Under the pieces are notes generated by a model. That model searched no databases and was not told the origin of the DNA. It saw only the letters and a list, made by a program, of their open reading frames with translations. Shown here piece by piece: positions 1-61,044 of a stretch of 61,044 nt of DNA. The translations under genes and the position numbers were made by a program. This DNA comes from a virus (taxonomy: Duplodnaviria > Caudoviricetes), in the IMG/VR virus record IMGVR_UViG_3300036770_001422, positions 1 to 61,044 of that record; one strand, given 5' to 3'. How positions within the stretch are numbered: position 1 is the stretch's first letter; every line of letters begins with the position of its first letter.

Positions 1-419
1 CCGCCGGCTCCTACCACTATAGAATAGGTTCCAGCAGTTATAGATGCACTTGCGCTATATAACACGGCGGCGCCTGCTCCACCTCCTCCATGACCAAAAC
101 CTCCTGCTCCACCTCCTCCTACTATAAGAACTTCTGCTGTTGCTAATGAACTAGCAGAGGTAACTATAAATGTACCTGAAGTAGTAAATGTATGAATTTT
201 ATATGAACCTAAAGTAGTAACCGTGCCTCCACTAGCCACAATAATTCCTACAAACATACTGTTAATCCAACTGCCATTGTAATAAATTTCAACATATCCA
301 GTATCACTATTGATTCTTGAATACCCAGTAGCAGGTGAAGAAGGTCTTTGTGCTGTAGTTCCTACTGGAAAACTTAAAAATCCGGTGTCGTCAACTGCGG
401 TATTCTTTAAGGTTGCCAT
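1..419 (-). CDS. Partial (runs off the window start) glycine-rich tail fibre/adhesin-like protein, paralog of the next two genes
   Basis: Not in the ORF track. Manual translation from ATG at 419 gives MATLKNTAVDDTGFLSFPVGTTAQRPSSPATGYSRINSDTGYVEIYYNGSW...HTFTTSGTF...VLIVGGGGAGG, open to position 1. Confidence 0.75.
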   Translation of the reverse strand, partial: MATLKNTAVDDTGFLSFPVGTTAQRPSSPATGYSRINSDTGYVEIYYNGSWINSMFVGIIVASGGTVTTLGSYKIHTFTTSGTFIVTSASSLATAEVLIVGGGGAGGFGHGGGGAGAAVLYSASASITAGTYSIVVGAG

Positions 420-421
420 AC

Positions 422-1165
422 TTATACTCTATTCAACTGCCAACTATATCCTGCACTACCACCATAGTATGTACCTTGTGCTTGTGTAGGTTGACTGCTA
501 TCTAACATTCTAATTCTGTAAGCAAGATAACCTGTATTATTACTATAACTAAAGGTTATACTACTTCCATCACTTCTTCCACTGCTATATCCGCCCATGT
601 TCTGATTATTTGATCCATTATTACTACCAGTAAATGTTAATGCAGTCCAAGTTCCTGCTGTAGCAAATGAACCAGAATTACCACAATCATTAGAGCCTTC
701 TAATACAAAGTATCCCCAACTATTGCCGTGTACATATACTACAAGTTGATTTGCGGCTTTAGCAGTACCTAGATATACAGCCCAATACATAGGATAACTA
801 TTTGATCCACTATGACCGCCATGTGTACTAAAATATGTTGATGTATATGAAACAGAACCGGGAGTTACACTAGGCGCAGCATTGCCATACGTACTAATAG
901 TACTACTACCTTGACCCTGTAATCCTGTACCACCTACATTGACAATACTATGTGCCATTGCTGTAGTATTCAATTGATTTTGTGCTGCCCAACCTACTGT
1001 TGCTATGGTAGCCCAACTACCACTATAATATACTTCAAATGCGTTAGTAGTACTATTGATTCTAGTATCGCCGTCTACCGGACTGGCTGGTCGTTGAGCA
1101 GTAGTACCTACAGGTAATCTTAAAAACCCTGTGTCATTGATTGTGGTGTTCTTTAGTGTGGCCAT
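422..1165 (-). CDS. Virion fibre/adhesin-like protein with GTTAQRP N-terminal module and a possible galactose-binding/discoidin-like C-terminal domain
   Basis: N-terminus shared with its neighbours. C-terminal pattern YWAVYLG...FVLEGSND...W...YLAYRIR resembles F5/8-type domains. Confidence 0.55.
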   Translation of the reverse strand: MATLKNTTINDTGFLRLPVGTTAQRPASPVDGDTRINSTTNAFEVYYSGSWATIATVGWAAQNQLNTTAMAHSIVNVGGTGLQGQGSSTISTYGNAAPSVTPGSVSYTSTYFSTHGGHSGSNSYPMYWAVYLGTAKAANQLVVYVHGNSWGYFVLEGSNDCGNSGSFATAGTWTALTFTGSNNGSNNQNMGGYSSGRSDGSSITFSYSNNTGYLAYRIRMLDSSQPTQAQGTYYGGSAGYSWQLNRV

Positions 1166-1166
1166 A

Positions 1167-2744
1167 TTAATAAATTATAACGGCATAACCGTCATATCCT
1201 ACTGTATTTTGTGAACTAACACCATAACTAATATTTCCACCTGGATAATTTGCATCTGATGTTGCTTGTGTTGGTGGTGTAAGTCCGCTACCTGCATAGG
1301 TTGAACCGGTCACAGTTGTTATACCAGATGGTACTGATCCGCTTGTTTGACTAGCCACATAGCCAGAGCCGCCGGCACCACCGCCTCCATCATTACTGCC
1401 TGAACCACCACCATACCAACCTCCACCGCCACCTGAACCATCGGCCCCTGTTGCATCTCCGCCTTGCAATTGTATGCCTGCTCCTCCCCCACCACCTGTA
1501 CCGCCGGCGCCACCGGCTGATTGTGTTCCTGGTTGCCCTTGTCTTGCATCGGCAGGACTAGCAGATGCACCAGAACTTCCACCACCTGCACTACCAGACC
1601 AACTAGAATAGGCAGATCCTCCGCCACCACCTGCAATGGCTATAGCAGTAGATGCTGATATTGATGATAAAAATAATGCTGATCTTCCTCCACCTTGGCC
1701 GCCGGCAACGTCTCCGTCATAATATCCTCTACCACCATCTGGATATGCTCTTGCGTATTGATACCCAGTGGGTAACGATTTGCTTCCGCCTCTACCGCCT
1801 TGTCCTACTTGCAATTTGTAAGTTTGACCACTTGTTGATCCAGACACATATACATTAGCATCAGTAAAACCGCCGGCGCCAGTAACGCTACCAGAACTAT
1901 ATTGACCTTGGCCTCCGGCACCTCCCCATAATTTAACTCTAAAGTTGTATACATTTGAAGGGAATGTTACGTTGACATCAGATCCGGTATAACTATAAGT
2001 TGTTACAACAGGTGCTTTAACTTGAATACTAAAACTTCTATCAGTATAGTTTCCTGAAGTATCAGTTGCTCTCAAAGTAAAAGAGAAGGTAGTATCACTA
2101 ACTACTGCGCTGGTGGTACCTGAAATAACACCAGTACTTGAGTTCAAAGTCATACTAGTAGGTAAACTACCTGATACTAAACTATAACTTACAGAAGTTC
2201 CTTCTGGATCAGTTGCAGATACCGTAAAAGATGTATATTGTCTACTTTGATCATATATTAAACCCAAAGAGCCTGATGCTGTATTCCATGATGGTGCGCT
2301 GCCGCAATCTATAGCATCATATATTGTGGCTGTACCTGATGCTTGCGTTACTCTTACATCTAATGGTTCGTCTGCCACAGTGTATGTAACCGATGTTGTT
2401 GCCGTTAGTTGAGTACTGCTAACATAGGTTACCGTAGCCGCAGCAGAAGCATTTCCACTATTATTTATAAAACTTACAGTTGCATCACTGGTAAAATTTG
2501 CACCTGTAATGGTAAAAGAAGTGCCAGACACTCCGCTAAATGTAGTAGGTGTAACTGTTGATATGGTAGGGGCCGGCTGACCTATTATTGCCCAACCTAA
2601 ACTAGTATAGACTTCCGCATATCCTGTAGTTGTATTATATCTCATCATGCCCACAACTGGGCTAGCCGGTCTCTGTGCCGTAGTACCAGAAGGAAGTGTT
2701 AGAAATCCTGTATCGTTAACTGTGGTGTTCTTGAGTGTAGCCAC
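1167..2744 (-). CDS. Virion protein with GTTAQRP module, IPT/TIG and putative Ig (He_PIG-like) domains, and a glycine-rich C-terminal domain
   Basis: PTISTVTP...FTITGANF (IPT-like); ATDPEG...YSLVSGSLP.SMTLNSSTGVISGT...FTLRATD (Ig-like); VKLWGGAGG...GQGG...AGGGGG (Gly-rich). Confidence 0.65.
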   Translation of the reverse strand: MATLKNTTVNDTGFLTLPSGTTAQRPASPVVGMMRYNTTTGYAEVYTSLGWAIIGQPAPTISTVTPTTFSGVSGTSFTITGANFTSDATVSFINNSGNASAAATVTYVSSTQLTATTSVTYTVADEPLDVRVTQASGTATIYDAIDCGSAPSWNTASGSLGLIYDQSRQYTSFTVSATDPEGTSVSYSLVSGSLPTSMTLNSSTGVISGTTSAVVSDTTFSFTLRATDTSGNYTDRSFSIQVKAPVVTTYSYTGSDVNVTFPSNVYNFRVKLWGGAGGQGQYSSGSVTGAGGFTDANVYVSGSTSGQTYKLQVGQGGRGGSKSLPTGYQYARAYPDGGRGYYDGDVAGGQGGGRSALFLSSISASTAIAIAGGGGGSAYSSWSGSAGGGSSGASASPADARQGQPGTQSAGGAGGTGGGGGAGIQLQGGDATGADGSGGGGGWYGGGSGSNDGGGGAGGSGYVASQTSGSVPSGITTVTGSTYAGSGLTPPTQATSDANYPGGNISYGVSSQNTVGYDGYAVIIY

Positions 2745-2755
2745 TTTACACCACC

Positions 2756-5746
2756 TTATTTCTTAGTTTTGCGTTTTTTGCCCTTAAGACTATCAATCTC
2801 GTCCTTAAGGACTTTAATTGACTCTAGCAAATAGACAGTCAATCTTGAATACTTAACACTGTCTGGATTACCTTTACTGTCTAATCCAACTAAGTTTGGA
2901 AGTATTTGTGCTACTTCTTCAGCAACTAGACCTGCTTCTCCTTTAGTTGTGCCATCTTTTCTGTCATATATGTGACCAACAAGTTGCATAATAACATCTA
3001 ATGGATTTTCGATTGGTCTAAAGTTTTCTTTGATTGTGATACTTGATGTTTCAGTCAATGTAGCAGCCGTTACAGTGCCACTTGAACATGTTAAGTTGCC
3101 TGCAGTAATATTACCTGTAACTGCTAAACTGGTCAATGTACCAACTGATGTAATGTTTGGTTGAGCCGCAGTTGTAACGGTTCCAGCAGTTGCCGCACTA
3201 CCTGTTACGCTGATGCCCCAACTACCACTTGCATTTGTACCTGTTGTACTTGGTGCGCCTATAGTGTTATAACTTACTGTTACTGCACTACCACCATTAA
3301 ATGTTTGACCGCTAGCACCACCTGCGCCACCGTTATTGAATGTGATACTATTGGTTGTGCTTGCTGTTACTGTAGCACTACCACCTAAACTAATTGATGT
3401 GCCGTTAACAGTTATAGAACTATTTGCTAATCTTGCTTGATCAATTGTACCTGAACTGATATTACTACCGTTCAAGTTGGTTAGACTTGCACCATTACCA
3501 GTAAATACACCTGTGTTTGCTGTGATGTTTGCCGCAGTAATTGTACCACTGACACCCAATGAACTTAATGTACCAACACTTGTTACATTGGGTTGTGCTG
3601 CCGTTGTTAATGTACCTGCAACTAAACTACCACCAATTGTGCCTGAGTTGGCATAAACATTACCTGATGTGATGTTACCTGTAACTGCTAATGATCCTAA
3701 TGTACCAACTGTAGTAATATTTGTTTGGCTTGCTGTAGCAATTGTACCTGTAATATTGTTTGCTGTAATATTACCATCACTATTTCTTAGTACTAATGTG
3801 TTTGCAGAAGCACTACTATCCTGTGCATAACCATTCAATAAGTTAGCATTAAGATTTGCCACAACAGTTTGTGAACTTACGACAAATGGTGCTGTACCAA
3901 TTGTTACATTTGATGTAATTTGTTTGGCTATAACATAGTTAGCGTCAACATTACCTGTAAATACACCTGCAGTACCACCTATGTTACCAACATTTGCATT
4001 TGCTAATACAGTTAATGAACCCATTTTAACTGGACTATAACTTGCATTAGCCCAATCAATAGTTGTAGTTGGTTCTGCAACTACACCATAATAGAATTTC
4101 CATGTATTATCTGTATGGTCTCTAGCAATACCGGTGTGTGCATATACACCATCGTTATAATTACCAACAAGACCAATATCGTCTGTGTCACCTACATTAT
4201 TACTTGCCAAATAAATTAATGGATCATTAACAACTAAATCACTAACATTAGCGTAAACTAAGTTACCAGTTACAGTAAAATTACCACCTACTGACAAATT
4301 GTTTGTTATATTTAAACTCTCTAATGTACCAACACTAGTTATGTTTGGCTGTGCATTAGTTGTTAATGTACCGGTTAATAGACTTGCACCTATTGTGCCA
4401 CTATTTGCATAAATGTTTGCAGTAGATGTAGCATTACCACTTAGTGCTAAACCGGTTAATGTACCTACACTTGTAACATGAGGTTGTGCATTTGTCATCA
4501 ATGTACCGGTTACATAATTTGCAACCATTGCATTACCTAAGTTACCGTTACTTGCTGTTAAATTACCAGTAATTGTAAAGTCATCACCTGTTGCACTTAA
4601 TGTTGTATTACCAAGATAGATTGTACTGTTTGACAAATACAAATCTTTGAATCTATGTGTACTATTTCCTAAATCATATGTAACATTTGCAGTTGGTGTA
4701 ATATTTCCACTTACAGTTAAACCTGACAATGTGCCAACACTTGTAATATTTGGCTGACTTGCAGTAGTTAATGAACCACCTAATGTAGTTGCTACAACAC
4801 CTGTAGCACCTAAGTTACCTACATTAGCGTTGCCTGTAATGTTTGCATAACCACTTATATTTGCACCGGTGCTTGTTACTACAACAATATTACTTGAGCC
4901 GGCTGCACTAATTGCTACGTTTCCGTTAGCATATGTCTTTACGTTTGCATTGCCATTCTGTATCGCAGTTGCGTCAATACCTGTTAACTGACTACCATTA
5001 CCAATAAAATATGCGGCTTGAACATTACCCGATACACCTAAGGCTGCTGCATTGGCATTGCCTGATACATTTAATGTACCTGTGATGTTTGCTCCTGTGC
5101 CTGTTACTACCATTACGTTGGAAACACCATTTGAACTTATGAGTACGTTTCCATTAGCAACAGGAATATTTACATTACTTGTACCATTTGATAAATCACT
5201 TGTGCTTGCATCTGTATTACCTGCGATAGTAAAATTACCACCATCGGGGTTAGTCATAACAATAGCATTACCCGTAGTAGTGATAGTAGCATCACCCAGT
5301 ACGATTGTGTTTCCTGACAGATATAAATTATTCCAACGATTTGTATTATTGCCTAAACTGTATGTTAAGTTTGCTGTAGGGATAATATTTGCTGTAGCAA
5401 ACACATTAGATCCTGTAACAGTTACAACATTGGCATTACCTGCTACGCTGATTCCTACGTTTCCACCACTACTTGATACAGCAACATTACTGTTGCCATT
5501 ACTGATACTATCTGTATTGACTGTTAATGTAGTCCAACTTAAGTTACCACTACCATCAGTTTGTAGATATTGTCCGTTTGTACCACCTGTAATGATAACA
5601 GTTGATACTAAACCTAAATTACTATTTCCTGCAACAGATAGATTACCTGTGCTAGTTAAATTATCAACCAACAGGGTATCGTTACTAGGAAGTTCCTGTA
5701 TCGTAAGAGTTGATGCATTCGCTACTAACGGGTATCTATTTGCCAT
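2756..5746 (-). CDS. Tail fibre protein with C-terminal intramolecular chaperone (peptidase S74-like) domain
   Basis: Repeats of TTAAQPNITSVGTL. The C-terminus SSITIKENF...GLVAEEV...LV...VKYSRLTVYLLESIKVLKDEIDSLK is typical of auto-cleaved fibre chaperones. Confidence 0.8.
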   Translation of the reverse strand: MANRYPLVANASTLTIQELPSNDTLLVDNLTSTGNLSVAGNSNLGLVSTVIITGGTNGQYLQTDGSGNLSWTTLTVNTDSISNGNSNVAVSSSGGNVGISVAGNANVVTVTGSNVFATANIIPTANLTYSLGNNTNRWNNLYLSGNTIVLGDATITTTGNAIVMTNPDGGNFTIAGNTDASTSDLSNGTSNVNIPVANGNVLISSNGVSNVMVVTGTGANITGTLNVSGNANAAALGVSGNVQAAYFIGNGSQLTGIDATAIQNGNANVKTYANGNVAISAAGSSNIVVVTSTGANISGYANITGNANVGNLGATGVVATTLGGSLTTASQPNITSVGTLSGLTVSGNITPTANVTYDLGNSTHRFKDLYLSNSTIYLGNTTLSATGDDFTITGNLTASNGNLGNAMVANYVTGTLMTNAQPHVTSVGTLTGLALSGNATSTANIYANSGTIGASLLTGTLTTNAQPNITSVGTLESLNITNNLSVGGNFTVTGNLVYANVSDLVVNDPLIYLASNNVGDTDDIGLVGNYNDGVYAHTGIARDHTDNTWKFYYGVVAEPTTTIDWANASYSPVKMGSLTVLANANVGNIGGTAGVFTGNVDANYVIAKQITSNVTIGTAPFVVSSQTVVANLNANLLNGYAQDSSASANTLVLRNSDGNITANNITGTIATASQTNITTVGTLGSLAVTGNITSGNVYANSGTIGGSLVAGTLTTAAQPNVTSVGTLSSLGVSGTITAANITANTGVFTGNGASLTNLNGSNISSGTIDQARLANSSITVNGTSISLGGSATVTASTTNSITFNNGGAGGASGQTFNGGSAVTVSYNTIGAPSTTGTNASGSWGISVTGSAATAGTVTTAAQPNITSVGTLTSLAVTGNITAGNLTCSSGTVTAATLTETSSITIKENFRPIENPLDVIMQLVGHIYDRKDGTTKGEAGLVAEEVAQILPNLVGLDSKGNPDSVKYSRLTVYLLESIKVLKDEIDSLKGKKRKTKK

Positions 5747-5764
5747 TTCTTCTGTCCTTCAATC

Positions 5765-5772
5765 TATTTATC
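5765..5772 (-). promoter_or_regulatory. Late promoter GATAAATA
   Basis: Variant of the T4 late promoter TATAAATA upstream of the 5746 start; the same motif recurs before many structural genes. Confidence 0.65.
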
Positions 5773-7230
5773 TCATTGGGTAACTGTTAAATCTAAGAAA
5801 GTTCCGTTTCTTAAGCGTAATGGGTACACTCTTAATACTGGTACAGGGCTTGAAGTATATGTTGTAGTATCTCTTAATTCTACTGTAATATAATTCGTAG
5901 GCATTGTTTTCCAGCCCAGTGTTTGCGCACCGCCGTCAGCAACAATACCTAAAACCTGTTGTGTTGTACCGGTTGCATTTGGAACAATGAACGATGCATT
6001 GTTTGCTGTGCTAGGTACAAGAAAGTTTATTGCATTACCTGATCCGTTTTGAAATGATAACTGATTACTATTACCAAGTACAGTAACATTACTAACTGTT
6101 AATACATTAGAAACCTTATTCCATAAGAACTTTCCACTACCTGCAAAGTTTCCGCTGTCATTAAACTGCACATATGTATTGAATCCACCTGGGCTTCCTG
6201 CCACGTTTCCCCAAGTTACATTACCATTACCATCTGTTATAAGTGCTTGTCCGTTACTACCACCACTGATAGTTAAGTTGCTCGTTCCACCTAAGTTAAT
6301 CTTGCTACCGGAAATTGTCATTACGTTAGCATTTCCGTTAGCACTAAATGTTATATCTCCACCTGCTGTAGCAATATCAATGTTAGAATTACCATTGCTT
6401 ACATTTGATACGGATGAAATAATAGTACTCCAACTTAAGTTACCATTACCATCTGTTATAAGTGCTTGTCCGTTACTACCACCTGTAATTAATATATTTG
6501 AATTGCTACCTAAATTACTAGTGCCATTAACTATTATTCCAGTACCTGTCACTGTCAATATATTTGCATTGCCATCGACAGTCATATAGATAGGACCATC
6601 TTGCAACGGAATATTTACATTACTTGTACCGTTTGCTAATTCACTTTGTGGTAGAATATTTGCTGTAGAAAATATACTAACTTCAATTTGTGATCCATTT
6701 GCAGGGGCACTATCAAATATAAGATTAGCGCCACTTAATGAATAAGCATCTCTTAATAATGATACACCATTATAATTAACGAAAGTTTGATCAATGCTTG
6801 CAGGGGTAACTGTTAGTTGGAATGTAGTCTCTACGCCATTACCTGTAAAGTCATTTACAGTAATATTGGCGCCACCTCCACCTCCACCGTTACCGCTAGG
6901 TGTTGTCCAACTTAGATTACCTGATCCATCTGTAGTAAGAACTTGTCCTACACTACCGCCTAAGATTGCGATATTACTTATTGTGCCTAAATTACTTGTC
7001 TGTTCAACTTTTAAACTTTTTATTGTTGCAAGAGAATTTGATACAACAATTGTATTAGACCAACTGCGTGTTCCGTTAACGTCAGATGTGAAGAAACTTC
7101 CATTGCTTGTGGGCACACCCAAATCAGGTTCAGCATTTTGTAGATTTAACCAATTATAACGGTTTGGGTCCGCATTTGTTGCTGGGACCTTTTTAACTCT
7201 ACCGCTGATTAATCCTGTATTTGTTCCCAT
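5773..7230 (-). CDS. Tail fibre/structural protein
   Basis: GGSNGQALITDGNGNLSW and NGNSNIDI modules and an FTGNGVETTF domain; lies within the fibre cluster. Confidence 0.6.
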   Translation of the reverse strand: MGTNTGLISGRVKKVPATNADPNRYNWLNLQNAEPDLGVPTSNGSFFTSDVNGTRSWSNTIVVSNSLATIKSLKVEQTSNLGTISNIAILGGSVGQVLTTDGSGNLSWTTPSGNGGGGGGANITVNDFTGNGVETTFQLTVTPASIDQTFVNYNGVSLLRDAYSLSGANLIFDSAPANGSQIEVSIFSTANILPQSELANGTSNVNIPLQDGPIYMTVDGNANILTVTGTGIIVNGTSNLGSNSNILITGGSNGQALITDGNGNLSWSTIISSVSNVSNGNSNIDIATAGGDITFSANGNANVMTISGSKINLGGTSNLTISGGSNGQALITDGNGNVTWGNVAGSPGGFNTYVQFNDSGNFAGSGKFLWNKVSNVLTVSNVTVLGNSNQLSFQNGSGNAINFLVPSTANNASFIVPNATGTTQQVLGIVADGGAQTLGWKTMPTNYITVELRDTTTYTSSPVPVLRVYPLRLRNGTFLDLTVTQ

Positions 7231-7553
7231 TATGTAGTCTCAAGTATACTTACAGTTAATTTAATAACTGAATTTGCATTAGCAAGAACACTCATAGAGT
7301 TGCCTGCTTGTAAAACTAATTTACCTGTAAGCATGCTTGCGGCATCACCTACAGGTATTGTAAAATCTTTTGTTATTTCTGTATTGCCATTTAATGAGGT
7401 GTAAAACGTTACATTCGCATCACTATTACCAACGTTGGTTGCTTGCGCTAATAACACAATTGTTGTTGTACCTGACGGAGTAGTATAAAATGTATTACCC
7501 ACAGTTGTTGCATCTACTGCATATGATTTAAATGTGTTGATTGTTGATGCCAT
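7230..7553 (-). CDS. Small virion structural protein (fibre-associated)
   Basis: 107 aa, beta-rich (YTTPSGTTTIVL...KLVLQAGNS), stop overlaps the start of the next gene. Confidence 0.55.
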   Translation of the reverse strand: MASTINTFKSYAVDATTVGNTFYTTPSGTTTIVLLAQATNVGNSDANVTFYTSLNGNTEITKDFTIPVGDAASMLTGKLVLQAGNSMSVLANANSVIKLTVSILETT

Positions 7554-7565
7554 TTATGTTATCCT

Positions 7566-9320
7566 TTAATTCTCCAACGCTAGTATATATGGCGTCATTA
7601 TTGCAAACAAACTTTTTTCAAACGTTGTACCTGTAATAATTCCGGCTTCTTCATTAATTGTTAATCCAGCACCGATTCTAAAATCACCAAATTGGTCTGT
7701 GCTTGTCCAGTTTACAATGCCACCGTTTGCTTGTATGACTTCATTTACTTGAATAGGTATGCCACCTAATCTTGGGGTAGCAGTCAATATATTAGTTCCT
7801 GTTCCTACATATTCAAATGTTTGTCCTGATGCGCTGATAAAACTTGGCTGATAAAAACTTACACCATCTCCTACTGTAGGAGTAGTTCCAGGTGGTTGAT
7901 CAAATGTGATCGTGCTTCCCCCGCTTACTAACGCTGTTGCTGTTTTTACAGTATACCAAGTAGTATCTCCTGCAAACTGAAAACTATCATTAACTGCTGG
8001 TCTTTGTGGTAAATTATCAACAACTACTATTCCATTTGTAAAACTTACAACATTTCCAGCATATAATTGTGAACTTTTACCATCTGCCCAAAGTGCATAA
8101 TCACCAAAACTATTATTACTATTAGATACTGAGCATTGACCACCGCTTTCGCAATGTACGCCAATCGAACAGCAAATAGTAAAGATACTTACTAATTGAG
8201 CATAAGCAGAATTAATAATATGTATTCCTTTACCGCCTTGATTAAATTGAGTATAACTATCAAGCACCATTGACTTTAATCCACTGGCTAAACTACCATC
8301 AATACGCATTCCGCAACCTGTAGTAGTTATAGAACTACAGTTTTGTATATACGGGCTTGTTGATATAAAGCCGGCGCCTGATGTAGGGAATGCTATCGCT
8401 GCTGATGGATTCAAATGATCTCTAAAAGTTATTCCTGTAACGTAACATTTATTTCTAACATGAAACACATCTGATGTGGGTGTTGCTGGTCTTACTGTAA
8501 CTGTTCTTAAGTTATCACCGACAATTGATACACCAGCCGGTACACTTACAGGATTAACTTCTGTATAATCACCTGATTTAACAAATATGGTCGTGCCTGA
8601 TGTTGCAACTGCGCATGCGCCGGCAATTGTTAATTTGGCACTTTCTAATGAATTACCGCTATTACTATCGTTTCCGTCTTTGCTTACATATAATACGTTA
8701 GTTGCATCACCTACTGTTGCCCAACTTAATAGTCCAGCACCATTAGTTTTAAGAAATTGACCATTACTACCCCCAGTAATAGCAACGTTTGATACACTAC
8801 CTAAATCAGTGGTAGATGTGACTGCAAAATTATTTGCTCTTAATGTTGTGGTAGTTTTATTAAATGTTAGGCCTGCATTACCACCAAATGTTCCATTGTC
8901 ATTAAATTGAACTTGTGTGTTACTACCACCCGGTGTTCCTCCACCATTGGCTGCTGCACCACTAACATCAATCAATATACCATCTACTTCAAATTCACCT
9001 TCAATAGTAATTGGTTCAAAGAAAAGACCTTGAAAGTTTTCTTCAACTAGATATGATTCACCGTTTGGAATCAGATATGGCATAACGGCAGCACGATTTG
9101 ATGTACCGGATGCATCTGAGAAACTTAGAACACCATTGCCATCAGTGATAATAACTTGTCCGCTACTACCACCTGTTATGGTTATGTTAGCGATGGGCCC
9201 TAGATTACTAGTACCCGATACAGTTAAATTGGCTGCTGAGAAATTGCCATCTGCATCGATGACAATATTCCCATTATATAAACCAAATCCACCATCGCTG
9301 TTTAAAGACTTCAATGCCAT
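7566..9320 (-). CDS. Tail fibre/spike protein with pectin-lyase-like beta-helix domain
   Basis: LYVSKDGNDSNSG...AKLTIAGA...TIFVKSGDY.E...VSIVGDNLR is the typical entry to a beta-helix. Confidence 0.65.
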   Translation of the reverse strand: MALKSLNSDGGFGLYNGNIVIDADGNFSAANLTVSGTSNLGPIANITITGGSSGQVIITDGNGVLSFSDASGTSNRAAVMPYLIPNGESYLVEENFQGLFFEPITIEGEFEVDGILIDVSGAAANGGGTPGGSNTQVQFNDNGTFGGNAGLTFNKTTTTLRANNFAVTSTTDLGSVSNVAITGGSNGQFLKTNGAGLLSWATVGDATNVLYVSKDGNDSNSGNSLESAKLTIAGACAVATSGTTIFVKSGDYTEVNPVSVPAGVSIVGDNLRTVTVRPATPTSDVFHVRNKCYVTGITFRDHLNPSAAIAFPTSGAGFISTSPYIQNCSSITTTGCGMRIDGSLASGLKSMVLDSYTQFNQGGKGIHIINSAYAQLVSIFTICCSIGVHCESGGQCSVSNSNNSFGDYALWADGKSSQLYAGNVVSFTNGIVVVDNLPQRPAVNDSFQFAGDTTWYTVKTATALVSGGSTITFDQPPGTTPTVGDGVSFYQPSFISASGQTFEYVGTGTNILTATPRLGGIPIQVNEVIQANGGIVNWTSTDQFGDFRIGAGLTINEEAGIITGTTFEKSLFAIMTPYILALEN

Positions 9321-9322
9321 AA

Positions 9323-12300
9323 TTAAATTGTTCTAAACTGTGTTGTCCAAACTGTACTATTACTGCTTGATGGTGTAACTTGCAATGCAATGTTACCACC
9401 TACAACGTTGACTGCCAACACACCTGTTGCGCCGCCAATGGCAGCAGTAGCAAATGTTACGTAATCAACTGTTGATCCGTTTGTAACTGCGGTGACTGTT
9501 GCTACAGAATATTTTAATCCTGTTGAATCAACACCCTTAACAATAAATTCATATCCAGTGATGCCACTTGTTGGAACTGTTGCAATTGTTTGATTACCTG
9601 TAATAGCACTAGTTGTTACTGTTCCCCAATATACAGCAGTATTACCTAATATAATTGCATTACTTACGTTAGCATTGTTAGCAAATAATGTGCTTGAAAC
9701 GTTTAAGTTTCCTGTAACATTACCGCCTGTTGCTGTTACAACTAATGAAGTATTACCACCTGCTGTAATGTTAACATTGCCATTCGCTGTTGGTATCTCG
9801 ACATTACTTGTACCATTAATTAATGTACCAGTAAAGAAGTTAGCAGTTGCTAAGTTGCCTAAGTTTGCATTGGCAGCATTAATATTACCGGTAAAGTTTG
9901 CGGTGTTGCCGGCAAGTTCTAAATTAACTGCTAGATTTGGTACTACGACATTACCACTAAAGTTTGCAGTATTACCAGCAAGTTCTAAATTAACTGTTAA
10001 GTTTGGTAATATTACGTTGCCACTGAAGTTTGCTGTATTACCGCTAAACTCTAAGTTTATTGTAGCGTTATTAGCAACAACGTTACCACTGAAGTTTGCA
10101 CTATTACCTGTAATAGCAGTATTAACTGTTAATGCATCAGTGATTGTAGTTCCGGATACATTTGCATTTGAAGCAAATACTGTTGAGTTTGCAGTAATAT
10201 TTGCAGCCAATACATTACCGGTTGCTTCAACATTACCACTTGCATTTAAGTTTAAACCACTTACGTTAGCATTAGAAGTAATTGCAAGATTTGCATCAAT
10301 ACTACCTTGAACTGTTAAGTTACCTGTAATGTTAGCAATATTACTAATACTTAAATTATTAGCAGTAACATTACCATTGCTTAATGTATTCCATGTCAAA
10401 CTACTAAATGTAGCATCACCAATATTTGGTGTTGTCAAATTAGCACTTGATTTAACAACAATGTTGCCACCAACAATATCAGTTGTTACTCCGTCTGTAT
10501 TAGCACTGATTGTTGTACCACTAATATTAATACCATTGCCTGCGGTGTATGAACCGGCAGCACTAAATTGAGTGAATGTTACACTATCAGTACCAATAAT
10601 GATTTCACCATCAGGAGCAGTTAATACATATGATTCACCTGCACCAGTAGTACCTTGGGATATGAATACATAGTCTCCCTTGCCCATACCATTTGGACTT
10701 GCAGGGATATACTTATCCATATCACTTGAACGTGTCATTATCCACGCTGCTGTAGCATTACCTATATCGCTAACAACATAGATACCGTTATGTGCAGAAT
10801 TTGCTTGAGTATAAACTAAAACACGATCTGTGTTCGCTAGTGCAATGCCATCAATACTAATTGCGGCATTTACACCTGCATTAGTAAGCGTTGCACCAAC
10901 ACCTGGATTTGCACGTGATGCTTCTGTTAAACCTGTACCATTTGTAAGTGTTGTAACTTCAGCACCAAAGTAACCATCTCTAATTGTGATTTGATTTAGT
11001 GCCGGAACTGTTTGAACCCAATATGCTTCACCACCAACGATACCGTTAAATGAGTTAGTCCAAACGATACCGTCGTTGACGCTCAATCCGTGATTTGCAC
11101 TGAATGTAATTGTTTTTCCACCAGTGATATCTGTAGTAGTCTGTGTTGTGCCACCTACTACATAAGTTGCATTCAATGCTGTTGGTGATTCAACACGAAC
11201 TGGGCTATGAATTGTTAAACCTGTGCCACCAATTGCGTCAACATATTCTTTAGTTGCCGCATCATTTGGATTTACTGGATCAGCCAATTGACTGATACGT
11301 GCTAATCCTAAATCAACTGTACCTGTACCACTTGGTACAAGATAAATGTTTTCGTTTGTTCCACTAGCACTAATTGTTAAATTACCAGATGTTGCAGTAA
11401 TGTTTGAAGTCATCAAACTACCAACATTAGCACGACCTGATATCTCTGCATTTGCAGCAACTACATTACCATTAGCAGTTACATTACCATTGGCTGTTAT
11501 ATTGCCTAATGTTGAATTAATATTACCAACAACATGCAATCCATCGCTAGCAAAAGTTGCAACGTTTGCTACGCCACCAATAGTGATTTCTACGTTCGCA
11601 TTACTGTAAACTTTTACGTTACTATTACCATTTGCTAATGGTCCAATTAAATTGGCTGCGGTAGCATTACCTGTAACATGTAGATCATTGGCTACGTTGA
11701 TATAGTTAGCGGTTGCTAAGTTACCTAAGTTTGCATTTAATGAAGTTAAGTTACCACTAAAGTTTGCAACGTTACCATTAAGGTCATTTGCTACGTTTAC
11801 ATAATTAGCGGTTGCTAAGTTACCTAAGTTTGCATTTAATGAAGTTAAGTTACCACTGAAGTTTGCTGTGTTACCTGCAAGTTCTAAGTTAACAGTTAAG
11901 TTAGGTAATACAACATTACCACTGAAATTTGCTGTGTTACCTGCAAGTTCTAAATTAACAGTTAAATTACTTGTGGTTATATTACTTGATACATTCACAA
12001 AATTTGCTGTAGCAAGATTACCTAAGTTGGCGTTGGCGGCAGTTAAATTACCACTAAAGTTACCTACGTTACCTATCAATGTGTTTGTTATATTTGCATT
12101 GCCTGTTACAGTAAAGACCTGCGTAGAATCATCATATGTAAAGTTTGCACTGGCTGCAAAATTATTACCCATATTATATTGAATTTGGGTATTGGCGCCG
12201 GCTGCTTCTTGGAAGTCCCAAGGTTGACCGTTTGCATATAATAAGTTGTCTGTTCTTAAATTGCCAACATTTGCTGTATCGGTAACATTTACGTTACTAG

Positions 12301-13162
12301 ATACATTGATAAAGTTTGCTGTTGCCAAATTACCTAAATCAGCATTAACTGCGGTTAAGTTACCACTGAAGTTAGCAACGTTACCTACTAATGTAGAGTT
12401 TACAGTTAAGTTTGGTAATATTACGTTACCACTAAAGTTTGCTGTGTTGCCTGCAAGTTCTAAATTAACAGTTAAATTACTTGTTATAACATTACTTGCA
12501 ACGTTTACATAATTGGCTCTTACTAGATTACCTAAATTTGCATTTAGTGTATTAACATTACCACTGAAGTTTGCTGTGTTACCTGCAAGTTCTAAGTTAA
12601 CAGTTAAGTTAGGTAATACAACATTACCTATAAAGTTTGCAGTGTTACCGCTTAATTCTAAATTGACTGTTAAATTATTTCCAATAACATTACTTGCAAC
12701 GTTTACAAAGTTTGCTGTAGCAAGATTACCTAAATCTGCATTGGCTGCTGTCAAATTACCACTGAAATTTGCAACGTTACCATTGACTTGATTTGCCACG
12801 TTAACATAATTTGCTATGGCAAGATTGCCAAGATTAGCATTAGTGCTAATAATATTGCCAACTACTTCTAGGACATTAGTTGAGGGATTGAAAGTAAAGT
12901 TAGCACTTGCGGCAAAATTGTTATTTAAATTATATTGAATTTCATAGTTGGCACCGGCTGCTTCCTGCATGTCCCAAGGTACGCCGTTACTATAATATAG
13001 GTTATCTGTTAATATGCCCCATGTTGCATTGGCATTTGATATTAACAAATTACCTGAAAATGTTGCGCCATTACCCGTAAAATAACCATTAGGGTAAATA
13101 ACGTTTGCGGGAGTTTCACCTACTGAGAAACCGCCGACTGAATTTAGTGGTTTAAGTGCCAT
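9323..13162 (-). CDS. Long repetitive tail fibre protein
   Basis: Many NLTVNLELAGNTANFSGN and ANLGNLATAN repeats; ADPVNPNDAATKEYVD neck-like motif; IDGIAL...DRVLV...NGIYVV fibre domain. Confidence 0.75.
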   Translation of the reverse strand: MALKPLNSVGGFSVGETPANVIYPNGYFTGNGATFSGNLLISNANATWGILTDNLYYSNGVPWDMQEAAGANYEIQYNLNNNFAASANFTFNPSTNVLEVVGNIISTNANLGNLAIANYVNVANQVNGNVANFSGNLTAANADLGNLATANFVNVASNVIGNNLTVNLELSGNTANFIGNVVLPNLTVNLELAGNTANFSGNVNTLNANLGNLVRANYVNVASNVITSNLTVNLELAGNTANFSGNVILPNLTVNSTLVGNVANFSGNLTAVNADLGNLATANFINVSSNVNVTDTANVGNLRTDNLLYANGQPWDFQEAAGANTQIQYNMGNNFAASANFTYDDSTQVFTVTGNANITNTLIGNVGNFSGNLTAANANLGNLATANFVNVSSNITTSNLTVNLELAGNTANFSGNVVLPNLTVNLELAGNTANFSGNLTSLNANLGNLATANYVNVANDLNGNVANFSGNLTSLNANLGNLATANYINVANDLHVTGNATAANLIGPLANGNSNVKVYSNANVEITIGGVANVATFASDGLHVVGNINSTLGNITANGNVTANGNVVAANAEISGRANVGSLMTSNITATSGNLTISASGTNENIYLVPSGTGTVDLGLARISQLADPVNPNDAATKEYVDAIGGTGLTIHSPVRVESPTALNATYVVGGTTQTTTDITGGKTITFSANHGLSVNDGIVWTNSFNGIVGGEAYWVQTVPALNQITIRDGYFGAEVTTLTNGTGLTEASRANPGVGATLTNAGVNAAISIDGIALANTDRVLVYTQANSAHNGIYVVSDIGNATAAWIMTRSSDMDKYIPASPNGMGKGDYVFISQGTTGAGESYVLTAPDGEIIIGTDSVTFTQFSAAGSYTAGNGINISGTTISANTDGVTTDIVGGNIVVKSSANLTTPNIGDATFSSLTWNTLSNGNVTANNLSISNIANITGNLTVQGSIDANLAITSNANVSGLNLNASGNVEATGNVLAANITANSTVFASNANVSGTTITDALTVNTAITGNSANFSGNVVANNATINLEFSGNTANFSGNVILPNLTVNLELAGNTANFSGNVVVPNLAVNLELAGNTANFTGNINAANANLGNLATANFFTGTLINGTSNVEIPTANGNVNITAGGNTSLVVTATGGNVTGNLNVSSTLFANNANVSNAIILGNTAVYWGTVTTSAITGNQTIATVPTSGITGYEFIVKGVDSTGLKYSVATVTAVTNGSTVDYVTFATAAIGGATGVLAVNVVGGNIALQVTPSSSNSTVWTTQFRTI
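11705..12628. repeat. Intragenic direct repeats within the long fibre gene
   Basis: A 71-nt block is identical at 11850-11920 and 12558-12628. A ~50-nt block recurs at ~11705 and ~11804 (99-nt period). Confidence 0.85.
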
Positions 13163-13185
13163 TTAAAAATCCCCTGTCCTATCTA

Positions 13186-13193
13186 TATTTATC
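13186..13193 (-). promoter_or_regulatory. Late promoter GATAAATA
   Basis: Intergenic, upstream of the 13162 start. Confidence 0.7.
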
Positions 13194-13199
13194 AAAAAA

Positions 13200-14681
13200 T
13201 TACTCTTCATACACTGTCATTTGTATCTTATATGATGACAAATTAGTGGTTAATGGTTCAACGTAAAGCGTTACTGATGCTGGAGAAATGATGTTTCCAG
13301 GATCATAACCTACTGTTAAATTACCAACCAATCCATTAACATGTAACGAACTGTATTCGTTATAATTACATGTTGCTTGAAACATAACCGCAGATAATTT
13401 ACTTACCTGTCTATTACCTGATGTATTATCCGTTGCAATAACTGTATAATCTACACTAGAAACTGTGTTAGCATTCAATGATACTAATGCAGTATTAGAC
13501 ATTGTAGCGGTCGTTGCAAAATACACATTGGATCTAGAAAACTTATAAACACCTGATCCAATTTCAATACTATTTGCAATCAAGTTACCTGCAATGTTAA
13601 ATGTATTGGTTACTTCATTGAAAGTTAGATATGGGCTACCTCCAAAGTCACCTGAATCGTTATATTGAATTTGTGTATTGGCGCCACCAGGAGTACCATT
13701 ACCTCCACCGCCGCCACCTGCACTCCATGTTAAGTTACCAGTGCCGTCGGTTGTAAGTACATATCCATTAACACCACCTGATATGTGTATGTTTGCTAAT
13801 GTACCTAAATTAATATTTGGTGATCCTGAGAAGTTGACGTTTGCTAAACTTCTTAAACTTCCAGGATAATTTATTCTTAAGTTGCCGTTTACTGTTACAT
13901 TACTTGCGAATGTAGCGTTACCTGCTGATACGTTACGTGAAAGATTAATATTACCTGCAATAATATTACCTGAGAATGCTGCATTACCTGCGCTAGTTAT
14001 GTCTCCTGTAATATCCAAATATAATAAGTTACCTAAACTTGTAATATTAGACTGATCAGGTTCTGTTACGTAGTTTGCTAAATCTGATGTAATACCTGTA
14101 AGATAATAACCATTACCTACAAAATATCCATTTGCTTGTATATTGGCATTAGATGTTATATTACCTACGGCTGTGATATGACTTACTGCATTAACTGTAG
14201 GTACTGTAAGTGTGTTTGTTGTCTTGTCGAATACAAAATCTACGTCACCACCAAACACACCATTATCATTATACTGAACTTGTGTATTACTGCCACCTGG
14301 TACTGCTGCACCACCGTTTCCGCCGGCTGCCCAAGTTAGTCCGCCGGCGCCGTCAGTTTGTAAGAAGTAACCGTTATCACCGCCTAAAATGCTTAAACTA
14401 GACACATCGCCTAGTGTTAATACGTTACCACTCCAAGTTACATTAGGTATTCCACCAAAAGACCCGGCATTATTGAATTGTAATTGAGTATCGTTGCCAC
14501 CGGGTTGTCCTGTAAATGCTTGTCCGTTAGCAAATTTATAATATGTTGCATAAAAAACGTTAGCAGTAACATTACCAGTGGTGTTAACATTAGTTATAAC
14601 GTTGCCATTGGCGTCAATGACTGCAACCGCTGGTATACCTGATGTATAACCGCCTATACTGTTAAATGGTTCTGCTGACAT
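13200..14681 (-). CDS. Tail fibre/structural protein
   Basis: Three PGG.NTQ.Q(Y/F)N..G.FGG modules and two GY.L.TDG.G.LTW modules; N-terminus similar to the 7566 and 9323 genes. Confidence 0.65.
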   Translation of the reverse strand: MSAEPFNSIGGYTSGIPAVAVIDANGNVITNVNTTGNVTANVFYATYYKFANGQAFTGQPGGNDTQLQFNNAGSFGGIPNVTWSGNVLTLGDVSSLSILGGDNGYFLQTDGAGGLTWAAGGNGGAAVPGGSNTQVQYNDNGVFGGDVDFVFDKTTNTLTVPTVNAVSHITAVGNITSNANIQANGYFVGNGYYLTGITSDLANYVTEPDQSNITSLGNLLYLDITGDITSAGNAAFSGNIIAGNINLSRNVSAGNATFASNVTVNGNLRINYPGSLRSLANVNFSGSPNINLGTLANIHISGGVNGYVLTTDGTGNLTWSAGGGGGGNGTPGGANTQIQYNDSGDFGGSPYLTFNEVTNTFNIAGNLIANSIEIGSGVYKFSRSNVYFATTATMSNTALVSLNANTVSSVDYTVIATDNTSGNRQVSKLSAVMFQATCNYNEYSSLHVNGLVGNLTVGYDPGNIISPASVTLYVEPLTTNLSSYKIQMTVYEE

Positions 14682-14702
14682 TATTCTATTTCCCTTATTA
14701 CA

Positions 14703-14710
14703 TATTTATC
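14703..14710 (-). promoter_or_regulatory. Late promoter GATAAATA
   Basis: Heads the fibre cluster, upstream of the 14681 start. Confidence 0.7.
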
Positions 14711-14771
14711 ATAAAGACGTATATTGGGTACTCAAAAAAGAACCATTGGTATCTTTTTTCTAAATACAATT

Positions 14772-15140
14772 ATGCTTACACAACAATTACCAAGACCCAT
14801 TTGTATCAATTGCAGAAATGCATTAGCAAAACCAAATGGAAAAAGCAAGAACGGGTTTACTAAATGGCACAAATATTGTGCTGATTGTGCTAAGGGGATT
14901 TATAGCCCTAAATATAAGCACTTACTAGAAAAGAAAAGTAAGTGTGATAAGTGCGGATTCGTTGCAGAAGATAGATGTCAGTTAGATTTGATTTATAAAG
15001 ATAACAACAAGAAAAATACTGTTAAGAAAAATTTAATAACATTATGTGCAAACTGTAGTAGATTGCACAAGAAAAAATCTAAGGCTAATAAAAAATCAAT
15101 ATTAAATTTAACAGTAGATGCGGACGTAAGAATAAGTTAA
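14772..15140 (+). CDS. Zinc-finger plus degenerate HNH-like protein
   Basis: CINC/CADC and CDKC/CANC cysteine pairs, with QLDLIYKDNNKKN...NLITLCANC HNH-like core. ATG 14772 is preferred over the track's TTG at 14724 because TAAATA lies 5 nt upstream. Confidence 0.65.
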   Translation: MLTQQLPRPICINCRNALAKPNGKSKNGFTKWHKYCADCAKGIYSPKYKHLLEKKSKCDKCGFVAEDRCQLDLIYKDNNKKNTVKKNLITLCANCSRLHKKKSKANKKSILNLTVDADVRIS

Positions 15141-15850
15141 CTTAATTCGTTCACTTTCTGAATCCATAAATTATAGTATTCAGCAATATATGCTTTATTA
15201 AAATTAGGCAACTGTAATACATTATAAACTCGTTCTACCTCTTCTATCATAGTTTCTTCCTTGTCATATGCTCTTGTATCAAAATGACATATAACCTGCT
15301 TATATTGCGCTAATTCTTCAAAATCTTTTCTAAAATTTGGTAACATGTCATAAAATTTTCTAACCCTAGGATTAAATTCGCAACGTTTCTTAATGAATGA
15401 TTCTACATGGTCAAACAATATAACTTTGGGTTTGTGCCATATTTTTAATACTGCTTCTAATTCAGGTCTAAAGTGAGTAGCCATGTAAAATTTATAGTTA
15501 CTTTCACTTGCTTCTTTTACCACTCTATGAAAACGTATACCCCTAAAAGGATTAATATATTCTTTCTTTTTTAATCCAAAGAAGTTATCACAAGATAAAT
15601 TTAAGTCATTCCAAAAATCACCCTTTTTTAATTTAGATAATTCTGTTCTAATATAATTCATCTTATCATCAACTGTAAACTCTCCTCGCATTTGCATTTC
15701 AGCAAAGGTCTTATCTGGAAAAAGTGCCCCATCATTTAATGCTAAACAGTTTAATAATGTTTTTCCACCTGCATAATTGTAATACCAAATGATTACAAAG
15801 TTATCAGTGTCTAGGTTAACTTCATTAGGTGATACACGTAGATTTGTCAT
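15137..15850 (-). CDS. Hypothetical protein, possibly sulfotransferase/P-loop-like fold
   Basis: 237-aa ORF with N-terminal IIWYYNYAGGKTLLNCL. The fold assignment is weak. Confidence 0.45.
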   Translation of the reverse strand: MTNLRVSPNEVNLDTDNFVIIWYYNYAGGKTLLNCLALNDGALFPDKTFAEMQMRGEFTVDDKMNYIRTELSKLKKGDFWNDLNLSCDNFFGLKKKEYINPFRGIRFHRVVKEASESNYKFYMATHFRPELEAVLKIWHKPKVILFDHVESFIKKRCEFNPRVRKFYDMLPNFRKDFEELAQYKQVICHFDTRAYDKEETMIEEVERVYNVLQLPNFNKAYIAEYYNLWIQKVNELS

Positions 15851-15878
15851 GTCTATATTTAAATCTTATTACTACAGC

Positions 15879-15908
15879 CAAAAGAAAAGGCTCCGAAGAG
15901 CCTTTTCT
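15879..15908 (-). terminator. Rho-independent terminator after the major capsid gene
   Basis: Minus strand reads AGAAAAGGCTC-TTCG-GAGCCTTTTCT-TTT: a cUUCGg tetraloop stem with a U-rich tail, as in T4-like phages. Confidence 0.9.
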
Positions 15909-15932
15909 ACTTCCCATCCCGATTGGAAAGAT

Positions 15933-17129
15933 TTATTGGAACGTTAAGTTCTGAACTGCAATCTCACCAACGTAATCAGCAGCATTACCAAAAGATGATG
16001 CTGTGTTAGTTAATTCGATGTAACCATAACGTGTCATGAATGATACGACTGGTTCGAATGTTGATGGATCAAGAACAACACCACTGCTCATCAATGGAAT
16101 GTATGGGCAATAGAATGCTGCGGCGTCAGTCTCACTTGAACCCTTATAACCAACCAATACTGGCTGAGTATCTGGAGCATATGAGTTAACGAATACACGC
16201 ATTGCACCGTTCAATGTACCAACGAACTTGGTGTTAGTTGGTGCTTCGAATGTACCTTCTGTGGTACGTGCGAATGCTGATGTTGTTGCTGACTGAAGAA
16301 CAGTCAATGATGCTGGGCTGACAACGCACCAGTTACCTGCGCCACGACGGGTACGCTGTGCGATCAAGTTAGCAACACGGTTGATCAATACTGCAAGAGC
16401 AGCATGCTCGTCACCAACGTAAGTAGCAGTACCAGAAACTGTTGCCTGGTTGTATGTAAACTCAGTTGATGCTAATGTTGCCAATGACAAGAGAATTTCT
16501 TGGTCAATTTCAGCAGTGATTTCTTGTGCAAGAGCAGCCATAATTTCTGCTTCAACGTCGATGCCATGCTGTGACTGTGCGTCCTGAGCGGCTTCGAATG
16601 TCCATCTTGCTTGCAACTTACGTGATTTGGCTTCAACAGCCTGACGTAAGATTTGTACGCTGATCTGTTTACCACCGTTACCTTCAAGAGTAGCAGTGTC
16701 ATTACCAGTGTAGTAATTTGTGCTTGCTGCACCTGATGGTACACGTGAATATGCCTGAGCAATCTTGAATGGACTCAATGCTTCTTCACCTGCTGTTACA
16801 GATGTTGCAGCTGCTGAGTTGTCAGTCAATGATTGTGCATAACGTACACGTAATGTGTGAATCTGACCAACTGGGCCGGTCATTGGCTGAACACCAACCA
16901 ACTCGTTAGCAATAACGGTTGGCATCACACGACGGATAACTGGGAGAATAACGCGGTTTAATGTTGCGATATTACCTGCAGTTGTTGTACCTGCTGTAGA
17001 TTCAGCAAGTAACTGTTTCTTTGTGTTCTCAAGGAGAACACCCATTGTTGAGCGGCGAGTGCCCTTTAAGCCTTCTAACAGGGCATCTTTGGTCTCGTCC
17101 CAACGGCTTTCTAATAGAACTTTTGACAT
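15933..17129 (-). CDS. gp23: Major capsid protein (T4 gp23-like)
   Basis: Hallmark motifs IRRVMP..IANELVGVQPMTGPVGQI, AKSRKLQARWTFEAAQD, EITAEIDQEI, YCPYIPL and FMTRYG. Confidence 0.97.
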   Translation of the reverse strand: MSKVLLESRWDETKDALLEGLKGTRRSTMGVLLENTKKQLLAESTAGTTTAGNIATLNRVILPVIRRVMPTVIANELVGVQPMTGPVGQIHTLRVRYAQSLTDNSAAATSVTAGEEALSPFKIAQAYSRVPSGAASTNYYTGNDTATLEGNGGKQISVQILRQAVEAKSRKLQARWTFEAAQDAQSQHGIDVEAEIMAALAQEITAEIDQEILLSLATLASTEFTYNQATVSGTATYVGDEHAALAVLINRVANLIAQRTRRGAGNWCVVSPASLTVLQSATTSAFARTTEGTFEAPTNTKFVGTLNGAMRVFVNSYAPDTQPVLVGYKGSSETDAAAFYCPYIPLMSSGVVLDPSTFEPVVSFMTRYGYIELTNTASSFGNAADYVGEIAVQNLTFQ

Positions 17130-17159
17130 TTGTAATTATCTCCTAATATGTCTTAAAAA

Positions 17160-18269
17160 TTAAAGCCCTGCCAGACGCTTGATTTCGATGACGTTATCAC
17201 GTCCTTCGAATTCTTCTTTAACTTCTTTCTTGGCAGATTTATCACCAGTAGCCTCAGTAATAACTGATTCAGTTAAAGTTGGCTTTTCAGCCTTCTTAAT
17301 TTCTGATCCAGTATTTAAAACTGCTGGTAGATACTTATCGAAAGCATTCTTCAATTTTGGTGTCTGAACGCTTTCTAAAAGGCTCTTCATTACCTTAGAT
17401 TTCTCTTCGTTTAATGGTGCTAGAAGTTCATCTAGTACTCTTTCACGTTGAGTTGATTCTTTAATAATGCGAACTTCCTTTTCTTTACTCTCCACTAATT
17501 TTTGTGCTTGCGCAACTTTATTAGTGGCTTCGGCTAATTGCTTTTCCTTTTGATGTAGTGTTGCGACTAACTTGCGAGTTTCAGCCTTCTCATTTAAATG
17601 AGTTACGCTAAATTCACCTGCAAATGCTTCGAACAACTTACGACCAAAATTGTTTTCTTTAGCCTGTTGAATGTCTTCCTTAAGTTGTGACATTTCACCT
17701 TTGAGATGATTGGTAACAATCTTATTGATTCTTGCCGCACTTTCAGCAACAAACTTCTGCTTAAGTGCTTCAAGTTTCTGACGACCTTCAGCAACCAATT
17801 TAACTTTTGCTTCAACAACTGCTTTCTTGTCTTGTGAGAATTCTTTAATCTCACGTGCCAATGCATGTACGATGAACTTTTCAAGTTTTTGTTGATTTTC
17901 CATCATTGCTTTACGGTCTGAACGTAGTTCTTTGATTTCTTCTGCTAACTTAGTTACCATAAAATCATTAAACTTAGTCGCATTTTCTTGCAATTTTAAC
18001 TTTGCTTTAACACGATCTTCGTTCATTGCTTGTCTCTCAGTGTGAAATTCAGAAATTTCAGTTGAAAGACTATCTGTTACCATCTTGTCAAGGGCTTCAA
18101 CCATCACACTTCTATCATGCTCATAACGTTGTGCAAACTCTTCTCGTAGTTCAGCACGTACTTGTTCACGGGCTTCATTGAGTTTGGTCTCCCATGCCTC
18201 ATTAAGAGACTGGGCAACATCCTCTTTGATTAGTCCGCTTTCAAGTAATGGTTTGATAGCATCTAGCAT
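17160..18269 (-). CDS. gp22: Prohead core scaffold protein (gp22-like)
   Basis: Coiled-coil, E/K-rich protein located between the protease and the major capsid gene. Confidence 0.8.
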   Translation of the reverse strand: MLDAIKPLLESGLIKEDVAQSLNEAWETKLNEAREQVRAELREEFAQRYEHDRSVMVEALDKMVTDSLSTEISEFHTERQAMNEDRVKAKLKLQENATKFNDFMVTKLAEEIKELRSDRKAMMENQQKLEKFIVHALAREIKEFSQDKKAVVEAKVKLVAEGRQKLEALKQKFVAESAARINKIVTNHLKGEMSQLKEDIQQAKENNFGRKLFEAFAGEFSVTHLNEKAETRKLVATLHQKEKQLAEATNKVAQAQKLVESKEKEVRIIKESTQRERVLDELLAPLNEEKSKVMKSLLESVQTPKLKNAFDKYLPAVLNTGSEIKKAEKPTLTESVITEATGDKSAKKEVKEEFEGRDNVIEIKRLAGL

Positions 18270-18281
18270 GCTGTGTTCCCC

Positions 18282-18917
18282 TTAATTGATTTTGAGATCC
18301 TTGATGAGGCGCATTACTTCCTCTTTTAGGTATCTCTCTACTTTTTTGTCACCTTTAGCGTCTTTTGCAATATCCAACAACTTATGACCATGACGCATAT
18401 TCATCATCCCTTCATAAATTGCTTTTGGATACGCATTAGGTGCGCTAGGTTGAGCGACAATATCCACTGTGATTATTTCGAAATCACTGACGCGGCCGTC
18501 CATGTCGTTTACATTACCTGATCCACGACTGGATACGCCGAGTTTGACCCCACTAGTGAGCATAGTTTTCACTAACTCTCCCATTGGTGTGGGTAAAATC
18601 TTTAATTTACCAAATCCGTTTGCACCGTCCATCCACATCTGAGTAATCATATGGGATACACGATCCAAGTTAATCTTTAGATCGTCTGGGTGATCTACTT
18701 CCCCTAACACTGAGTAGCCGGTTTGAATTTGTTCGTTCAAAGTATTGACTGCGTTCTCAATTTCAGAAACGGGGTAAACACGCTCATTTGCGTTTTTTAC
18801 CCCACCCTGAATGAAAATCCCCTTCATATATAGGGATTTTCCATTACTATCATCCGCAGATTCAACCACCATTCCTGCGCGGTCAAATGTTAGATGTTCT
18901 TTGAGATACAAAGCCAT
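18282..18917 (-). CDS. gp21: Prohead protease (gp21-like)
   Basis: Motifs GIFIQG..KNAN.RVYP, GEVDHP, LGVSSRGSG and DIVAQPSAPNAY. Confidence 0.95.
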   Translation of the reverse strand: MALYLKEHLTFDRAGMVVESADDSNGKSLYMKGIFIQGGVKNANERVYPVSEIENAVNTLNEQIQTGYSVLGEVDHPDDLKINLDRVSHMITQMWMDGANGFGKLKILPTPMGELVKTMLTSGVKLGVSSRGSGNVNDMDGRVSDFEIITVDIVAQPSAPNAYPKAIYEGMMNMRHGHKLLDIAKDAKGDKKVERYLKEEVMRLIKDLKIN

Positions 18918-18931
18918 TTGTTCTCAGTTCC

Positions 18932-19765
18932 TTACTTTGCAACGATGCTCTTAGTATTTGCTCCGTTGTCGCCCTTCTTAGGAGCGGGAGCCTTACTTAA
19001 GTCTGCACCTTTGTGTCCTGGAGCATTTTTAAACTTACCTGCTCCTGGTACTTGTGTTTCACCCTTTGAATATGGGTTGCTTGGACCCTTAGGACTTGTT
19101 GGAACTGTTTCTGCTTGACCACTGAATTTCACTGGCTTGCTGTCCATTCCTGCTTGTCCGCTATTCTGTAACCCTGGGCTCTTTGTCTGAACGCCATTGT
19201 CACCGTGTGTAACACTTACTTTCTGAAGTTGTACTGCTTCCATCATTGCTTCTTCTTCGCCTTCAGCGTCAACAGCAACTTCTTCCTCTTCTTCACCGCC
19301 CATGTCTGCTTCGTCACCCATGTCATCGGCTTCACCGCCCATGATTTCTTCGAATTCAGCCATCAACTGATCTAATTTGTCCTCGATGCGAATGACAGCA
19401 TCTTCCATGCCTTCACCTTCTGCATCACCTTCATCGCCTAAATCTTCTTCACCGTCGGCTTCAAGGTCAAATACTTCTTCCTCTTCACCTTCTTCTTCGG
19501 TTACTCCTGATTCTTCAGCATTGATTTCGTCAAGTAGGTCACCAACTTGGCCAACCATCTCGCCTTCTTCCATTCCGTCTTCCATGCCTTCTTCGATAGC
19601 ATCTGCCTCATCTTCTTCGGCTTCTTCCATCATTTCTTCGTCCATGATAGACTCATAGATTTCACGTGACTTTTCAACCACGATTTCGTGAAATAATTCA
19701 CGTGCTTGCTCTTCGTTCTCATTGATAATAAGGTCAATGAGTGTTTCAAATTTTTTGTTATCCAT
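18932..19765 (-). CDS. Highly acidic prohead core-like protein (gp67/gp68 position)
   Basis: Very E/D-rich; sits between the portal and protease genes. Confidence 0.55.
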   Translation of the reverse strand: MDNKKFETLIDLIINENEEQARELFHEIVVEKSREIYESIMDEEMMEEAEEDEADAIEEGMEDGMEEGEMVGQVGDLLDEINAEESGVTEEEGEEEEVFDLEADGEEDLGDEGDAEGEGMEDAVIRIEDKLDQLMAEFEEIMGGEADDMGDEADMGGEEEEEVAVDAEGEEEAMMEAVQLQKVSVTHGDNGVQTKSPGLQNSGQAGMDSKPVKFSGQAETVPTSPKGPSNPYSKGETQVPGAGKFKNAPGHKGADLSKAPAPKKGDNGANTKSIVAK

Positions 19766-19801
19766 TATAAGTTTCTCCTGATAAGAATGGCTTTGTAGAG
19801 T

Positions 19802-19809
19802 TATTTAGT
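19802..19809 (-). promoter_or_regulatory. Late promoter ACTAAATA
   Basis: Heads the core-protease-scaffold-capsid operon. Confidence 0.7.
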
Positions 19810-19817
19810 GGCTAGTC

Positions 19818-19848
19818 AAAAAAATAGCACATTAAGTGCTAATTTTTT
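19818..19848 (-). terminator. Possible weak terminator or operator hairpin
   Basis: TAGCAC-ttaat-GTGCTA followed by T7 on the minus strand, just before the late promoter at 19802-19809. Confidence 0.45.
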
Positions 19849-19873
19849 ACGTTTTTGAGGTTAAAGTGCGATT

Positions 19874-20107
19874 TTATACGCTAGGGGCGCCTTCTTCGTC
19901 TTGAGCCTTTGCCCCATATTGCTCTCTAACTTTCTTTAAATATTGTTTTTTCTCGTAATTTCTAACATCCATCATCTTACGTAACTTACGTATTTGCTTT
20001 AATGTTAGTTTAGTTTTACGTGAAGTTCTCCAGGTAGGCTTACTGTTATCTTGATTTACATCCTGATAACCTAGTATAGGAGCGTCAAACATTTCAAAAA
20101 GTTTCAT
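19874..20107 (-). CDS. Small basic hypothetical protein downstream of the portal gene
   Basis: 77 aa with RKTKLTLKQIRKLRKM; preceded by TAAATA-N5-ATG. Confidence 0.75.
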   Translation of the reverse strand: MKLFEMFDAPILGYQDVNQDNSKPTWRTSRKTKLTLKQIRKLRKMMDVRNYEKKQYLKKVREQYGAKAQDEEGAPSV

Positions 20108-20115
20108 AATAGTAT

Positions 20116-21909
20116 TTATGCTGGAGGTGCTGCTCCGCCGGGAGCAACTGGTGCTGCTGGTGCACCTAATTCAGGACCGCCTACTGGACCTGCAACATTT
20201 TCAGGACCCAATGCTGCCTCTTCTTCACCTGTTTCCAAATCGTCAGCAGTTTGTTCATCAGTTTCAATATCACTTGTAGATACACCAACGCTACGTAAAT
20301 CACTACCTTTTGGCTCTTCAGTAATATCTTTCTGATTTTCTTCACGCCATAGTTTTTCGTTTTTAGTAATTTCTTCTTCAGTTAATCCTAAAAATCTTTC
20401 TAGTGCAAATCGTTTACTGATATAGGGAAATGCTTCCATGCTAGCAAATGTGCTTACACGTGCTGTATCAAGTTCACTTTGACGATAGGCTGCAAAGTTT
20501 TGCGGTGGATTAAATGTAAGTTGGAACAACCCACTATCAATGTTGAATCCTCTCCAGCGCAAGAACAATTTAAATTCTTCATCCAATTTCATTGCCATGT
20601 AACTTTGTAAACGTTCGCAATATTGATTGAATCTAAATTCTTGAATCATAGCAGTACCAACACGACCGTCGCTTAATGGTGTTGTGTTATCGTCAGGACC
20701 AGTTGGTAGATATGAACTTGGAACACGCAAACCACGTGCTAGTCTGTTATTGAAATAACGTAAGTCATCAATCTCACCAAGATTCTGTCCACCAGGTAGA
20801 ACCTCTACAGAAGATCCTCGCCCATCCGCTGTAACAGGGAAGAAGTAATCTTCATTCATTGACAATGGATTATATGTGGCGTCTACAACAGACTGCCCAC
20901 CGTATACAGATGGGATTCTACGCTGATGGATTTCGTTCTTAATGCGTTCTACAAACGCCATAGCCATATGACTTGGCATGTTACCAACGTCAATCTTGAA
21001 CATTCTACGTTCAGGAGCACGTTGTACACGATAGATTAGAACCGCATCTTCAAGTAATTCTTTTTGTTTGTATACTTTAAATATATTTTCTAATACGCTT
21101 TGACCAAAAGGCCAAAATCTGTCTAGACCTTCCGTAAGACTTAGATGTAAAATATGTTTAGCGTCAATAGCACTTTCGCTTTGACCTAATGTAAATCTAC
21201 TACCACTTGTATTATATGGCATAGCAGGAACAGTATATGGTGTGTTGGTACCACCGCCCGTACCGCCAAGTCCTGTCGCAGGATTTGCGGCAAAGTCAGT
21301 ATTTGTCTTTTGTGCAACACTTAAGTTCTGTAAGTTAATGTTAATATCTTTTAATACATATTGCTCAGGCTTCTTACCTTCACTTTCGTTAACAATAACT
21401 TTGATAACTTTGACCATATCAACCCAGTATAACTTAAAGTTTTCTGGGTCACGAACAAATACCTGATCCCCATATTTGACAACATTTCTAAAGATTTTAA
21501 AAATGCGATTGTCAAATTCGTTTAACTTACACCATTGCTGTAATTGCTTTTGTAGTAATTCTACTTCATGTGGAGTAGGATCTTCTTTGAATTCAAAGTT
21601 AAACGGAGTTTTGTTATGTTCGTTCTTTTGTGTGCTAAACTCTGAAATGATATCTAAACATGCATTAATTTCAGCATCAACGTCCATCATTTCATATTGA
21701 TTATATCGTTCGATACGATTTGGGTGACCTGTATAGACTTCAGGAAGTCTACTCATGTAATTCTTATAACCAAATTCAGTATTATTCCAACCACCTGTTG
21801 GTTGTCCATTTTGTCCTGGACTGCCGTTCCATGCTCCGGCATTACTATTGCCACCGCTTATAGGGCTTGAAACACCACTTCTATTAAGAAACTTTCTTTT
21901 ATAAGTCAT
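20116..21909 (-). CDS. gp20: Portal vertex protein (gp20-like)
   Basis: Motifs LLEDAVLIYRVQRAPERRMFKIDVGNMP, EDYFFP and GSSVEVLPGGQNLGEIDDLRYF. Confidence 0.95.
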   Translation of the reverse strand: MTYKRKFLNRSGVSSPISGGNSNAGAWNGSPGQNGQPTGGWNNTEFGYKNYMSRLPEVYTGHPNRIERYNQYEMMDVDAEINACLDIISEFSTQKNEHNKTPFNFEFKEDPTPHEVELLQKQLQQWCKLNEFDNRIFKIFRNVVKYGDQVFVRDPENFKLYWVDMVKVIKVIVNESEGKKPEQYVLKDININLQNLSVAQKTNTDFAANPATGLGGTGGGTNTPYTVPAMPYNTSGSRFTLGQSESAIDAKHILHLSLTEGLDRFWPFGQSVLENIFKVYKQKELLEDAVLIYRVQRAPERRMFKIDVGNMPSHMAMAFVERIKNEIHQRRIPSVYGGQSVVDATYNPLSMNEDYFFPVTADGRGSSVEVLPGGQNLGEIDDLRYFNNRLARGLRVPSSYLPTGPDDNTTPLSDGRVGTAMIQEFRFNQYCERLQSYMAMKLDEEFKLFLRWRGFNIDSGLFQLTFNPPQNFAAYRQSELDTARVSTFASMEAFPYISKRFALERFLGLTEEEITKNEKLWREENQKDITEEPKGSDLRSVGVSTSDIETDEQTADDLETGEEEAALGPENVAGPVGGPELGAPAAPVAPGGAAPPA

Positions 21910-21932
21910 TGATTTTGGTTCAAATTATATAG

Positions 21933-21940
21933 TATTTAGT
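21933..21940 (-). promoter_or_regulatory. Late promoter ACTAAATA
   Basis: Upstream of the portal gene. Confidence 0.7.
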
Positions 21941-21941
21941 G

Positions 21942-24900
21942 TTAGATTAATGAATGCTTCAATAACTTGCTAGATGTGTCATTACCATCACTTAATTGTG
22001 CAATAACTTGATCCAACTTACCAGCCATCATTGAATACATTTCCATATTGGCTGCTAGCATTTCCTTAGTAACATCACTACCTGTTTCCATTTTAGACCC
22101 AGTTGCTTCTGCTAAAACATCTTTACTTTCTGGGCTACCGGCTTGTGTCTTAGCCAATTTCATTAGGATACTTTCAGTATCTAATGGCGCTGTAATTTCT
22201 AACCCATGATGCTGTACTGGATATCCTGTTTCAGGTCCGTCAGCAATTAAACCACCTGAAGCCTGCATAACACGTTCGCCACCTGCCTGTTGTCCACCTG
22301 GCATTTTTGACGAATACATTGCTACTTTTTGCAATACTTCACCACCTAAGTATCCTTGTCCCGGTTTAATTGCTGTTCCTGCAATCTGACTTGTTGCTAA
22401 TAACTGTGCTTGTTCAGCACTCATGCCACCTTTAGAATCTATACCCAATTTGCCAGCCATGCTTGACTGACCTTTTTGCATATACCAAGCAACAACTTCA
22501 CTTGCAACATTGGGATCATTTACTAAATCAGGATTCTCAACTAACCGATCATCACCAAATATTGCTTTACTTGCGGCTGCATAATTATTCTTACCAGTTA
22601 ACTGTATGTAACCTCTACCTCTGAACTTCCAGCCATCACCTGGTTCAGAGTTGCCCATACCTTTACCTAACTTAGTACCTGACCCATAAACAGCCTCAGC
22701 CATTTTTTCAGGGCTAGACTTCATTTCATTGATTTCTTCGTCAGTCTTACCTGCGGTTGCTGATTTGAATATACTTCTTATACGTTCATTACTTGTCTTA
22801 CTATAGTTAAGATTTTCATTCGTTACTTTACCACCAGACTCTTTCATTACATTTCCTAAAACAGCATTAATGTAATTTTGATCTGTCATGCCTCTCTTTT
22901 TAAGAGCCTCTGCAATACCACCAAGATTTTCTTTAACATCTTGTTTCATTGGTGGAGGTGCTGATGGCATGCTAGGTGGCATACCACTCATAATTGGTTT
23001 GCCGTCGCTAGATGTTATAGGTTTGCCATCACCTGATACTACTCCACCTGACACAGGGGCTTGAGCAACTGCGCCGGCTGCGCTTGCATCTTTTAGTTGA
23101 CTCTTAATTTTACCAATATCTAATAATGCGCTACCTAATACCCCTTTTATTTGATCCTTAACTTCTTTGGTTGCATCTTCAGGGCTAACTTCATCTAATG
23201 TACCTTTGATAACACTATCAAATTTAGTAAAGTTAATTGTTAGATTGGCTAGTGATTTATTAGATATATCCAACATTTGTTGGAACTGTCTTAGACTATC
23301 ATTAACAGTTTTACCTGTTTCTTGTTGTGACTTACCTAAATCTTCTACAGATGTGCTTGCCTTAAATATATTCTTTTGCATTTCATCAAATATATCTTGG
23401 CTAGTTTTAACCTTTTCGTCACCTGTAACAGGTTTCTTCATTTGATCCTGAATACTCTTGCTAGAAATGCCAAATTGTTTCATCATCTCAGACATATTCT
23501 TGTCTGGAGTCATTATCTTAGCGATTCTCTCTTCTGCACCCTTTTGCACTTCTGCTAATCTTGCTTCAGGACTTGCAGCAGTTGCGGCAATCATGCCTGG
23601 AATCATAGAAGGTTGTTCTTTAGGTCCTGTAGACTTAACATCTTTTTCTTGTCCAAATGCCATTGCATTTGAACGTAGTCCTTGAGGATTTGCTTTTTCT
23701 GCTTGTTCCGCAGGAGTAAGTTTAGGTTCTACCTTAACTGCTTCCTTTACCTCAGGGGATTTAGGTTCTATAGTAGGTGTCTTTGCTTGTGCTGACGGTA
23801 TAATTACGCCAGTAACCTTATCTAATAATCCTTTAGCACCTCGTCCTAATGACGCTAATATGCCGGCTGATTCTACAACTGGATCAGGTTTTTTCTCTGC
23901 GACAGGTATTGGTTTTGCTTCGGCTGATTCGGGTTTCTTAACTTCTGCTGGTTTTTGATCTGCCTTTGCTTCTACTTTCTTTGCTGCCTCTGCTGTTTTT
24001 GCATCAGCCTTTTCTGACATTTGATTAATGCCACTGGCTGCAGCCTTACCAACTGTTTCACCGCCCTTACTACCTAACCATCCACCAACTGCGGCGCCTA
24101 TTACGCCACCTATTATAGTTCCTACAACAGGTACAGCAGAACCTAATGCGGCTCCAGCGGCTGCGCCTGCCCATGCTCCTCCGGCTGCGCCTGCGGCTGA
24201 GCCTACACCTCCGCCTACTGCTTCAGTTTTCTTTTCTTTGGCTTCTTTTTCTGTTATCTCGCCTGACTTACGTTGTGCTTCAATGTCTTGATATTCATCA
24301 TAAGCACCTTTTGCAGCCATGCCTACGCCAACAACTGCACCAATTGCAGGTGCAGCCTTAGCAACACTTGCCAATGGGGTTGCTAACTTAGCAAGAGTTC
24401 CTGCACTCTTAGCAGCCTCAGCACCTCCCTTGACAAATCTTCCTGTCTTAGGATCTCTTGCTCTTGGCGTTCCTTTACCTTTACCCTTGCCTTTACCGTC
24501 TCCACCGCCAACTTTATCTAATAGTCCGCCCATACCAGCGGCTGTAGCAAGTTTAGATAACGCCATTGTAGCCGCAACAACTGCGGCTGTCATACCTACT
24601 ACTGCTGCGCCGGCTGCTAATATATTTCCTCTGAATGGATTAATTGCACCAATAAATGCATCACTTAATCTACGTGCTTGTCTTTCTAAATCTTCCTTAG
24701 TAGCAGTAGCATCTACGACACCTTGACCTTCTTGACCCTCTTCTTTTTTGGCCTTTAATTCTTCTTCTTTAGCAGCCTTAGACTTGATCCAAGCGTCTTG
24801 TTCTTCTTTAGTTTTTAATTGTGCGAATTGTGCCGCACTTTGACGCATCTTATTATCAACACCAAATACGCCTTGAATGTCTTTACTTGACTGACCCAAT

Positions 24901-26204
24901 GCATAACCTGCTTCACCAAATGTTTTAGTGAATCTTTCTGCGGCTTGAGCCTGTGATCCCAATAATTGTGCAGTTTGATTTTGACCTTTATTCAACTTTT
25001 CATTCATGGCAGCAACGTCAATACCTGCTCTAGCAAGTTTAGCGTTGTTTTCAGTGTATACTGTTGCGCCTTCTGTTGAAATAGATTCCATTACTGCGGC
25101 TGCATTTGCGGCACTCATAGTGCTTACAGCCATTTTAGCAAATTCATCTTTGGCTGCTACTGTTTGTCTAATCTGTGCAGCCTGTGCTTCTAATTCTTTC
25201 TTACGTGCGGCATCAGTTTCGTTACGTGCTTGTTCTTCAAGACCCAAAGCCTTTTGATCCATTGCAAATTTATATGCATTAAAATTCTCGTTTGCATTTG
25301 CAATGTCTAGTGCTTCTTGTTGTTTCTTAACACTAACACCGGTTAATTCTGATAATACATTTAATTGATCAATATAAGCAAGTGATGCTTTTTGTAATTG
25401 TTCAGGACTCTTTCTTAATGATTGACCTGCTTCAGTCTGTTGTCTAATATACGTTGCTTGGGCTTCCATCAACTGTTCTTGTGACATACCCAATCTACGA
25501 TATTGTTTTAACGTTTCATCACCGACGGCCGTAAATTTACTAAATGTTTTAATACCTTCACTAGCAGAACCACCTAACCCAATTAAACTAGTACCTGCTT
25601 CTTTAGCATGTTTAGTAAAGATACCAATATTATGTGAGGTAAAGCCTGCTTGCTTACCTAACTCCATAATCTGTTCTGCATTCATTGATGCAGCACCGCC
25701 GATTTCCGCTAGGTCGTCATAGGCTTTTACCATAGCGTCAGTCTGTTTTAAAACTGCACCTGATAGTTTTCCTAATGCCTCAACAGTAAATCCTAATGCT
25801 TTACCTAAGGGTCCAAAATTACTTAATACGCCACCAATAGCAGAAGTTGTTGACTTGATTGCACCTTCATACTTCTGAAAACCACTGGTTGTATCTAATA
25901 ATGCCGATGCAAAACCTTTAACTGCTCCCTGAGCAGACTTCAATGCTTGACTATAGTTCTCCATAGCCTCAGCATTCTTTTGTCTTGCTTGCTTTTCTAT
26001 CTCAGAAAGTTTAGTATTACCTTCAATTGCGGCGCTATTTTTATTGACAGCGGCTGTGTTTTGATTAGCGGATTGGTTGGTCTTGCCCATAGCACCGGCA
26101 AGAATACCCATTTGTTCGGCTACGAACTTCATGTTTTGACTGATTTCGTTTGTAGCCTGACGTATAGAATCTACTGATTCGTTTAAATTATTTTCATCCG
26201 CCAT
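21942..26204 (-). CDS. Tape-measure-like protein with C-terminal glycoside hydrolase 19 (lysozyme/chitinase-like) domain
   Basis: Long helical Ala/Gln-rich region and a Gly/Ala hydrophobic segment, followed by GNVMKESG and MGNSEPGDGWKFRGRGYIQLTGKNNY (GH19 signature). Confidence 0.75.
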   Translation of the reverse strand: MADENNLNESVDSIRQATNEISQNMKFVAEQMGILAGAMGKTNQSANQNTAAVNKNSAAIEGNTKLSEIEKQARQKNAEAMENYSQALKSAQGAVKGFASALLDTTSGFQKYEGAIKSTTSAIGGVLSNFGPLGKALGFTVEALGKLSGAVLKQTDAMVKAYDDLAEIGGAASMNAEQIMELGKQAGFTSHNIGIFTKHAKEAGTSLIGLGGSASEGIKTFSKFTAVGDETLKQYRRLGMSQEQLMEAQATYIRQQTEAGQSLRKSPEQLQKASLAYIDQLNVLSELTGVSVKKQQEALDIANANENFNAYKFAMDQKALGLEEQARNETDAARKKELEAQAAQIRQTVAAKDEFAKMAVSTMSAANAAAVMESISTEGATVYTENNAKLARAGIDVAAMNEKLNKGQNQTAQLLGSQAQAAERFTKTFGEAGYALGQSSKDIQGVFGVDNKMRQSAAQFAQLKTKEEQDAWIKSKAAKEEELKAKKEEGQEGQGVVDATATKEDLERQARRLSDAFIGAINPFRGNILAAGAAVVGMTAAVVAATMALSKLATAAGMGGLLDKVGGGDGKGKGKGKGTPRARDPKTGRFVKGGAEAAKSAGTLAKLATPLASVAKAAPAIGAVVGVGMAAKGAYDEYQDIEAQRKSGEITEKEAKEKKTEAVGGGVGSAAGAAGGAWAGAAAGAALGSAVPVVGTIIGGVIGAAVGGWLGSKGGETVGKAAASGINQMSEKADAKTAEAAKKVEAKADQKPAEVKKPESAEAKPIPVAEKKPDPVVESAGILASLGRGAKGLLDKVTGVIIPSAQAKTPTIEPKSPEVKEAVKVEPKLTPAEQAEKANPQGLRSNAMAFGQEKDVKSTGPKEQPSMIPGMIAATAASPEARLAEVQKGAEERIAKIMTPDKNMSEMMKQFGISSKSIQDQMKKPVTGDEKVKTSQDIFDEMQKNIFKASTSVEDLGKSQQETGKTVNDSLRQFQQMLDISNKSLANLTINFTKFDSVIKGTLDEVSPEDATKEVKDQIKGVLGSALLDIGKIKSQLKDASAAGAVAQAPVSGGVVSGDGKPITSSDGKPIMSGMPPSMPSAPPPMKQDVKENLGGIAEALKKRGMTDQNYINAVLGNVMKESGGKVTNENLNYSKTSNERIRSIFKSATAGKTDEEINEMKSSPEKMAEAVYGSGTKLGKGMGNSEPGDGWKFRGRGYIQLTGKNNYAAASKAIFGDDRLVENPDLVNDPNVASEVVAWYMQKGQSSMAGKLGIDSKGGMSAEQAQLLATSQIAGTAIKPGQGYLGGEVLQKVAMYSSKMPGGQQAGGERVMQASGGLIADGPETGYPVQHHGLEITAPLDTESILMKLAKTQAGSPESKDVLAEATGSKMETGSDVTKEMLAANMEMYSMMAGKLDQVIAQLSDGNDTSSKLLKHSLI

Positions 26205-26213
26205 TTTTTATCC

Positions 26214-26236
26214 AATAAATACTTCTAGTATTTATT
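26214..26236. promoter_or_regulatory. Palindromic pair of late promoters (AATAAATA on both strands)
   Basis: AATAAATACT-tct-AGTATTTATT lies between the divergent genes starting at 26204 (-) and 26275 (+). Confidence 0.7.
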
Positions 26237-26274
26237 ATTGGGAAAAACCCAATTTTTTAACCAGAGGACTATTT

Positions 26275-27105
26275 ATGGATTCAATGACAAACCCACTCAG
26301 ACAGTATTTCCGCAGACCCGCAGTATACTTAAAATTACCCAGCGGAGGAAAAGGATATACACCTGAGGTGCTAACAATGCCTGAAAACGGGGAAATTCCA
26401 GTATATCCAATGACCGCAATCGATGAGATTACTGTTAGAACACCTGACGCATTGTTCAACGGGGTAGCAATCGCTGAACTTATTAAGAGTTGCGTACCTG
26501 CAATTCATGATCCATGGAAAGTCAATAGTATAGACTTTGATGCGATCCTTATTGCAATCAAAGCAGCGGGCGGATCTGGGGAACTAGAAATAGAAAGTTT
26601 ATGCCCAAACTGCAATGAAGAAGCAAAATATGCATTGAATCTAATGAGAGTATTGGCTACATTAGAAGCAGGAGATTATACATCACCACTGGTTATCAAT
26701 GAACTTCAATTTAAGTTTAGACCATTGACTTATAAAGAAATGAATGAGGCTGCTATCGGTCAATTTGAAGTGCAACGTATTTTTAATGCTGCCGCACAAA
26801 AAGAAACTGATGAAGAAAGAAATAAAGTAACACAAGAAGCATTTAAGCAAGTTACTGAATTGACAATGAAGTTGCTTACTCAGGGTATTGAATTTATCAA
26901 AACTCCAAACGCAATGGTAACAGAAAAAGAATTCATATTAGATTTCTTAAGAAACTGTGACAAGACTGTATACTTAAAAGTTCGTGACCATAGTGCAGAA
27001 CTTAGAATGAAAACAGAAATGAAACCATTAGATGTTAAGTGCGTTAATTGCAATCACGAATACAAACAACCATTCACATTAAACCCATCTGATTTTTTCG
27101 AATGA
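26275..27105 (+). CDS. gp26: Baseplate hub subunit (gp26-like)
   Basis: YLKLPSGG, CPNC, KFRPLTYKE and C-terminal CVNC motifs; divergent from the tape-measure-like gene. Confidence 0.75.
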   Translation: MDSMTNPLRQYFRRPAVYLKLPSGGKGYTPEVLTMPENGEIPVYPMTAIDEITVRTPDALFNGVAIAELIKSCVPAIHDPWKVNSIDFDAILIAIKAAGGSGELEIESLCPNCNEEAKYALNLMRVLATLEAGDYTSPLVINELQFKFRPLTYKEMNEAAIGQFEVQRIFNAAAQKETDEERNKVTQEAFKQVTELTMKLLTQGIEFIKTPNAMVTEKEFILDFLRNCDKTVYLKVRDHSAELRMKTEMKPLDVKCVNCNHEYKQPFTLNPSDFFE

Positions 27106-27329
27106 GGCTTCTAAATCTCGCCCCAGAGGGAATTCAGAAGCTTATTGAAAACTATGAGAAGGAAGTGGGGAACATCAAAAAGTCTGCCATTTCCTATGCT
27201 TGGTACCTTAGAGGTGGTATTTCATATGAAGATATATTAAACATGTCATATGAAGAACGGAATTATCTAAGTGACCTAGTAGAAAGTAATTTGGAAATCA
27301 CTAAGAAATCTAATTTGCCTTTCTTCTAA
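27102..27329 (+). CDS. Small baseplate hub assembly protein (gp51-like)
   Basis: ATGA overlap with the gp26-like gene; motif ISYEDILNMSYEER. Confidence 0.6.
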   Translation: MRLLNLAPEGIQKLIENYEKEVGNIKKSAISYAWYLRGGISYEDILNMSYEERNYLSDLVESNLEITKKSNLPFF

Positions 27330-27763
27330 GTTGTCCTGCGGACAACTAATACCTTCACTTGTACTCGCTATCGCTCGTACTACGTTCGGTATTATATTTT
27401 TATATGGATTTATATTGCCGCCTTTGAAGCCATGGTAGTGCTATTCAGCACTACCAATGGTAAAGGACATTGCCACGCCCTATCGCCATGTGCCATCTAT
27501 TCCCCGTCAAACTAGCCCGTTTGCTGTTTAACGCTACCGGTTGCCCTGTAAAGTTTATGGGACTGTAGTGAGATACTGTTACATATCTCGGCAACGCATG
27601 TTACATATCCGCAAGACAGAATTAGATATGTACTCATTGAGGGTTCGCAAACCTGTCGATTGCCCTCTCGGTTTTCCGTAGATGTTACTCTACGCTTACT
27701 CCAGATCCGTCGGCGATATTTCACGCTTCCTCAAGGAGGGTCGGCACCCGACCAGCAAATTGT
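27329..27763. other. Highly structured non-coding element (candidate RNA-primed replication origin or large ncRNA)
   Basis: About ten inverted repeats in 430 bp, GC-richer than the flanks, a long-range stem (27412-27420 with 27711-27719), an AT-rich tract and a pas-like hairpin. Confidence 0.6.
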
Positions 27764-28333
27764 TTATAATTGATGTAAAGTTGATAAAACGTCAGTTGTG
27801 ATTGTGTTTAATGGCATTGTGCCTGTTGAGCCTGAATAAGATTTAAGTACGTCTTTGTTGTGTTTAAAGAAATGATCAAATTCAATAATGAGCCAATCTT
27901 TATGTTTACTTGATGTATAATATAAAAATTGATCGGTTACCCAAGTCATTGTAGTTTGTACTACAACAAATTTACCCTTGCGGTTAAATTTCATAAACAA
28001 TATGTTCATGTCGTTGGGTTCTGCTACTGACATAAGTTGGTCTAACCATCCATCTAACACTTTACAGTCACCTGTTAGTACTAAATGAAATGGGAAATCT
28101 GCATAAGATTTACATTCTGCATTGAATTTAGGGAAACTTTGTCCTGGAACAATATCTCCCTTAAAACTACGCACTTGATCCTCATGCAAATATTGTTTAC
28201 GTTGTTGATTTTTACCACCAACGTATGCGCCTGATCCTGGAGCACGTATAAAACTTTCTCCATAAAGGTCACTGAGAAATTTTGCAACTTCTCTTTCAAA
28301 ACTTGATCCCTTTGCTTTCTGTGGACTAGGCAT
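27764..28333 (-). CDS. Holliday junction resolvase-like PD-(D/E)xK nuclease
   Basis: KAKGSSFEREVAKFL...F.RAPGSGA...GDI...AECK, an Hjc-like pattern. Confidence 0.75.
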   Translation of the reverse strand: MPSPQKAKGSSFEREVAKFLSDLYGESFIRAPGSGAYVGGKNQQRKQYLHEDQVRSFKGDIVPGQSFPKFNAECKSYADFPFHLVLTGDCKVLDGWLDQLMSVAEPNDMNILFMKFNRKGKFVVVQTTMTWVTDQFLYYTSSKHKDWLIIEFDHFFKHNKDVLKSYSGSTGTMPLNTITTDVLSTLHQL

Positions 28334-28347
28334 ATATTAATTTATTC

Positions 28348-29361
28348 TCACCATTCGGTAGCGTAATTTTTTGTGACAACATTACTTGCACATTTGGTCT
28401 TGCATTCGAAATTCTCTAACATAAATTCACTAGACCAAAAAGGATCATTGATAACTTCTGACAATATATTGTCATGTAAGTTATATTTTTTACCCAAATC
28501 AAACCAAGAATTATTATGAGAATAGCGATTTGCCACCCAACAGCAGGGATAGAACTCGCCCCTACTATTTATATAAAGCCCCTTATTACCGATATAACAA
28601 AGGGGTTTTATACTATTATCCACTTCTTTAACATTATTATAGAAATGAATATTAGTCTTTAACCACGATTCTTTTGGCAATCTACCAGATAAATTCGTGA
28701 TTTCCCGTTCATAGCGATGTGTAGAACTTATCCATTTATCACTAGGTTGTAGTATGTCAGATACTCCATAATTACTGTAAACTTTAGCAAATTTAGTACT
28801 TTTTGTAAGTTGGAAACTATCAAAACCCATACGTTTTGCTATAGATTTCATGTGTTCTAACTTATCTTCATTGAACTTAAATGCTATAGCATCCCAACTT
28901 TTATAACATTTACTGTGTTTAATTACAGTACGTGCGCCAATCATGATGCTATCCCAATTAGAATTTACACGATATTGCTCGTTACTTGCTTGATCCCATC
29001 CATCTAGACTAAAATGTATCTGATCATTTTCGTCTAATTCAATGGCTAAATCAGTCCACCAACCTTGATTCTTATATGATCCGTTAGTTACTATTACTAT
29101 GGAAATAGGTTTAATAGACTTAAGATATCTAATAATTTCTACGAATTCATGCGCATAGATAGGATCTCCGTCATCTCCGCAGAAAGTTATTTTTTCTACA
29201 TTTGATTTAACGAATTCACTAGTAAAGTTCTTTTTGAAAAAGTTTAAATCTAATTCAGTATTGATCAATGAGTCAGGAACTTCAGACCTAGCACACCGTG
29301 GGCATTTCAATGTACATTTACTAGAAACTTCAATGTGCCAATGCCAAAGTGCAAAACTCAT
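28348..29361 (-). CDS. Radical SAM protein with SPASM/twitch-like C-terminal domain
   Basis: CTLKCPRC (CxxxCxxC), TNGS, FSLDG and YRVN motifs; C-terminal C...INSRGEFYPCC...CKTKC. Confidence 0.9.
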   Translation of the reverse strand: MSFALWHWHIEVSSKCTLKCPRCARSEVPDSLINTELDLNFFKKNFTSEFVKSNVEKITFCGDDGDPIYAHEFVEIIRYLKSIKPISIVIVTNGSYKNQGWWTDLAIELDENDQIHFSLDGWDQASNEQYRVNSNWDSIMIGARTVIKHSKCYKSWDAIAFKFNEDKLEHMKSIAKRMGFDSFQLTKSTKFAKVYSNYGVSDILQPSDKWISSTHRYEREITNLSGRLPKESWLKTNIHFYNNVKEVDNSIKPLCYIGNKGLYINSRGEFYPCCWVANRYSHNNSWFDLGKKYNLHDNILSEVINDPFWSSEFMLENFECKTKCASNVVTKNYATEW

Positions 29362-31112
29362 TCTATATCATGTGCTGTATTATAAGTTGTAAAGCCATTT
29401 TCTTTAATGACTTTCAACACGCTAGGTACACGACCTGCTAACTCTTCTCTATGTGAAACAAGCCAAACACTCTTGCTACGTCTGCGTGACATATCTTTGA
29501 GAATAGCCATACTATTTTCAACACCGATTGTATCAAGACCACTATCAATCAATTCGTCAATAAACAATGTATTGATTGGATGATATAAGTTTTCCCATAC
29601 GTCACGGAATGCAAAACTTAAACCAAGTATCAATCTATTGCGTTCTCCTCGACTTAAATTGTCAAAGTCAAGTTCACGACCTAATTCTGTAATTTCAACT
29701 TGTAAATCATTTTTGAATATTACTTGATGTGGTAAACCAATCTTATCTAAGTAATGTGTTAATCTAGCATTTAGATAACTTAAGTTTTGGTCAATAATTT
29801 TCTTACGAACAAAACTATCCTTACTTGTTAACAAGTCAAGTAGGAACTTTTGATGTTCACCAAGTTTAGTTAACTCATTAATCTTATTAAAATCTATTTC
29901 TTGTAATGCTTGACTTTCCATTTCAGTGATTTGTTCACCATATGGATCAGACTCTAATGTTTTTTCTTCTATTTGTTTGACTAAGTTATCAACTTCGCTA
30001 CTATGTTTAACTGCTTCTGCTTCAGTTTTATAATGTGTTACAGGCTGTTCCATAACAGTTATTGGGTTTGCAACCAATTCATCTAACTGAAATTTATAAT
30101 CTGCTAGTAAATTTTTACTTTCGGTTAATAGATTAAATTTGTTTTCTAATACAGTTTGATGTTGCTGATCGTGGAACTCTTGTCCACAAGCATAACACTT
30201 GTGATCTTTTAATGTATCAACTTCAATTACAAGTTTTTGATAGTTTTTATCTTCTTTTGTAATATCTTTACGTAGACTTGCAATCTTTTCATCATATGCA
30301 GTTTTCAATCTATATTGCTCATTGTAGACCTGCAGGTCTTTATGTAGTTGCAATTCTTTAGCAATATCTATTTGACTTAAACGTGTGTATTTGATTGCAA
30401 GATTTTCTAAATCTTCATCATGTTTGGTTTGCCAAAGTTTCTGCCTACGCTTTAAACTTTCTATTTGTTCTTTAACACGTTTATTGGCTTCTTCAATTGC
30501 CTTAACTTTAAACTCTTCCATTTGAATCTGTTCTTTGTTTTCTTTTAACAGATTCTTAATGATATCGGCTTTCTCACTTAACAATGTAATACCAAGCAAC
30601 TGTTCAATGATGTTGCGTTGGTCATTTGTTTTCATGGCTAAGAATGGTTCACTATATGTATTCAATGCAATGATTTGCTTGAACATATCAGGAGTCATGC
30701 CAATAGCACGTTCAATTTGAATTTGGGTTTCTTTGTTTTCACCCTGTGCATCGTCTTGTGTTTCTTGCAAGTTACTATTAACATAGAACTTTAACACATT
30801 TGGTTTACGACCACGTTCAATTTTGTAATCAATACCATTCGCAGAGAACTCTAGTGTAACCATCATACCTTTACCATTGGTACGATTGATTAGATTATCT
30901 TTGCGAATATTATTAATTGGAGTACCAAATAATACGTAACACAATCCCTGTATCAATGTGGTTTTACCAGTGCCATTTCTAGCACCATCACCACCTAAGT
31001 CTAAGTTTTCACCTAGAATCAATGTTAGTTCTTTGCTGTCAAAGTTAACGGCTTGCGTTACTTGACCTATACTCAAAAAGTTACGTAGGGTAATATTTTT
31101 TAATACAATCAT
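29358..31112 (-). CDS. gp46: Recombination ATPase subunit (gp46, SbcC/Rad50-like)
   Basis: RNFLS, Walker A NGTGKTT, zinc hook CYAC, signature LSRGE, Walker B LFIDE and VSH motifs. Confidence 0.93.
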   Translation of the reverse strand: MIVLKNITLRNFLSIGQVTQAVNFDSKELTLILGENLDLGGDGARNGTGKTTLIQGLCYVLFGTPINNIRKDNLINRTNGKGMMVTLEFSANGIDYKIERGRKPNVLKFYVNSNLQETQDDAQGENKETQIQIERAIGMTPDMFKQIIALNTYSEPFLAMKTNDQRNIIEQLLGITLLSEKADIIKNLLKENKEQIQMEEFKVKAIEEANKRVKEQIESLKRRQKLWQTKHDEDLENLAIKYTRLSQIDIAKELQLHKDLQVYNEQYRLKTAYDEKIASLRKDITKEDKNYQKLVIEVDTLKDHKCYACGQEFHDQQHQTVLENKFNLLTESKNLLADYKFQLDELVANPITVMEQPVTHYKTEAEAVKHSSEVDNLVKQIEEKTLESDPYGEQITEMESQALQEIDFNKINELTKLGEHQKFLLDLLTSKDSFVRKKIIDQNLSYLNARLTHYLDKIGLPHQVIFKNDLQVEITELGRELDFDNLSRGERNRLILGLSFAFRDVWENLYHPINTLFIDELIDSGLDTIGVENSMAILKDMSRRRSKSVWLVSHREELAGRVPSVLKVIKENGFTTYNTAHDIE

Positions 31113-32125
31113 AAGTTCCTGTAGATATCTAACAGCAACTTAGGATCATAAAACTGACTCTCAATATTGCTGATTTGATCTATAATTATCTGATCAACTG
31201 ATTCAAATTTCAACTCTCCTGGAGCAAGATCCAATGCCACTTGATCCAGTTTTATGGGTATCAATGCCATTTCACGTAAATTATGCTCAGGAATAAATTT
31301 TTCACGTAAGAAATTGGCTTCTTCATAACTAATATCAATATCCAAATGTACACGAACATGACTACGTGGTAGTAATAGTCCCATTGGATTATCTAAAATT
31401 TCGCTGAGTTTGTAAACTCTAAACAATGGTTGATTTGGCCAACTATGGAACTCAGGGTCTTTGCCCCACTCTAGTACCATCATACCACGTGCATCATCAC
31501 TAGCATCAGCATAGTTGTGTGGGAAGGCATTACCAATGTACCAAATGTTTTTACGTGCCTGTCGCTTATGAAAATGACCACTGAATACTTGTTCGAAATT
31601 AGAAACATGATTGTCATTAATTTCGCCGTGATCGGGCATCTCTACCATTGCGTTCATATAGAAATGAGGTAATTCTAAATGTGCAAAAAGGTATTTGCCA
31701 CTCATCTTCATCAATTTTTTGTAATCGTCTTGGACTAACCAGGGCGCAATGACTACATCACCCTCATTAAACCATTCGTTAACAATTGTTACATTTGGTA
31801 AATGCCTTGCCCACTCAACACTGTGAACATCTCGTTTATCACGATAATATAAATCATGATTGCCGGGAATGAAATATACATGGTCAAACGATTCATTCAA
31901 TCGTTCTAACGCACGTAAGCCAAATTGAAGGGTGTGAATGTTGATGCTCGCTCTATGATGATTGTAATCACCCAAAAACAAACATGTCTCACATCCTTCT
32001 TCTTTTGCCTTTTGAATGAACCACTCAACGAATTCCGTACAATCTAAATTATGTTGTAGACTGTTGCTCTTAAGACCAAAGTGTATATCGGTAAATACTG
32101 CTGCTTTCTTAAATAATTTTGCCAT
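31109..32125 (-). CDS. gp47: Recombination nuclease subunit (gp47, SbcD/Mre11-like)
   Basis: Metallophosphoesterase motifs FTDIHFG, LGD, GNHD and SGHFH. Confidence 0.93.
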   Translation of the reverse strand: MAKLFKKAAVFTDIHFGLKSNSLQHNLDCTEFVEWFIQKAKEEGCETCLFLGDYNHHRASINIHTLQFGLRALERLNESFDHVYFIPGNHDLYYRDKRDVHSVEWARHLPNVTIVNEWFNEGDVVIAPWLVQDDYKKLMKMSGKYLFAHLELPHFYMNAMVEMPDHGEINDNHVSNFEQVFSGHFHKRQARKNIWYIGNAFPHNYADASDDARGMMVLEWGKDPEFHSWPNQPLFRVYKLSEILDNPMGLLLPRSHVRVHLDIDISYEEANFLREKFIPEHNLREMALIPIKLDQVALDLAPGELKFESVDQIIIDQISNIESQFYDPKLLLDIYRNL

Positions 32126-32131
32126 ATGGAC

Positions 32132-32168
32132 AGTCTAAACTATTTTGTTATGTAAATCAATAGTTTAG
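32132..32168 (-). promoter_or_regulatory. Sigma70-like promoter of gp47, overlapped by a 10-bp inverted repeat
   Basis: TTGATT-17 nt-TAGACT, then 6 nt to the ATG. Inverted repeat CTAAACTATT (32135-32144) / AATAGTTTAG (32159-32168). Confidence 0.6.
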
Positions 32169-32174
32169 GTTACC

Positions 32175-33065
32175 TTACTCTTCGTATGCCACTTTCGTGC
32201 CTTGCATCTGTCTTGAGTAACTTGGGTTCAAGCCATTCATTTCTAAGATATCATCACGAATATTTTGATTACGCTTTTCGGTGTTCAATACACGGCAGAA
32301 ACTATTTGTGATAGCCGCAGTATAATATGCGAATGGATTTGCCGATTTCGCTTCATTGAAACGCAATCCAACATAAGTTAGTTGAAGAATGGCACTATTA
32401 CGCATCTCATCATTGTAAGTATAACCACGCCAGTTGAACTTCATTGCGTATTTTTCGCAAAGCATAATGTACATACGGGCTAGTTTGTCTGTAATCTGAC
32501 CATGGTCTTTGCTAAACTCGCCGGTCTTAACTCCGCCCTTCCAATGACTTTTACCTACACAAACTGCGCTACCGGTATTATCTATTTTATAATGTTGGAA
32601 TGGGGGAAAGTTAACCTTGACATGAACCATATCATCTACTTCATCTTTGGTTGATGGATCTTCCAAATCTTCAAAGACGCTATCCTCATCATCCAAAAAC
32701 TCTATAATGTCTTTGGCTGTTTTCTTTTGTACAACCTTGCGGGGTTGTTTTGGGCTAACAGGAATATGATCCCAAGTCATAACACGAAATACTAAATCAC
32801 TAGTTTCGATCTCTTTGGGTTCTATCTTCTTTCCTGTTTCCATCGATAGTCTTGCGGCACGATTTTCTTTTGCTTGCTTAATATTAGCAGTTTTAGTAAT
32901 TTGTGCTAGACTTTTTTCTAAAGAATCTGTAGGAGTATCAATGATCAAATCATATCTATTATATTCTCCTCTAGTAAACGAACAATAACTCGTTTTACTT
33001 TCATGAATTTCTTTTAGAATATCTTTATTATTTAAATAATTTACTGGTTTTTTTGCGGTAGACAT
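32175..33065 (-). CDS. gp55: Late transcription sigma factor (gp55-like)
   Basis: NYLNNKDIL at the N-terminus; NWRGYTYNDEM, F...KSANPFAYYT...NSF.R.LNTEK; adjacent to gp47/gp46. Confidence 0.88.
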   Translation of the reverse strand: MSTAKKPVNYLNNKDILKEIHESKTSYCSFTRGEYNRYDLIIDTPTDSLEKSLAQITKTANIKQAKENRAARLSMETGKKIEPKEIETSDLVFRVMTWDHIPVSPKQPRKVVQKKTAKDIIEFLDDEDSVFEDLEDPSTKDEVDDMVHVKVNFPPFQHYKIDNTGSAVCVGKSHWKGGVKTGEFSKDHGQITDKLARMYIMLCEKYAMKFNWRGYTYNDEMRNSAILQLTYVGLRFNEAKSANPFAYYTAAITNSFCRVLNTEKRNQNIRDDILEMNGLNPSYSRQMQGTKVAYEE

Positions 33066-33091
33066 AAGTTCCTTATAGGTTATTTTTCACT

Positions 33092-33140
33092 ATCATAGCA
33101 AATTTACCCGCAACTATACAAGTTAAACGGGTAAAATTTG
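33092..33140 (-). promoter_or_regulatory. Sigma70-like promoter of gp55 with overlapping inverted repeat
   Basis: TTGTAT-18 nt-TATGAT with extended -10 TG. Inverted repeat CAAATTTACCCG (33099-33110) / CGGGTAAAATTTG (33128-33140). Confidence 0.55.
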
Positions 33141-33154
33141 GGGGTTTTGTGAGC

Positions 33155-33180
33155 GATAAATACAGACAGATATATTTATC
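33155..33180. promoter_or_regulatory. Face-to-face late promoters (GATAAATA on both strands)
   Basis: GATAAATA (33155-33162, +) and TATTTATC (33173-33180, -) lie between gp55 and the baseplate operon. Confidence 0.65.
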
Positions 33181-33206
33181 ATACTAGTGTAAGGGTCTAA
33201 AAAGTA

Positions 33207-34742
33207 ATGGCAACAGTAACCTATAGTGTTGGTAGAGCGCAATTAGTCGCTGAAACTACTGCCTCTGGACAAATTATTATCAAATTAATATTGCCTAGCG
33301 GTCGAGTAATCGCTAACATTGATGGTTGGACCCGTGAAATGTTTAATCAACTTATCACAAGTCCTACTACCGCAGATGATGATGCAAGTGCGTTACAAAG
33401 CGTTTCCTCAAGTTATGCTGAAGTTGTGCCATATTTAAAAGCAGAATTAGCAAAGTTACAGACACAAACTGATAATAATGCAGCCGGAAATCCAATAGAT
33501 CCAAATGCCGCTGACGGGGATAATGAAGATCCGTTTGGGGGTCAATCGACACCTGCGACAGTTACAGATGATGAAGGTAACCCATTAGCAGAGTTTGCTG
33601 ATGATGACGCTATTGAAAATGAAGATCCAGAACCCATAGACGCAGATGAAGATCCAGGCGTTAATACAGCAGACGATGATAATGAAGAAAGTGTTGAAAA
33701 TAGAGACCCATCTAGTGTAGGTGAAGAAGAAGCAAGCCCGTATGGTACAGATTATCAAGCGAAGGGCGAACCTGTATTAAGCGAAGATGGAACTCCCAGT
33801 GGATTCTTAAGAAATCCTGAAACAGGGGATTTATATACCGATGACGGTACACAAGTAGGTGGAACTGAAGAACCAGTATCAAGTTCCGATCCAAGTTCTA
33901 GAGGACTGTTTGGTGCTCAAACTGATGCTAGAACTGAAGCGTCAGTGCAGGATCAATCCAACTTTGCTATGAAGGAAGATTGGCGTGTAAGATTAAGTCT
34001 TGCACCCGGAGCAAACTATCTATATAAGGCTCCAAATGTTCAAGGTATATTAGCACCATTGGCAGCAACAGATGGGGTAATATTCCCATATACGCCAAAC
34101 ATTCAAGTTGGATATAGTGCGGCATATGATGCTACATCACCTACACACAGCAACTATAAAATTTATCAATATACCAATAGCAGTGTTGATAATGTAAGTA
34201 TCACATGTGATTTTACTGCACAAGATACGTTTGAGGCTAACTATCTATTAGCAGTTATTCATTTCTTTAGAACATTAACAAAAATGTTCTATGGGCAAGA
34301 TCAAAATCCAAAGCCAGGCACACCTCCACCGTTAGTGTTCTTATATGGTTTAGGAGCATTTCAATTTAATGCTCATCCACTAGTGGTTACTAATTTTAAT
34401 TATAATTTACCTAATGATGTTGACTATATACGTGCTGCCGTAACAACTACATATGCAGGTGTTAATAAAGCAGTAGAGAATCCAAGCGGTACTAACACAA
34501 ACACTAGTGGAAATAGATTAGGAAGCGGCATATTGCCAGGTGGAATTGTTCCAAAAACAACATTCGATAGTGTGCCTGGCGGCACAGTAGAACCAACTTA
34601 TGTACCAACAAGAATGCAAATACAAATATCAGCACTACCAATCATAACACGTAATCAAATAAGCAATGCTTTTAGTCTTAAGGATTATGCTACTGGTAAA
34701 TTATTACAAGGCACTAAACGTGCCGGCGGAGGAATTTGGTAA
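33207..34742 (+). CDS. Baseplate/tail-tube initiator-like protein (gp48/gp54-type) with acidic N-terminal extension
   Basis: C-terminal half has GVIFPYTP, HSNY, FTAQ and G.PPPLVFLYGLG..F motifs; first gene of the baseplate operon. Confidence 0.55.
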   Translation: MATVTYSVGRAQLVAETTASGQIIIKLILPSGRVIANIDGWTREMFNQLITSPTTADDDASALQSVSSSYAEVVPYLKAELAKLQTQTDNNAAGNPIDPNAADGDNEDPFGGQSTPATVTDDEGNPLAEFADDDAIENEDPEPIDADEDPGVNTADDDNEESVENRDPSSVGEEEASPYGTDYQAKGEPVLSEDGTPSGFLRNPETGDLYTDDGTQVGGTEEPVSSSDPSSRGLFGAQTDARTEASVQDQSNFAMKEDWRVRLSLAPGANYLYKAPNVQGILAPLAATDGVIFPYTPNIQVGYSAAYDATSPTHSNYKIYQYTNSSVDNVSITCDFTAQDTFEANYLLAVIHFFRTLTKMFYGQDQNPKPGTPPPLVFLYGLGAFQFNAHPLVVTNFNYNLPNDVDYIRAAVTTTYAGVNKAVENPSGTNTNTSGNRLGSGILPGGIVPKTTFDSVPGGTVEPTYVPTRMQIQISALPIITRNQISNAFSLKDYATGKLLQGTKRAGGGIW

Positions 34743-35056
34743 TGTCTACTAACAGTATATATCCTGCAACAAGTCCATACAATACTACAGATATTGTAGA
34801 TACAAAATATTTGGACGTAATGAATTATCGTCCTATCCCTAGAAAACCTAGTGATGTATATTACACTATTCCTGCTGTATATGAATATAGACCTGATTTA
34901 CTTGCATATGACTTATATGGTGATCCAAAGTTGTGGTGGGTATTCGCAGAAAGAAATCCAAATAGATTAGGTAAAGATCCATACTTTGACTTTGTGGCTG
35001 GGTTAGGAATCTATATACCTACTCAAGACACACTAAAACAAGTATTGGGCATCTAA
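34742..35056 (+). CDS. gp53: Baseplate wedge protein (gp53-like, LysM-type)
   Basis: RPDLLAYDLYGDPKLWWVFAERN motif; ATG in a TAATG overlap with the upstream stop. Confidence 0.75.
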   Translation: MSTNSIYPATSPYNTTDIVDTKYLDVMNYRPIPRKPSDVYYTIPAVYEYRPDLLAYDLYGDPKLWWVFAERNPNRLGKDPYFDFVAGLGIYIPTQDTLKQVLGI

Positions 35057-37729
35057 ATGGCAACAACAGCCGCAGAAATATTACAGTATGTAAGTCAAGC
35101 CGAAGAACTGATAAATTCTGTATCAGGTCAAATCAATGGCTTTGAGAGCGATTTTCAAGGATTGTTAGCCAATCCTAATCAACCCAATGCACTCAACACA
35201 TTTAATAATTTAGTAACTCAAAGAACAACTGTTGCAGATACATGGAACAATAACACCGTGTATTCGCAAATGATTCAATTATACAATAGTGCCCCACAAA
35301 GTGTAAAAAATGAAGTAGAATCAAGAGTACAGTCTACTAAGTCTGCGGCAGAATCATTAGTTAAAGTAGGTAGAACGCAAAAGTTTGAAACAATACCTAA
35401 GACAAAAGAAGCAATTGAAAACGCTATAAAAAATAACGGGGAACAGGACGACGAAAACGAAGATCCAGGATCAAATGAACCCGGTACAAGTTCAGAAAAC
35501 TTAACCGGAGAAGCAGATGGTGATAATAATGATGGTGCAACTGCTAGCGAAAATAATAGTTCAACAGGACAAACTACTGGATCAGGCGCCGGCGGCAATG
35601 TAGCCAGAGTAAATGGCGCCGCTGCAGCGGATCCTGCATCAAGTCCTGGACGTCGATTAAAAAATCCTTTAGGTTATTTCTCAAGTAGCACATATCAAAT
35701 TACACTTTATATGGTTACACCTGATGCATATGATGCTTTTATTCTGTCTGGAAGAAAAAATATACAAGCATTACAACAAGCAGGTGGTGGCAATCAAGGA
35801 GCAGGAGCATATATTATTGCTCAAAGTGGTGGCATAAACAATACTACAACAACTAGAGCACCTGGATTTAATTTTGATTATTATATTGATAACTTAAAAA
35901 TAGTTACAAGTACAGGTGGAAAAGAAACTGGAACTGCTACCAATGTAACAGATATGAGTTTTACGATTGTAGAACCATATGGATTCTCATTTATTACTAA
36001 GTTGAAGAATGCTAGTAACGCTATACAACAATATAGTAAAAAGTTAGCAGGAGTACAGAATCCTAGCAAGCAATTTTTTATATTGGGTATAAGGTTTTTA
36101 GGTTATGACCAAAATGGTAATCTAATGACCGGTAAAGAACAATTTGATGGTTTGGCACTTGATGAAACTGCAAGTCCTAATGGATTATTTGAAAACTTTT
36201 ACGATATATTATTAACTAGCATTAAGTTTAAGATTGACGGAAGAGCAACCACATATAACATTAAAGCGGCAGCAATTGCCCCAACAGTATCATTTGGTAT
36301 TAAAAGAGGTTTCTTAACATCTAATGCAAAGATTCAAGGTGCAACAGTTGAAGATGCATTAGAAGGTCCCGATGGCTTTATAACTAAATTAAATGCTGAC
36401 CAACAAAACTTAAAAGATGCCGGTAAAATCAAAGAAACAAACAATTATAAAATTACTTGGATTGGTGGAGGAGAAGAAATACGTGAATCATCTATTGTAT
36501 TACCTGAAGATTTAGATAAGTCAAAATGGGCTACAAGTAATGCAAAGAATTCTACTGAATCAACTGATAAAGAAAGTGCAACAGCCACACCAAATAATAC
36601 AGTAAGAAATATTCAATTTAACAGAGATAGTCCCGCATTACAAGTTATATCTCAAATTATAGCGCAAAGTTCATATTTACGTGATGCTATGCAAGTAGTA
36701 TATACATCACAAGTTGAGCCAAATGCTGAAAAGAAAACAGATAATCAAAACGATCCAAACACTAAGAAAAGTGTATCTTGGTATAATTTAAGTGCTGAAG
36801 TTACAAATGCACGTTGGGATACAGTAACAGGTGATTTTGCATATGATATTAATTATTTGATACAACCATACGAAACTCCTGTTATTGATAGTGCATATGC
36901 TAATCCTGGAGTCAAATATTATGGCCCGCATAAACGATATGATTATTGGTATACAGGTAAAAACAGTGAAATCATAAGTTATGAACAAAACTTAGATAAC
37001 ACTTATTTTAATTCTATATTAGATCCTAGTGTAGGTAGCAGTACAGGTGTTGGTAATGCAGGCCCAGTAGATGTAGCCGGAGTACCAAACAGACCTACTA
37101 ATCAAAATAGACAGGGAACATTGGATAAGGGTCGTGAGGCACAAAACAATTATCTAACAAGTTTGTTTGATCCTGGTGCATATGCTATGGCAAAGATTTC
37201 TATATTAGGAGATCCTGATTTTTTAGTACAAGAAAGTGCAAGTAGTATCAATGCAGTTTATAGTAAGTTCTATGGAACAAATGGATTTACAATTAATCCT
37301 AATGGCGGGCAAGTTTTTATTGAAATAGATTTCAAAGAAGCGGTCGATTATGATACCCAAAAAGGTGTGTTAAGTATTAACGATAGTATTTTATTTTGGA
37401 AATACCCTGAAGATATTAGTAAACTGGTTAAAGGTGTAAGTTATATGGTATATAAAGTTACTAGTAGTTTTGCTTCAGGAAAGTTTACGCAGACATTAGA
37501 ATGCACCATAAATACATTTGGTGATCCTGGTAGTAAAACACAAGAATCTGCAAATCGTCAAACAACAGGACAAACTGCAGGATCAGATTCAACTACTAAT
37601 AACACTGGACTTACAAAGGATAATCCACCTGCTGATACTAAGACTACCACAAGCGACCCGCCAACAACTAATGATAATGCACCGGGCACCAATGGTACAG
37701 CGCCAAGTTCTGATGATGACGGGGGTTAA
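35057..37729 (+). CDS. Baseplate hub-like structural protein
   Basis: 890 aa between the gp53-like and gp5-like genes; ILGDPDF and VTSSFASGKFTQTLE resemble the ends of gp27/VgrG-type hub proteins. Confidence 0.5.
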   Translation: MATTAAEILQYVSQAEELINSVSGQINGFESDFQGLLANPNQPNALNTFNNLVTQRTTVADTWNNNTVYSQMIQLYNSAPQSVKNEVESRVQSTKSAAESLVKVGRTQKFETIPKTKEAIENAIKNNGEQDDENEDPGSNEPGTSSENLTGEADGDNNDGATASENNSSTGQTTGSGAGGNVARVNGAAAADPASSPGRRLKNPLGYFSSSTYQITLYMVTPDAYDAFILSGRKNIQALQQAGGGNQGAGAYIIAQSGGINNTTTTRAPGFNFDYYIDNLKIVTSTGGKETGTATNVTDMSFTIVEPYGFSFITKLKNASNAIQQYSKKLAGVQNPSKQFFILGIRFLGYDQNGNLMTGKEQFDGLALDETASPNGLFENFYDILLTSIKFKIDGRATTYNIKAAAIAPTVSFGIKRGFLTSNAKIQGATVEDALEGPDGFITKLNADQQNLKDAGKIKETNNYKITWIGGGEEIRESSIVLPEDLDKSKWATSNAKNSTESTDKESATATPNNTVRNIQFNRDSPALQVISQIIAQSSYLRDAMQVVYTSQVEPNAEKKTDNQNDPNTKKSVSWYNLSAEVTNARWDTVTGDFAYDINYLIQPYETPVIDSAYANPGVKYYGPHKRYDYWYTGKNSEIISYEQNLDNTYFNSILDPSVGSSTGVGNAGPVDVAGVPNRPTNQNRQGTLDKGREAQNNYLTSLFDPGAYAMAKISILGDPDFLVQESASSINAVYSKFYGTNGFTINPNGGQVFIEIDFKEAVDYDTQKGVLSINDSILFWKYPEDISKLVKGVSYMVYKVTSSFASGKFTQTLECTINTFGDPGSKTQESANRQTTGQTAGSDSTTNNTGLTKDNPPADTKTTTSDPPTTNDNAPGTNGTAPSSDDDGG

Positions 37730-37735
37730 TGAATA

Positions 37736-40700
37736 ATGGCACAGGACGTATTTAAACCTAAAGGGCCTACTAAGGCAAGTCAACCAGACGCTGGTGGCGC
37801 CAACGCACGTACCGTTCCTGTATTTGGTGTTGTTAAAGATAATATTGATCCTACACGATCAGGTAGATTACAAGTTTATATTAGTGACTTTGGTGGTGAT
37901 GATCCAGACAATAGAGACAATTGGATATCAGTAAGTTACATGACTCCCTTCTATGGGTATACTCAACCTGATGCAAACGAATCAGGATATGGAACATATA
38001 AAGATAACCCTAGCAGTTATGGTATGTGGTTCGCACAACCAGATATAGGTACACAAGTTATCTGTATATTCATAAACGGTGATGTTAATTATGGATTTTG
38101 GATAGGATGCGTACCTAAACCCGATGCATTAACAATGGTGCCTGCTATAGGTGCTACGGATAATATTGTACCAAACGAAGGTGAAGCGCAAAGTTATGGT
38201 GGTGCAGTAAGACTTCCAGTAACAAACATTAATACTAACAATGAAGAAATGGCAGATAGCAATGATTATATCAATGCTGCCAAACCAGTTCATAGTTATG
38301 TAGCAGGTATTATGAGTCAACAGGGTATCATTCGTGATCCAGTACGAGGTCCTATATCAAGTTCTGCTCAACGTGAAACACCTAGTAGAGTTGGTTGGGG
38401 AGTATCAACTCCTGGTCGCCCAATCTATGAAGGTGGATTCGATGATGAATCACTAGCACAAAACTTAGAGGGTGGGACACCGCAATCATTAAGAGTGGTT
38501 GCACGTAGAGGTGGACATAGTATTGTAATGGATGACGGCGATATTATTGGTCGTGATCAATTAATAAGAATTAGAACAGCATTAGGACATCAGATATTAA
38601 TGAGTGACGACGGTCAAACATTAATGGTATTACATAGTAATGGACAAAGTTATATTGAATTAGGCAAAGAAGGTACTGTTGATATCTATAGCACTAACAG
38701 TATTAATTTAAGAACACAGGGTGATCTAAACTTACATGCGGATAATAATGTTAATATTCATGCTACAAAAGATTTAAACATACAGGGCGAGAACATTAAC
38801 ATTAATACAGAGAAGGACATGAACGTTCGCAATGGTGTCAATTATAAACATTATACGTTAAGTGATTATACTGTAAAAGTTGACGCAGCCATGAGCATGG
38901 AATCAGGCGGCGATAGTTCATTTGTAAGCAAGAACATAACTTATATCAATGGTGAAAAGATTAATCTTAACACAGGTGCAACGTCAACTATACCAAAAGA
39001 AGTTGATCCAATACCAATTATTGCTCATACAGATACATTGTTTGATGATGTTAAGGGCTTTGCCGCATGTCCAGGTAAACTGTTAAGTATTGTGACACGT
39101 GCTCCTGCTCATACACCATGGGCTAACGCAGGACAAGGTGTAGATGTTAAAACTGATGTTAGTGCAAAAGGTAATTTACCAGCAAGTCCAACCCCTGCAC
39201 AAGCCGCAGTTAATACAGCATCAGCGGCAGTAGCAGGCACCCCCGTTTCAGTAGCAACTACTGTTTCTATGCCTGCTACAACAGCAGTAAGCGGCGCATT
39301 AGATAAAAATACTACCAGTGCAGTTTTAGGTACAATGGCTAAAAATGCGGCAACAGGCCCATTACAAGCAGCAGCCGCACAAGGTGCAGCCATTGTTCAA
39401 CAAGGTACACAAAAAGTTGCGGCTATTGGTGCATTTGCTCAAAGCCCAACACAGATGATGACTGCGGGAGTATTGAAACCTGGATCAGATAAACTAGTAC
39501 AAAGTTTAGTAAGTAGTGGTGCAAATATTACTCAATCTATGCCAGCATCATTGTTTACTGGACAAAAAGGTGCAGAAACACTAAGCAACTACATTAACAA
39601 TACAACCGCGCAAGCAACTGCACAAGTGGTTAACTTACAAAAAGCACAAAGTGCATTAACAGCCGCAGGTGCCATATCTGGAAAAGAGTCAGCGGGTCAA
39701 CTTGCAGGTATTGTAATGGCAGGCGCCACTTCAGGGGTATCGTCAACTCTAAATGCTCTTACTTCCGCAGCCAGCAACCCTGGAGCAGCATTAGCAAGTT
39801 CTACCGAAGCATTGAAATCAATTGGAGCGGGTAATTTAGCAGCCAGCGTAGCACAAAACGTAACCGGAGGTTTAGGTGGCATATCTAAGGCTCTTGGTGC
39901 AATGAGTGCATCACCGGGCTTATCAGGGTTATTAGATAGTGCTAAGGGTGTTGCAGGTTCAGCATTTAGCGCAATAACTGGATCATTTAAACCAATGACA
40001 GCCGGCATACCACAAAACTTAACTGCATTGGCTAAAACCGCAGCACAGGCTACGGCTTCAGCATCAGGACAGACGGGTGTTCTCAGTGCATCAAGCCTAG
40101 TTTCTTCTGCAACAGGGGCAGTAACAGGAGCAGTAAGTTCCTTAACTGGTGCCGCATCAGCATTAACTTCTGTTGGTGGAGCCGGCGCACTAGCCAGTGC
40201 AGCCAGCGCAGTAGCCTCAGGAGGTGTAGCAAGCGCAGCCTCTTCATTAGCAAGTGGATTAAGCAATTTACCAGGTGGACAAAAGACCGTACAAGCAGTA
40301 GTCAACAATGCTCAAGGTGCAATTAACTCATTGCCGGGTACGGCAGCAATAACTGGTTTAGTACAACAAGCATCAACCGCCGCATTGAATAAACTACCTC
40401 TACCATCATTACCAAGTGGATTAAACTCATTGACTAATCTAGCCACATCAGGATTAGCAGCCGGCGCAGCCGCTCAATTAACTTCAGCGATTTCCGCTTT
40501 AAGTTCGGGCGGTTCTGTATCAATTAAATTGCCTACTATAGGTCTTAATACAGTTGACCGTTCAGGAATTACTGCACAAATCGCTAGTGTGTTTGGAGAT
40601 CCTAAGATTCCTAAACCAAACTTAGTGGGTGAGGTAAGTGAGGGTGCAAAATCTGCGGCTGAACAGCAAGCGGAAAAGATTAGAGAAGAAGTCAAGTATG

Positions 40701-40876
40701 CTCAAGAATTGCAGGTATTCAATGAGAAAATTAGAGATGCTAGACTTGCATACTATACAGCCAAACGTGATTTACCTCAGGGAGATCCTGGTATAATAGC
40801 CGCACGTGATAAGTGGTTTGCATTGACAGAAGATGCAGAATATATAGACCTTAGGAAGAAACTTGGGATTGCATAA
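37736..40876 (+). CDS. gp5: Baseplate central spike (gp5/VgrG-like) with long Ala/Gly/Ser-rich extension
   Basis: OB-fold motifs VKDNIDPTRSGRLQV and PDIGTQV.C.F..GD, then GHSIVMDD and GHQILMSD beta repeats. Confidence 0.8.
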   Translation: MAQDVFKPKGPTKASQPDAGGANARTVPVFGVVKDNIDPTRSGRLQVYISDFGGDDPDNRDNWISVSYMTPFYGYTQPDANESGYGTYKDNPSSYGMWFAQPDIGTQVICIFINGDVNYGFWIGCVPKPDALTMVPAIGATDNIVPNEGEAQSYGGAVRLPVTNINTNNEEMADSNDYINAAKPVHSYVAGIMSQQGIIRDPVRGPISSSAQRETPSRVGWGVSTPGRPIYEGGFDDESLAQNLEGGTPQSLRVVARRGGHSIVMDDGDIIGRDQLIRIRTALGHQILMSDDGQTLMVLHSNGQSYIELGKEGTVDIYSTNSINLRTQGDLNLHADNNVNIHATKDLNIQGENININTEKDMNVRNGVNYKHYTLSDYTVKVDAAMSMESGGDSSFVSKNITYINGEKINLNTGATSTIPKEVDPIPIIAHTDTLFDDVKGFAACPGKLLSIVTRAPAHTPWANAGQGVDVKTDVSAKGNLPASPTPAQAAVNTASAAVAGTPVSVATTVSMPATTAVSGALDKNTTSAVLGTMAKNAATGPLQAAAAQGAAIVQQGTQKVAAIGAFAQSPTQMMTAGVLKPGSDKLVQSLVSSGANITQSMPASLFTGQKGAETLSNYINNTTAQATAQVVNLQKAQSALTAAGAISGKESAGQLAGIVMAGATSGVSSTLNALTSAASNPGAALASSTEALKSIGAGNLAASVAQNVTGGLGGISKALGAMSASPGLSGLLDSAKGVAGSAFSAITGSFKPMTAGIPQNLTALAKTAAQATASASGQTGVLSASSLVSSATGAVTGAVSSLTGAASALTSVGGAGALASAASAVASGGVASAASSLASGLSNLPGGQKTVQAVVNNAQGAINSLPGTAAITGLVQQASTAALNKLPLPSLPSGLNSLTNLATSGLAAGAAAQLTSAISALSSGGSVSIKLPTIGLNTVDRSGITAQIASVFGDPKIPKPNLVGEVSEGAKSAAEQQAEKIREEVKYAQELQVFNEKIRDARLAYYTAKRDLPQGDPGIIAARDKWFALTEDAEYIDLRKKLGIA

Positions 40877-40884
40877 ATAATATC

Positions 40885-41340
40885 ATGGCAAACTATATTG
40901 GATTTAGTACAATTAATGCGGACAAGCCTAAAATCACTAACCCAGTTAATTTAGGTAGAGATTATGGTGCTTCCGGCATTACAAGACCCTATGTATTTGG
41001 AAAAAAGTACCGTTTGACGGATTCTCAATTAGTAATACAAGATTTTGTTAATGCATTAAATATCCCTCAAGGACAAAAAGTCGGTCAACCTGCATATGGT
41101 ACAACACTTTGGTCGTTTGTATTTGAACCAAATACAGCAGATGTACAGTTTCAATTAGAAAATGAAATACGTAGAGTTGCTAGTCTAGATCCTAGAATAG
41201 AATTAAACTACGTAAAAGCGTTCCCGCAAGAAAATGGCATACTTTTAGAAGTAGAATTAGCAGTAAATCCATTCAATAGTGCTACTACTTTAAGTTTGTT
41301 TTTCGACAGCAAAACCAATCAAGCCTCGTTACAACAATAA
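40885..41340 (+). CDS. gp25: Baseplate wedge subunit (gp25-like)
   Basis: G.KVGQPAYGTTLWSFVFEP...DPRIEL motif. Confidence 0.85.
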   Translation: MANYIGFSTINADKPKITNPVNLGRDYGASGITRPYVFGKKYRLTDSQLVIQDFVNALNIPQGQKVGQPAYGTTLWSFVFEPNTADVQFQLENEIRRVASLDPRIELNYVKAFPQENGILLEVELAVNPFNSATTLSLFFDSKTNQASLQQ

Positions 41341-41361
41341 CAAAACCGCTTTTTTAGGTAT

Positions 41362-41369
41362 GATAAATA
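41362..41369 (+). promoter_or_regulatory. Late promoter GATAAATA
   Basis: Upstream of the gp6-like gene. Confidence 0.7.
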
Positions 41370-41386
41370 CTTAAAAGAGATCAACT

Positions 41387-44300
41387 ATGGCTACAAGTTC
41401 AAGACAATCAGGATTGTTTGGCGTTAACGATTGGAAGGCCATCTACCAAACCTTTCGTGAAGCCGATTTTAGAAGTTATGATTATGAAACATTACGTAAA
41501 AGTTTCATAGATTATCTACGTCTTTACTATCCTGAGACCTTTAACGACTACATAGAGAGTTCAGAATTTATTGCTCTATTAGACGTTATGGCGTTTATGG
41601 GACAGGGTTTAGCCTTTAGAAACGACTTAAATGCACGTGAAAACTTTATTGATACTGCGGAACGCCGTGACAGCGTTATTAAACTTGCAGATTTAGTAAG
41701 TTATACTCCAAAACGCAATCTTGCTGGTCAGGGTTACTTAAAAGTTACCAGTATACAAACAACGCAGAACATCACTGACATTAATGGTATTAATTTAAGT
41801 AATATTCCTATTCTTTGGAATGATCCTGCTAATGCTAATTGGTTAGAACAGTTCAATACAATTATCAACGCTACTCTTATTAACACACAACGTGTAGGTA
41901 AACCAGGAAACGTTGCTGACTTATTGGGTATCACAACTAGTGAATATACTATGCAGATCCCTCAAGGAACACTCCCAATTGTTCCCTTTAACAGCACAGT
42001 TGACGGGCAAAATATGAACTTTGAATTGGTCAGTGTAACTAGCGTAGACGAAGATTATGTCTATGAAATTCCACCTGCACCAAGCCAGAGATTCAATATT
42101 TTATATCGTAATGATAAATTAGGTTATGGTAGCCCTGAAACAGGATGGTTCTTTTATTTCAAACAAGGATCACTACAGGCGGCAGACTTCAAATTAGAAC
42201 AGCAGATTGCCAACCAAACTGTAGACATTGACATTCAAGGTATCAACAATACTGATACATGGTTATATCAATTAAATGACAATAACGGTGATAGAGTAGT
42301 ATGGCGTAAAGTTGATAATGTTTATGCTGATGCATATTTGCAAACAGAAACATCATATAAAAAGATTTTTAGCGTAAATTCACGCTTTAACGATCAAGTT
42401 ACATATGTGTTTGGTGATGGAGTATTCAGTGAAATACCAGTTGGACAATTTAGAGCATATGTTCGTGCAGGTAATGCATTAACTTACACAATTGATCCTA
42501 GCGAAATGCAGGGTATCAGTGTAACATTTACTTACATTAATAGAAATGGTAAAACTGAAAACTTAACAGTTGGTTTAGAATTACCATTAGCCGTATCAAA
42601 CGCACAACAAAGAGAATCAGTACAAGAAATTAAACAACGTGCTCCAACACGTTACTATACACAGAATCGTATGGTTAATGGAGAAGATTACAACAACTTC
42701 CCATATACATTATACAGTTCAATTATTAAATCAAAAGCAATCAATCGTAGTAGTATTGGCGTAAGCAAAAACTTAGATTTATTAGATCCTACTGGAAAAT
42801 ATAGCAGTACTAACGTATTTGGTAGTGATGGTGCATTATATCAAAATAATGTAGATAGTTATCTAACATTGTTTATTACAAACGTTAATGACATTCGTGC
42901 ATTCTTGACATCTTCATTGGCAAATGCATTAGATAGCAACAAGGCTACACAATACTATATTCAAAATTATCCAAGATATAATGTGAACGCCGCATCTGGT
43001 GATGGTACAGTATATTGGCAAACAAGCACAGTAGATGCTAATAGCGAATCAGGATATTTCTACAATATAAGTGGATCACAAAATGTTCCTATACCTTTAG
43101 GTATCTATTCAAATAAGAATGCAAAGTATGTTACAACCGGTGCATTATGTAAATTTACTGCGCCAGTTGGATATTACTTTGATGTAAACAATAGATTGGT
43201 TCCCGGGATACCCGGTCCTACTAGTCAAACATACATTTGGACAACTGTATTAAATGTTGTTGGTGATGGATATAATAATGGTGACGGAGCGTTCCCTAAT
43301 GGAACAGGCCCTGTTACATTAAATGGTTATGTTCCATCAGGAGCAATATTATCACAAATTATACCTGTGTTTGATAATTCATTATCACAAACAGTTATTG
43401 ATGAATGTGTAGTTAGAATGGAGTTAGCACAAGACTTTACATTAGTCTTTAATAATTCACTTCCTATTAACCAAGAACGTTGGACAATTAATCCATATAC
43501 AGACACAAATTACTTTGTTAAATTTACAAGCACTGGCGCAAATAGATATACAGTAAGTTATCGCTCATTAACATACTATTTTGGTAGCGTTTCTGACACA
43601 AGATTCACACTAAGCCCTAATGAATTAGTTTATGATCCATTCTCAGGAAAAATATTACAAGATTTCGTTAGTGTTTTATCAACTAATAATCAACCAAATT
43701 CAAGTTATCCTTTTGGAAGAGATATTAAAGTTAATATTTTAGGACAAACAGTAGAAAGCGATGGTTATATTAACGACTTCCAAGTTGAAGTTGCTGCCAC
43801 TGATGTTAATAACGGAACATTGATATTAAATCCAGACTTTTTTAATGAGGTAACTGGATATGTAAACGGTGGCGCAAACATTGGCGTATATGTATTCTTT
43901 GAAATAATTGAAGATGCTATCAATTTAACAAGAGAACAGATTGTTCCATCAACTGATATCGTATACATCTATGCAAACAAGACACAAATTGAAGTTGTAA
44001 AGTATGATTATCCTGAGGGTCAATTGTTCTATGCATATAGTGATAATGTATTTTATAAATCATTACAAGATAATACTATAAACACTCCATACTATGTGTT
44101 GACCCCTCAGCCACAATATAGTGTAAAACCTGGTCGTCAGGGAGTAAGTTTTCAATATAGACATAATAGCAATAACACAACACGTATAGATCCAACAACT
44201 ACAAACATTATTGATTTGTATGTTGTAACACAGAGTTATTATACTGCATATCAAAATTGGATTCAAGATACAACTAACACAGTAGTTGAGCCAGATAAAC

Positions 44301-44758
44301 CTACAATTAATGAATTGAACCAAGAATACGGTCAAGTTAATGATTTCAAAATGTTGAGTGATTCAGTTATATTAAATAGTGTAGTGTTCAAGCCTTTGTT
44401 TGGTGCTAAAGCAAGTCCTGCATTAAGAGGAACTGTTAAAGTAATTAAGGCAAGTAACACGAATGCTAGTGATAGCGAAGTTAGAAGTGCTGTATTAACT
44501 GCGATGAACAAATATTTCAACATTAATAATTGGAACTTTGGGGACACATTCTTCTTCTCAGAATTAAGTGCGTATTTGCACACTGAGTGTGGAGAATTGA
44601 TTAGTTCAGCAGTATTAGTTCCAAATGATCCAACAAAACCATTTGGAGATTTATATGAAATTAAATGCATGCCTTACGAAATATTTGTGAATGCTGCAAC
44701 AGCAGAAGATGTATTGGTTGTCCCGGCATTAACACCGGCTGAATTACAAATAAGATAA
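41387..44758 (+). CDS. gp6: Baseplate wedge protein (gp6-like)
   Basis: ENFIDTAERRDSVIKLA..VSYTPKR, FGDGVF and ES..EIK.RAP..Y.TQNRMV..EDY motifs. Confidence 0.88.
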   Translation: MATSSRQSGLFGVNDWKAIYQTFREADFRSYDYETLRKSFIDYLRLYYPETFNDYIESSEFIALLDVMAFMGQGLAFRNDLNARENFIDTAERRDSVIKLADLVSYTPKRNLAGQGYLKVTSIQTTQNITDINGINLSNIPILWNDPANANWLEQFNTIINATLINTQRVGKPGNVADLLGITTSEYTMQIPQGTLPIVPFNSTVDGQNMNFELVSVTSVDEDYVYEIPPAPSQRFNILYRNDKLGYGSPETGWFFYFKQGSLQAADFKLEQQIANQTVDIDIQGINNTDTWLYQLNDNNGDRVVWRKVDNVYADAYLQTETSYKKIFSVNSRFNDQVTYVFGDGVFSEIPVGQFRAYVRAGNALTYTIDPSEMQGISVTFTYINRNGKTENLTVGLELPLAVSNAQQRESVQEIKQRAPTRYYTQNRMVNGEDYNNFPYTLYSSIIKSKAINRSSIGVSKNLDLLDPTGKYSSTNVFGSDGALYQNNVDSYLTLFITNVNDIRAFLTSSLANALDSNKATQYYIQNYPRYNVNAASGDGTVYWQTSTVDANSESGYFYNISGSQNVPIPLGIYSNKNAKYVTTGALCKFTAPVGYYFDVNNRLVPGIPGPTSQTYIWTTVLNVVGDGYNNGDGAFPNGTGPVTLNGYVPSGAILSQIIPVFDNSLSQTVIDECVVRMELAQDFTLVFNNSLPINQERWTINPYTDTNYFVKFTSTGANRYTVSYRSLTYYFGSVSDTRFTLSPNELVYDPFSGKILQDFVSVLSTNNQPNSSYPFGRDIKVNILGQTVESDGYINDFQVEVAATDVNNGTLILNPDFFNEVTGYVNGGANIGVYVFFEIIEDAINLTREQIVPSTDIVYIYANKTQIEVVKYDYPEGQLFYAYSDNVFYKSLQDNTINTPYYVLTPQPQYSVKPGRQGVSFQYRHNSNNTTRIDPTTTNIIDLYVVTQSYYTAYQNWIQDTTNTVVEPDKPTINELNQEYGQVNDFKMLSDSVILNSVVFKPLFGAKASPALRGTVKVIKASNTNASDSEVRSAVLTAMNKYFNINNWNFGDTFFFSELSAYLHTECGELISSAVLVPNDPTKPFGDLYEIKCMPYEIFVNAATAEDVLVVPALTPAELQIR

Positions 44759-44764
44759 AAAGAA

Positions 44765-47700
44765 ATGGCTACAACAAGAATTAGAACATTAAATTTCTTA
44801 CCAGAAATATTTCAGACTCCTACCAACACTCAGTTTTTAGGAGCAACATTAGATCAATTAGTAAATCCTCCAATCACAAAAAGGATTGAAGGTTATATTG
44901 GTAGTAAGTTGGGTTATGGCGTTAACGCTAAAGATTATTATGTAACCGAACCCACAAAGGTAAGAACGGATTATCAATTAGATCCGGGTGTAGTCTTTAC
45001 TAAAAAGAACGAATCAACTGCACAAGATTTTATAACATATCCAGGTATCATTGATTCATTAAGATTGGAAGGCGGTGTTACTAACAATAATGACCGCATG
45101 TTTGAAAGCCAATTCTATTCATGGGACAGTTTTACAGACCTTGACAAGATTATTAACTTTAATCAATACTATTGGTTACCAGACGGACCTCCCGCAGTTC
45201 AAGTAGCGGCAGCAACAGTATTTGCTACGAACGATTACATTATCACTGACTTAGCAAATGGCTACAATATTAGAACATTAGGCTCAGGCGCAGGATCAAT
45301 TAATCCTACTTTGATCTTATTAAGAGGTGGTACTTATAATTTTTATGTAAATCAAAGTTCACAGTTTTGGATTCAAACTGCACCCGGTACTAGTGGATAT
45401 GATCCAACACAACCTAACATATATACCAGAGATGTATTTGGTGTATCTAATAATGGAGCAGAGCAAGGCATTGTAACATTTACTGTGCCTGCAAAAGACG
45501 CACAGGATCAATATAATTACCCTGGTAATAATTTAGTAGACGTTGTTTCTACAACACCTTTCGATCAAATCAATGGACAATTACTATCAACAGTTGGTAG
45601 CATTGACGGAGTAACATCACTTAACGGGTTAACCGTTATGTTCTATGATACTGGTGTACCAAACGAAACAGGATACACATCACAATACTTTGGTGAAGGT
45701 GAGTACGATACAAACATTGATTTAGTTGCACCATTAACAATTTCAATTTCAGCAACAGACGTATTAGGTGCAATCACATGTAGTTCTACTGCAAACTTAG
45801 TATCAGGTCAAACAATTACATTTGATGGAACACCATTTGGCGGACTAGATTCATATGCTGTCTCTGGTACAATTTATTATGTTGACAGTATTTTAAGTTC
45901 GACTCAATTTACTGTTACCTCTTATCAAGCAGGATCATCAACTCCACAACCAGTTACATTATCAACTGCTTTTGGATTTATGACTGGTAATATTAATCAG
46001 GGTTTATTAGAAGAAGGATATACTTCAACAGTAAGCCAAAACTTTTATCAAATAACTTATGTTGGCGATCCTAGTGACCCTGTGTTAAGACTTACTCCTG
46101 TTAGCGTAATACCTACAGAGCAGAGAATAACACCTGTTTATGGTTCATCTTGGATTGGCAGAGGATTCTATAGAAATACATTAGGCGTTATCGCATTGAT
46201 TCCTGCTATCACAGCACCATTAGATACATTATATTATCAAGATGGTACTAGTCCTAACAAAGTTGGTATTATTAAAATTATTGAAAGTAATATTACTAAT
46301 ACCCTTAATGTAGAAACAGACATATTAGGTAAAAAGAATTTTACTTCTACCAATGGAATAACATTTACAAATGGATTAAAAGTTGAATTTGACGGTGACG
46401 TTATACCGTCAAGTTATCTACAAGGTCAATACTATGTAGAAGGTGTAGGTACTGCTATTGAATTAATACCTGTAACTACTTTAGTGTGTCCTGAAGATTT
46501 CACTGAAGGTGATTACATACCGTATGATACTGCACCTTATGATATAGGTAACTATGATAGTAACTTGTTTGTACCTGTATTGCAAGATTATATTACAATT
46601 TCAAGAGCAGGTATTAATAAAAATGCGTGGTCACGTAGCAATCGTTGGTTTCATATTGATGTAATTAATGCAACAGCAGAATACAACAATGATCCAAATA
46701 TTGTTAACTTATATGCAACTGCGGATGCTAAAGCAAAGCGCCCTATCATAGAATTTTATCCTAACTTAAAACTATTTGATGCAGGAACAGTTGGTAAAAA
46801 CGCTATTGACTTTATTGATTTTAAATCAACTGACGCACTATCACAGGTTGCAGGTCAAACTGGATTTTATCCTGACGTAGAAACTTATACTGCGTATACA
46901 GGAACATTAAATGGCGTAGTAAGTGGTACATCAACTACAGCAATTATTGATACCACTGATATTGTTGGAGCATTCCAAATTGGTCAATATGTAACAGACT
47001 TACGTTTTAGTACATCAACTATGACCTATCCAAGTGTATTACCTAGTGATGCACAGATTACCGATATCGTTGAAGCAAGTGGTACTACAACATTGACGAT
47101 TGGTTGGGTAGATTCAATCTCTTTTGCTACAATTAATAATGTTCAATTCGTTGCAGATGATCAACAAAATGACAATTACAAAGTGTTTGATGGTGCAAGA
47201 ATTGTATTTGCATCAGATACCAATATTAATGTAAAGAATAAAATTTATGTTGTTAATTTTTCATCAGTTACATCAAGTTTACTTCCAGTAATTACATTGA
47301 CTGAAGCACCTGATGGTGAAGTATTACCAAAAGATCAAACAGTAGTATTAAGAGGATTTAACTATCAAGGTGATACTTACTTCTATGATGGTATTGATTG
47401 GTTAAAAGGTCAGCAAAAAACTGATGTTAATCAACCACCGTTGTTTGATGTTGTTGACAGCAACAATATAAGTTTTGGTGATACAGAAGTATATCGTGGT
47501 ACTACATTCATAGGCTCTAAATTGTTTGCCTATGGTATTGGATCAGGACTAGATGATACTATATTAGGATTCCCAATACGTTATAGTGCTATTGATAACG
47601 TTGGTGATATCAGTTTTGACGTATCATTGAATATTGATAAGTTTGATTATGTTAGCGGTACTGATCCTATAACACAAGACGTTAACACAGGTTATGTTTT

Positions 47701-50700
47701 AAATTATATTAGCAGAGATGTTTATGAACGTGAATTAGGTTGGCAAACAGCAGTAGGACCAAGCGTACAATATCAAGTCTTTAATTTTGACTATTTTATT
47801 GCTAATCCACCTGCAAATTATGTATGTGATATTGCCAAACTTGATACTGATCAAAGCGAATGGCCTACAATACAGGTGTATATCAATAATGTTTTACAAA
47901 CGTCAGATGCATACACTGTAAGTGTTGGTACAGATACTACAACTGTAACACTTAACGATATTATCAATGAAGATACAGTAATTCAAATATTGTTATTGAG
48001 TAATCAAGTTAGCGAAAAGTCTTACTATACAATACCAATTAATTTAAATAATAATCCGTTAAACGAAGATTTAACTACTGCAAATATTGGTGATATCCGC
48101 GCACATTATCAGACCATATATGCTAACAATCCTAACTTCCAAGGACCAATGTTTGGTTCTAACAACTATAGAGACTTAGGAAACTTAGTACCATACGGCA
48201 CTAAGATCATTCAAAACAGTGCGGCATTGGTATTACCGGGCGCATTCTTACGTAAACAAAATCATAATATATTTGATGCATTATTGTTTAATAGTCGTGA
48301 GTATATCAAGTTTAAGACATTGTTAGTAGATACAATTAATAGTACTGATTATCCACAAAGATTTACTCCATCTTATATTTTAGATGATGCATTGGATCAA
48401 CTTTCTGCTGCCAAGAGCGAAAGTCAAGCATTCTTTTGGTCAGACATGTTACCAAGCAAGGCACCTTATCTGACTAACACATATACATTTAATAACGATT
48501 TAGATACCAGCGTGTATCCATTGAGTAGAATTTATGACTTTTCAACTGCCAACTATTATGGTTTATTAGTATATCTATCAAGAGTTATCGAAGGTACTGT
48601 AGTTGAAAGACAATTAATAACTGGTCAAGAATATACAGTAAGCACAGATAGTAAATCATTAACAGTTACTATCCCATTACAACCTCAAGATCAGATTATC
48701 ATTAAAGAATACAATCAAACATATGGTTCATATATTCCAAACACTCCTACTAAGTTAGGATTATATCCAGCATTTATTCCAAGCGTTGTGCTAGATAGTG
48801 ACTACACACAACCTACATATTTCATTAAAGGACATGACGGTTCATATACTAAACTATATGGAGACTATGATCCTACTTTAGGTATTCTTATTGATTACAG
48901 AGATCAAGCGTTATTAGAATTTGAAACTAGAGTTTATAATAACTTGAAATTAAGTAATCCTATACCAATTCAAGCGTATGAAGTTACACCTGGATTCTTT
49001 AGAGAAAGTGATTATAGTTACGATGAATACTTAGAAATTTATGAAAAGAATTTCTTAAATTGGATTGGTCAAAATAGATTGAATTATAAGAAACAATTCT
49101 ATGATAAGAATAATCCATTTACATTTAACTATAGAAATTCAGGTAACAAACTTGATAGACAACCAATTGGACAAGGGTACTGGAGAGGTATCTATGAATA
49201 CTACTTTGGTACAAGCACACCAAATGAAACTCCATGGGAGTTATTAGGTTTTGTAAATCAACCTGCTTGGTGGACAGATCGTTATGGTCCTGCTCCATAT
49301 ACTAGCGACAACTTAATATTGTGGGGAGACTTAGAAGCAGGTATCAACTGGAACAACGGTGATCCATATGTGATACCTCAAGAAGTAAGACCCAATCTAT
49401 TAAAAGTTCTCCCAGTAGATAGCGCAGGTAATTTGTTATCACCGTTAGATGCTATCGTTGGAAATTACAATGACCAAACATTCCAAAATCAATGGGATAT
49501 AGGTGATGATGCACCTGTTGAGTTAAGTTATCGTAGAAGTTCAACATGGCCATTCGATTTAATGCGAATAATGGCATTGACTAAACCTGCTAAATTCTTT
49601 AATTTGGGTGTAGACTTAGACAATTACAAATATAGCACAGAATTTAACCAATACCTTGTTAATGATAGAAGCCATTTAATTATAAGTAACATAGATATCT
49701 ATGGTACTGGCACACCTAAGACTTCATATATCAACTGGATAGTTGATTATGAAAAACAATTAGGTATTGATGCAACACAAAACATTAAAGATTTGTTATT
49801 CAATATTGATGTAAGATTGATATACAGATTAGCAGGCTTCAGTGACAAGACATTGTTAAAATTCTATGTTGAGAAAGGAACGCCTAACAGCAGAAACTCA
49901 TCATTGTTGATACCTGACGAAAGTTATCAAGTATTATTATATGATAATCAACCATTTGATAAAGGTGTCTATAGTTCTGTAATTATACAGATAGATAATG
50001 GTGCATTTAACGTTTATGGTAATTCACAGTCAATGGCTTATTTTAGAACATTGACACCATTAAACAATGGTAATTACGACAATATTAAAGTTGATGCGGC
50101 CAGCGTAAAAATTACAAGAGACTATAGTACAGAAGAAATATTAGTTCCATATGGAACATCATTCTATAACATACAAGACCTATCAACATTTTTGGCTAGT
50201 TATGGTGCATGGTTAAATCAAAAAGGATTTATATTTGACCAAGTAGAATATGGATTAGAAATCAATTGGGGTCAAATGATTGCTGAATTCCTATACTGGG
50301 CGCAGACTGGTTGGGGAGAAGGTAGTGTACTAACACTAAATCCAAGTGCTAATTTATTAAAGATTGATCAACCTAATAGTATTGTTCAACCATTAACTAT
50401 ACAACAAACTAACTTTGTATTGAATCAAAACTTATATCCAATACAAGCAGTAGATATGTCTGTCTTTAGAGATGGTACATTATTCACAGTTAAACCATTA
50501 AGTCAGGGTGATGCAATTGCATACGGTCAATTTAACCTAAGCAACTTTGAACATGGTATTGTTTTCGATAACGTAACATTGTTCAATGATATAATTTATA
50601 ATCTTGTAACCGGACTAAGACAAACACGTATTACTGTAAGAGGTACTAAAACAGCAGAGTGGAACGGCACAGTTACGGCTTCAGGTTTTATATTGAATCA

Positions 50701-53700
50701 GGACAACGTACAAGAATGGTCGAGAGAAATCAAATATACTAAAGGCTCAATCGTACTTTACAAAAACAAATATTGGACAGCGTTAAAGATTATTCAGCCA
50801 AGTAATGTTTTCAATGAAACCGACTGGAAAGAAACTGAATACAATGAAATTCAAAAAGGTTTATTACCAAACAGTAGTACAAGAAGTTATGAAAGTGCAT
50901 TGTACTATGATGTAAATAAGGCAAACCTTGAACAAGATGCTGATCTATTAAGTTTTAGTTTGATTGGATATCGTCCAAGAGATTATCTAGCGTTAGCAGA
51001 CCTTACAGATATTACACAGATTAATGTTTATAAAAACTTAATCAAAAACAAAGGTACACGTAATGCAGTTGAAGCGTTCCGCGGCGCAAACTTGCCACAG
51101 GGCGGTATCGACTACGAAGTTTATGAAAATTGGGCAATCAAGTCAGGACAGTTTGGTAGCATAACAAATAATAACTTTATTGAATTTAAAGTTAACCAAG
51201 AGTATATGACTGCTAACCCATCGTTAGTTAGTTTAATTAATGGTCCCTCAGTAGCATCAGTACAGCAAGAAGTTCCAGTATACAATTTGTTTAACTACAG
51301 TGTTCCTGTACAAAATCCAAATATCTTAGCAACAATTCCTAAGAATGCACCTGCAAAATTATATCCAGATGCAGGATATGTGAACTTCAACGATGTGAAA
51401 ATGAGTTCATATTTCTACTCAGGATTATCTAGTGCAGTTAATAAGAATGGTCAAGTCGTACCTATACAAGATTTCTATGTAAGAAATTATGTTTGGTTAG
51501 CAGACTATCTAGCAAAATGGCAAGTGTTCACTCCTGTACAAAATGGTAGAGTAGTAGGAGCAAGAACTAATCCTAATGGTACGACAACAATTACATTTGC
51601 AGAACCTCATAACTTAACTAAGTTAGATCCTTTTGCAATCATTAATTTCAATTCTAATGTTGATGGTTATTACTTTGTTGTTGAAGTTGTAAACTTATTT
51701 GAAGTTTTAATTAATTTAACTTTCTTAACTAATGAAGGTCAACTTAACGGCGAAGGTATAGCAGTTAGATTCCAATCACAAAGAGTTGATAGTCCTTCTG
51801 ACATTGCTAATCTACCACTGTTGGATAGCGAATTTATTAAAAACACTGTTTGGGTCGATGAGAATAGTGATGGTAACTGGGCAGTTTATCGCAAGTCTAT
51901 CAACTATCAATATGATAGAGAAGTTACCAAAGCCGGTTCAAGCACATATGGTAGCGCAGTTGCATATACCCCTAGAATAGGGTATCTGTTCAGTGACGCT
52001 GGTTTAGGTGAAGTTTATCGTTACGTACTTAATGGTTTAACTCAAGAGTATGATGTCATACAAACACTATCGGGTAATACAAGTTTTGGTTCACAAGTAT
52101 TGATTGTTGACAATACAATTTTTGTATCAGAACCAACTAGTGGCACTCCTAAAGTTTATGTTTATTATGTAAACGATAGCATATTGTCTGACGATATTAT
52201 TACATATCAATCTCCTATCAGTGCTCCAATTGGAGTAACAAATTGGGGAAGTGCATTATCAGCGTCAGCCGATGGTAATTGGTTATATGTATCAGATGTT
52301 GATAACAACAAAGTATATGTTTACAGACGCCAAAGTTTTGAAGTAGATGCAGGTTATTTAACTGTAGGCAAAACTTATGCAATCACTGAAGTAGGTGATA
52401 CTGATTTTGCCGCAATAAGCACAACTCCTACAACAACACTAAATCAAATTGGTGAAGTGTTTGTCGCAAGTGGCACAGGCACAGCAGGTGAAACAGGTCG
52501 TGCAAGACAAATTAACTATGAATTAGTTAACATCATTGACGGATCAACATTAGGTTTAACCGCCGGCGATAACTTTGGTCATTCTATATCTACTGATTAT
52601 AACGGTGATACTTTAGTAATTGGTGCTCCTTATATTGACTATAGTGGTTCAATATTGAATTGGGGTAAAGCATACGTATATCAAAGAACCGCGCAAACGT
52701 TTGAAGCACAATTAAACACAACTGGATTACAAACATTTGGCCTAGCATGGACCGCTTCAACATTAAACTCAGCAACCACACAAATATATGCATCAAATCA
52801 GATTGGTGTAAACGTAGACTTTACTGGTTATGAAAATAAGCCAATAGTATTCAGTGGTTCTAATTTTGGTAGCACAGGTTTACAGGCAAATAAGACTTAC
52901 TATATTGATACAGTTGTAAGTGCAACTAGAATAACAGTTAAAGAATCACGTTCAAGTTCTACCGCAGTTACATTAACACCAGAAGCAAGTTTAACTATTA
53001 ATGGATATCTACAGTTAGAACCATTATATGTAACAGTTAACGGAACCTTAATTAGCGATGACAATTACAGTGTAATTGGTTCTATATTCAACTATACAGC
53101 ACCATTAAAAGCAGGTGACATTATTAATATAAGTGGCGACCAGTTTACATTAATGCAAACACTAACCACTAATAATACTCCTAGAGTTGGTGTTCAATAT
53201 GGTTATAGTGTGGCAGTTAATAATAAAGGTACAGATGTATTAGTTGGTGCGCCATTTGACCTGTCTGACGTAAATGAAGAAGGCGGTGTTTACAGATACA
53301 CTAATGGTGGAAGTAAATATGGTATCGTAATAGGTACTGAAGATGTCAATGTTACTACAAATAGAGTTTTATTAATTAATGGTTATAGCGTAACTATTCC
53401 ACCTGGCAATGCTACTGTTGCAGCCAATGCAATTATACAAGAAAAAATTACTAACATAACTGCTGCGGCACAGAATGACAAACTTATCATTCAAGTTATA
53501 AACAGCGACTTAGCACAGCCCAATGAAAAATTATTAATTTCGGCAGTAGATACTAACACACTCACTGAGTTAGGAATTCAAGTTTATACAGAGACTCAAG
53601 TTATCAGATGCCCACATTCAGAAGGTCCAACACAGTTTGGCAACAACATTAAATTTAATGAGTTAAACTCTGTTGTGATTAGTGCTCCAGTTGGCACAAG

Positions 53701-56700
53701 ATTTGCAGGTACACGTTTTGATTTCAGCGATGACGAAACATTAGAAAACGATACGATATTTGACAATAATGCAACACAGTTTGTAGACACAAGTCCAAAC
53801 TGCGGTGCAGTTTATATGTTTGACTATTTGGCAAACTATAATGAAAGTTTAAGTGATCCTGGTCAATATGTATATGCTCAAAGCACTAATAACTTAAATA
53901 TTAACTATGGATATAGTCCGTTATATGGTCAAGCATTAGCATTCTCTAACAACAGAGTATTAGTTGGTTCACCTAACTTCTTACCAGGAGCATATAATGG
54001 TCAAGTTGTTGTATATATTAATGCTACCGGCGAAGCAGATTGGTCAGTTTATAGAGAGTCTAGCCCAATAGTAGACATTAATAAAGTTAAGAACATACAA
54101 TTGTTTAGTGCAGAAACTAACAATACATTAATTAATCTTGATTATATTGATCCGTTACAGGGCAAAATTTTAGGTGCATGTAGAGAAAACATTAATGTAG
54201 TTTCAAACAATGACCCTGCAAGATATAACAGTACTGAAGCAGATCAACCTGGAATGACATGGGGATCAAAACAAGTTGGACAATTATGGTTTGATACTAC
54301 GAACGTTCGCTTTGTAAACTATCATCAAAATGATGATGCTAATTATAATGCAAAATATTGGGGAACAGTATTCCCAGGCAGTGACGTTGCAGTTTACAGT
54401 TGGGTATCAAGTAATGTTCCACCAAACTTGTATATAGGTCCAGGCACTCCATATGATATTACGTTGTTTTCAACACAAGATATTTTAAGTGCATCTGATG
54501 TAGTTACTCCTGTTTACTTCTTTTGGGTAAGAAATACTAATGTAATCTTTAGAAAAGAAGGTAAAACATTATCAGATAGCATTATCGAAACATACATTGC
54601 TAACCCAAAGAATTCAGGTATTAGTTTCTTTGCACCATTATTACAAAATGTATACGCAATATATAATTGCGGTCAATACTATAATGCAAACGATTCAGTA
54701 TTGCATATTGGATATTCAAATGGTAGAGGAGATGATTTAGGTCATAATGAATTTACTCTTATTAGAGCAAACTATGCTGACGACTTCTTACCAGGATTAC
54801 CAAACGAATTATTAACACATGGTTTTGATGCAAACATTCATGGCAATACACCTGCAGGTAATAACAGACCTGAATCATTATATGATAGAATGCTAGACAG
54901 TTTAGCAGGTGTAGATGAAACAGGAGAAGTTGTTCCTAATCCTTGGTTACCAAAGGCTGTGCAATCAGGTGTATTAGCAAGACCAAGACAAAGTTTCTTC
55001 TTTGATAGATTTGAAGCATTAAAGAATTATCTAACATATGCTAATGAAGTATTAGCACAGTTCCCAATCTCTGAGACAAGAAGAAACGCAAGTTTCTTAT
55101 TTGCAGAAGGTGAATTCTTTAATACTACCGACTATTGGGAATATGTAAACTGGTGGGCAACTGGATATGACAATAACACTAAATCAGCGTTACAAGTTCC
55201 TATCTATGCAGACTTAGCAACATTAAATGTACCAGTTAATACAATTGTAACAGTTAATACAAACGGTGATGGTAAATTTGAAGTTTATCGTTATGATGGT
55301 GAAGGTGTTTGGACTAGAATAGGTCTACAACAAGGTACAATTCAGTTTAAATTATACCTATGGGATTACGCTGCCGGCAAGACTGGTTTCGGAGATAACT
55401 TCTTTGATACAAGTGCATACGATGAATTCCCAAGTGAAGAAACACGTTACATTATTCGTGCATTGAACGAACAGATTTATACGGATGAGTTATTGATATT
55501 CAGAAACAAGTCATTAATACTATTGTTTGAATACATTCAAAGTGAAACTGACGAATCACAAAATTATTTACCATGGTTAAACAAAACTTCATTGGTTGAT
55601 GTGGCACACAAGATTCGTGAACTACGCCCTATCGAAGTATTCCAAAGTGATAATCAAGATTTCTTAGCAGGCTATATTAATGAAGTAAAACCTTATCACG
55701 TTGTTGTTAAAGAATTTGTATTCAAATATACAGGTGAAGAAATATTTGAAGGTAATATCACTGACTTTGATTTACCTGCAACATATAACACATCATTAGA
55801 AAAATATATTACTCCTGAATTGGTACAAACTAATGTATCATCAGATAGCCAATATTTACCAACCAATCCAATTTGGCAAACACAACCATATAATCAATGG
55901 TTCCAAAATAGAGGTGTAACAATTGGTGGACAAACTGAGTTTGAAATCACAATATTAACTTCATATCTAACGTTAGGTACAAGATTTTTAATTGTAGATA
56001 ATGCACAAGGTTTCCCAATCAATGGCGTATTACAAATTGGTGAAGAGTTAATAAGTTATTCATATGTTGACAGAGCAACTAATACAATCAGTGGATTGGT
56101 TAGAGGTTACAACAATACACCTATAACAGATCATATTCCTGGTGAGAAAATCTTTATTGACTTACCACCAGTAATTGTATTAAATGGCGGTAGAGGTTAT
56201 ATTGACCCACCAAGAGTAATTGCTTATGTTGATGAAGCATTATACGGGGCACCATTAAGACCGGCTGTGCTTGAAGCAGTAATGACATTGGACTCAGTAT
56301 TACAGATTAATGTTATTGATCCGGGTCAAGGATATCCTGTATTACCTGAGATTAGAATTGATCCAGCACTACAGATTATTTTTACAAGTGCAGACGTTAA
56401 CACATTAACTAATACAATTAGATTGTATGCGCCTAACTTACGTACAGGGGATTTAATTCAGTACAGAAAAGGTGAAATAGGTGGTGCTGTTGGTGGATTA
56501 GTTGATAGACAGTGGTACTATGTAAATCTATTAGAAAGTGATCCAACTGCGGTTATAGCGTTGTATTCAAGTTACGGCGATGCATTAAATGATAGAGATA
56601 GAATTCAAATTTATACTGATGGCACTGGTAGTGATCATACATTGAATTTGGGTGCTAAAGCAAGTGCCATAACAAGTGCAAGCCCTGTACGTGAAAACAA

Positions 56701-59700
56701 TATCAAATTACGTTTTGATAGAACAACATATACTTCACAAGTACAAGATTGGGAAGCAGGTCAATATTATGGTGCTTTCTTTGCAGGAAGTTATTCTAAT
56801 AGCGAGAAAGTTGCAAGTAGTAATGTTCTATTATATTCAACTCAACCGCCTATTGGAGATATCCTAGCATCAGCTCAAGGTGTAGCATTTGAAATTGCTA
56901 GTGTTGTAAATGATAGAAATCTTACTTGGTCAAGTTTTGTTCGTACAGTTGATAGCACTGTAGCAACAGGAAGTTTAATTAGATTAACACCGTACGATGA
57001 TGGAGCAGGTGATCCAAACAGTTCAGGATCAACCATAGGTTTCTATGTAGGAATGCCTATTAAGTTTAGTGGTCAAATTCCTAGCCCATTAACAATAGAT
57101 ACAATTTATTATGTACATAGCGTAGTTAATATTACTGATTTCACCGTATCTGCAACTGAAGGTGGACCTCAGTTAACAGGATTCAGTAATGTTTCAATTG
57201 CCACTATACCTGGCGCATTTGCATATGCAGGTCAAGTTGTAGATACCGCAGTATTGACTGTAAATTATCCGGGTATCTTAACTGCTACTGCAACACAAGC
57301 AGGATCAAATACTATTACAGTACCATTAACCGATATAGGTACTGGTGGTACTATTGGTTTCTATGTTGGATTACCGTTGTTCTTTACTGGAACAGTATAC
57401 GGTGGTGTAACACAAAATCAAGTATACTACGTTACAACTATTGTTGACAATGAAACATTTACAATGTCAGAATCATCTGACCCATTGATGTTAAGCGTTA
57501 CTGCTACAACTACTGGAACAGATATTATTACCATTGAATCAAATGATGATTTAACTATAAATGAACCTGTTATCTTTAATGAAATGCAAGTTGCAGGCGC
57601 AGACGTTACATCATTTGGTGGATTGGTATCTGGAACAACATACTATGTTGCAGAAATAGTAAGTGCTACACAGATCAAAGTATCTGCTACAATTAATGGC
57701 ACTATATTCTCATTGTCTACAGTATCCTCAGCGTCAGATACAGGATGTACATTAACTAGTCAAATAAACACACTACCATTAATTACTGCAACTGGAGCAA
57801 TGACAGTCAATGTTTCATTACCAGTAAGCCCAGGTCAAGTAAATGGTCAACAGTTTATATTGTACGAAACATCAGGTCAGTATGCAAACATTAGCGTACC
57901 TGGTAGCGATATTAGTAACTTAATTGAAAGAACATTAACAGCAACGTTAGATAATGATAAAGTTGGTATTAAACTTTCAACCGGCGGCGTAGATAATTTC
58001 TACTACAACATGCCTATACAAGTTGAAACTCCACCTGCAGGTTCAAATTTAACTGCAGGAACAACATATTATGTTGTAGAGTATACTGGTATGGAAGATC
58101 CATTGAATCCAGGAGAGTACTTTACTAAATTAGAAACAGAAGTTTATAGTACAGATGGTTCTTATAATATATTGAACTGTGATAGCACTGATAATTTATA
58201 TATTGGTATGCCAATTATATTCACTGGTCAATCCTTAGGTGGAATTGTTATTAGTGATGAATACTATGTAAGATATTTTGTAACTGACGCGGGTAGTTTT
58301 GTAGTAGGCAAATCATATACAATTGAAGTACCGGGTACAACAGACTTTACATTAATTGGCGCGGCAGATAACAATCCAGGAACAACATTTACTGCTACTG
58401 GAGTAGGTACTGGAACTGGTACAGCATACGGTGAGTATCCAAGCGTAGGTGGAACTAAATTTAAGATATCTGCTATTAAGGGTGGATCTGTTAAAACACT
58501 TACAACTGCTAATGGATTAATGACAGGCACCGGCGATCCATATGTTAAATTATCATTGTCATCAAGCGGTTCTCCTGAAGATTTAGATTATACTAATACA
58601 GAATTTAACTTAGTTCAATTCCCAAGTTCAAGTGAAGCGATACCTGTTTTACCCGTGTTCGATGTAAGTTATATTTTGGGTGGGTATAGAGTATTAATTA
58701 CTAATGGTGGATATGGTTTTGCAATTGACAATCAATTAGTAATACCGGGTAATGAATTGGGTGGAGTAACACCGGGCAATGATTTAACTATGATTGTTAA
58801 TACTATCGATGCTACTGGTGCTATTACTGACGTTATCTGTTCAGGTACAGTACCCGGATTGAGTGAGAGATATTACTTAAAAGTTATATCTCCAAACCAA
58901 TTCGAAGTATACTCTGATCCATTGATGCAAGTTCCAGTGAGTGGTATTGATTTCCCATTTGTTGGTTTCACAACAACTACAGCAACAGATGTTACAGCAT
59001 CTAATGATAGAGTTACTGTAACAAGTTCAACAGATTTTGATATTAATGATGCAGTAGTGTTTACAGGAACAATGTTCTCGTCTGAGATTACATTGGGTCA
59101 AACATATTACATATATGACAAGCCAACATCAACAACTGTTCGCTTAACAACCAATCCAGGTGGTTCAATAATTAATTTTGCAAGCAATGCTAGTGGTTCT
59201 ATGCTAATGACCAAAGCAGGAAGTTTTGCATTGTTACCAGAACCATTCTATTTCAATCAAAGCGTTGTCAAGTTCAATAACAGAGTTTATATCTGCGTAG
59301 TAAGTAACAATGACGACGAATTTATATTTGGTAAGTGGGAATTACTAGATCCTGCTGACCGTAGATTGAATGCGTTAGATAGAACAATTGGTTACTATCA
59401 ACCAACAGACAATATGCCTGGTGTTGATCTAACTCAACTATACACTGGTATTACATATCCAAATTCAACATATTTAGGTAATCCGTTTGCGCCAGCAGAA
59501 CAATACACATTAGACACCGTATTACAAGGTCAAGAATTCTATCCAACTGAAGTTGATGTAACTTCTGTTATATGGAATGGTACAAACTATCTAGCAGCCG
59601 CTAATATACCTACATACTCAGCAGTATTAGGAAGTTCTACTGGAGACAGTTGGGCAATTGCTAAGTTAACAAATGTTGGAATAGGTGCAACCGATATAAT

Positions 59701-61044
59701 TTATGCAGGTGGTTATTATGTTATCACTTCTACAAATAGTGCAACACCTATCTATAGAAGTAATGATGGTATAACATGGACTACTAATGGATACTTTACT
59801 CCATATGGTTCTGTACCATACGATAGTATTCCATATGATATGACTTCAATCAATATTGCGGCATTGTCATTATATTCAGTAGCATATAAAAATGGTTACT
59901 ACATGGCAGTCGGTGACAATATTGTGCGCAGTGACGATACATATATTTGGAGAGAAAGTTTTAACTTCAATACTGTTCTCAATAACACATTATATGGTAT
60001 AAGCCCAATAACATTATTGTCTGGTCCTGTTACAATATTTGATGGTTTTATTGCAGTTGGTAAAGGTCAACGTTATGATTACTCAACCGGTCTAACTGAA
60101 ATTGTTGATACTAATATTATCGTACAAACTACTGATGGTATATCATGGACTCAACTCCCTTCAGCAACTACTAAGGGAATGTATGGTGTTACTAGCAACA
60201 GTTCGATAGCATTAATTGTAGGTGAAGATGGTATAATCTATTATTCACAGAACGGTACTGATTGGATAGGAGTTACTGAAACTCAAGTTACAGGTATCAA
60301 TGGTGCTACAGATGTATTAGGTATTAACGCAATTAGCGGCTTAACAGTAAATGATCCTATCAGATTTACAGAGTCATTTGACGTATTAACTAGTGGTACA
60401 ACATATTATGTTCACACAGTAATATCTTCTACTCAAATTCAAGTAACTGATACTATAGGTAATCCTCCTATAGACTTATCAGGTGCAGGTTCTATTCCAG
60501 CACAAACAATCATGTACAAGTATCCAAGAACAGATACGTTACGTGATGTTCTTTGGGCTAACTCACAATTTATGGCAGTTGGTGATAATGGTAGAATTAC
60601 AACTAGCCCTGACGGTGTAACATGGACTGAAAGAGTATCAGGTACAATTCAAAATCTAAATGGATTAAATTATGTATCTGGCACAACATGGATTGTAGTT
60701 GGTGATAACAATACTATATTGAAGAGTACTGATGACGGGATTACATGGGAAAGTTCATCATTGTTCGTAGTTGCACCGACAGTATATGATGTTGTGGGCG
60801 ATCCTTTCCAATCAGGTTATGGTCCAGAAGAATTGGTTCCTGGAGTAATTACTGACGAATTAACTATGACAGTAGTAACTCGTCCAGGTACAAATTGGCC
60901 TGTGACAACATATGGGCATAGTGGTTATAACGTAGTATCATACGAATTTACACCAACATCATCAACTCAAACAGTTTATGATTGGACAGGTGATGTATTA
61001 GTTCCAGCACAATTAGCATGTTTTGTAATTAATGGTGTTACTGG
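44765..61044 (+). CDS. Giant (>5,400 aa, runs off the window end) virion structural protein in the gp7-like baseplate position, with beta-propeller and repeat domains
   Basis: Starts MATTRIRTLNFLPEIFQTPTN at 44765. The same frame reads as sense where spot-checked (52022: YVLNGLTQEY; 61022: FVINGVT). The track lists no terminated ORF in this frame, consistent with no stop before the window end. Confidence 0.85.
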   Translation, partial: MATTRIRTLNFLPEIFQTPTNTQFLGATLDQLVNPPITKRIEGYIGSKLGYGVNAKDYYVTEPTKVRTDYQLDPGVVFTKKNESTAQDFITYPGIIDSLRLEGGVTNNNDRMFESQFYSWDSFTDLDKIINFNQYYWLPDGPPAVQVAAATVFATNDYIITDLANGYNIRTLGSGAGSINPTLILLRGGTYNFYVNQSSQFWIQTAPGTSGYDPTQPNIYTRDVFGVSNNGAEQGIVTFTVPAKDAQDQYNYPGNNLVDVVSTTPFDQINGQLLSTVGSIDGVTSLNGLTVMFYDTGVPNETGYTSQYFGEGEYDTNIDLVAPLTISISATDVLGAITCSSTANLVSGQTITFDGTPFGGLDSYAVSGTIYYVDSILSSTQFTVTSYQAGSSTPQPVTLSTAFGFMTGNINQGLLEEGYTSTVSQNFYQITYVGDPSDPVLRLTPVSVIPTEQRITPVYGSSWIGRGFYRNTLGVIALIPAITAPLDTLYYQDGTSPNKVGIIKIIESNITNTLNVETDILGKKNFTSTNGITFTNGLKVEFDGDVIPSSYLQGQYYVEGVGTAIELIPVTTLVCPEDFTEGDYIPYDTAPYDIGNYDSNLFVPVLQDYITISRAGINKNAWSRSNRWFHIDVINATAEYNNDPNIVNLYATADAKAKRPIIEFYPNLKLFDAGTVGKNAIDFIDFKSTDALSQVAGQTGFYPDVETYTAYTGTLNGVVSGTSTTAIIDTTDIVGAFQIGQYVTDLRFSTSTMTYPSVLPSDAQITDIVEASGTTTLTIGWVDSISFATINNVQFVADDQQNDNYKVFDGARIVFASDTNINVKNKIYVVNFSSVTSSLLPVITLTEAPDGEVLPKDQTVVLRGFNYQGDTYFYDGIDWLKGQQKTDVNQPPLFDVVDSNNISFGDTEVYRGTTFIGSKLFAYGIGSGLDDTILGFPIRYSAIDNVGDISFDVSLNIDKFDYVSGTDPITQDVNTGYVLNYISRDVYERELGWQTAVGPSVQYQVFNFDYFIANPPANYVCDIAKLDTDQSEWPTIQVYINNVLQTSDAYTVSVGTDTTTVTLNDIINEDTVIQILLLSNQVSEKSYYTIPINLNNNPLNEDLTTANIGDIRAHYQTIYANNPNFQGPMFGSNNYRDLGNLVPYGTKIIQNSAALVLPGAFLRKQNHNIFDALLFNSREYIKFKTLLVDTINSTDYPQRFTPSYILDDALDQLSAAKSESQAFFWSDMLPSKAPYLTNTYTFNNDLDTSVYPLSRIYDFSTANYYGLLVYLSRVIEGTVVERQLITGQEYTVSTDSKSLTVTIPLQPQDQIIIKEYNQTYGSYIPNTPTKLGLYPAFIPSVVLDSDYTQPTYFIKGHDGSYTKLYGDYDPTLGILIDYRDQALLEFETRVYNNLKLSNPIPIQAYEVTPGFFRESDYSYDEYLEIYEKNFLNWIGQNRLNYKKQFYDKNNPFTFNYRNSGNKLDRQPIGQGYWRGIYEYYFGTSTPNETPWELLGFVNQPAWWTDRYGPAPYTSDNLILWGDLEAGINWNNGDPYVIPQEVRPNLLKVLPVDSAGNLLSPLDAIVGNYNDQTFQNQWDIGDDAPVELSYRRSSTWPFDLMRIMALTKPAKFFNLGVDLDNYKYSTEFNQYLVNDRSHLIISNIDIYGTGTPKTSYINWIVDYEKQLGIDATQNIKDLLFNIDVRLIYRLAGFSDKTLLKFYVEKGTPNSRNSSLLIPDESYQVLLYDNQPFDKGVYSSVIIQIDNGAFNVYGNSQSMAYFRTLTPLNNGNYDNIKVDAASVKITRDYSTEEILVPYGTSFYNIQDLSTFLASYGAWLNQKGFIFDQVEYGLEINWGQMIAEFLYWAQTGWGEGSVLTLNPSANLLKIDQPNSIVQPLTIQQTNFVLNQNLYPIQAVDMSVFRDGTLFTVKPLSQGDAIAYGQFNLSNFEHGIVFDNVTLFNDIIYNLVTGLRQTRITVRGTKTAEWNGTVTASGFILNQDNVQEWSREIKYTKGSIVLYKNKYWTALKIIQPSNVFNETDWKETEYNEIQKGLLPNSSTRSYESALYYDVNKANLEQDADLLSFSLIGYRPRDYLALADLTDITQINVYKNLIKNKGTRNAVEAFRGANLPQGGIDYEVYENWAIKSGQFGSITNNNFIEFKVNQEYMTANPSLVSLINGPSVASVQQEVPVYNLFNYSVPVQNPNILATIPKNAPAKLYPDAGYVNFNDVKMSSYFYSGLSSAVNKNGQVVPIQDFYVRNYVWLADYLAKWQVFTPVQNGRVVGARTNPNGTTTITFAEPHNLTKLDPFAIINFNSNVDGYYFVVEVVNLFEVLINLTFLTNEGQLNGEGIAVRFQSQRVDSPSDIANLPLLDSEFIKNTVWVDENSDGNWAVYRKSINYQYDREVTKAGSSTYGSAVAYTPRIGYLFSDAGLGEVYRYVLNGLTQEYDVIQTLSGNTSFGSQVLIVDNTIFVSEPTSGTPKVYVYYVNDSILSDDIITYQSPISAPIGVTNWGSALSASADGNWLYVSDVDNNKVYVYRRQSFEVDAGYLTVGKTYAITEVGDTDFAAISTTPTTTLNQIGEVFVASGTGTAGETGRARQINYELVNIIDGSTLGLTAGDNFGHSISTDYNGDTLVIGAPYIDYSGSILNWGKAYVYQRTAQTFEAQLNTTGLQTFGLAWTASTLNSATTQIYASNQIGVNVDFTGYENKPIVFSGSNFGSTGLQANKTYYIDTVVSATRITVKESRSSSTAVTLTPEASLTINGYLQLEPLYVTVNGTLISDDNYSVIGSIFNYTAPLKAGDIINISGDQFTLMQTLTTNNTPRVGVQYGYSVAVNNKGTDVLVGAPFDLSDVNEEGGVYRYTNGGSKYGIVIGTEDVNVTTNRVLLINGYSVTIPPGNATVAANAIIQEKITNITAAAQNDKLIIQVINSDLAQPNEKLLISAVDTNTLTELGIQVYTETQVIRCPHSEGPTQFGNNIKFNELNSVVISAPVGTRFAGTRFDFSDDETLENDTIFDNNATQFVDTSPNCGAVYMFDYLANYNESLSDPGQYVYAQSTNNLNINYGYSPLYGQALAFSNNRVLVGSPNFLPGAYNGQVVVYINATGEADWSVYRESSPIVDINKVKNIQLFSAETNNTLINLDYIDPLQGKILGACRENINVVSNNDPARYNSTEADQPGMTWGSKQVGQLWFDTTNVRFVNYHQNDDANYNAKYWGTVFPGSDVAVYSWVSSNVPPNLYIGPGTPYDITLFSTQDILSASDVVTPVYFFWVRNTNVIFRKEGKTLSDSIIETYIANPKNSGISFFAPLLQNVYAIYNCGQYYNANDSVLHIGYSNGRGDDLGHNEFTLIRANYADDFLPGLPNELLTHGFDANIHGNTPAGNNRPESLYDRMLDSLAGVDETGEVVPNPWLPKAVQSGVLARPRQSFFFDRFEALKNYLTYANEVLAQFPISETRRNASFLFAEGEFFNTTDYWEYVNWWATGYDNNTKSALQVPIYADLATLNVPVNTIVTVNTNGDGKFEVYRYDGEGVWTRIGLQQGTIQFKLYLWDYAAGKTGFGDNFFDTSAYDEFPSEETRYIIRALNEQIYTDELLIFRNKSLILLFEYIQSETDESQNYLPWLNKTSLVDVAHKIRELRPIEVFQSDNQDFLAGYINEVKPYHVVVKEFVFKYTGEEIFEGNITDFDLPATYNTSLEKYITPELVQTNVSSDSQYLPTNPIWQTQPYNQWFQNRGVTIGGQTEFEITILTSYLTLGTRFLIVDNAQGFPINGVLQIGEELISYSYVDRATNTISGLVRGYNNTPITDHIPGEKIFIDLPPVIVLNGGRGYIDPPRVIAYVDEALYGAPLRPAVLEAVMTLDSVLQINVIDPGQGYPVLPEIRIDPALQIIFTSADVNTLTNTIRLYAPNLRTGDLIQYRKGEIGGAVGGLVDRQWYYVNLLESDPTAVIALYSSYGDALNDRDRIQIYTDGTGSDHTLNLGAKASAITSASPVRENNIKLRFDRTTYTSQVQDWEAGQYYGAFFAGSYSNSEKVASSNVLLYSTQPPIGDILASAQGVAFEIASVVNDRNLTWSSFVRTVDSTVATGSLIRLTPYDDGAGDPNSSGSTIGFYVGMPIKFSGQIPSPLTIDTIYYVHSVVNITDFTVSATEGGPQLTGFSNVSIATIPGAFAYAGQVVDTAVLTVNYPGILTATATQAGSNTITVPLTDIGTGGTIGFYVGLPLFFTGTVYGGVTQNQVYYVTTIVDNETFTMSESSDPLMLSVTATTTGTDIITIESNDDLTINEPVIFNEMQVAGADVTSFGGLVSGTTYYVAEIVSATQIKVSATINGTIFSLSTVSSASDTGCTLTSQINTLPLITATGAMTVNVSLPVSPGQVNGQQFILYETSGQYANISVPGSDISNLIERTLTATLDNDKVGIKLSTGGVDNFYYNMPIQVETPPAGSNLTAGTTYYVVEYTGMEDPLNPGEYFTKLETEVYSTDGSYNILNCDSTDNLYIGMPIIFTGQSLGGIVISDEYYVRYFVTDAGSFVVGKSYTIEVPGTTDFTLIGAADNNPGTTFTATGVGTGTGTAYGEYPSVGGTKFKISAIKGGSVKTLTTANGLMTGTGDPYVKLSLSSSGSPEDLDYTNTEFNLVQFPSSSEAIPVLPVFDVSYILGGYRVLITNGGYGFAIDNQLVIPGNELGGVTPGNDLTMIVNTIDATGAITDVICSGTVPGLSERYYLKVISPNQFEVYSDPLMQVPVSGIDFPFVGFTTTTATDVTASNDRVTVTSSTDFDINDAVVFTGTMFSSEITLGQTYYIYDKPTSTTVRLTTNPGGSIINFASNASGSMLMTKAGSFALLPEPFYFNQSVVKFNNRVYICVVSNNDDEFIFGKWELLDPADRRLNALDRTIGYYQPTDNMPGVDLTQLYTGITYPNSTYLGNPFAPAEQYTLDTVLQGQEFYPTEVDVTSVIWNGTNYLAAANIPTYSAVLGSSTGDSWAIAKLTNVGIGATDIIYAGGYYVITSTNSATPIYRSNDGITWTTNGYFTPYGSVPYDSIPYDMTSINIAALSLYSVAYKNGYYMAVGDNIVRSDDTYIWRESFNFNTVLNNTLYGISPITLLSGPVTIFDGFIAVGKGQRYDYSTGLTEIVDTNIIVQTTDGISWTQLPSATTKGMYGVTSNSSIALIVGEDGIIYYSQNGTDWIGVTETQVTGINGATDVLGINAISGLTVNDPIRFTESFDVLTSGTTYYVHTVISSTQIQVTDTIGNPPIDLSGAGSIPAQTIMYKYPRTDTLRDVLWANSQFMAVGDNGRITTSPDGVTWTERVSGTIQNLNGLNYVSGTTWIVVGDNNTILKSTDDGITWESSSLFVVAPTVYDVVGDPFQSGYGPEELVPGVITDELTMTVVTRPGTNWPVTTYGHSGYNVVSYEFTPTSSTQTVYDWTGDVLVPAQLACFVINGVT

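Follow-up and report, generated by a model that had tools for sequence, protein, structure and literature searches.

The gap and its neighbors

What does a phage keep in the one long interval of its genome segment in which no gene is apparent? The window (the whole stretch of 61,044 nucleotides analyzed here) contains a single long ORF-free interval, 27330–27763 (434 nt; ORFs of at least 100 aa, open ends allowed). A preliminary description of this DNA had singled it out as the only long gap in 61 kb and as GC-richer than its flanks, and had proposed for it either a ColE1-like, RNA-primed origin or an undescribed large noncoding RNA. The first two statements are borne out: with open ends allowed, the ORF list leaves no other long gap, and GC content is 0.415–0.46 in 200-nt windows starting at 27300–27600 vs. 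approximately 0.31–0.39 in the flanks. A second candidate gap, 44765–61042, has no listed closed ORFs; it proved to be one giant open-ended ORF and was ruled out. As to the nature of the interval, we consider that its minus strand probably encodes a member of an uncatalogued family of large structured noncoding RNAs found in uncultured T4-related jumbo phages of aquatic habitats. What is new is the RNA family, not a demonstrated mechanism.

The element is bounded by the stop codon of a plus-strand ORF of 75 aa and the stop codon of a minus-strand nuclease ORF of 189 aa, which converge upon it (Table 1). The nuclease, labeled RusA-like resolvase in PHROGs, is complete relative to its homologue in phage PA5oct. 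Its 22 extra C-terminal residues form a variable tail rich in Ser, Thr and Asn; this tail is not basic, and the idea that it binds RNA was rejected. On the same strand, upstream of the nuclease, are genes for a radical-SAM/SPASM protein, SbcC and an SbcD-like phosphoesterase, together with a 296-aa ORF in the position occupied by the late sigma factor in the PA5oct annotation. The element is present in a single copy in the window, and ARAGORN finds neither tRNA nor tmRNA genes in the 61 kb. Positions within the element are also given in a numbering (el) that runs along the minus strand from el1 (window position 27763), such that the window position is 27764 − el.

Conservation and genomic position

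Relatives were drawn from IMG/VR on the basis of the nuclease (177 confirmed, of which 80 were taken) and of the hub protein (29). Blastn detects the element in 99 of 109 nuclease- and hub-derived loci, and a pattern made from invariant columns added at least 120 further viral stretches. The conservation in relatives that had been named at the outset as a check is evident: an nhmmer profile finds the element in 218 of 227 related loci, among the matches listed, the nine misses being loci at contig ends, distant relatives whose gene order differs, or a chance match to the pattern. The nhmmer hits, again among the matches listed, include 199 that are full length and 123 that are unique. Identity of the core to the window sequence has a median of 72% (range 64–92%).

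The family extends beyond these loci. When metagenome contigs were scanned with the pattern, 64 of the 80 loci listed, marine assemblies included, matched covariance model R1 (E≤0.01). The same pattern has 51 matches in species-representative bacterial and archaeal genomes, none of which matches R1; these are chance matches. For cultured phages, a blastn search with 27100–28000 drew no match from 50,697 phage records. Judged by the SbcC protein, the nearest cultured relatives are PA5oct-like jumbo phages (~50% identity), and the best score of R1 on the syntenic 19.7 kb of PA5oct, with filters off, is 8.8 bits, which is noise. PA5oct has a homologue of the nuclease (41% identical) with no such RNA nearby, and thus the nuclease does not need the RNA. 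More distant relatives, in which the hub protein is 33–47% identical, have another gene order and no match to R1.

Where the element is present, its surroundings hardly vary. The nuclease lies upstream and the convergent 75-aa ORF downstream in 188 of the 199 full-length loci among the matches listed; of the other 11, ten lack sequence on one side and one lacks a detectable nuclease. Among loci with upstream sequence, the nuclease is upstream on the same strand in 193 of 194, and the distance from its stop codon to the CUCC box of the element (see below) is 9–72 nt (median 34). The element is widespread in jumbo phages of lakes and of the sea, and it is fixed at one genomic position.

Strand and expression

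Folding energies were compared with those of shuffled sequences for each strand. The minus strand folds with −145.5 kcal/mol (z = −4.85), a value equaled or bettered by 0 of 100 shuffles, and the plus strand with −124.2 kcal/mol (z = −2.36), equaled or bettered by 2 of 100; the better-than-shuffled folding that had been suggested as a check is thus found, most strongly on the minus strand. The strand is also marked by the mismatches that helices tolerate. Across the 51 modeled pairs there are 141 G-U vs. 11 A-C cells, with G-U present in 27 pairs and A-C in seven. Helices H1 (98 G-U vs. 11 A-C cells), H2, H8 (39 vs. 5) and the H8 extension (66 vs. 0) each lean to the minus strand. The excess of G-U over A-C indicates that the structured molecule has the sense of the nuclease gene. 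Wobble pairs had been said not to settle the strand, a statement that is overturned once the family as a whole is considered. Structure in this interval is far beyond chance, and its strand is the minus strand. G-U tolerance would be equally compatible with single-stranded DNA of the same strand.

Signals of expression were sought in metatranscriptomes and in the sequence. In two true metatranscriptome runs (contigs only), coverage extends to parts of the nuclease gene but leaves out the element; two other runs (contigs only) cover the element and are probably DNA. A scan of 27000–28500 for the sigma-70 consensus, which leaves phage-specific promoters outside its reach, gave a match on the plus strand only and none on the minus strand; a consensus scan for terminator-like sites returned none, and the T4 late box TATAAATA shows no enrichment (2 vs. 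10 expected). By eye, an A-rich motif of AATT type is seen just ahead of H0. The RNA might be made as a 3′ extension of a recombination-gene transcript, which would comprise the late-sigma-like gene, SbcD, SbcC, the radical-SAM gene and the nuclease, or else from a start just before H0; to this proposal we attach about even confidence.

Covariation

RNAalifold, applied to 65 sequences, predicts 58 pairs, 34 of which change on both sides. An all-against-all covariation scan, run again with 200 unique sequences, contributed two pseudoknots as well as two isolated tertiary pairs. With both pseudoknots included, the model was evaluated on A2, an alignment of 79 sequences clustered at 93% identity: 98.1% of 3973 cells pair vs. 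81.4% in shuffles, changes on both sides are found in 38 of 51 pairs, and none of 500 shuffles reaches any of these measures. When the 3′ partners were slid by 1–3 columns, 30.9–38.9% of cells paired. Helices 1–4 and 6 are 96.6–100% paired in A2, and among their 30 pairs 21 have changed on both sides. Covariation, a further check named at the outset, is by these figures strong.

The same data bear on the view that the element is the remnant of a decayed gene, intron or mobile element, functionless today. Its GC content, being above that of the flanks, is what such a remnant might show. However, compensatory changes keep 98% of cells paired at only ~72% sequence identity, the position is fixed in 188 of 199 loci (among the matches listed), and there is one copy in the window. 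Nor is there a conserved reading frame: the core carries single-base indels, and the longest stop-to-stop frames, which fall on varying strands, reach a median of 69 aa. We find a functionless remnant scarcely credible.

Anatomy of the RNA

The order of features along the minus strand is given in Table 1. All six stems named in the preliminary description exist in the sequence, and five of them covary in relatives: H8 (27433–27456), H6/H6a (27540–27595), H5, H4 and H2. The sixth is H0; 193 of 200 unique members have a hairpin of at least 5 bp ending no more than 2 nt from the CUCC box.

Table 1. The element and its neighbors, from 5′ to 3′ along the minus strand (window coordinates).
Feature	Position	Strand	Description
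189-aa PD-(D/E)XK endonuclease	27764–28333	minus	upstream gene on the strand of the RNA; PF24608, E = 8.3e-26; phrog_244, E = 1.3e-19
H0	27739–27753	minus	6-bp hairpin; starts 10 nt past the nuclease stop and abuts the CUCC box
5′ domain	27699–27738	minus	P1 (CUCC 27735–27738 with GGAG 27699–27702) around hairpin H1 (27713–27726)
H2	27677–27694	minus	hairpin with covarying pairs; loop sequences read in relatives
Four-way junction core	27535–27673	minus	closing helix 27669–27672 with 27536–27539; encloses H4, H5 and H6
H4	27639–27667	minus	junction arm
H5	27598–27637	minus	junction arm
Pseudoknot 2, 5′ strand	27614–27619	minus	in the terminal loop of H5; pairs with 27493–27498
H6	27590–27595 with 27540–27545	minus	junction arm; carries the variable hairpin H6a
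Pseudoknot 1, 5′ strand	27559–27562	minus	UCCC in the internal loop of H6; pairs with 27501–27504
H7	27505–27533	minus	11-bp hairpin flanked by the closing helix and pseudoknot 1 (3′ strand)
Pseudoknot 1, 3′ strand	27501–27504	minus	GGGA immediately after H7; from covariation scan and A2
Pseudoknot 2, 3′ strand	27493–27498	minus	from covariation scan and A2
Box 1	27471–27481	minus	X, then C, one or two letters, then GGCAA; X = 27478
H8	27430–27460	minus	near-invariant 10-bp hairpin (27433–27456) with 3-bp extension; once in the window
Box 2	27414–27424	minus	X = 27421; GGCA part can pair with 27711–27715, the inner half of the long-range stem
A/U-rich spacer	27393–27413	minus	varies in sequence and length among relatives (alignment A1, columns 501–590)
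H9	27349–27392	minus	two-tier hairpin; loops with conserved GA..CGA..AG.GA motif
H10	27330–27346		7-bp hairpin with three-base loop; abuts the stop of the plus-strand ORF; strong covariation
75-aa ORF	27102–27329	plus	convergent on the element; comes after the gp26-like baseplate-hub gene
gp26-like baseplate-hub gene	26275–27105		ahead of the 75-aa ORF

In helix P1, Watson-Crick pairs fill 797 of 800 cells, the remainder being one G-U, one A-C and one other; the helix occurs in the variants CUCU/AGAG, CUUC/GAAG and CCCC/GGGG. The CUCC box had been considered as a mimic of the anti-Shine-Dalgarno sequence; it pairs with GGAG and changes in step with it, and the idea was rejected. The loop of H2 is in many relatives what we take to be a GNRA-type tetraloop.

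Two covarying pseudoknots lock the four-way junction: one ties the internal loop of H6 to the segment past H7, and the other ties the loop of H5 to the segment that follows. In A2, changes on both sides occur in three of four pairs of pseudoknot 1 (94.9% of cells pair), five of six pairs of pseudoknot 2 (99.2%) and nine of 11 pairs of H7 (97.1%); the strongest pair of pseudoknot 1 has an APC score of 168 and appears as five pair types. The two isolated tertiary pairs, el143–201 and el212–229, are standard pairs in 100% of cases. Position el229 is complementary to both el91 and el212, and the combination 91/229/212 reads UAU in 121, CGU in 23, CGC in 15 and AUA in eight of 200 sequences, which suggests a probable base triple (U-A-U / C-G-C) or an alternate pairing. 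Beyond the pseudoknots, H8 is 97% Watson-Crick over 2000 cells.

At the 3′ end, the equivalent of H9 in relatives has covarying column pairs that are 73–97% standard. The pairs of H10 (el419–423 with el429–433) are 96% Watson-Crick, with 13 G-U vs. 8 A-C cells, and a terminal hairpin of at least 6 bp is found in 185 of 200 members, the commonest loop context being CGAAG (105). Since H10 shows no strand preference it probably serves both convergent units, and is probably a bidirectional end or terminator hairpin. The long-range stem that had been thought to close a large domain (27412–27420 with 27711–27719) stands in part: its five inner pairs can form in 74–91% of ~170–190 sequences, whereas the four outer pairs can form in 24–79%. 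No compensatory changes were seen in this stem.

This arrangement raises the question of whether the element is anything other than a 3′ untranslated structure acting purely in cis, which would safeguard the recombination-gene mRNA at its end, or insulate and terminate the convergent units, and would have no function in trans. It is indeed found in the same orientation as the nuclease gene, at the 3′ end of that gene and 9–72 nt past its stop codon (193 of 194 loci with upstream sequence), and it does end in a stable, strand-neutral hairpin that abuts the convergent gene. Yet a core of ~330 nt with two pseudoknots and tertiary pairs would seem to exceed what end protection needs, the near-invariant unpaired segments and the parallel change of the two boxes (below) point to specific partners, and PA5oct and related phages with another gene order do without the RNA. 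We regard a purely cis-acting element as unlikely.

Comparison with known RNAs

To our knowledge, large intricately folded RNAs are rare, only about a dozen bacterial or phage classes being known. Those of the past proved to be ribozymes, guide RNAs or self-assembling cages. At gathering thresholds none of the 4227 models of Rfam 15 matches anywhere in the window, and with E up to 10 the region 27200–27900 gives chance hits of snoRNA type only. Across the 34.5 kb of 12 further loci the only matches are three weak ones, all far below their gathering scores. The Rfam run proposed in the preliminary description thus returned no known family, and its suggestion of an undescribed large noncoding RNA is supported by the strong conservation, the covariation, the two pseudoknots and the lack of an Rfam match.

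A search of the literature, with the supplementary tables of PMC10690425 outside its scope, found no description of the RNA. The article text of Fremin et al. 2023 gives 8,495 candidates from IMG/VR, averaging 67 nt, six of them ‘upstream of RusA’ (PMC10690425); fragments of the RNA may be among these candidates. By the annotation and the published account (PMC7318152), the four published ncRNAs of PA5oct sit elsewhere in its genome.

In its large intricate fold with several pseudoknots, its carriage by phages and its mainly metagenomic distribution (GOLLD is from lake water), the RNA resembles GOLLD and ROOL. These two are often found beside tRNA genes in phages or prophages, and RNA-only multimeric assembly has been described for them. 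However, neither covariance model matches, even at E up to 10; the RNA described here is smaller (a core of ~330 nt, ~430 nt in all), has no tRNA genes near it in the 61-kb window, and occupies one fixed site behind a nuclease gene in lytic-type T4-related jumbo phages.

A second comparison is with the core of group I introns. In both, a junction of several helices is closed by a long-range helix, after which come a hairpin and the 3′ strand of a pseudoknot (compare P3, P8 and P7). In contrast to group I introns, there is no Rfam group I match, there are no exons (the element lies between two convergent stop codons), the 5′ strand of the pseudoknot is enclosed by H6, and no joining segment separates the hairpin from the pseudoknot strand. 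The likeness nonetheless bears on the possibility of a new ribozyme, whose catalytic core would be the knotted junction and which would process itself from the operon transcript or act on other RNA. The size, the pseudoknotted core, the GNRA-type loops and the near-invariant letters of the junction recall large ribozymes, as does the P3-P8-P7 order of closing helix, H7 and 3′ strand. Set against this, no ribozyme family of Rfam matched with E up to 10 in the window or in 12 further members, the element, lying between two stop codons, has no exons, and no cleavage site can be inferred. A ribozyme seems to us distinctly unlikely. It and the cis-acting end element are the rivals to be weighed together with an origin of replication, which is the least likely of these three.

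An origin of replication

An RNA-primed or R-loop origin would have a folded transcript that hybridizes at the A/T-rich tract and primes DNA synthesis, the terminal hairpins serving as primosome or single-strand DNA signals. In the window the order is indeed a structured domain, an A/U-rich spacer and stable hairpins, relatives also have an A/U-rich spacer of variable sequence, and the element adjoins recombination genes. In these respects – a region of folded transcript, then an A/T-rich tract and hairpins, all next to replication and recombination functions – it is like ColE1 RNA II and the R-loop origins of T4. Some phage origins also carry very stable mini-hairpins with GNA loops, and this was counted in favor of an origin.

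Each of the proposed parts, however, has another explanation. The G-rich stretches assigned to the origin are the 3′ strand of pseudoknot 1 and one repeated box. The AT-rich tract is the spacer, which is conserved in neither sequence nor length. What had been called a pas-like hairpin is a set of two stable hairpins beside the stop codon of the neighboring gene, of which H10, strand-neutral, abuts that stop. The double pseudoknot, the probable triple and the near-invariant unpaired letters would appear to exceed the needs of known RNA-primed origins; what is conserved here is tertiary RNA structure and not an unwinding element. Neither a unit like the antisense RNA I nor a promoter was found (sigma-70 consensus scan, outside which phage-specific promoters lie). 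The cumulative GC skew of the window, which had been suggested as a check, has its minimum at 33119, at a divergent gene switch away from the element, and is flat around the element itself (−1256, −1231, −1254). As skew in phages largely follows transcription, this last result is weak evidence against an origin. The ColE1-like origin has gained no support from the analysis, and we judge it very improbable.

Two repeated boxes and possible partners

On either side of the near-invariant H8 are two boxes, 57 nt apart, which read alike and share one variable letter, X. This letter is identical in both boxes in 173 of 199 sequences (GG 116, UU 38, CC 17, AA 2) and differs in the remainder (G/A 18, C/A 7, U/C 1). 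On a FastTree tree made from columns el66–272, which lie outside the boxes, with all 200 unique rows, X changes at least 24 times per site, and the joint state only 26 times. Of 14 independent pairs on supported branches, ~12 had the second site following the first in the same direction, and in none did it go the opposite way (p ~0.0005). For U vs. non-U there are 12 pairs, ~12 of which moved the same way; for C vs. non-C the pairs are too few. The coupling score of X is 246, that of its next-best partner is 57, and a variable letter two positions from X does not follow it. From these last two observations simple linkage is unlikely. Coupling of identical letters is not base pairing; it would fit two equivalent sites for one partner, and would also fit two rivals that compete for a single strand and are kept in balance.

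We suppose that the molecule acts as a folded RNA in its own right rather than as DNA. Its likeliest mechanism, which we put forward tentatively and at less than even confidence, would be as part of a ribonucleoprotein or as a conformational device. The invariant hairpin and the boxes might present two equivalent docking sites to a partner present in two copies, or the boxes might compete for 27711–27715, while the knotted junction would provide a pocket or a scaffold. The evidence behind the docking or switch idea is the parallel change of the boxes.

A phage-encoded structured RNA working in a protein machine through repeated interaction sites has a precedent in the pRNA of phi29, which has these features. 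The resemblance stops there: no Rfam pRNA match was obtained, size and fold differ, and the contacts of pRNA are complementary loops, whereas here both boxes carry the same letter.

The omega RNAs of TnpB and IscB offer a different likeness. They too are pseudoknotted RNAs of a few hundred nucleotides, encoded immediately next to a nuclease gene in the same orientation and strictly co-occurring with it; here that adjacency holds in 193 of 194 loci with upstream sequence, at a median of 34 nt to the CUCC box. Unlike TnpB and IscB, which are of RuvC type, the nuclease is a small PD-(D/E)XK enzyme (PF24608), neither a variable guide segment nor transposon ends were identified (hypervariability is confined to the A/U-rich spacer), and the nuclease homologue of PA5oct does without the RNA. 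It is conceivable, though in our opinion quite improbable, that the RNA is the partner of the upstream nuclease, the four-way junction and the boxes docking a PD-(D/E)XK dimer of the type that acts on Holliday junctions. Were this so, the RNA would gate, aim or sequester a DNA-cutting enzyme, making it an RNA-controlled nuclease of undescribed kind, and the parallel change of the boxes would reflect co-evolution with the specificity of the protein.

The RNA offers features that can be tested: the two pseudoknots, the probable U-A-U / C-G-C triple and the unusual same-letter covariation of boxes 57 nt apart. RNA biologists have in it a new and well-defined object for binding assays, probing and cryo-EM. 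It also means that uncultured jumbo phages would carry RNA machinery that protein-centered annotation has missed.

Four further observations concern the boxes. No convincing complementary target for them was seen elsewhere in the window. They were also considered as alternative partners of the 5′ strand of H6; members with a changed H6 keep their boxes unchanged, and the idea was rejected. The strand 27711–27715 in the 5′ domain can pair with either box, with duplex energies that beat those of shuffled strands only modestly (−9.5 vs. −6.9 and −7.7 vs. −5.6 kcal/mol). Apparent same-letter links were found among el241, el287 and el347 as well; these trace to one divergent subclade, and so are phylogenetic.

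The resolvase-to-hub interval in relatives

In PA5oct, a cultured jumbo phage related by its SbcC protein, the resolvase-to-hub interval extends over 2.2 kb (12017–14207 of the syntenic stretch; 75666–77856 of the PA5oct record) and is annotated with only five small hypothetical ORFs of 117–453 nt, four of these being 117–153 nt. The covariance model of the element's RNA family (R1) gave no match to this 2.2-kb interval. Two distant relatives with another gene order (L108 and L109; hub protein 33% identical) each carry, near the hub gene, a 700-nt stretch (6237–6935) without an ORF of at least 70 aa; this stretch, too, gave no R1 match.

A pyrimidine mismatch beside P1

Adjoining helix P1 in the 5′ domain of the element is a U/C mismatch (el31/el60 in minus-strand element numbering; window 27733/27704). 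C/U is found instead in 10 of 200 family members, and a standard pair in none of the 200. The mismatch looks like a conserved pyrimidine–pyrimidine contact.

Genes of the window

Coordinates of genes and of one sequence run in the window.
Feature	Position	Strand	Basis
1,420-aa protein	21942–26204
gp26-like hub gene, 276 aa	26275–27105	+	ORF listing
TTTTTTC run	27093–27099		sequence reading
75-aa ORF	27102–27329	+	ORF listing
radical-SAM/SPASM protein gene	28348–29361
giant ORF, at least 5,426 aa	44765–61042	+	open-ended ORFs allowed

The TTTTTTC run is located 4 nt upstream of the hub gene stop: by frame arithmetic only, a −1 slip at this run would fuse the 75-aa ORF to the hub gene and yield a protein of ~351 aa. 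The 1,420-aa protein has both tape-measure-like and endolysin-like PHROG matches. Within the row of recombination genes, the radical-SAM/SPASM protein gene lies between SbcC and the nuclease. The PA5oct annotation has a structural protein at this position. The giant ORF continues past the window end and is left out of default ORF listings, with the consequence that the last 16 kb of the window appear empty.

The T4 late-promoter box TATAAATA occurs twice in the whole window compared to ~10 occurrences expected from shuffles. Despite this scarcity a late-sigma-like gene seems to be present in the window, and the late promoters of this phage's clade probably differ from those of T4.
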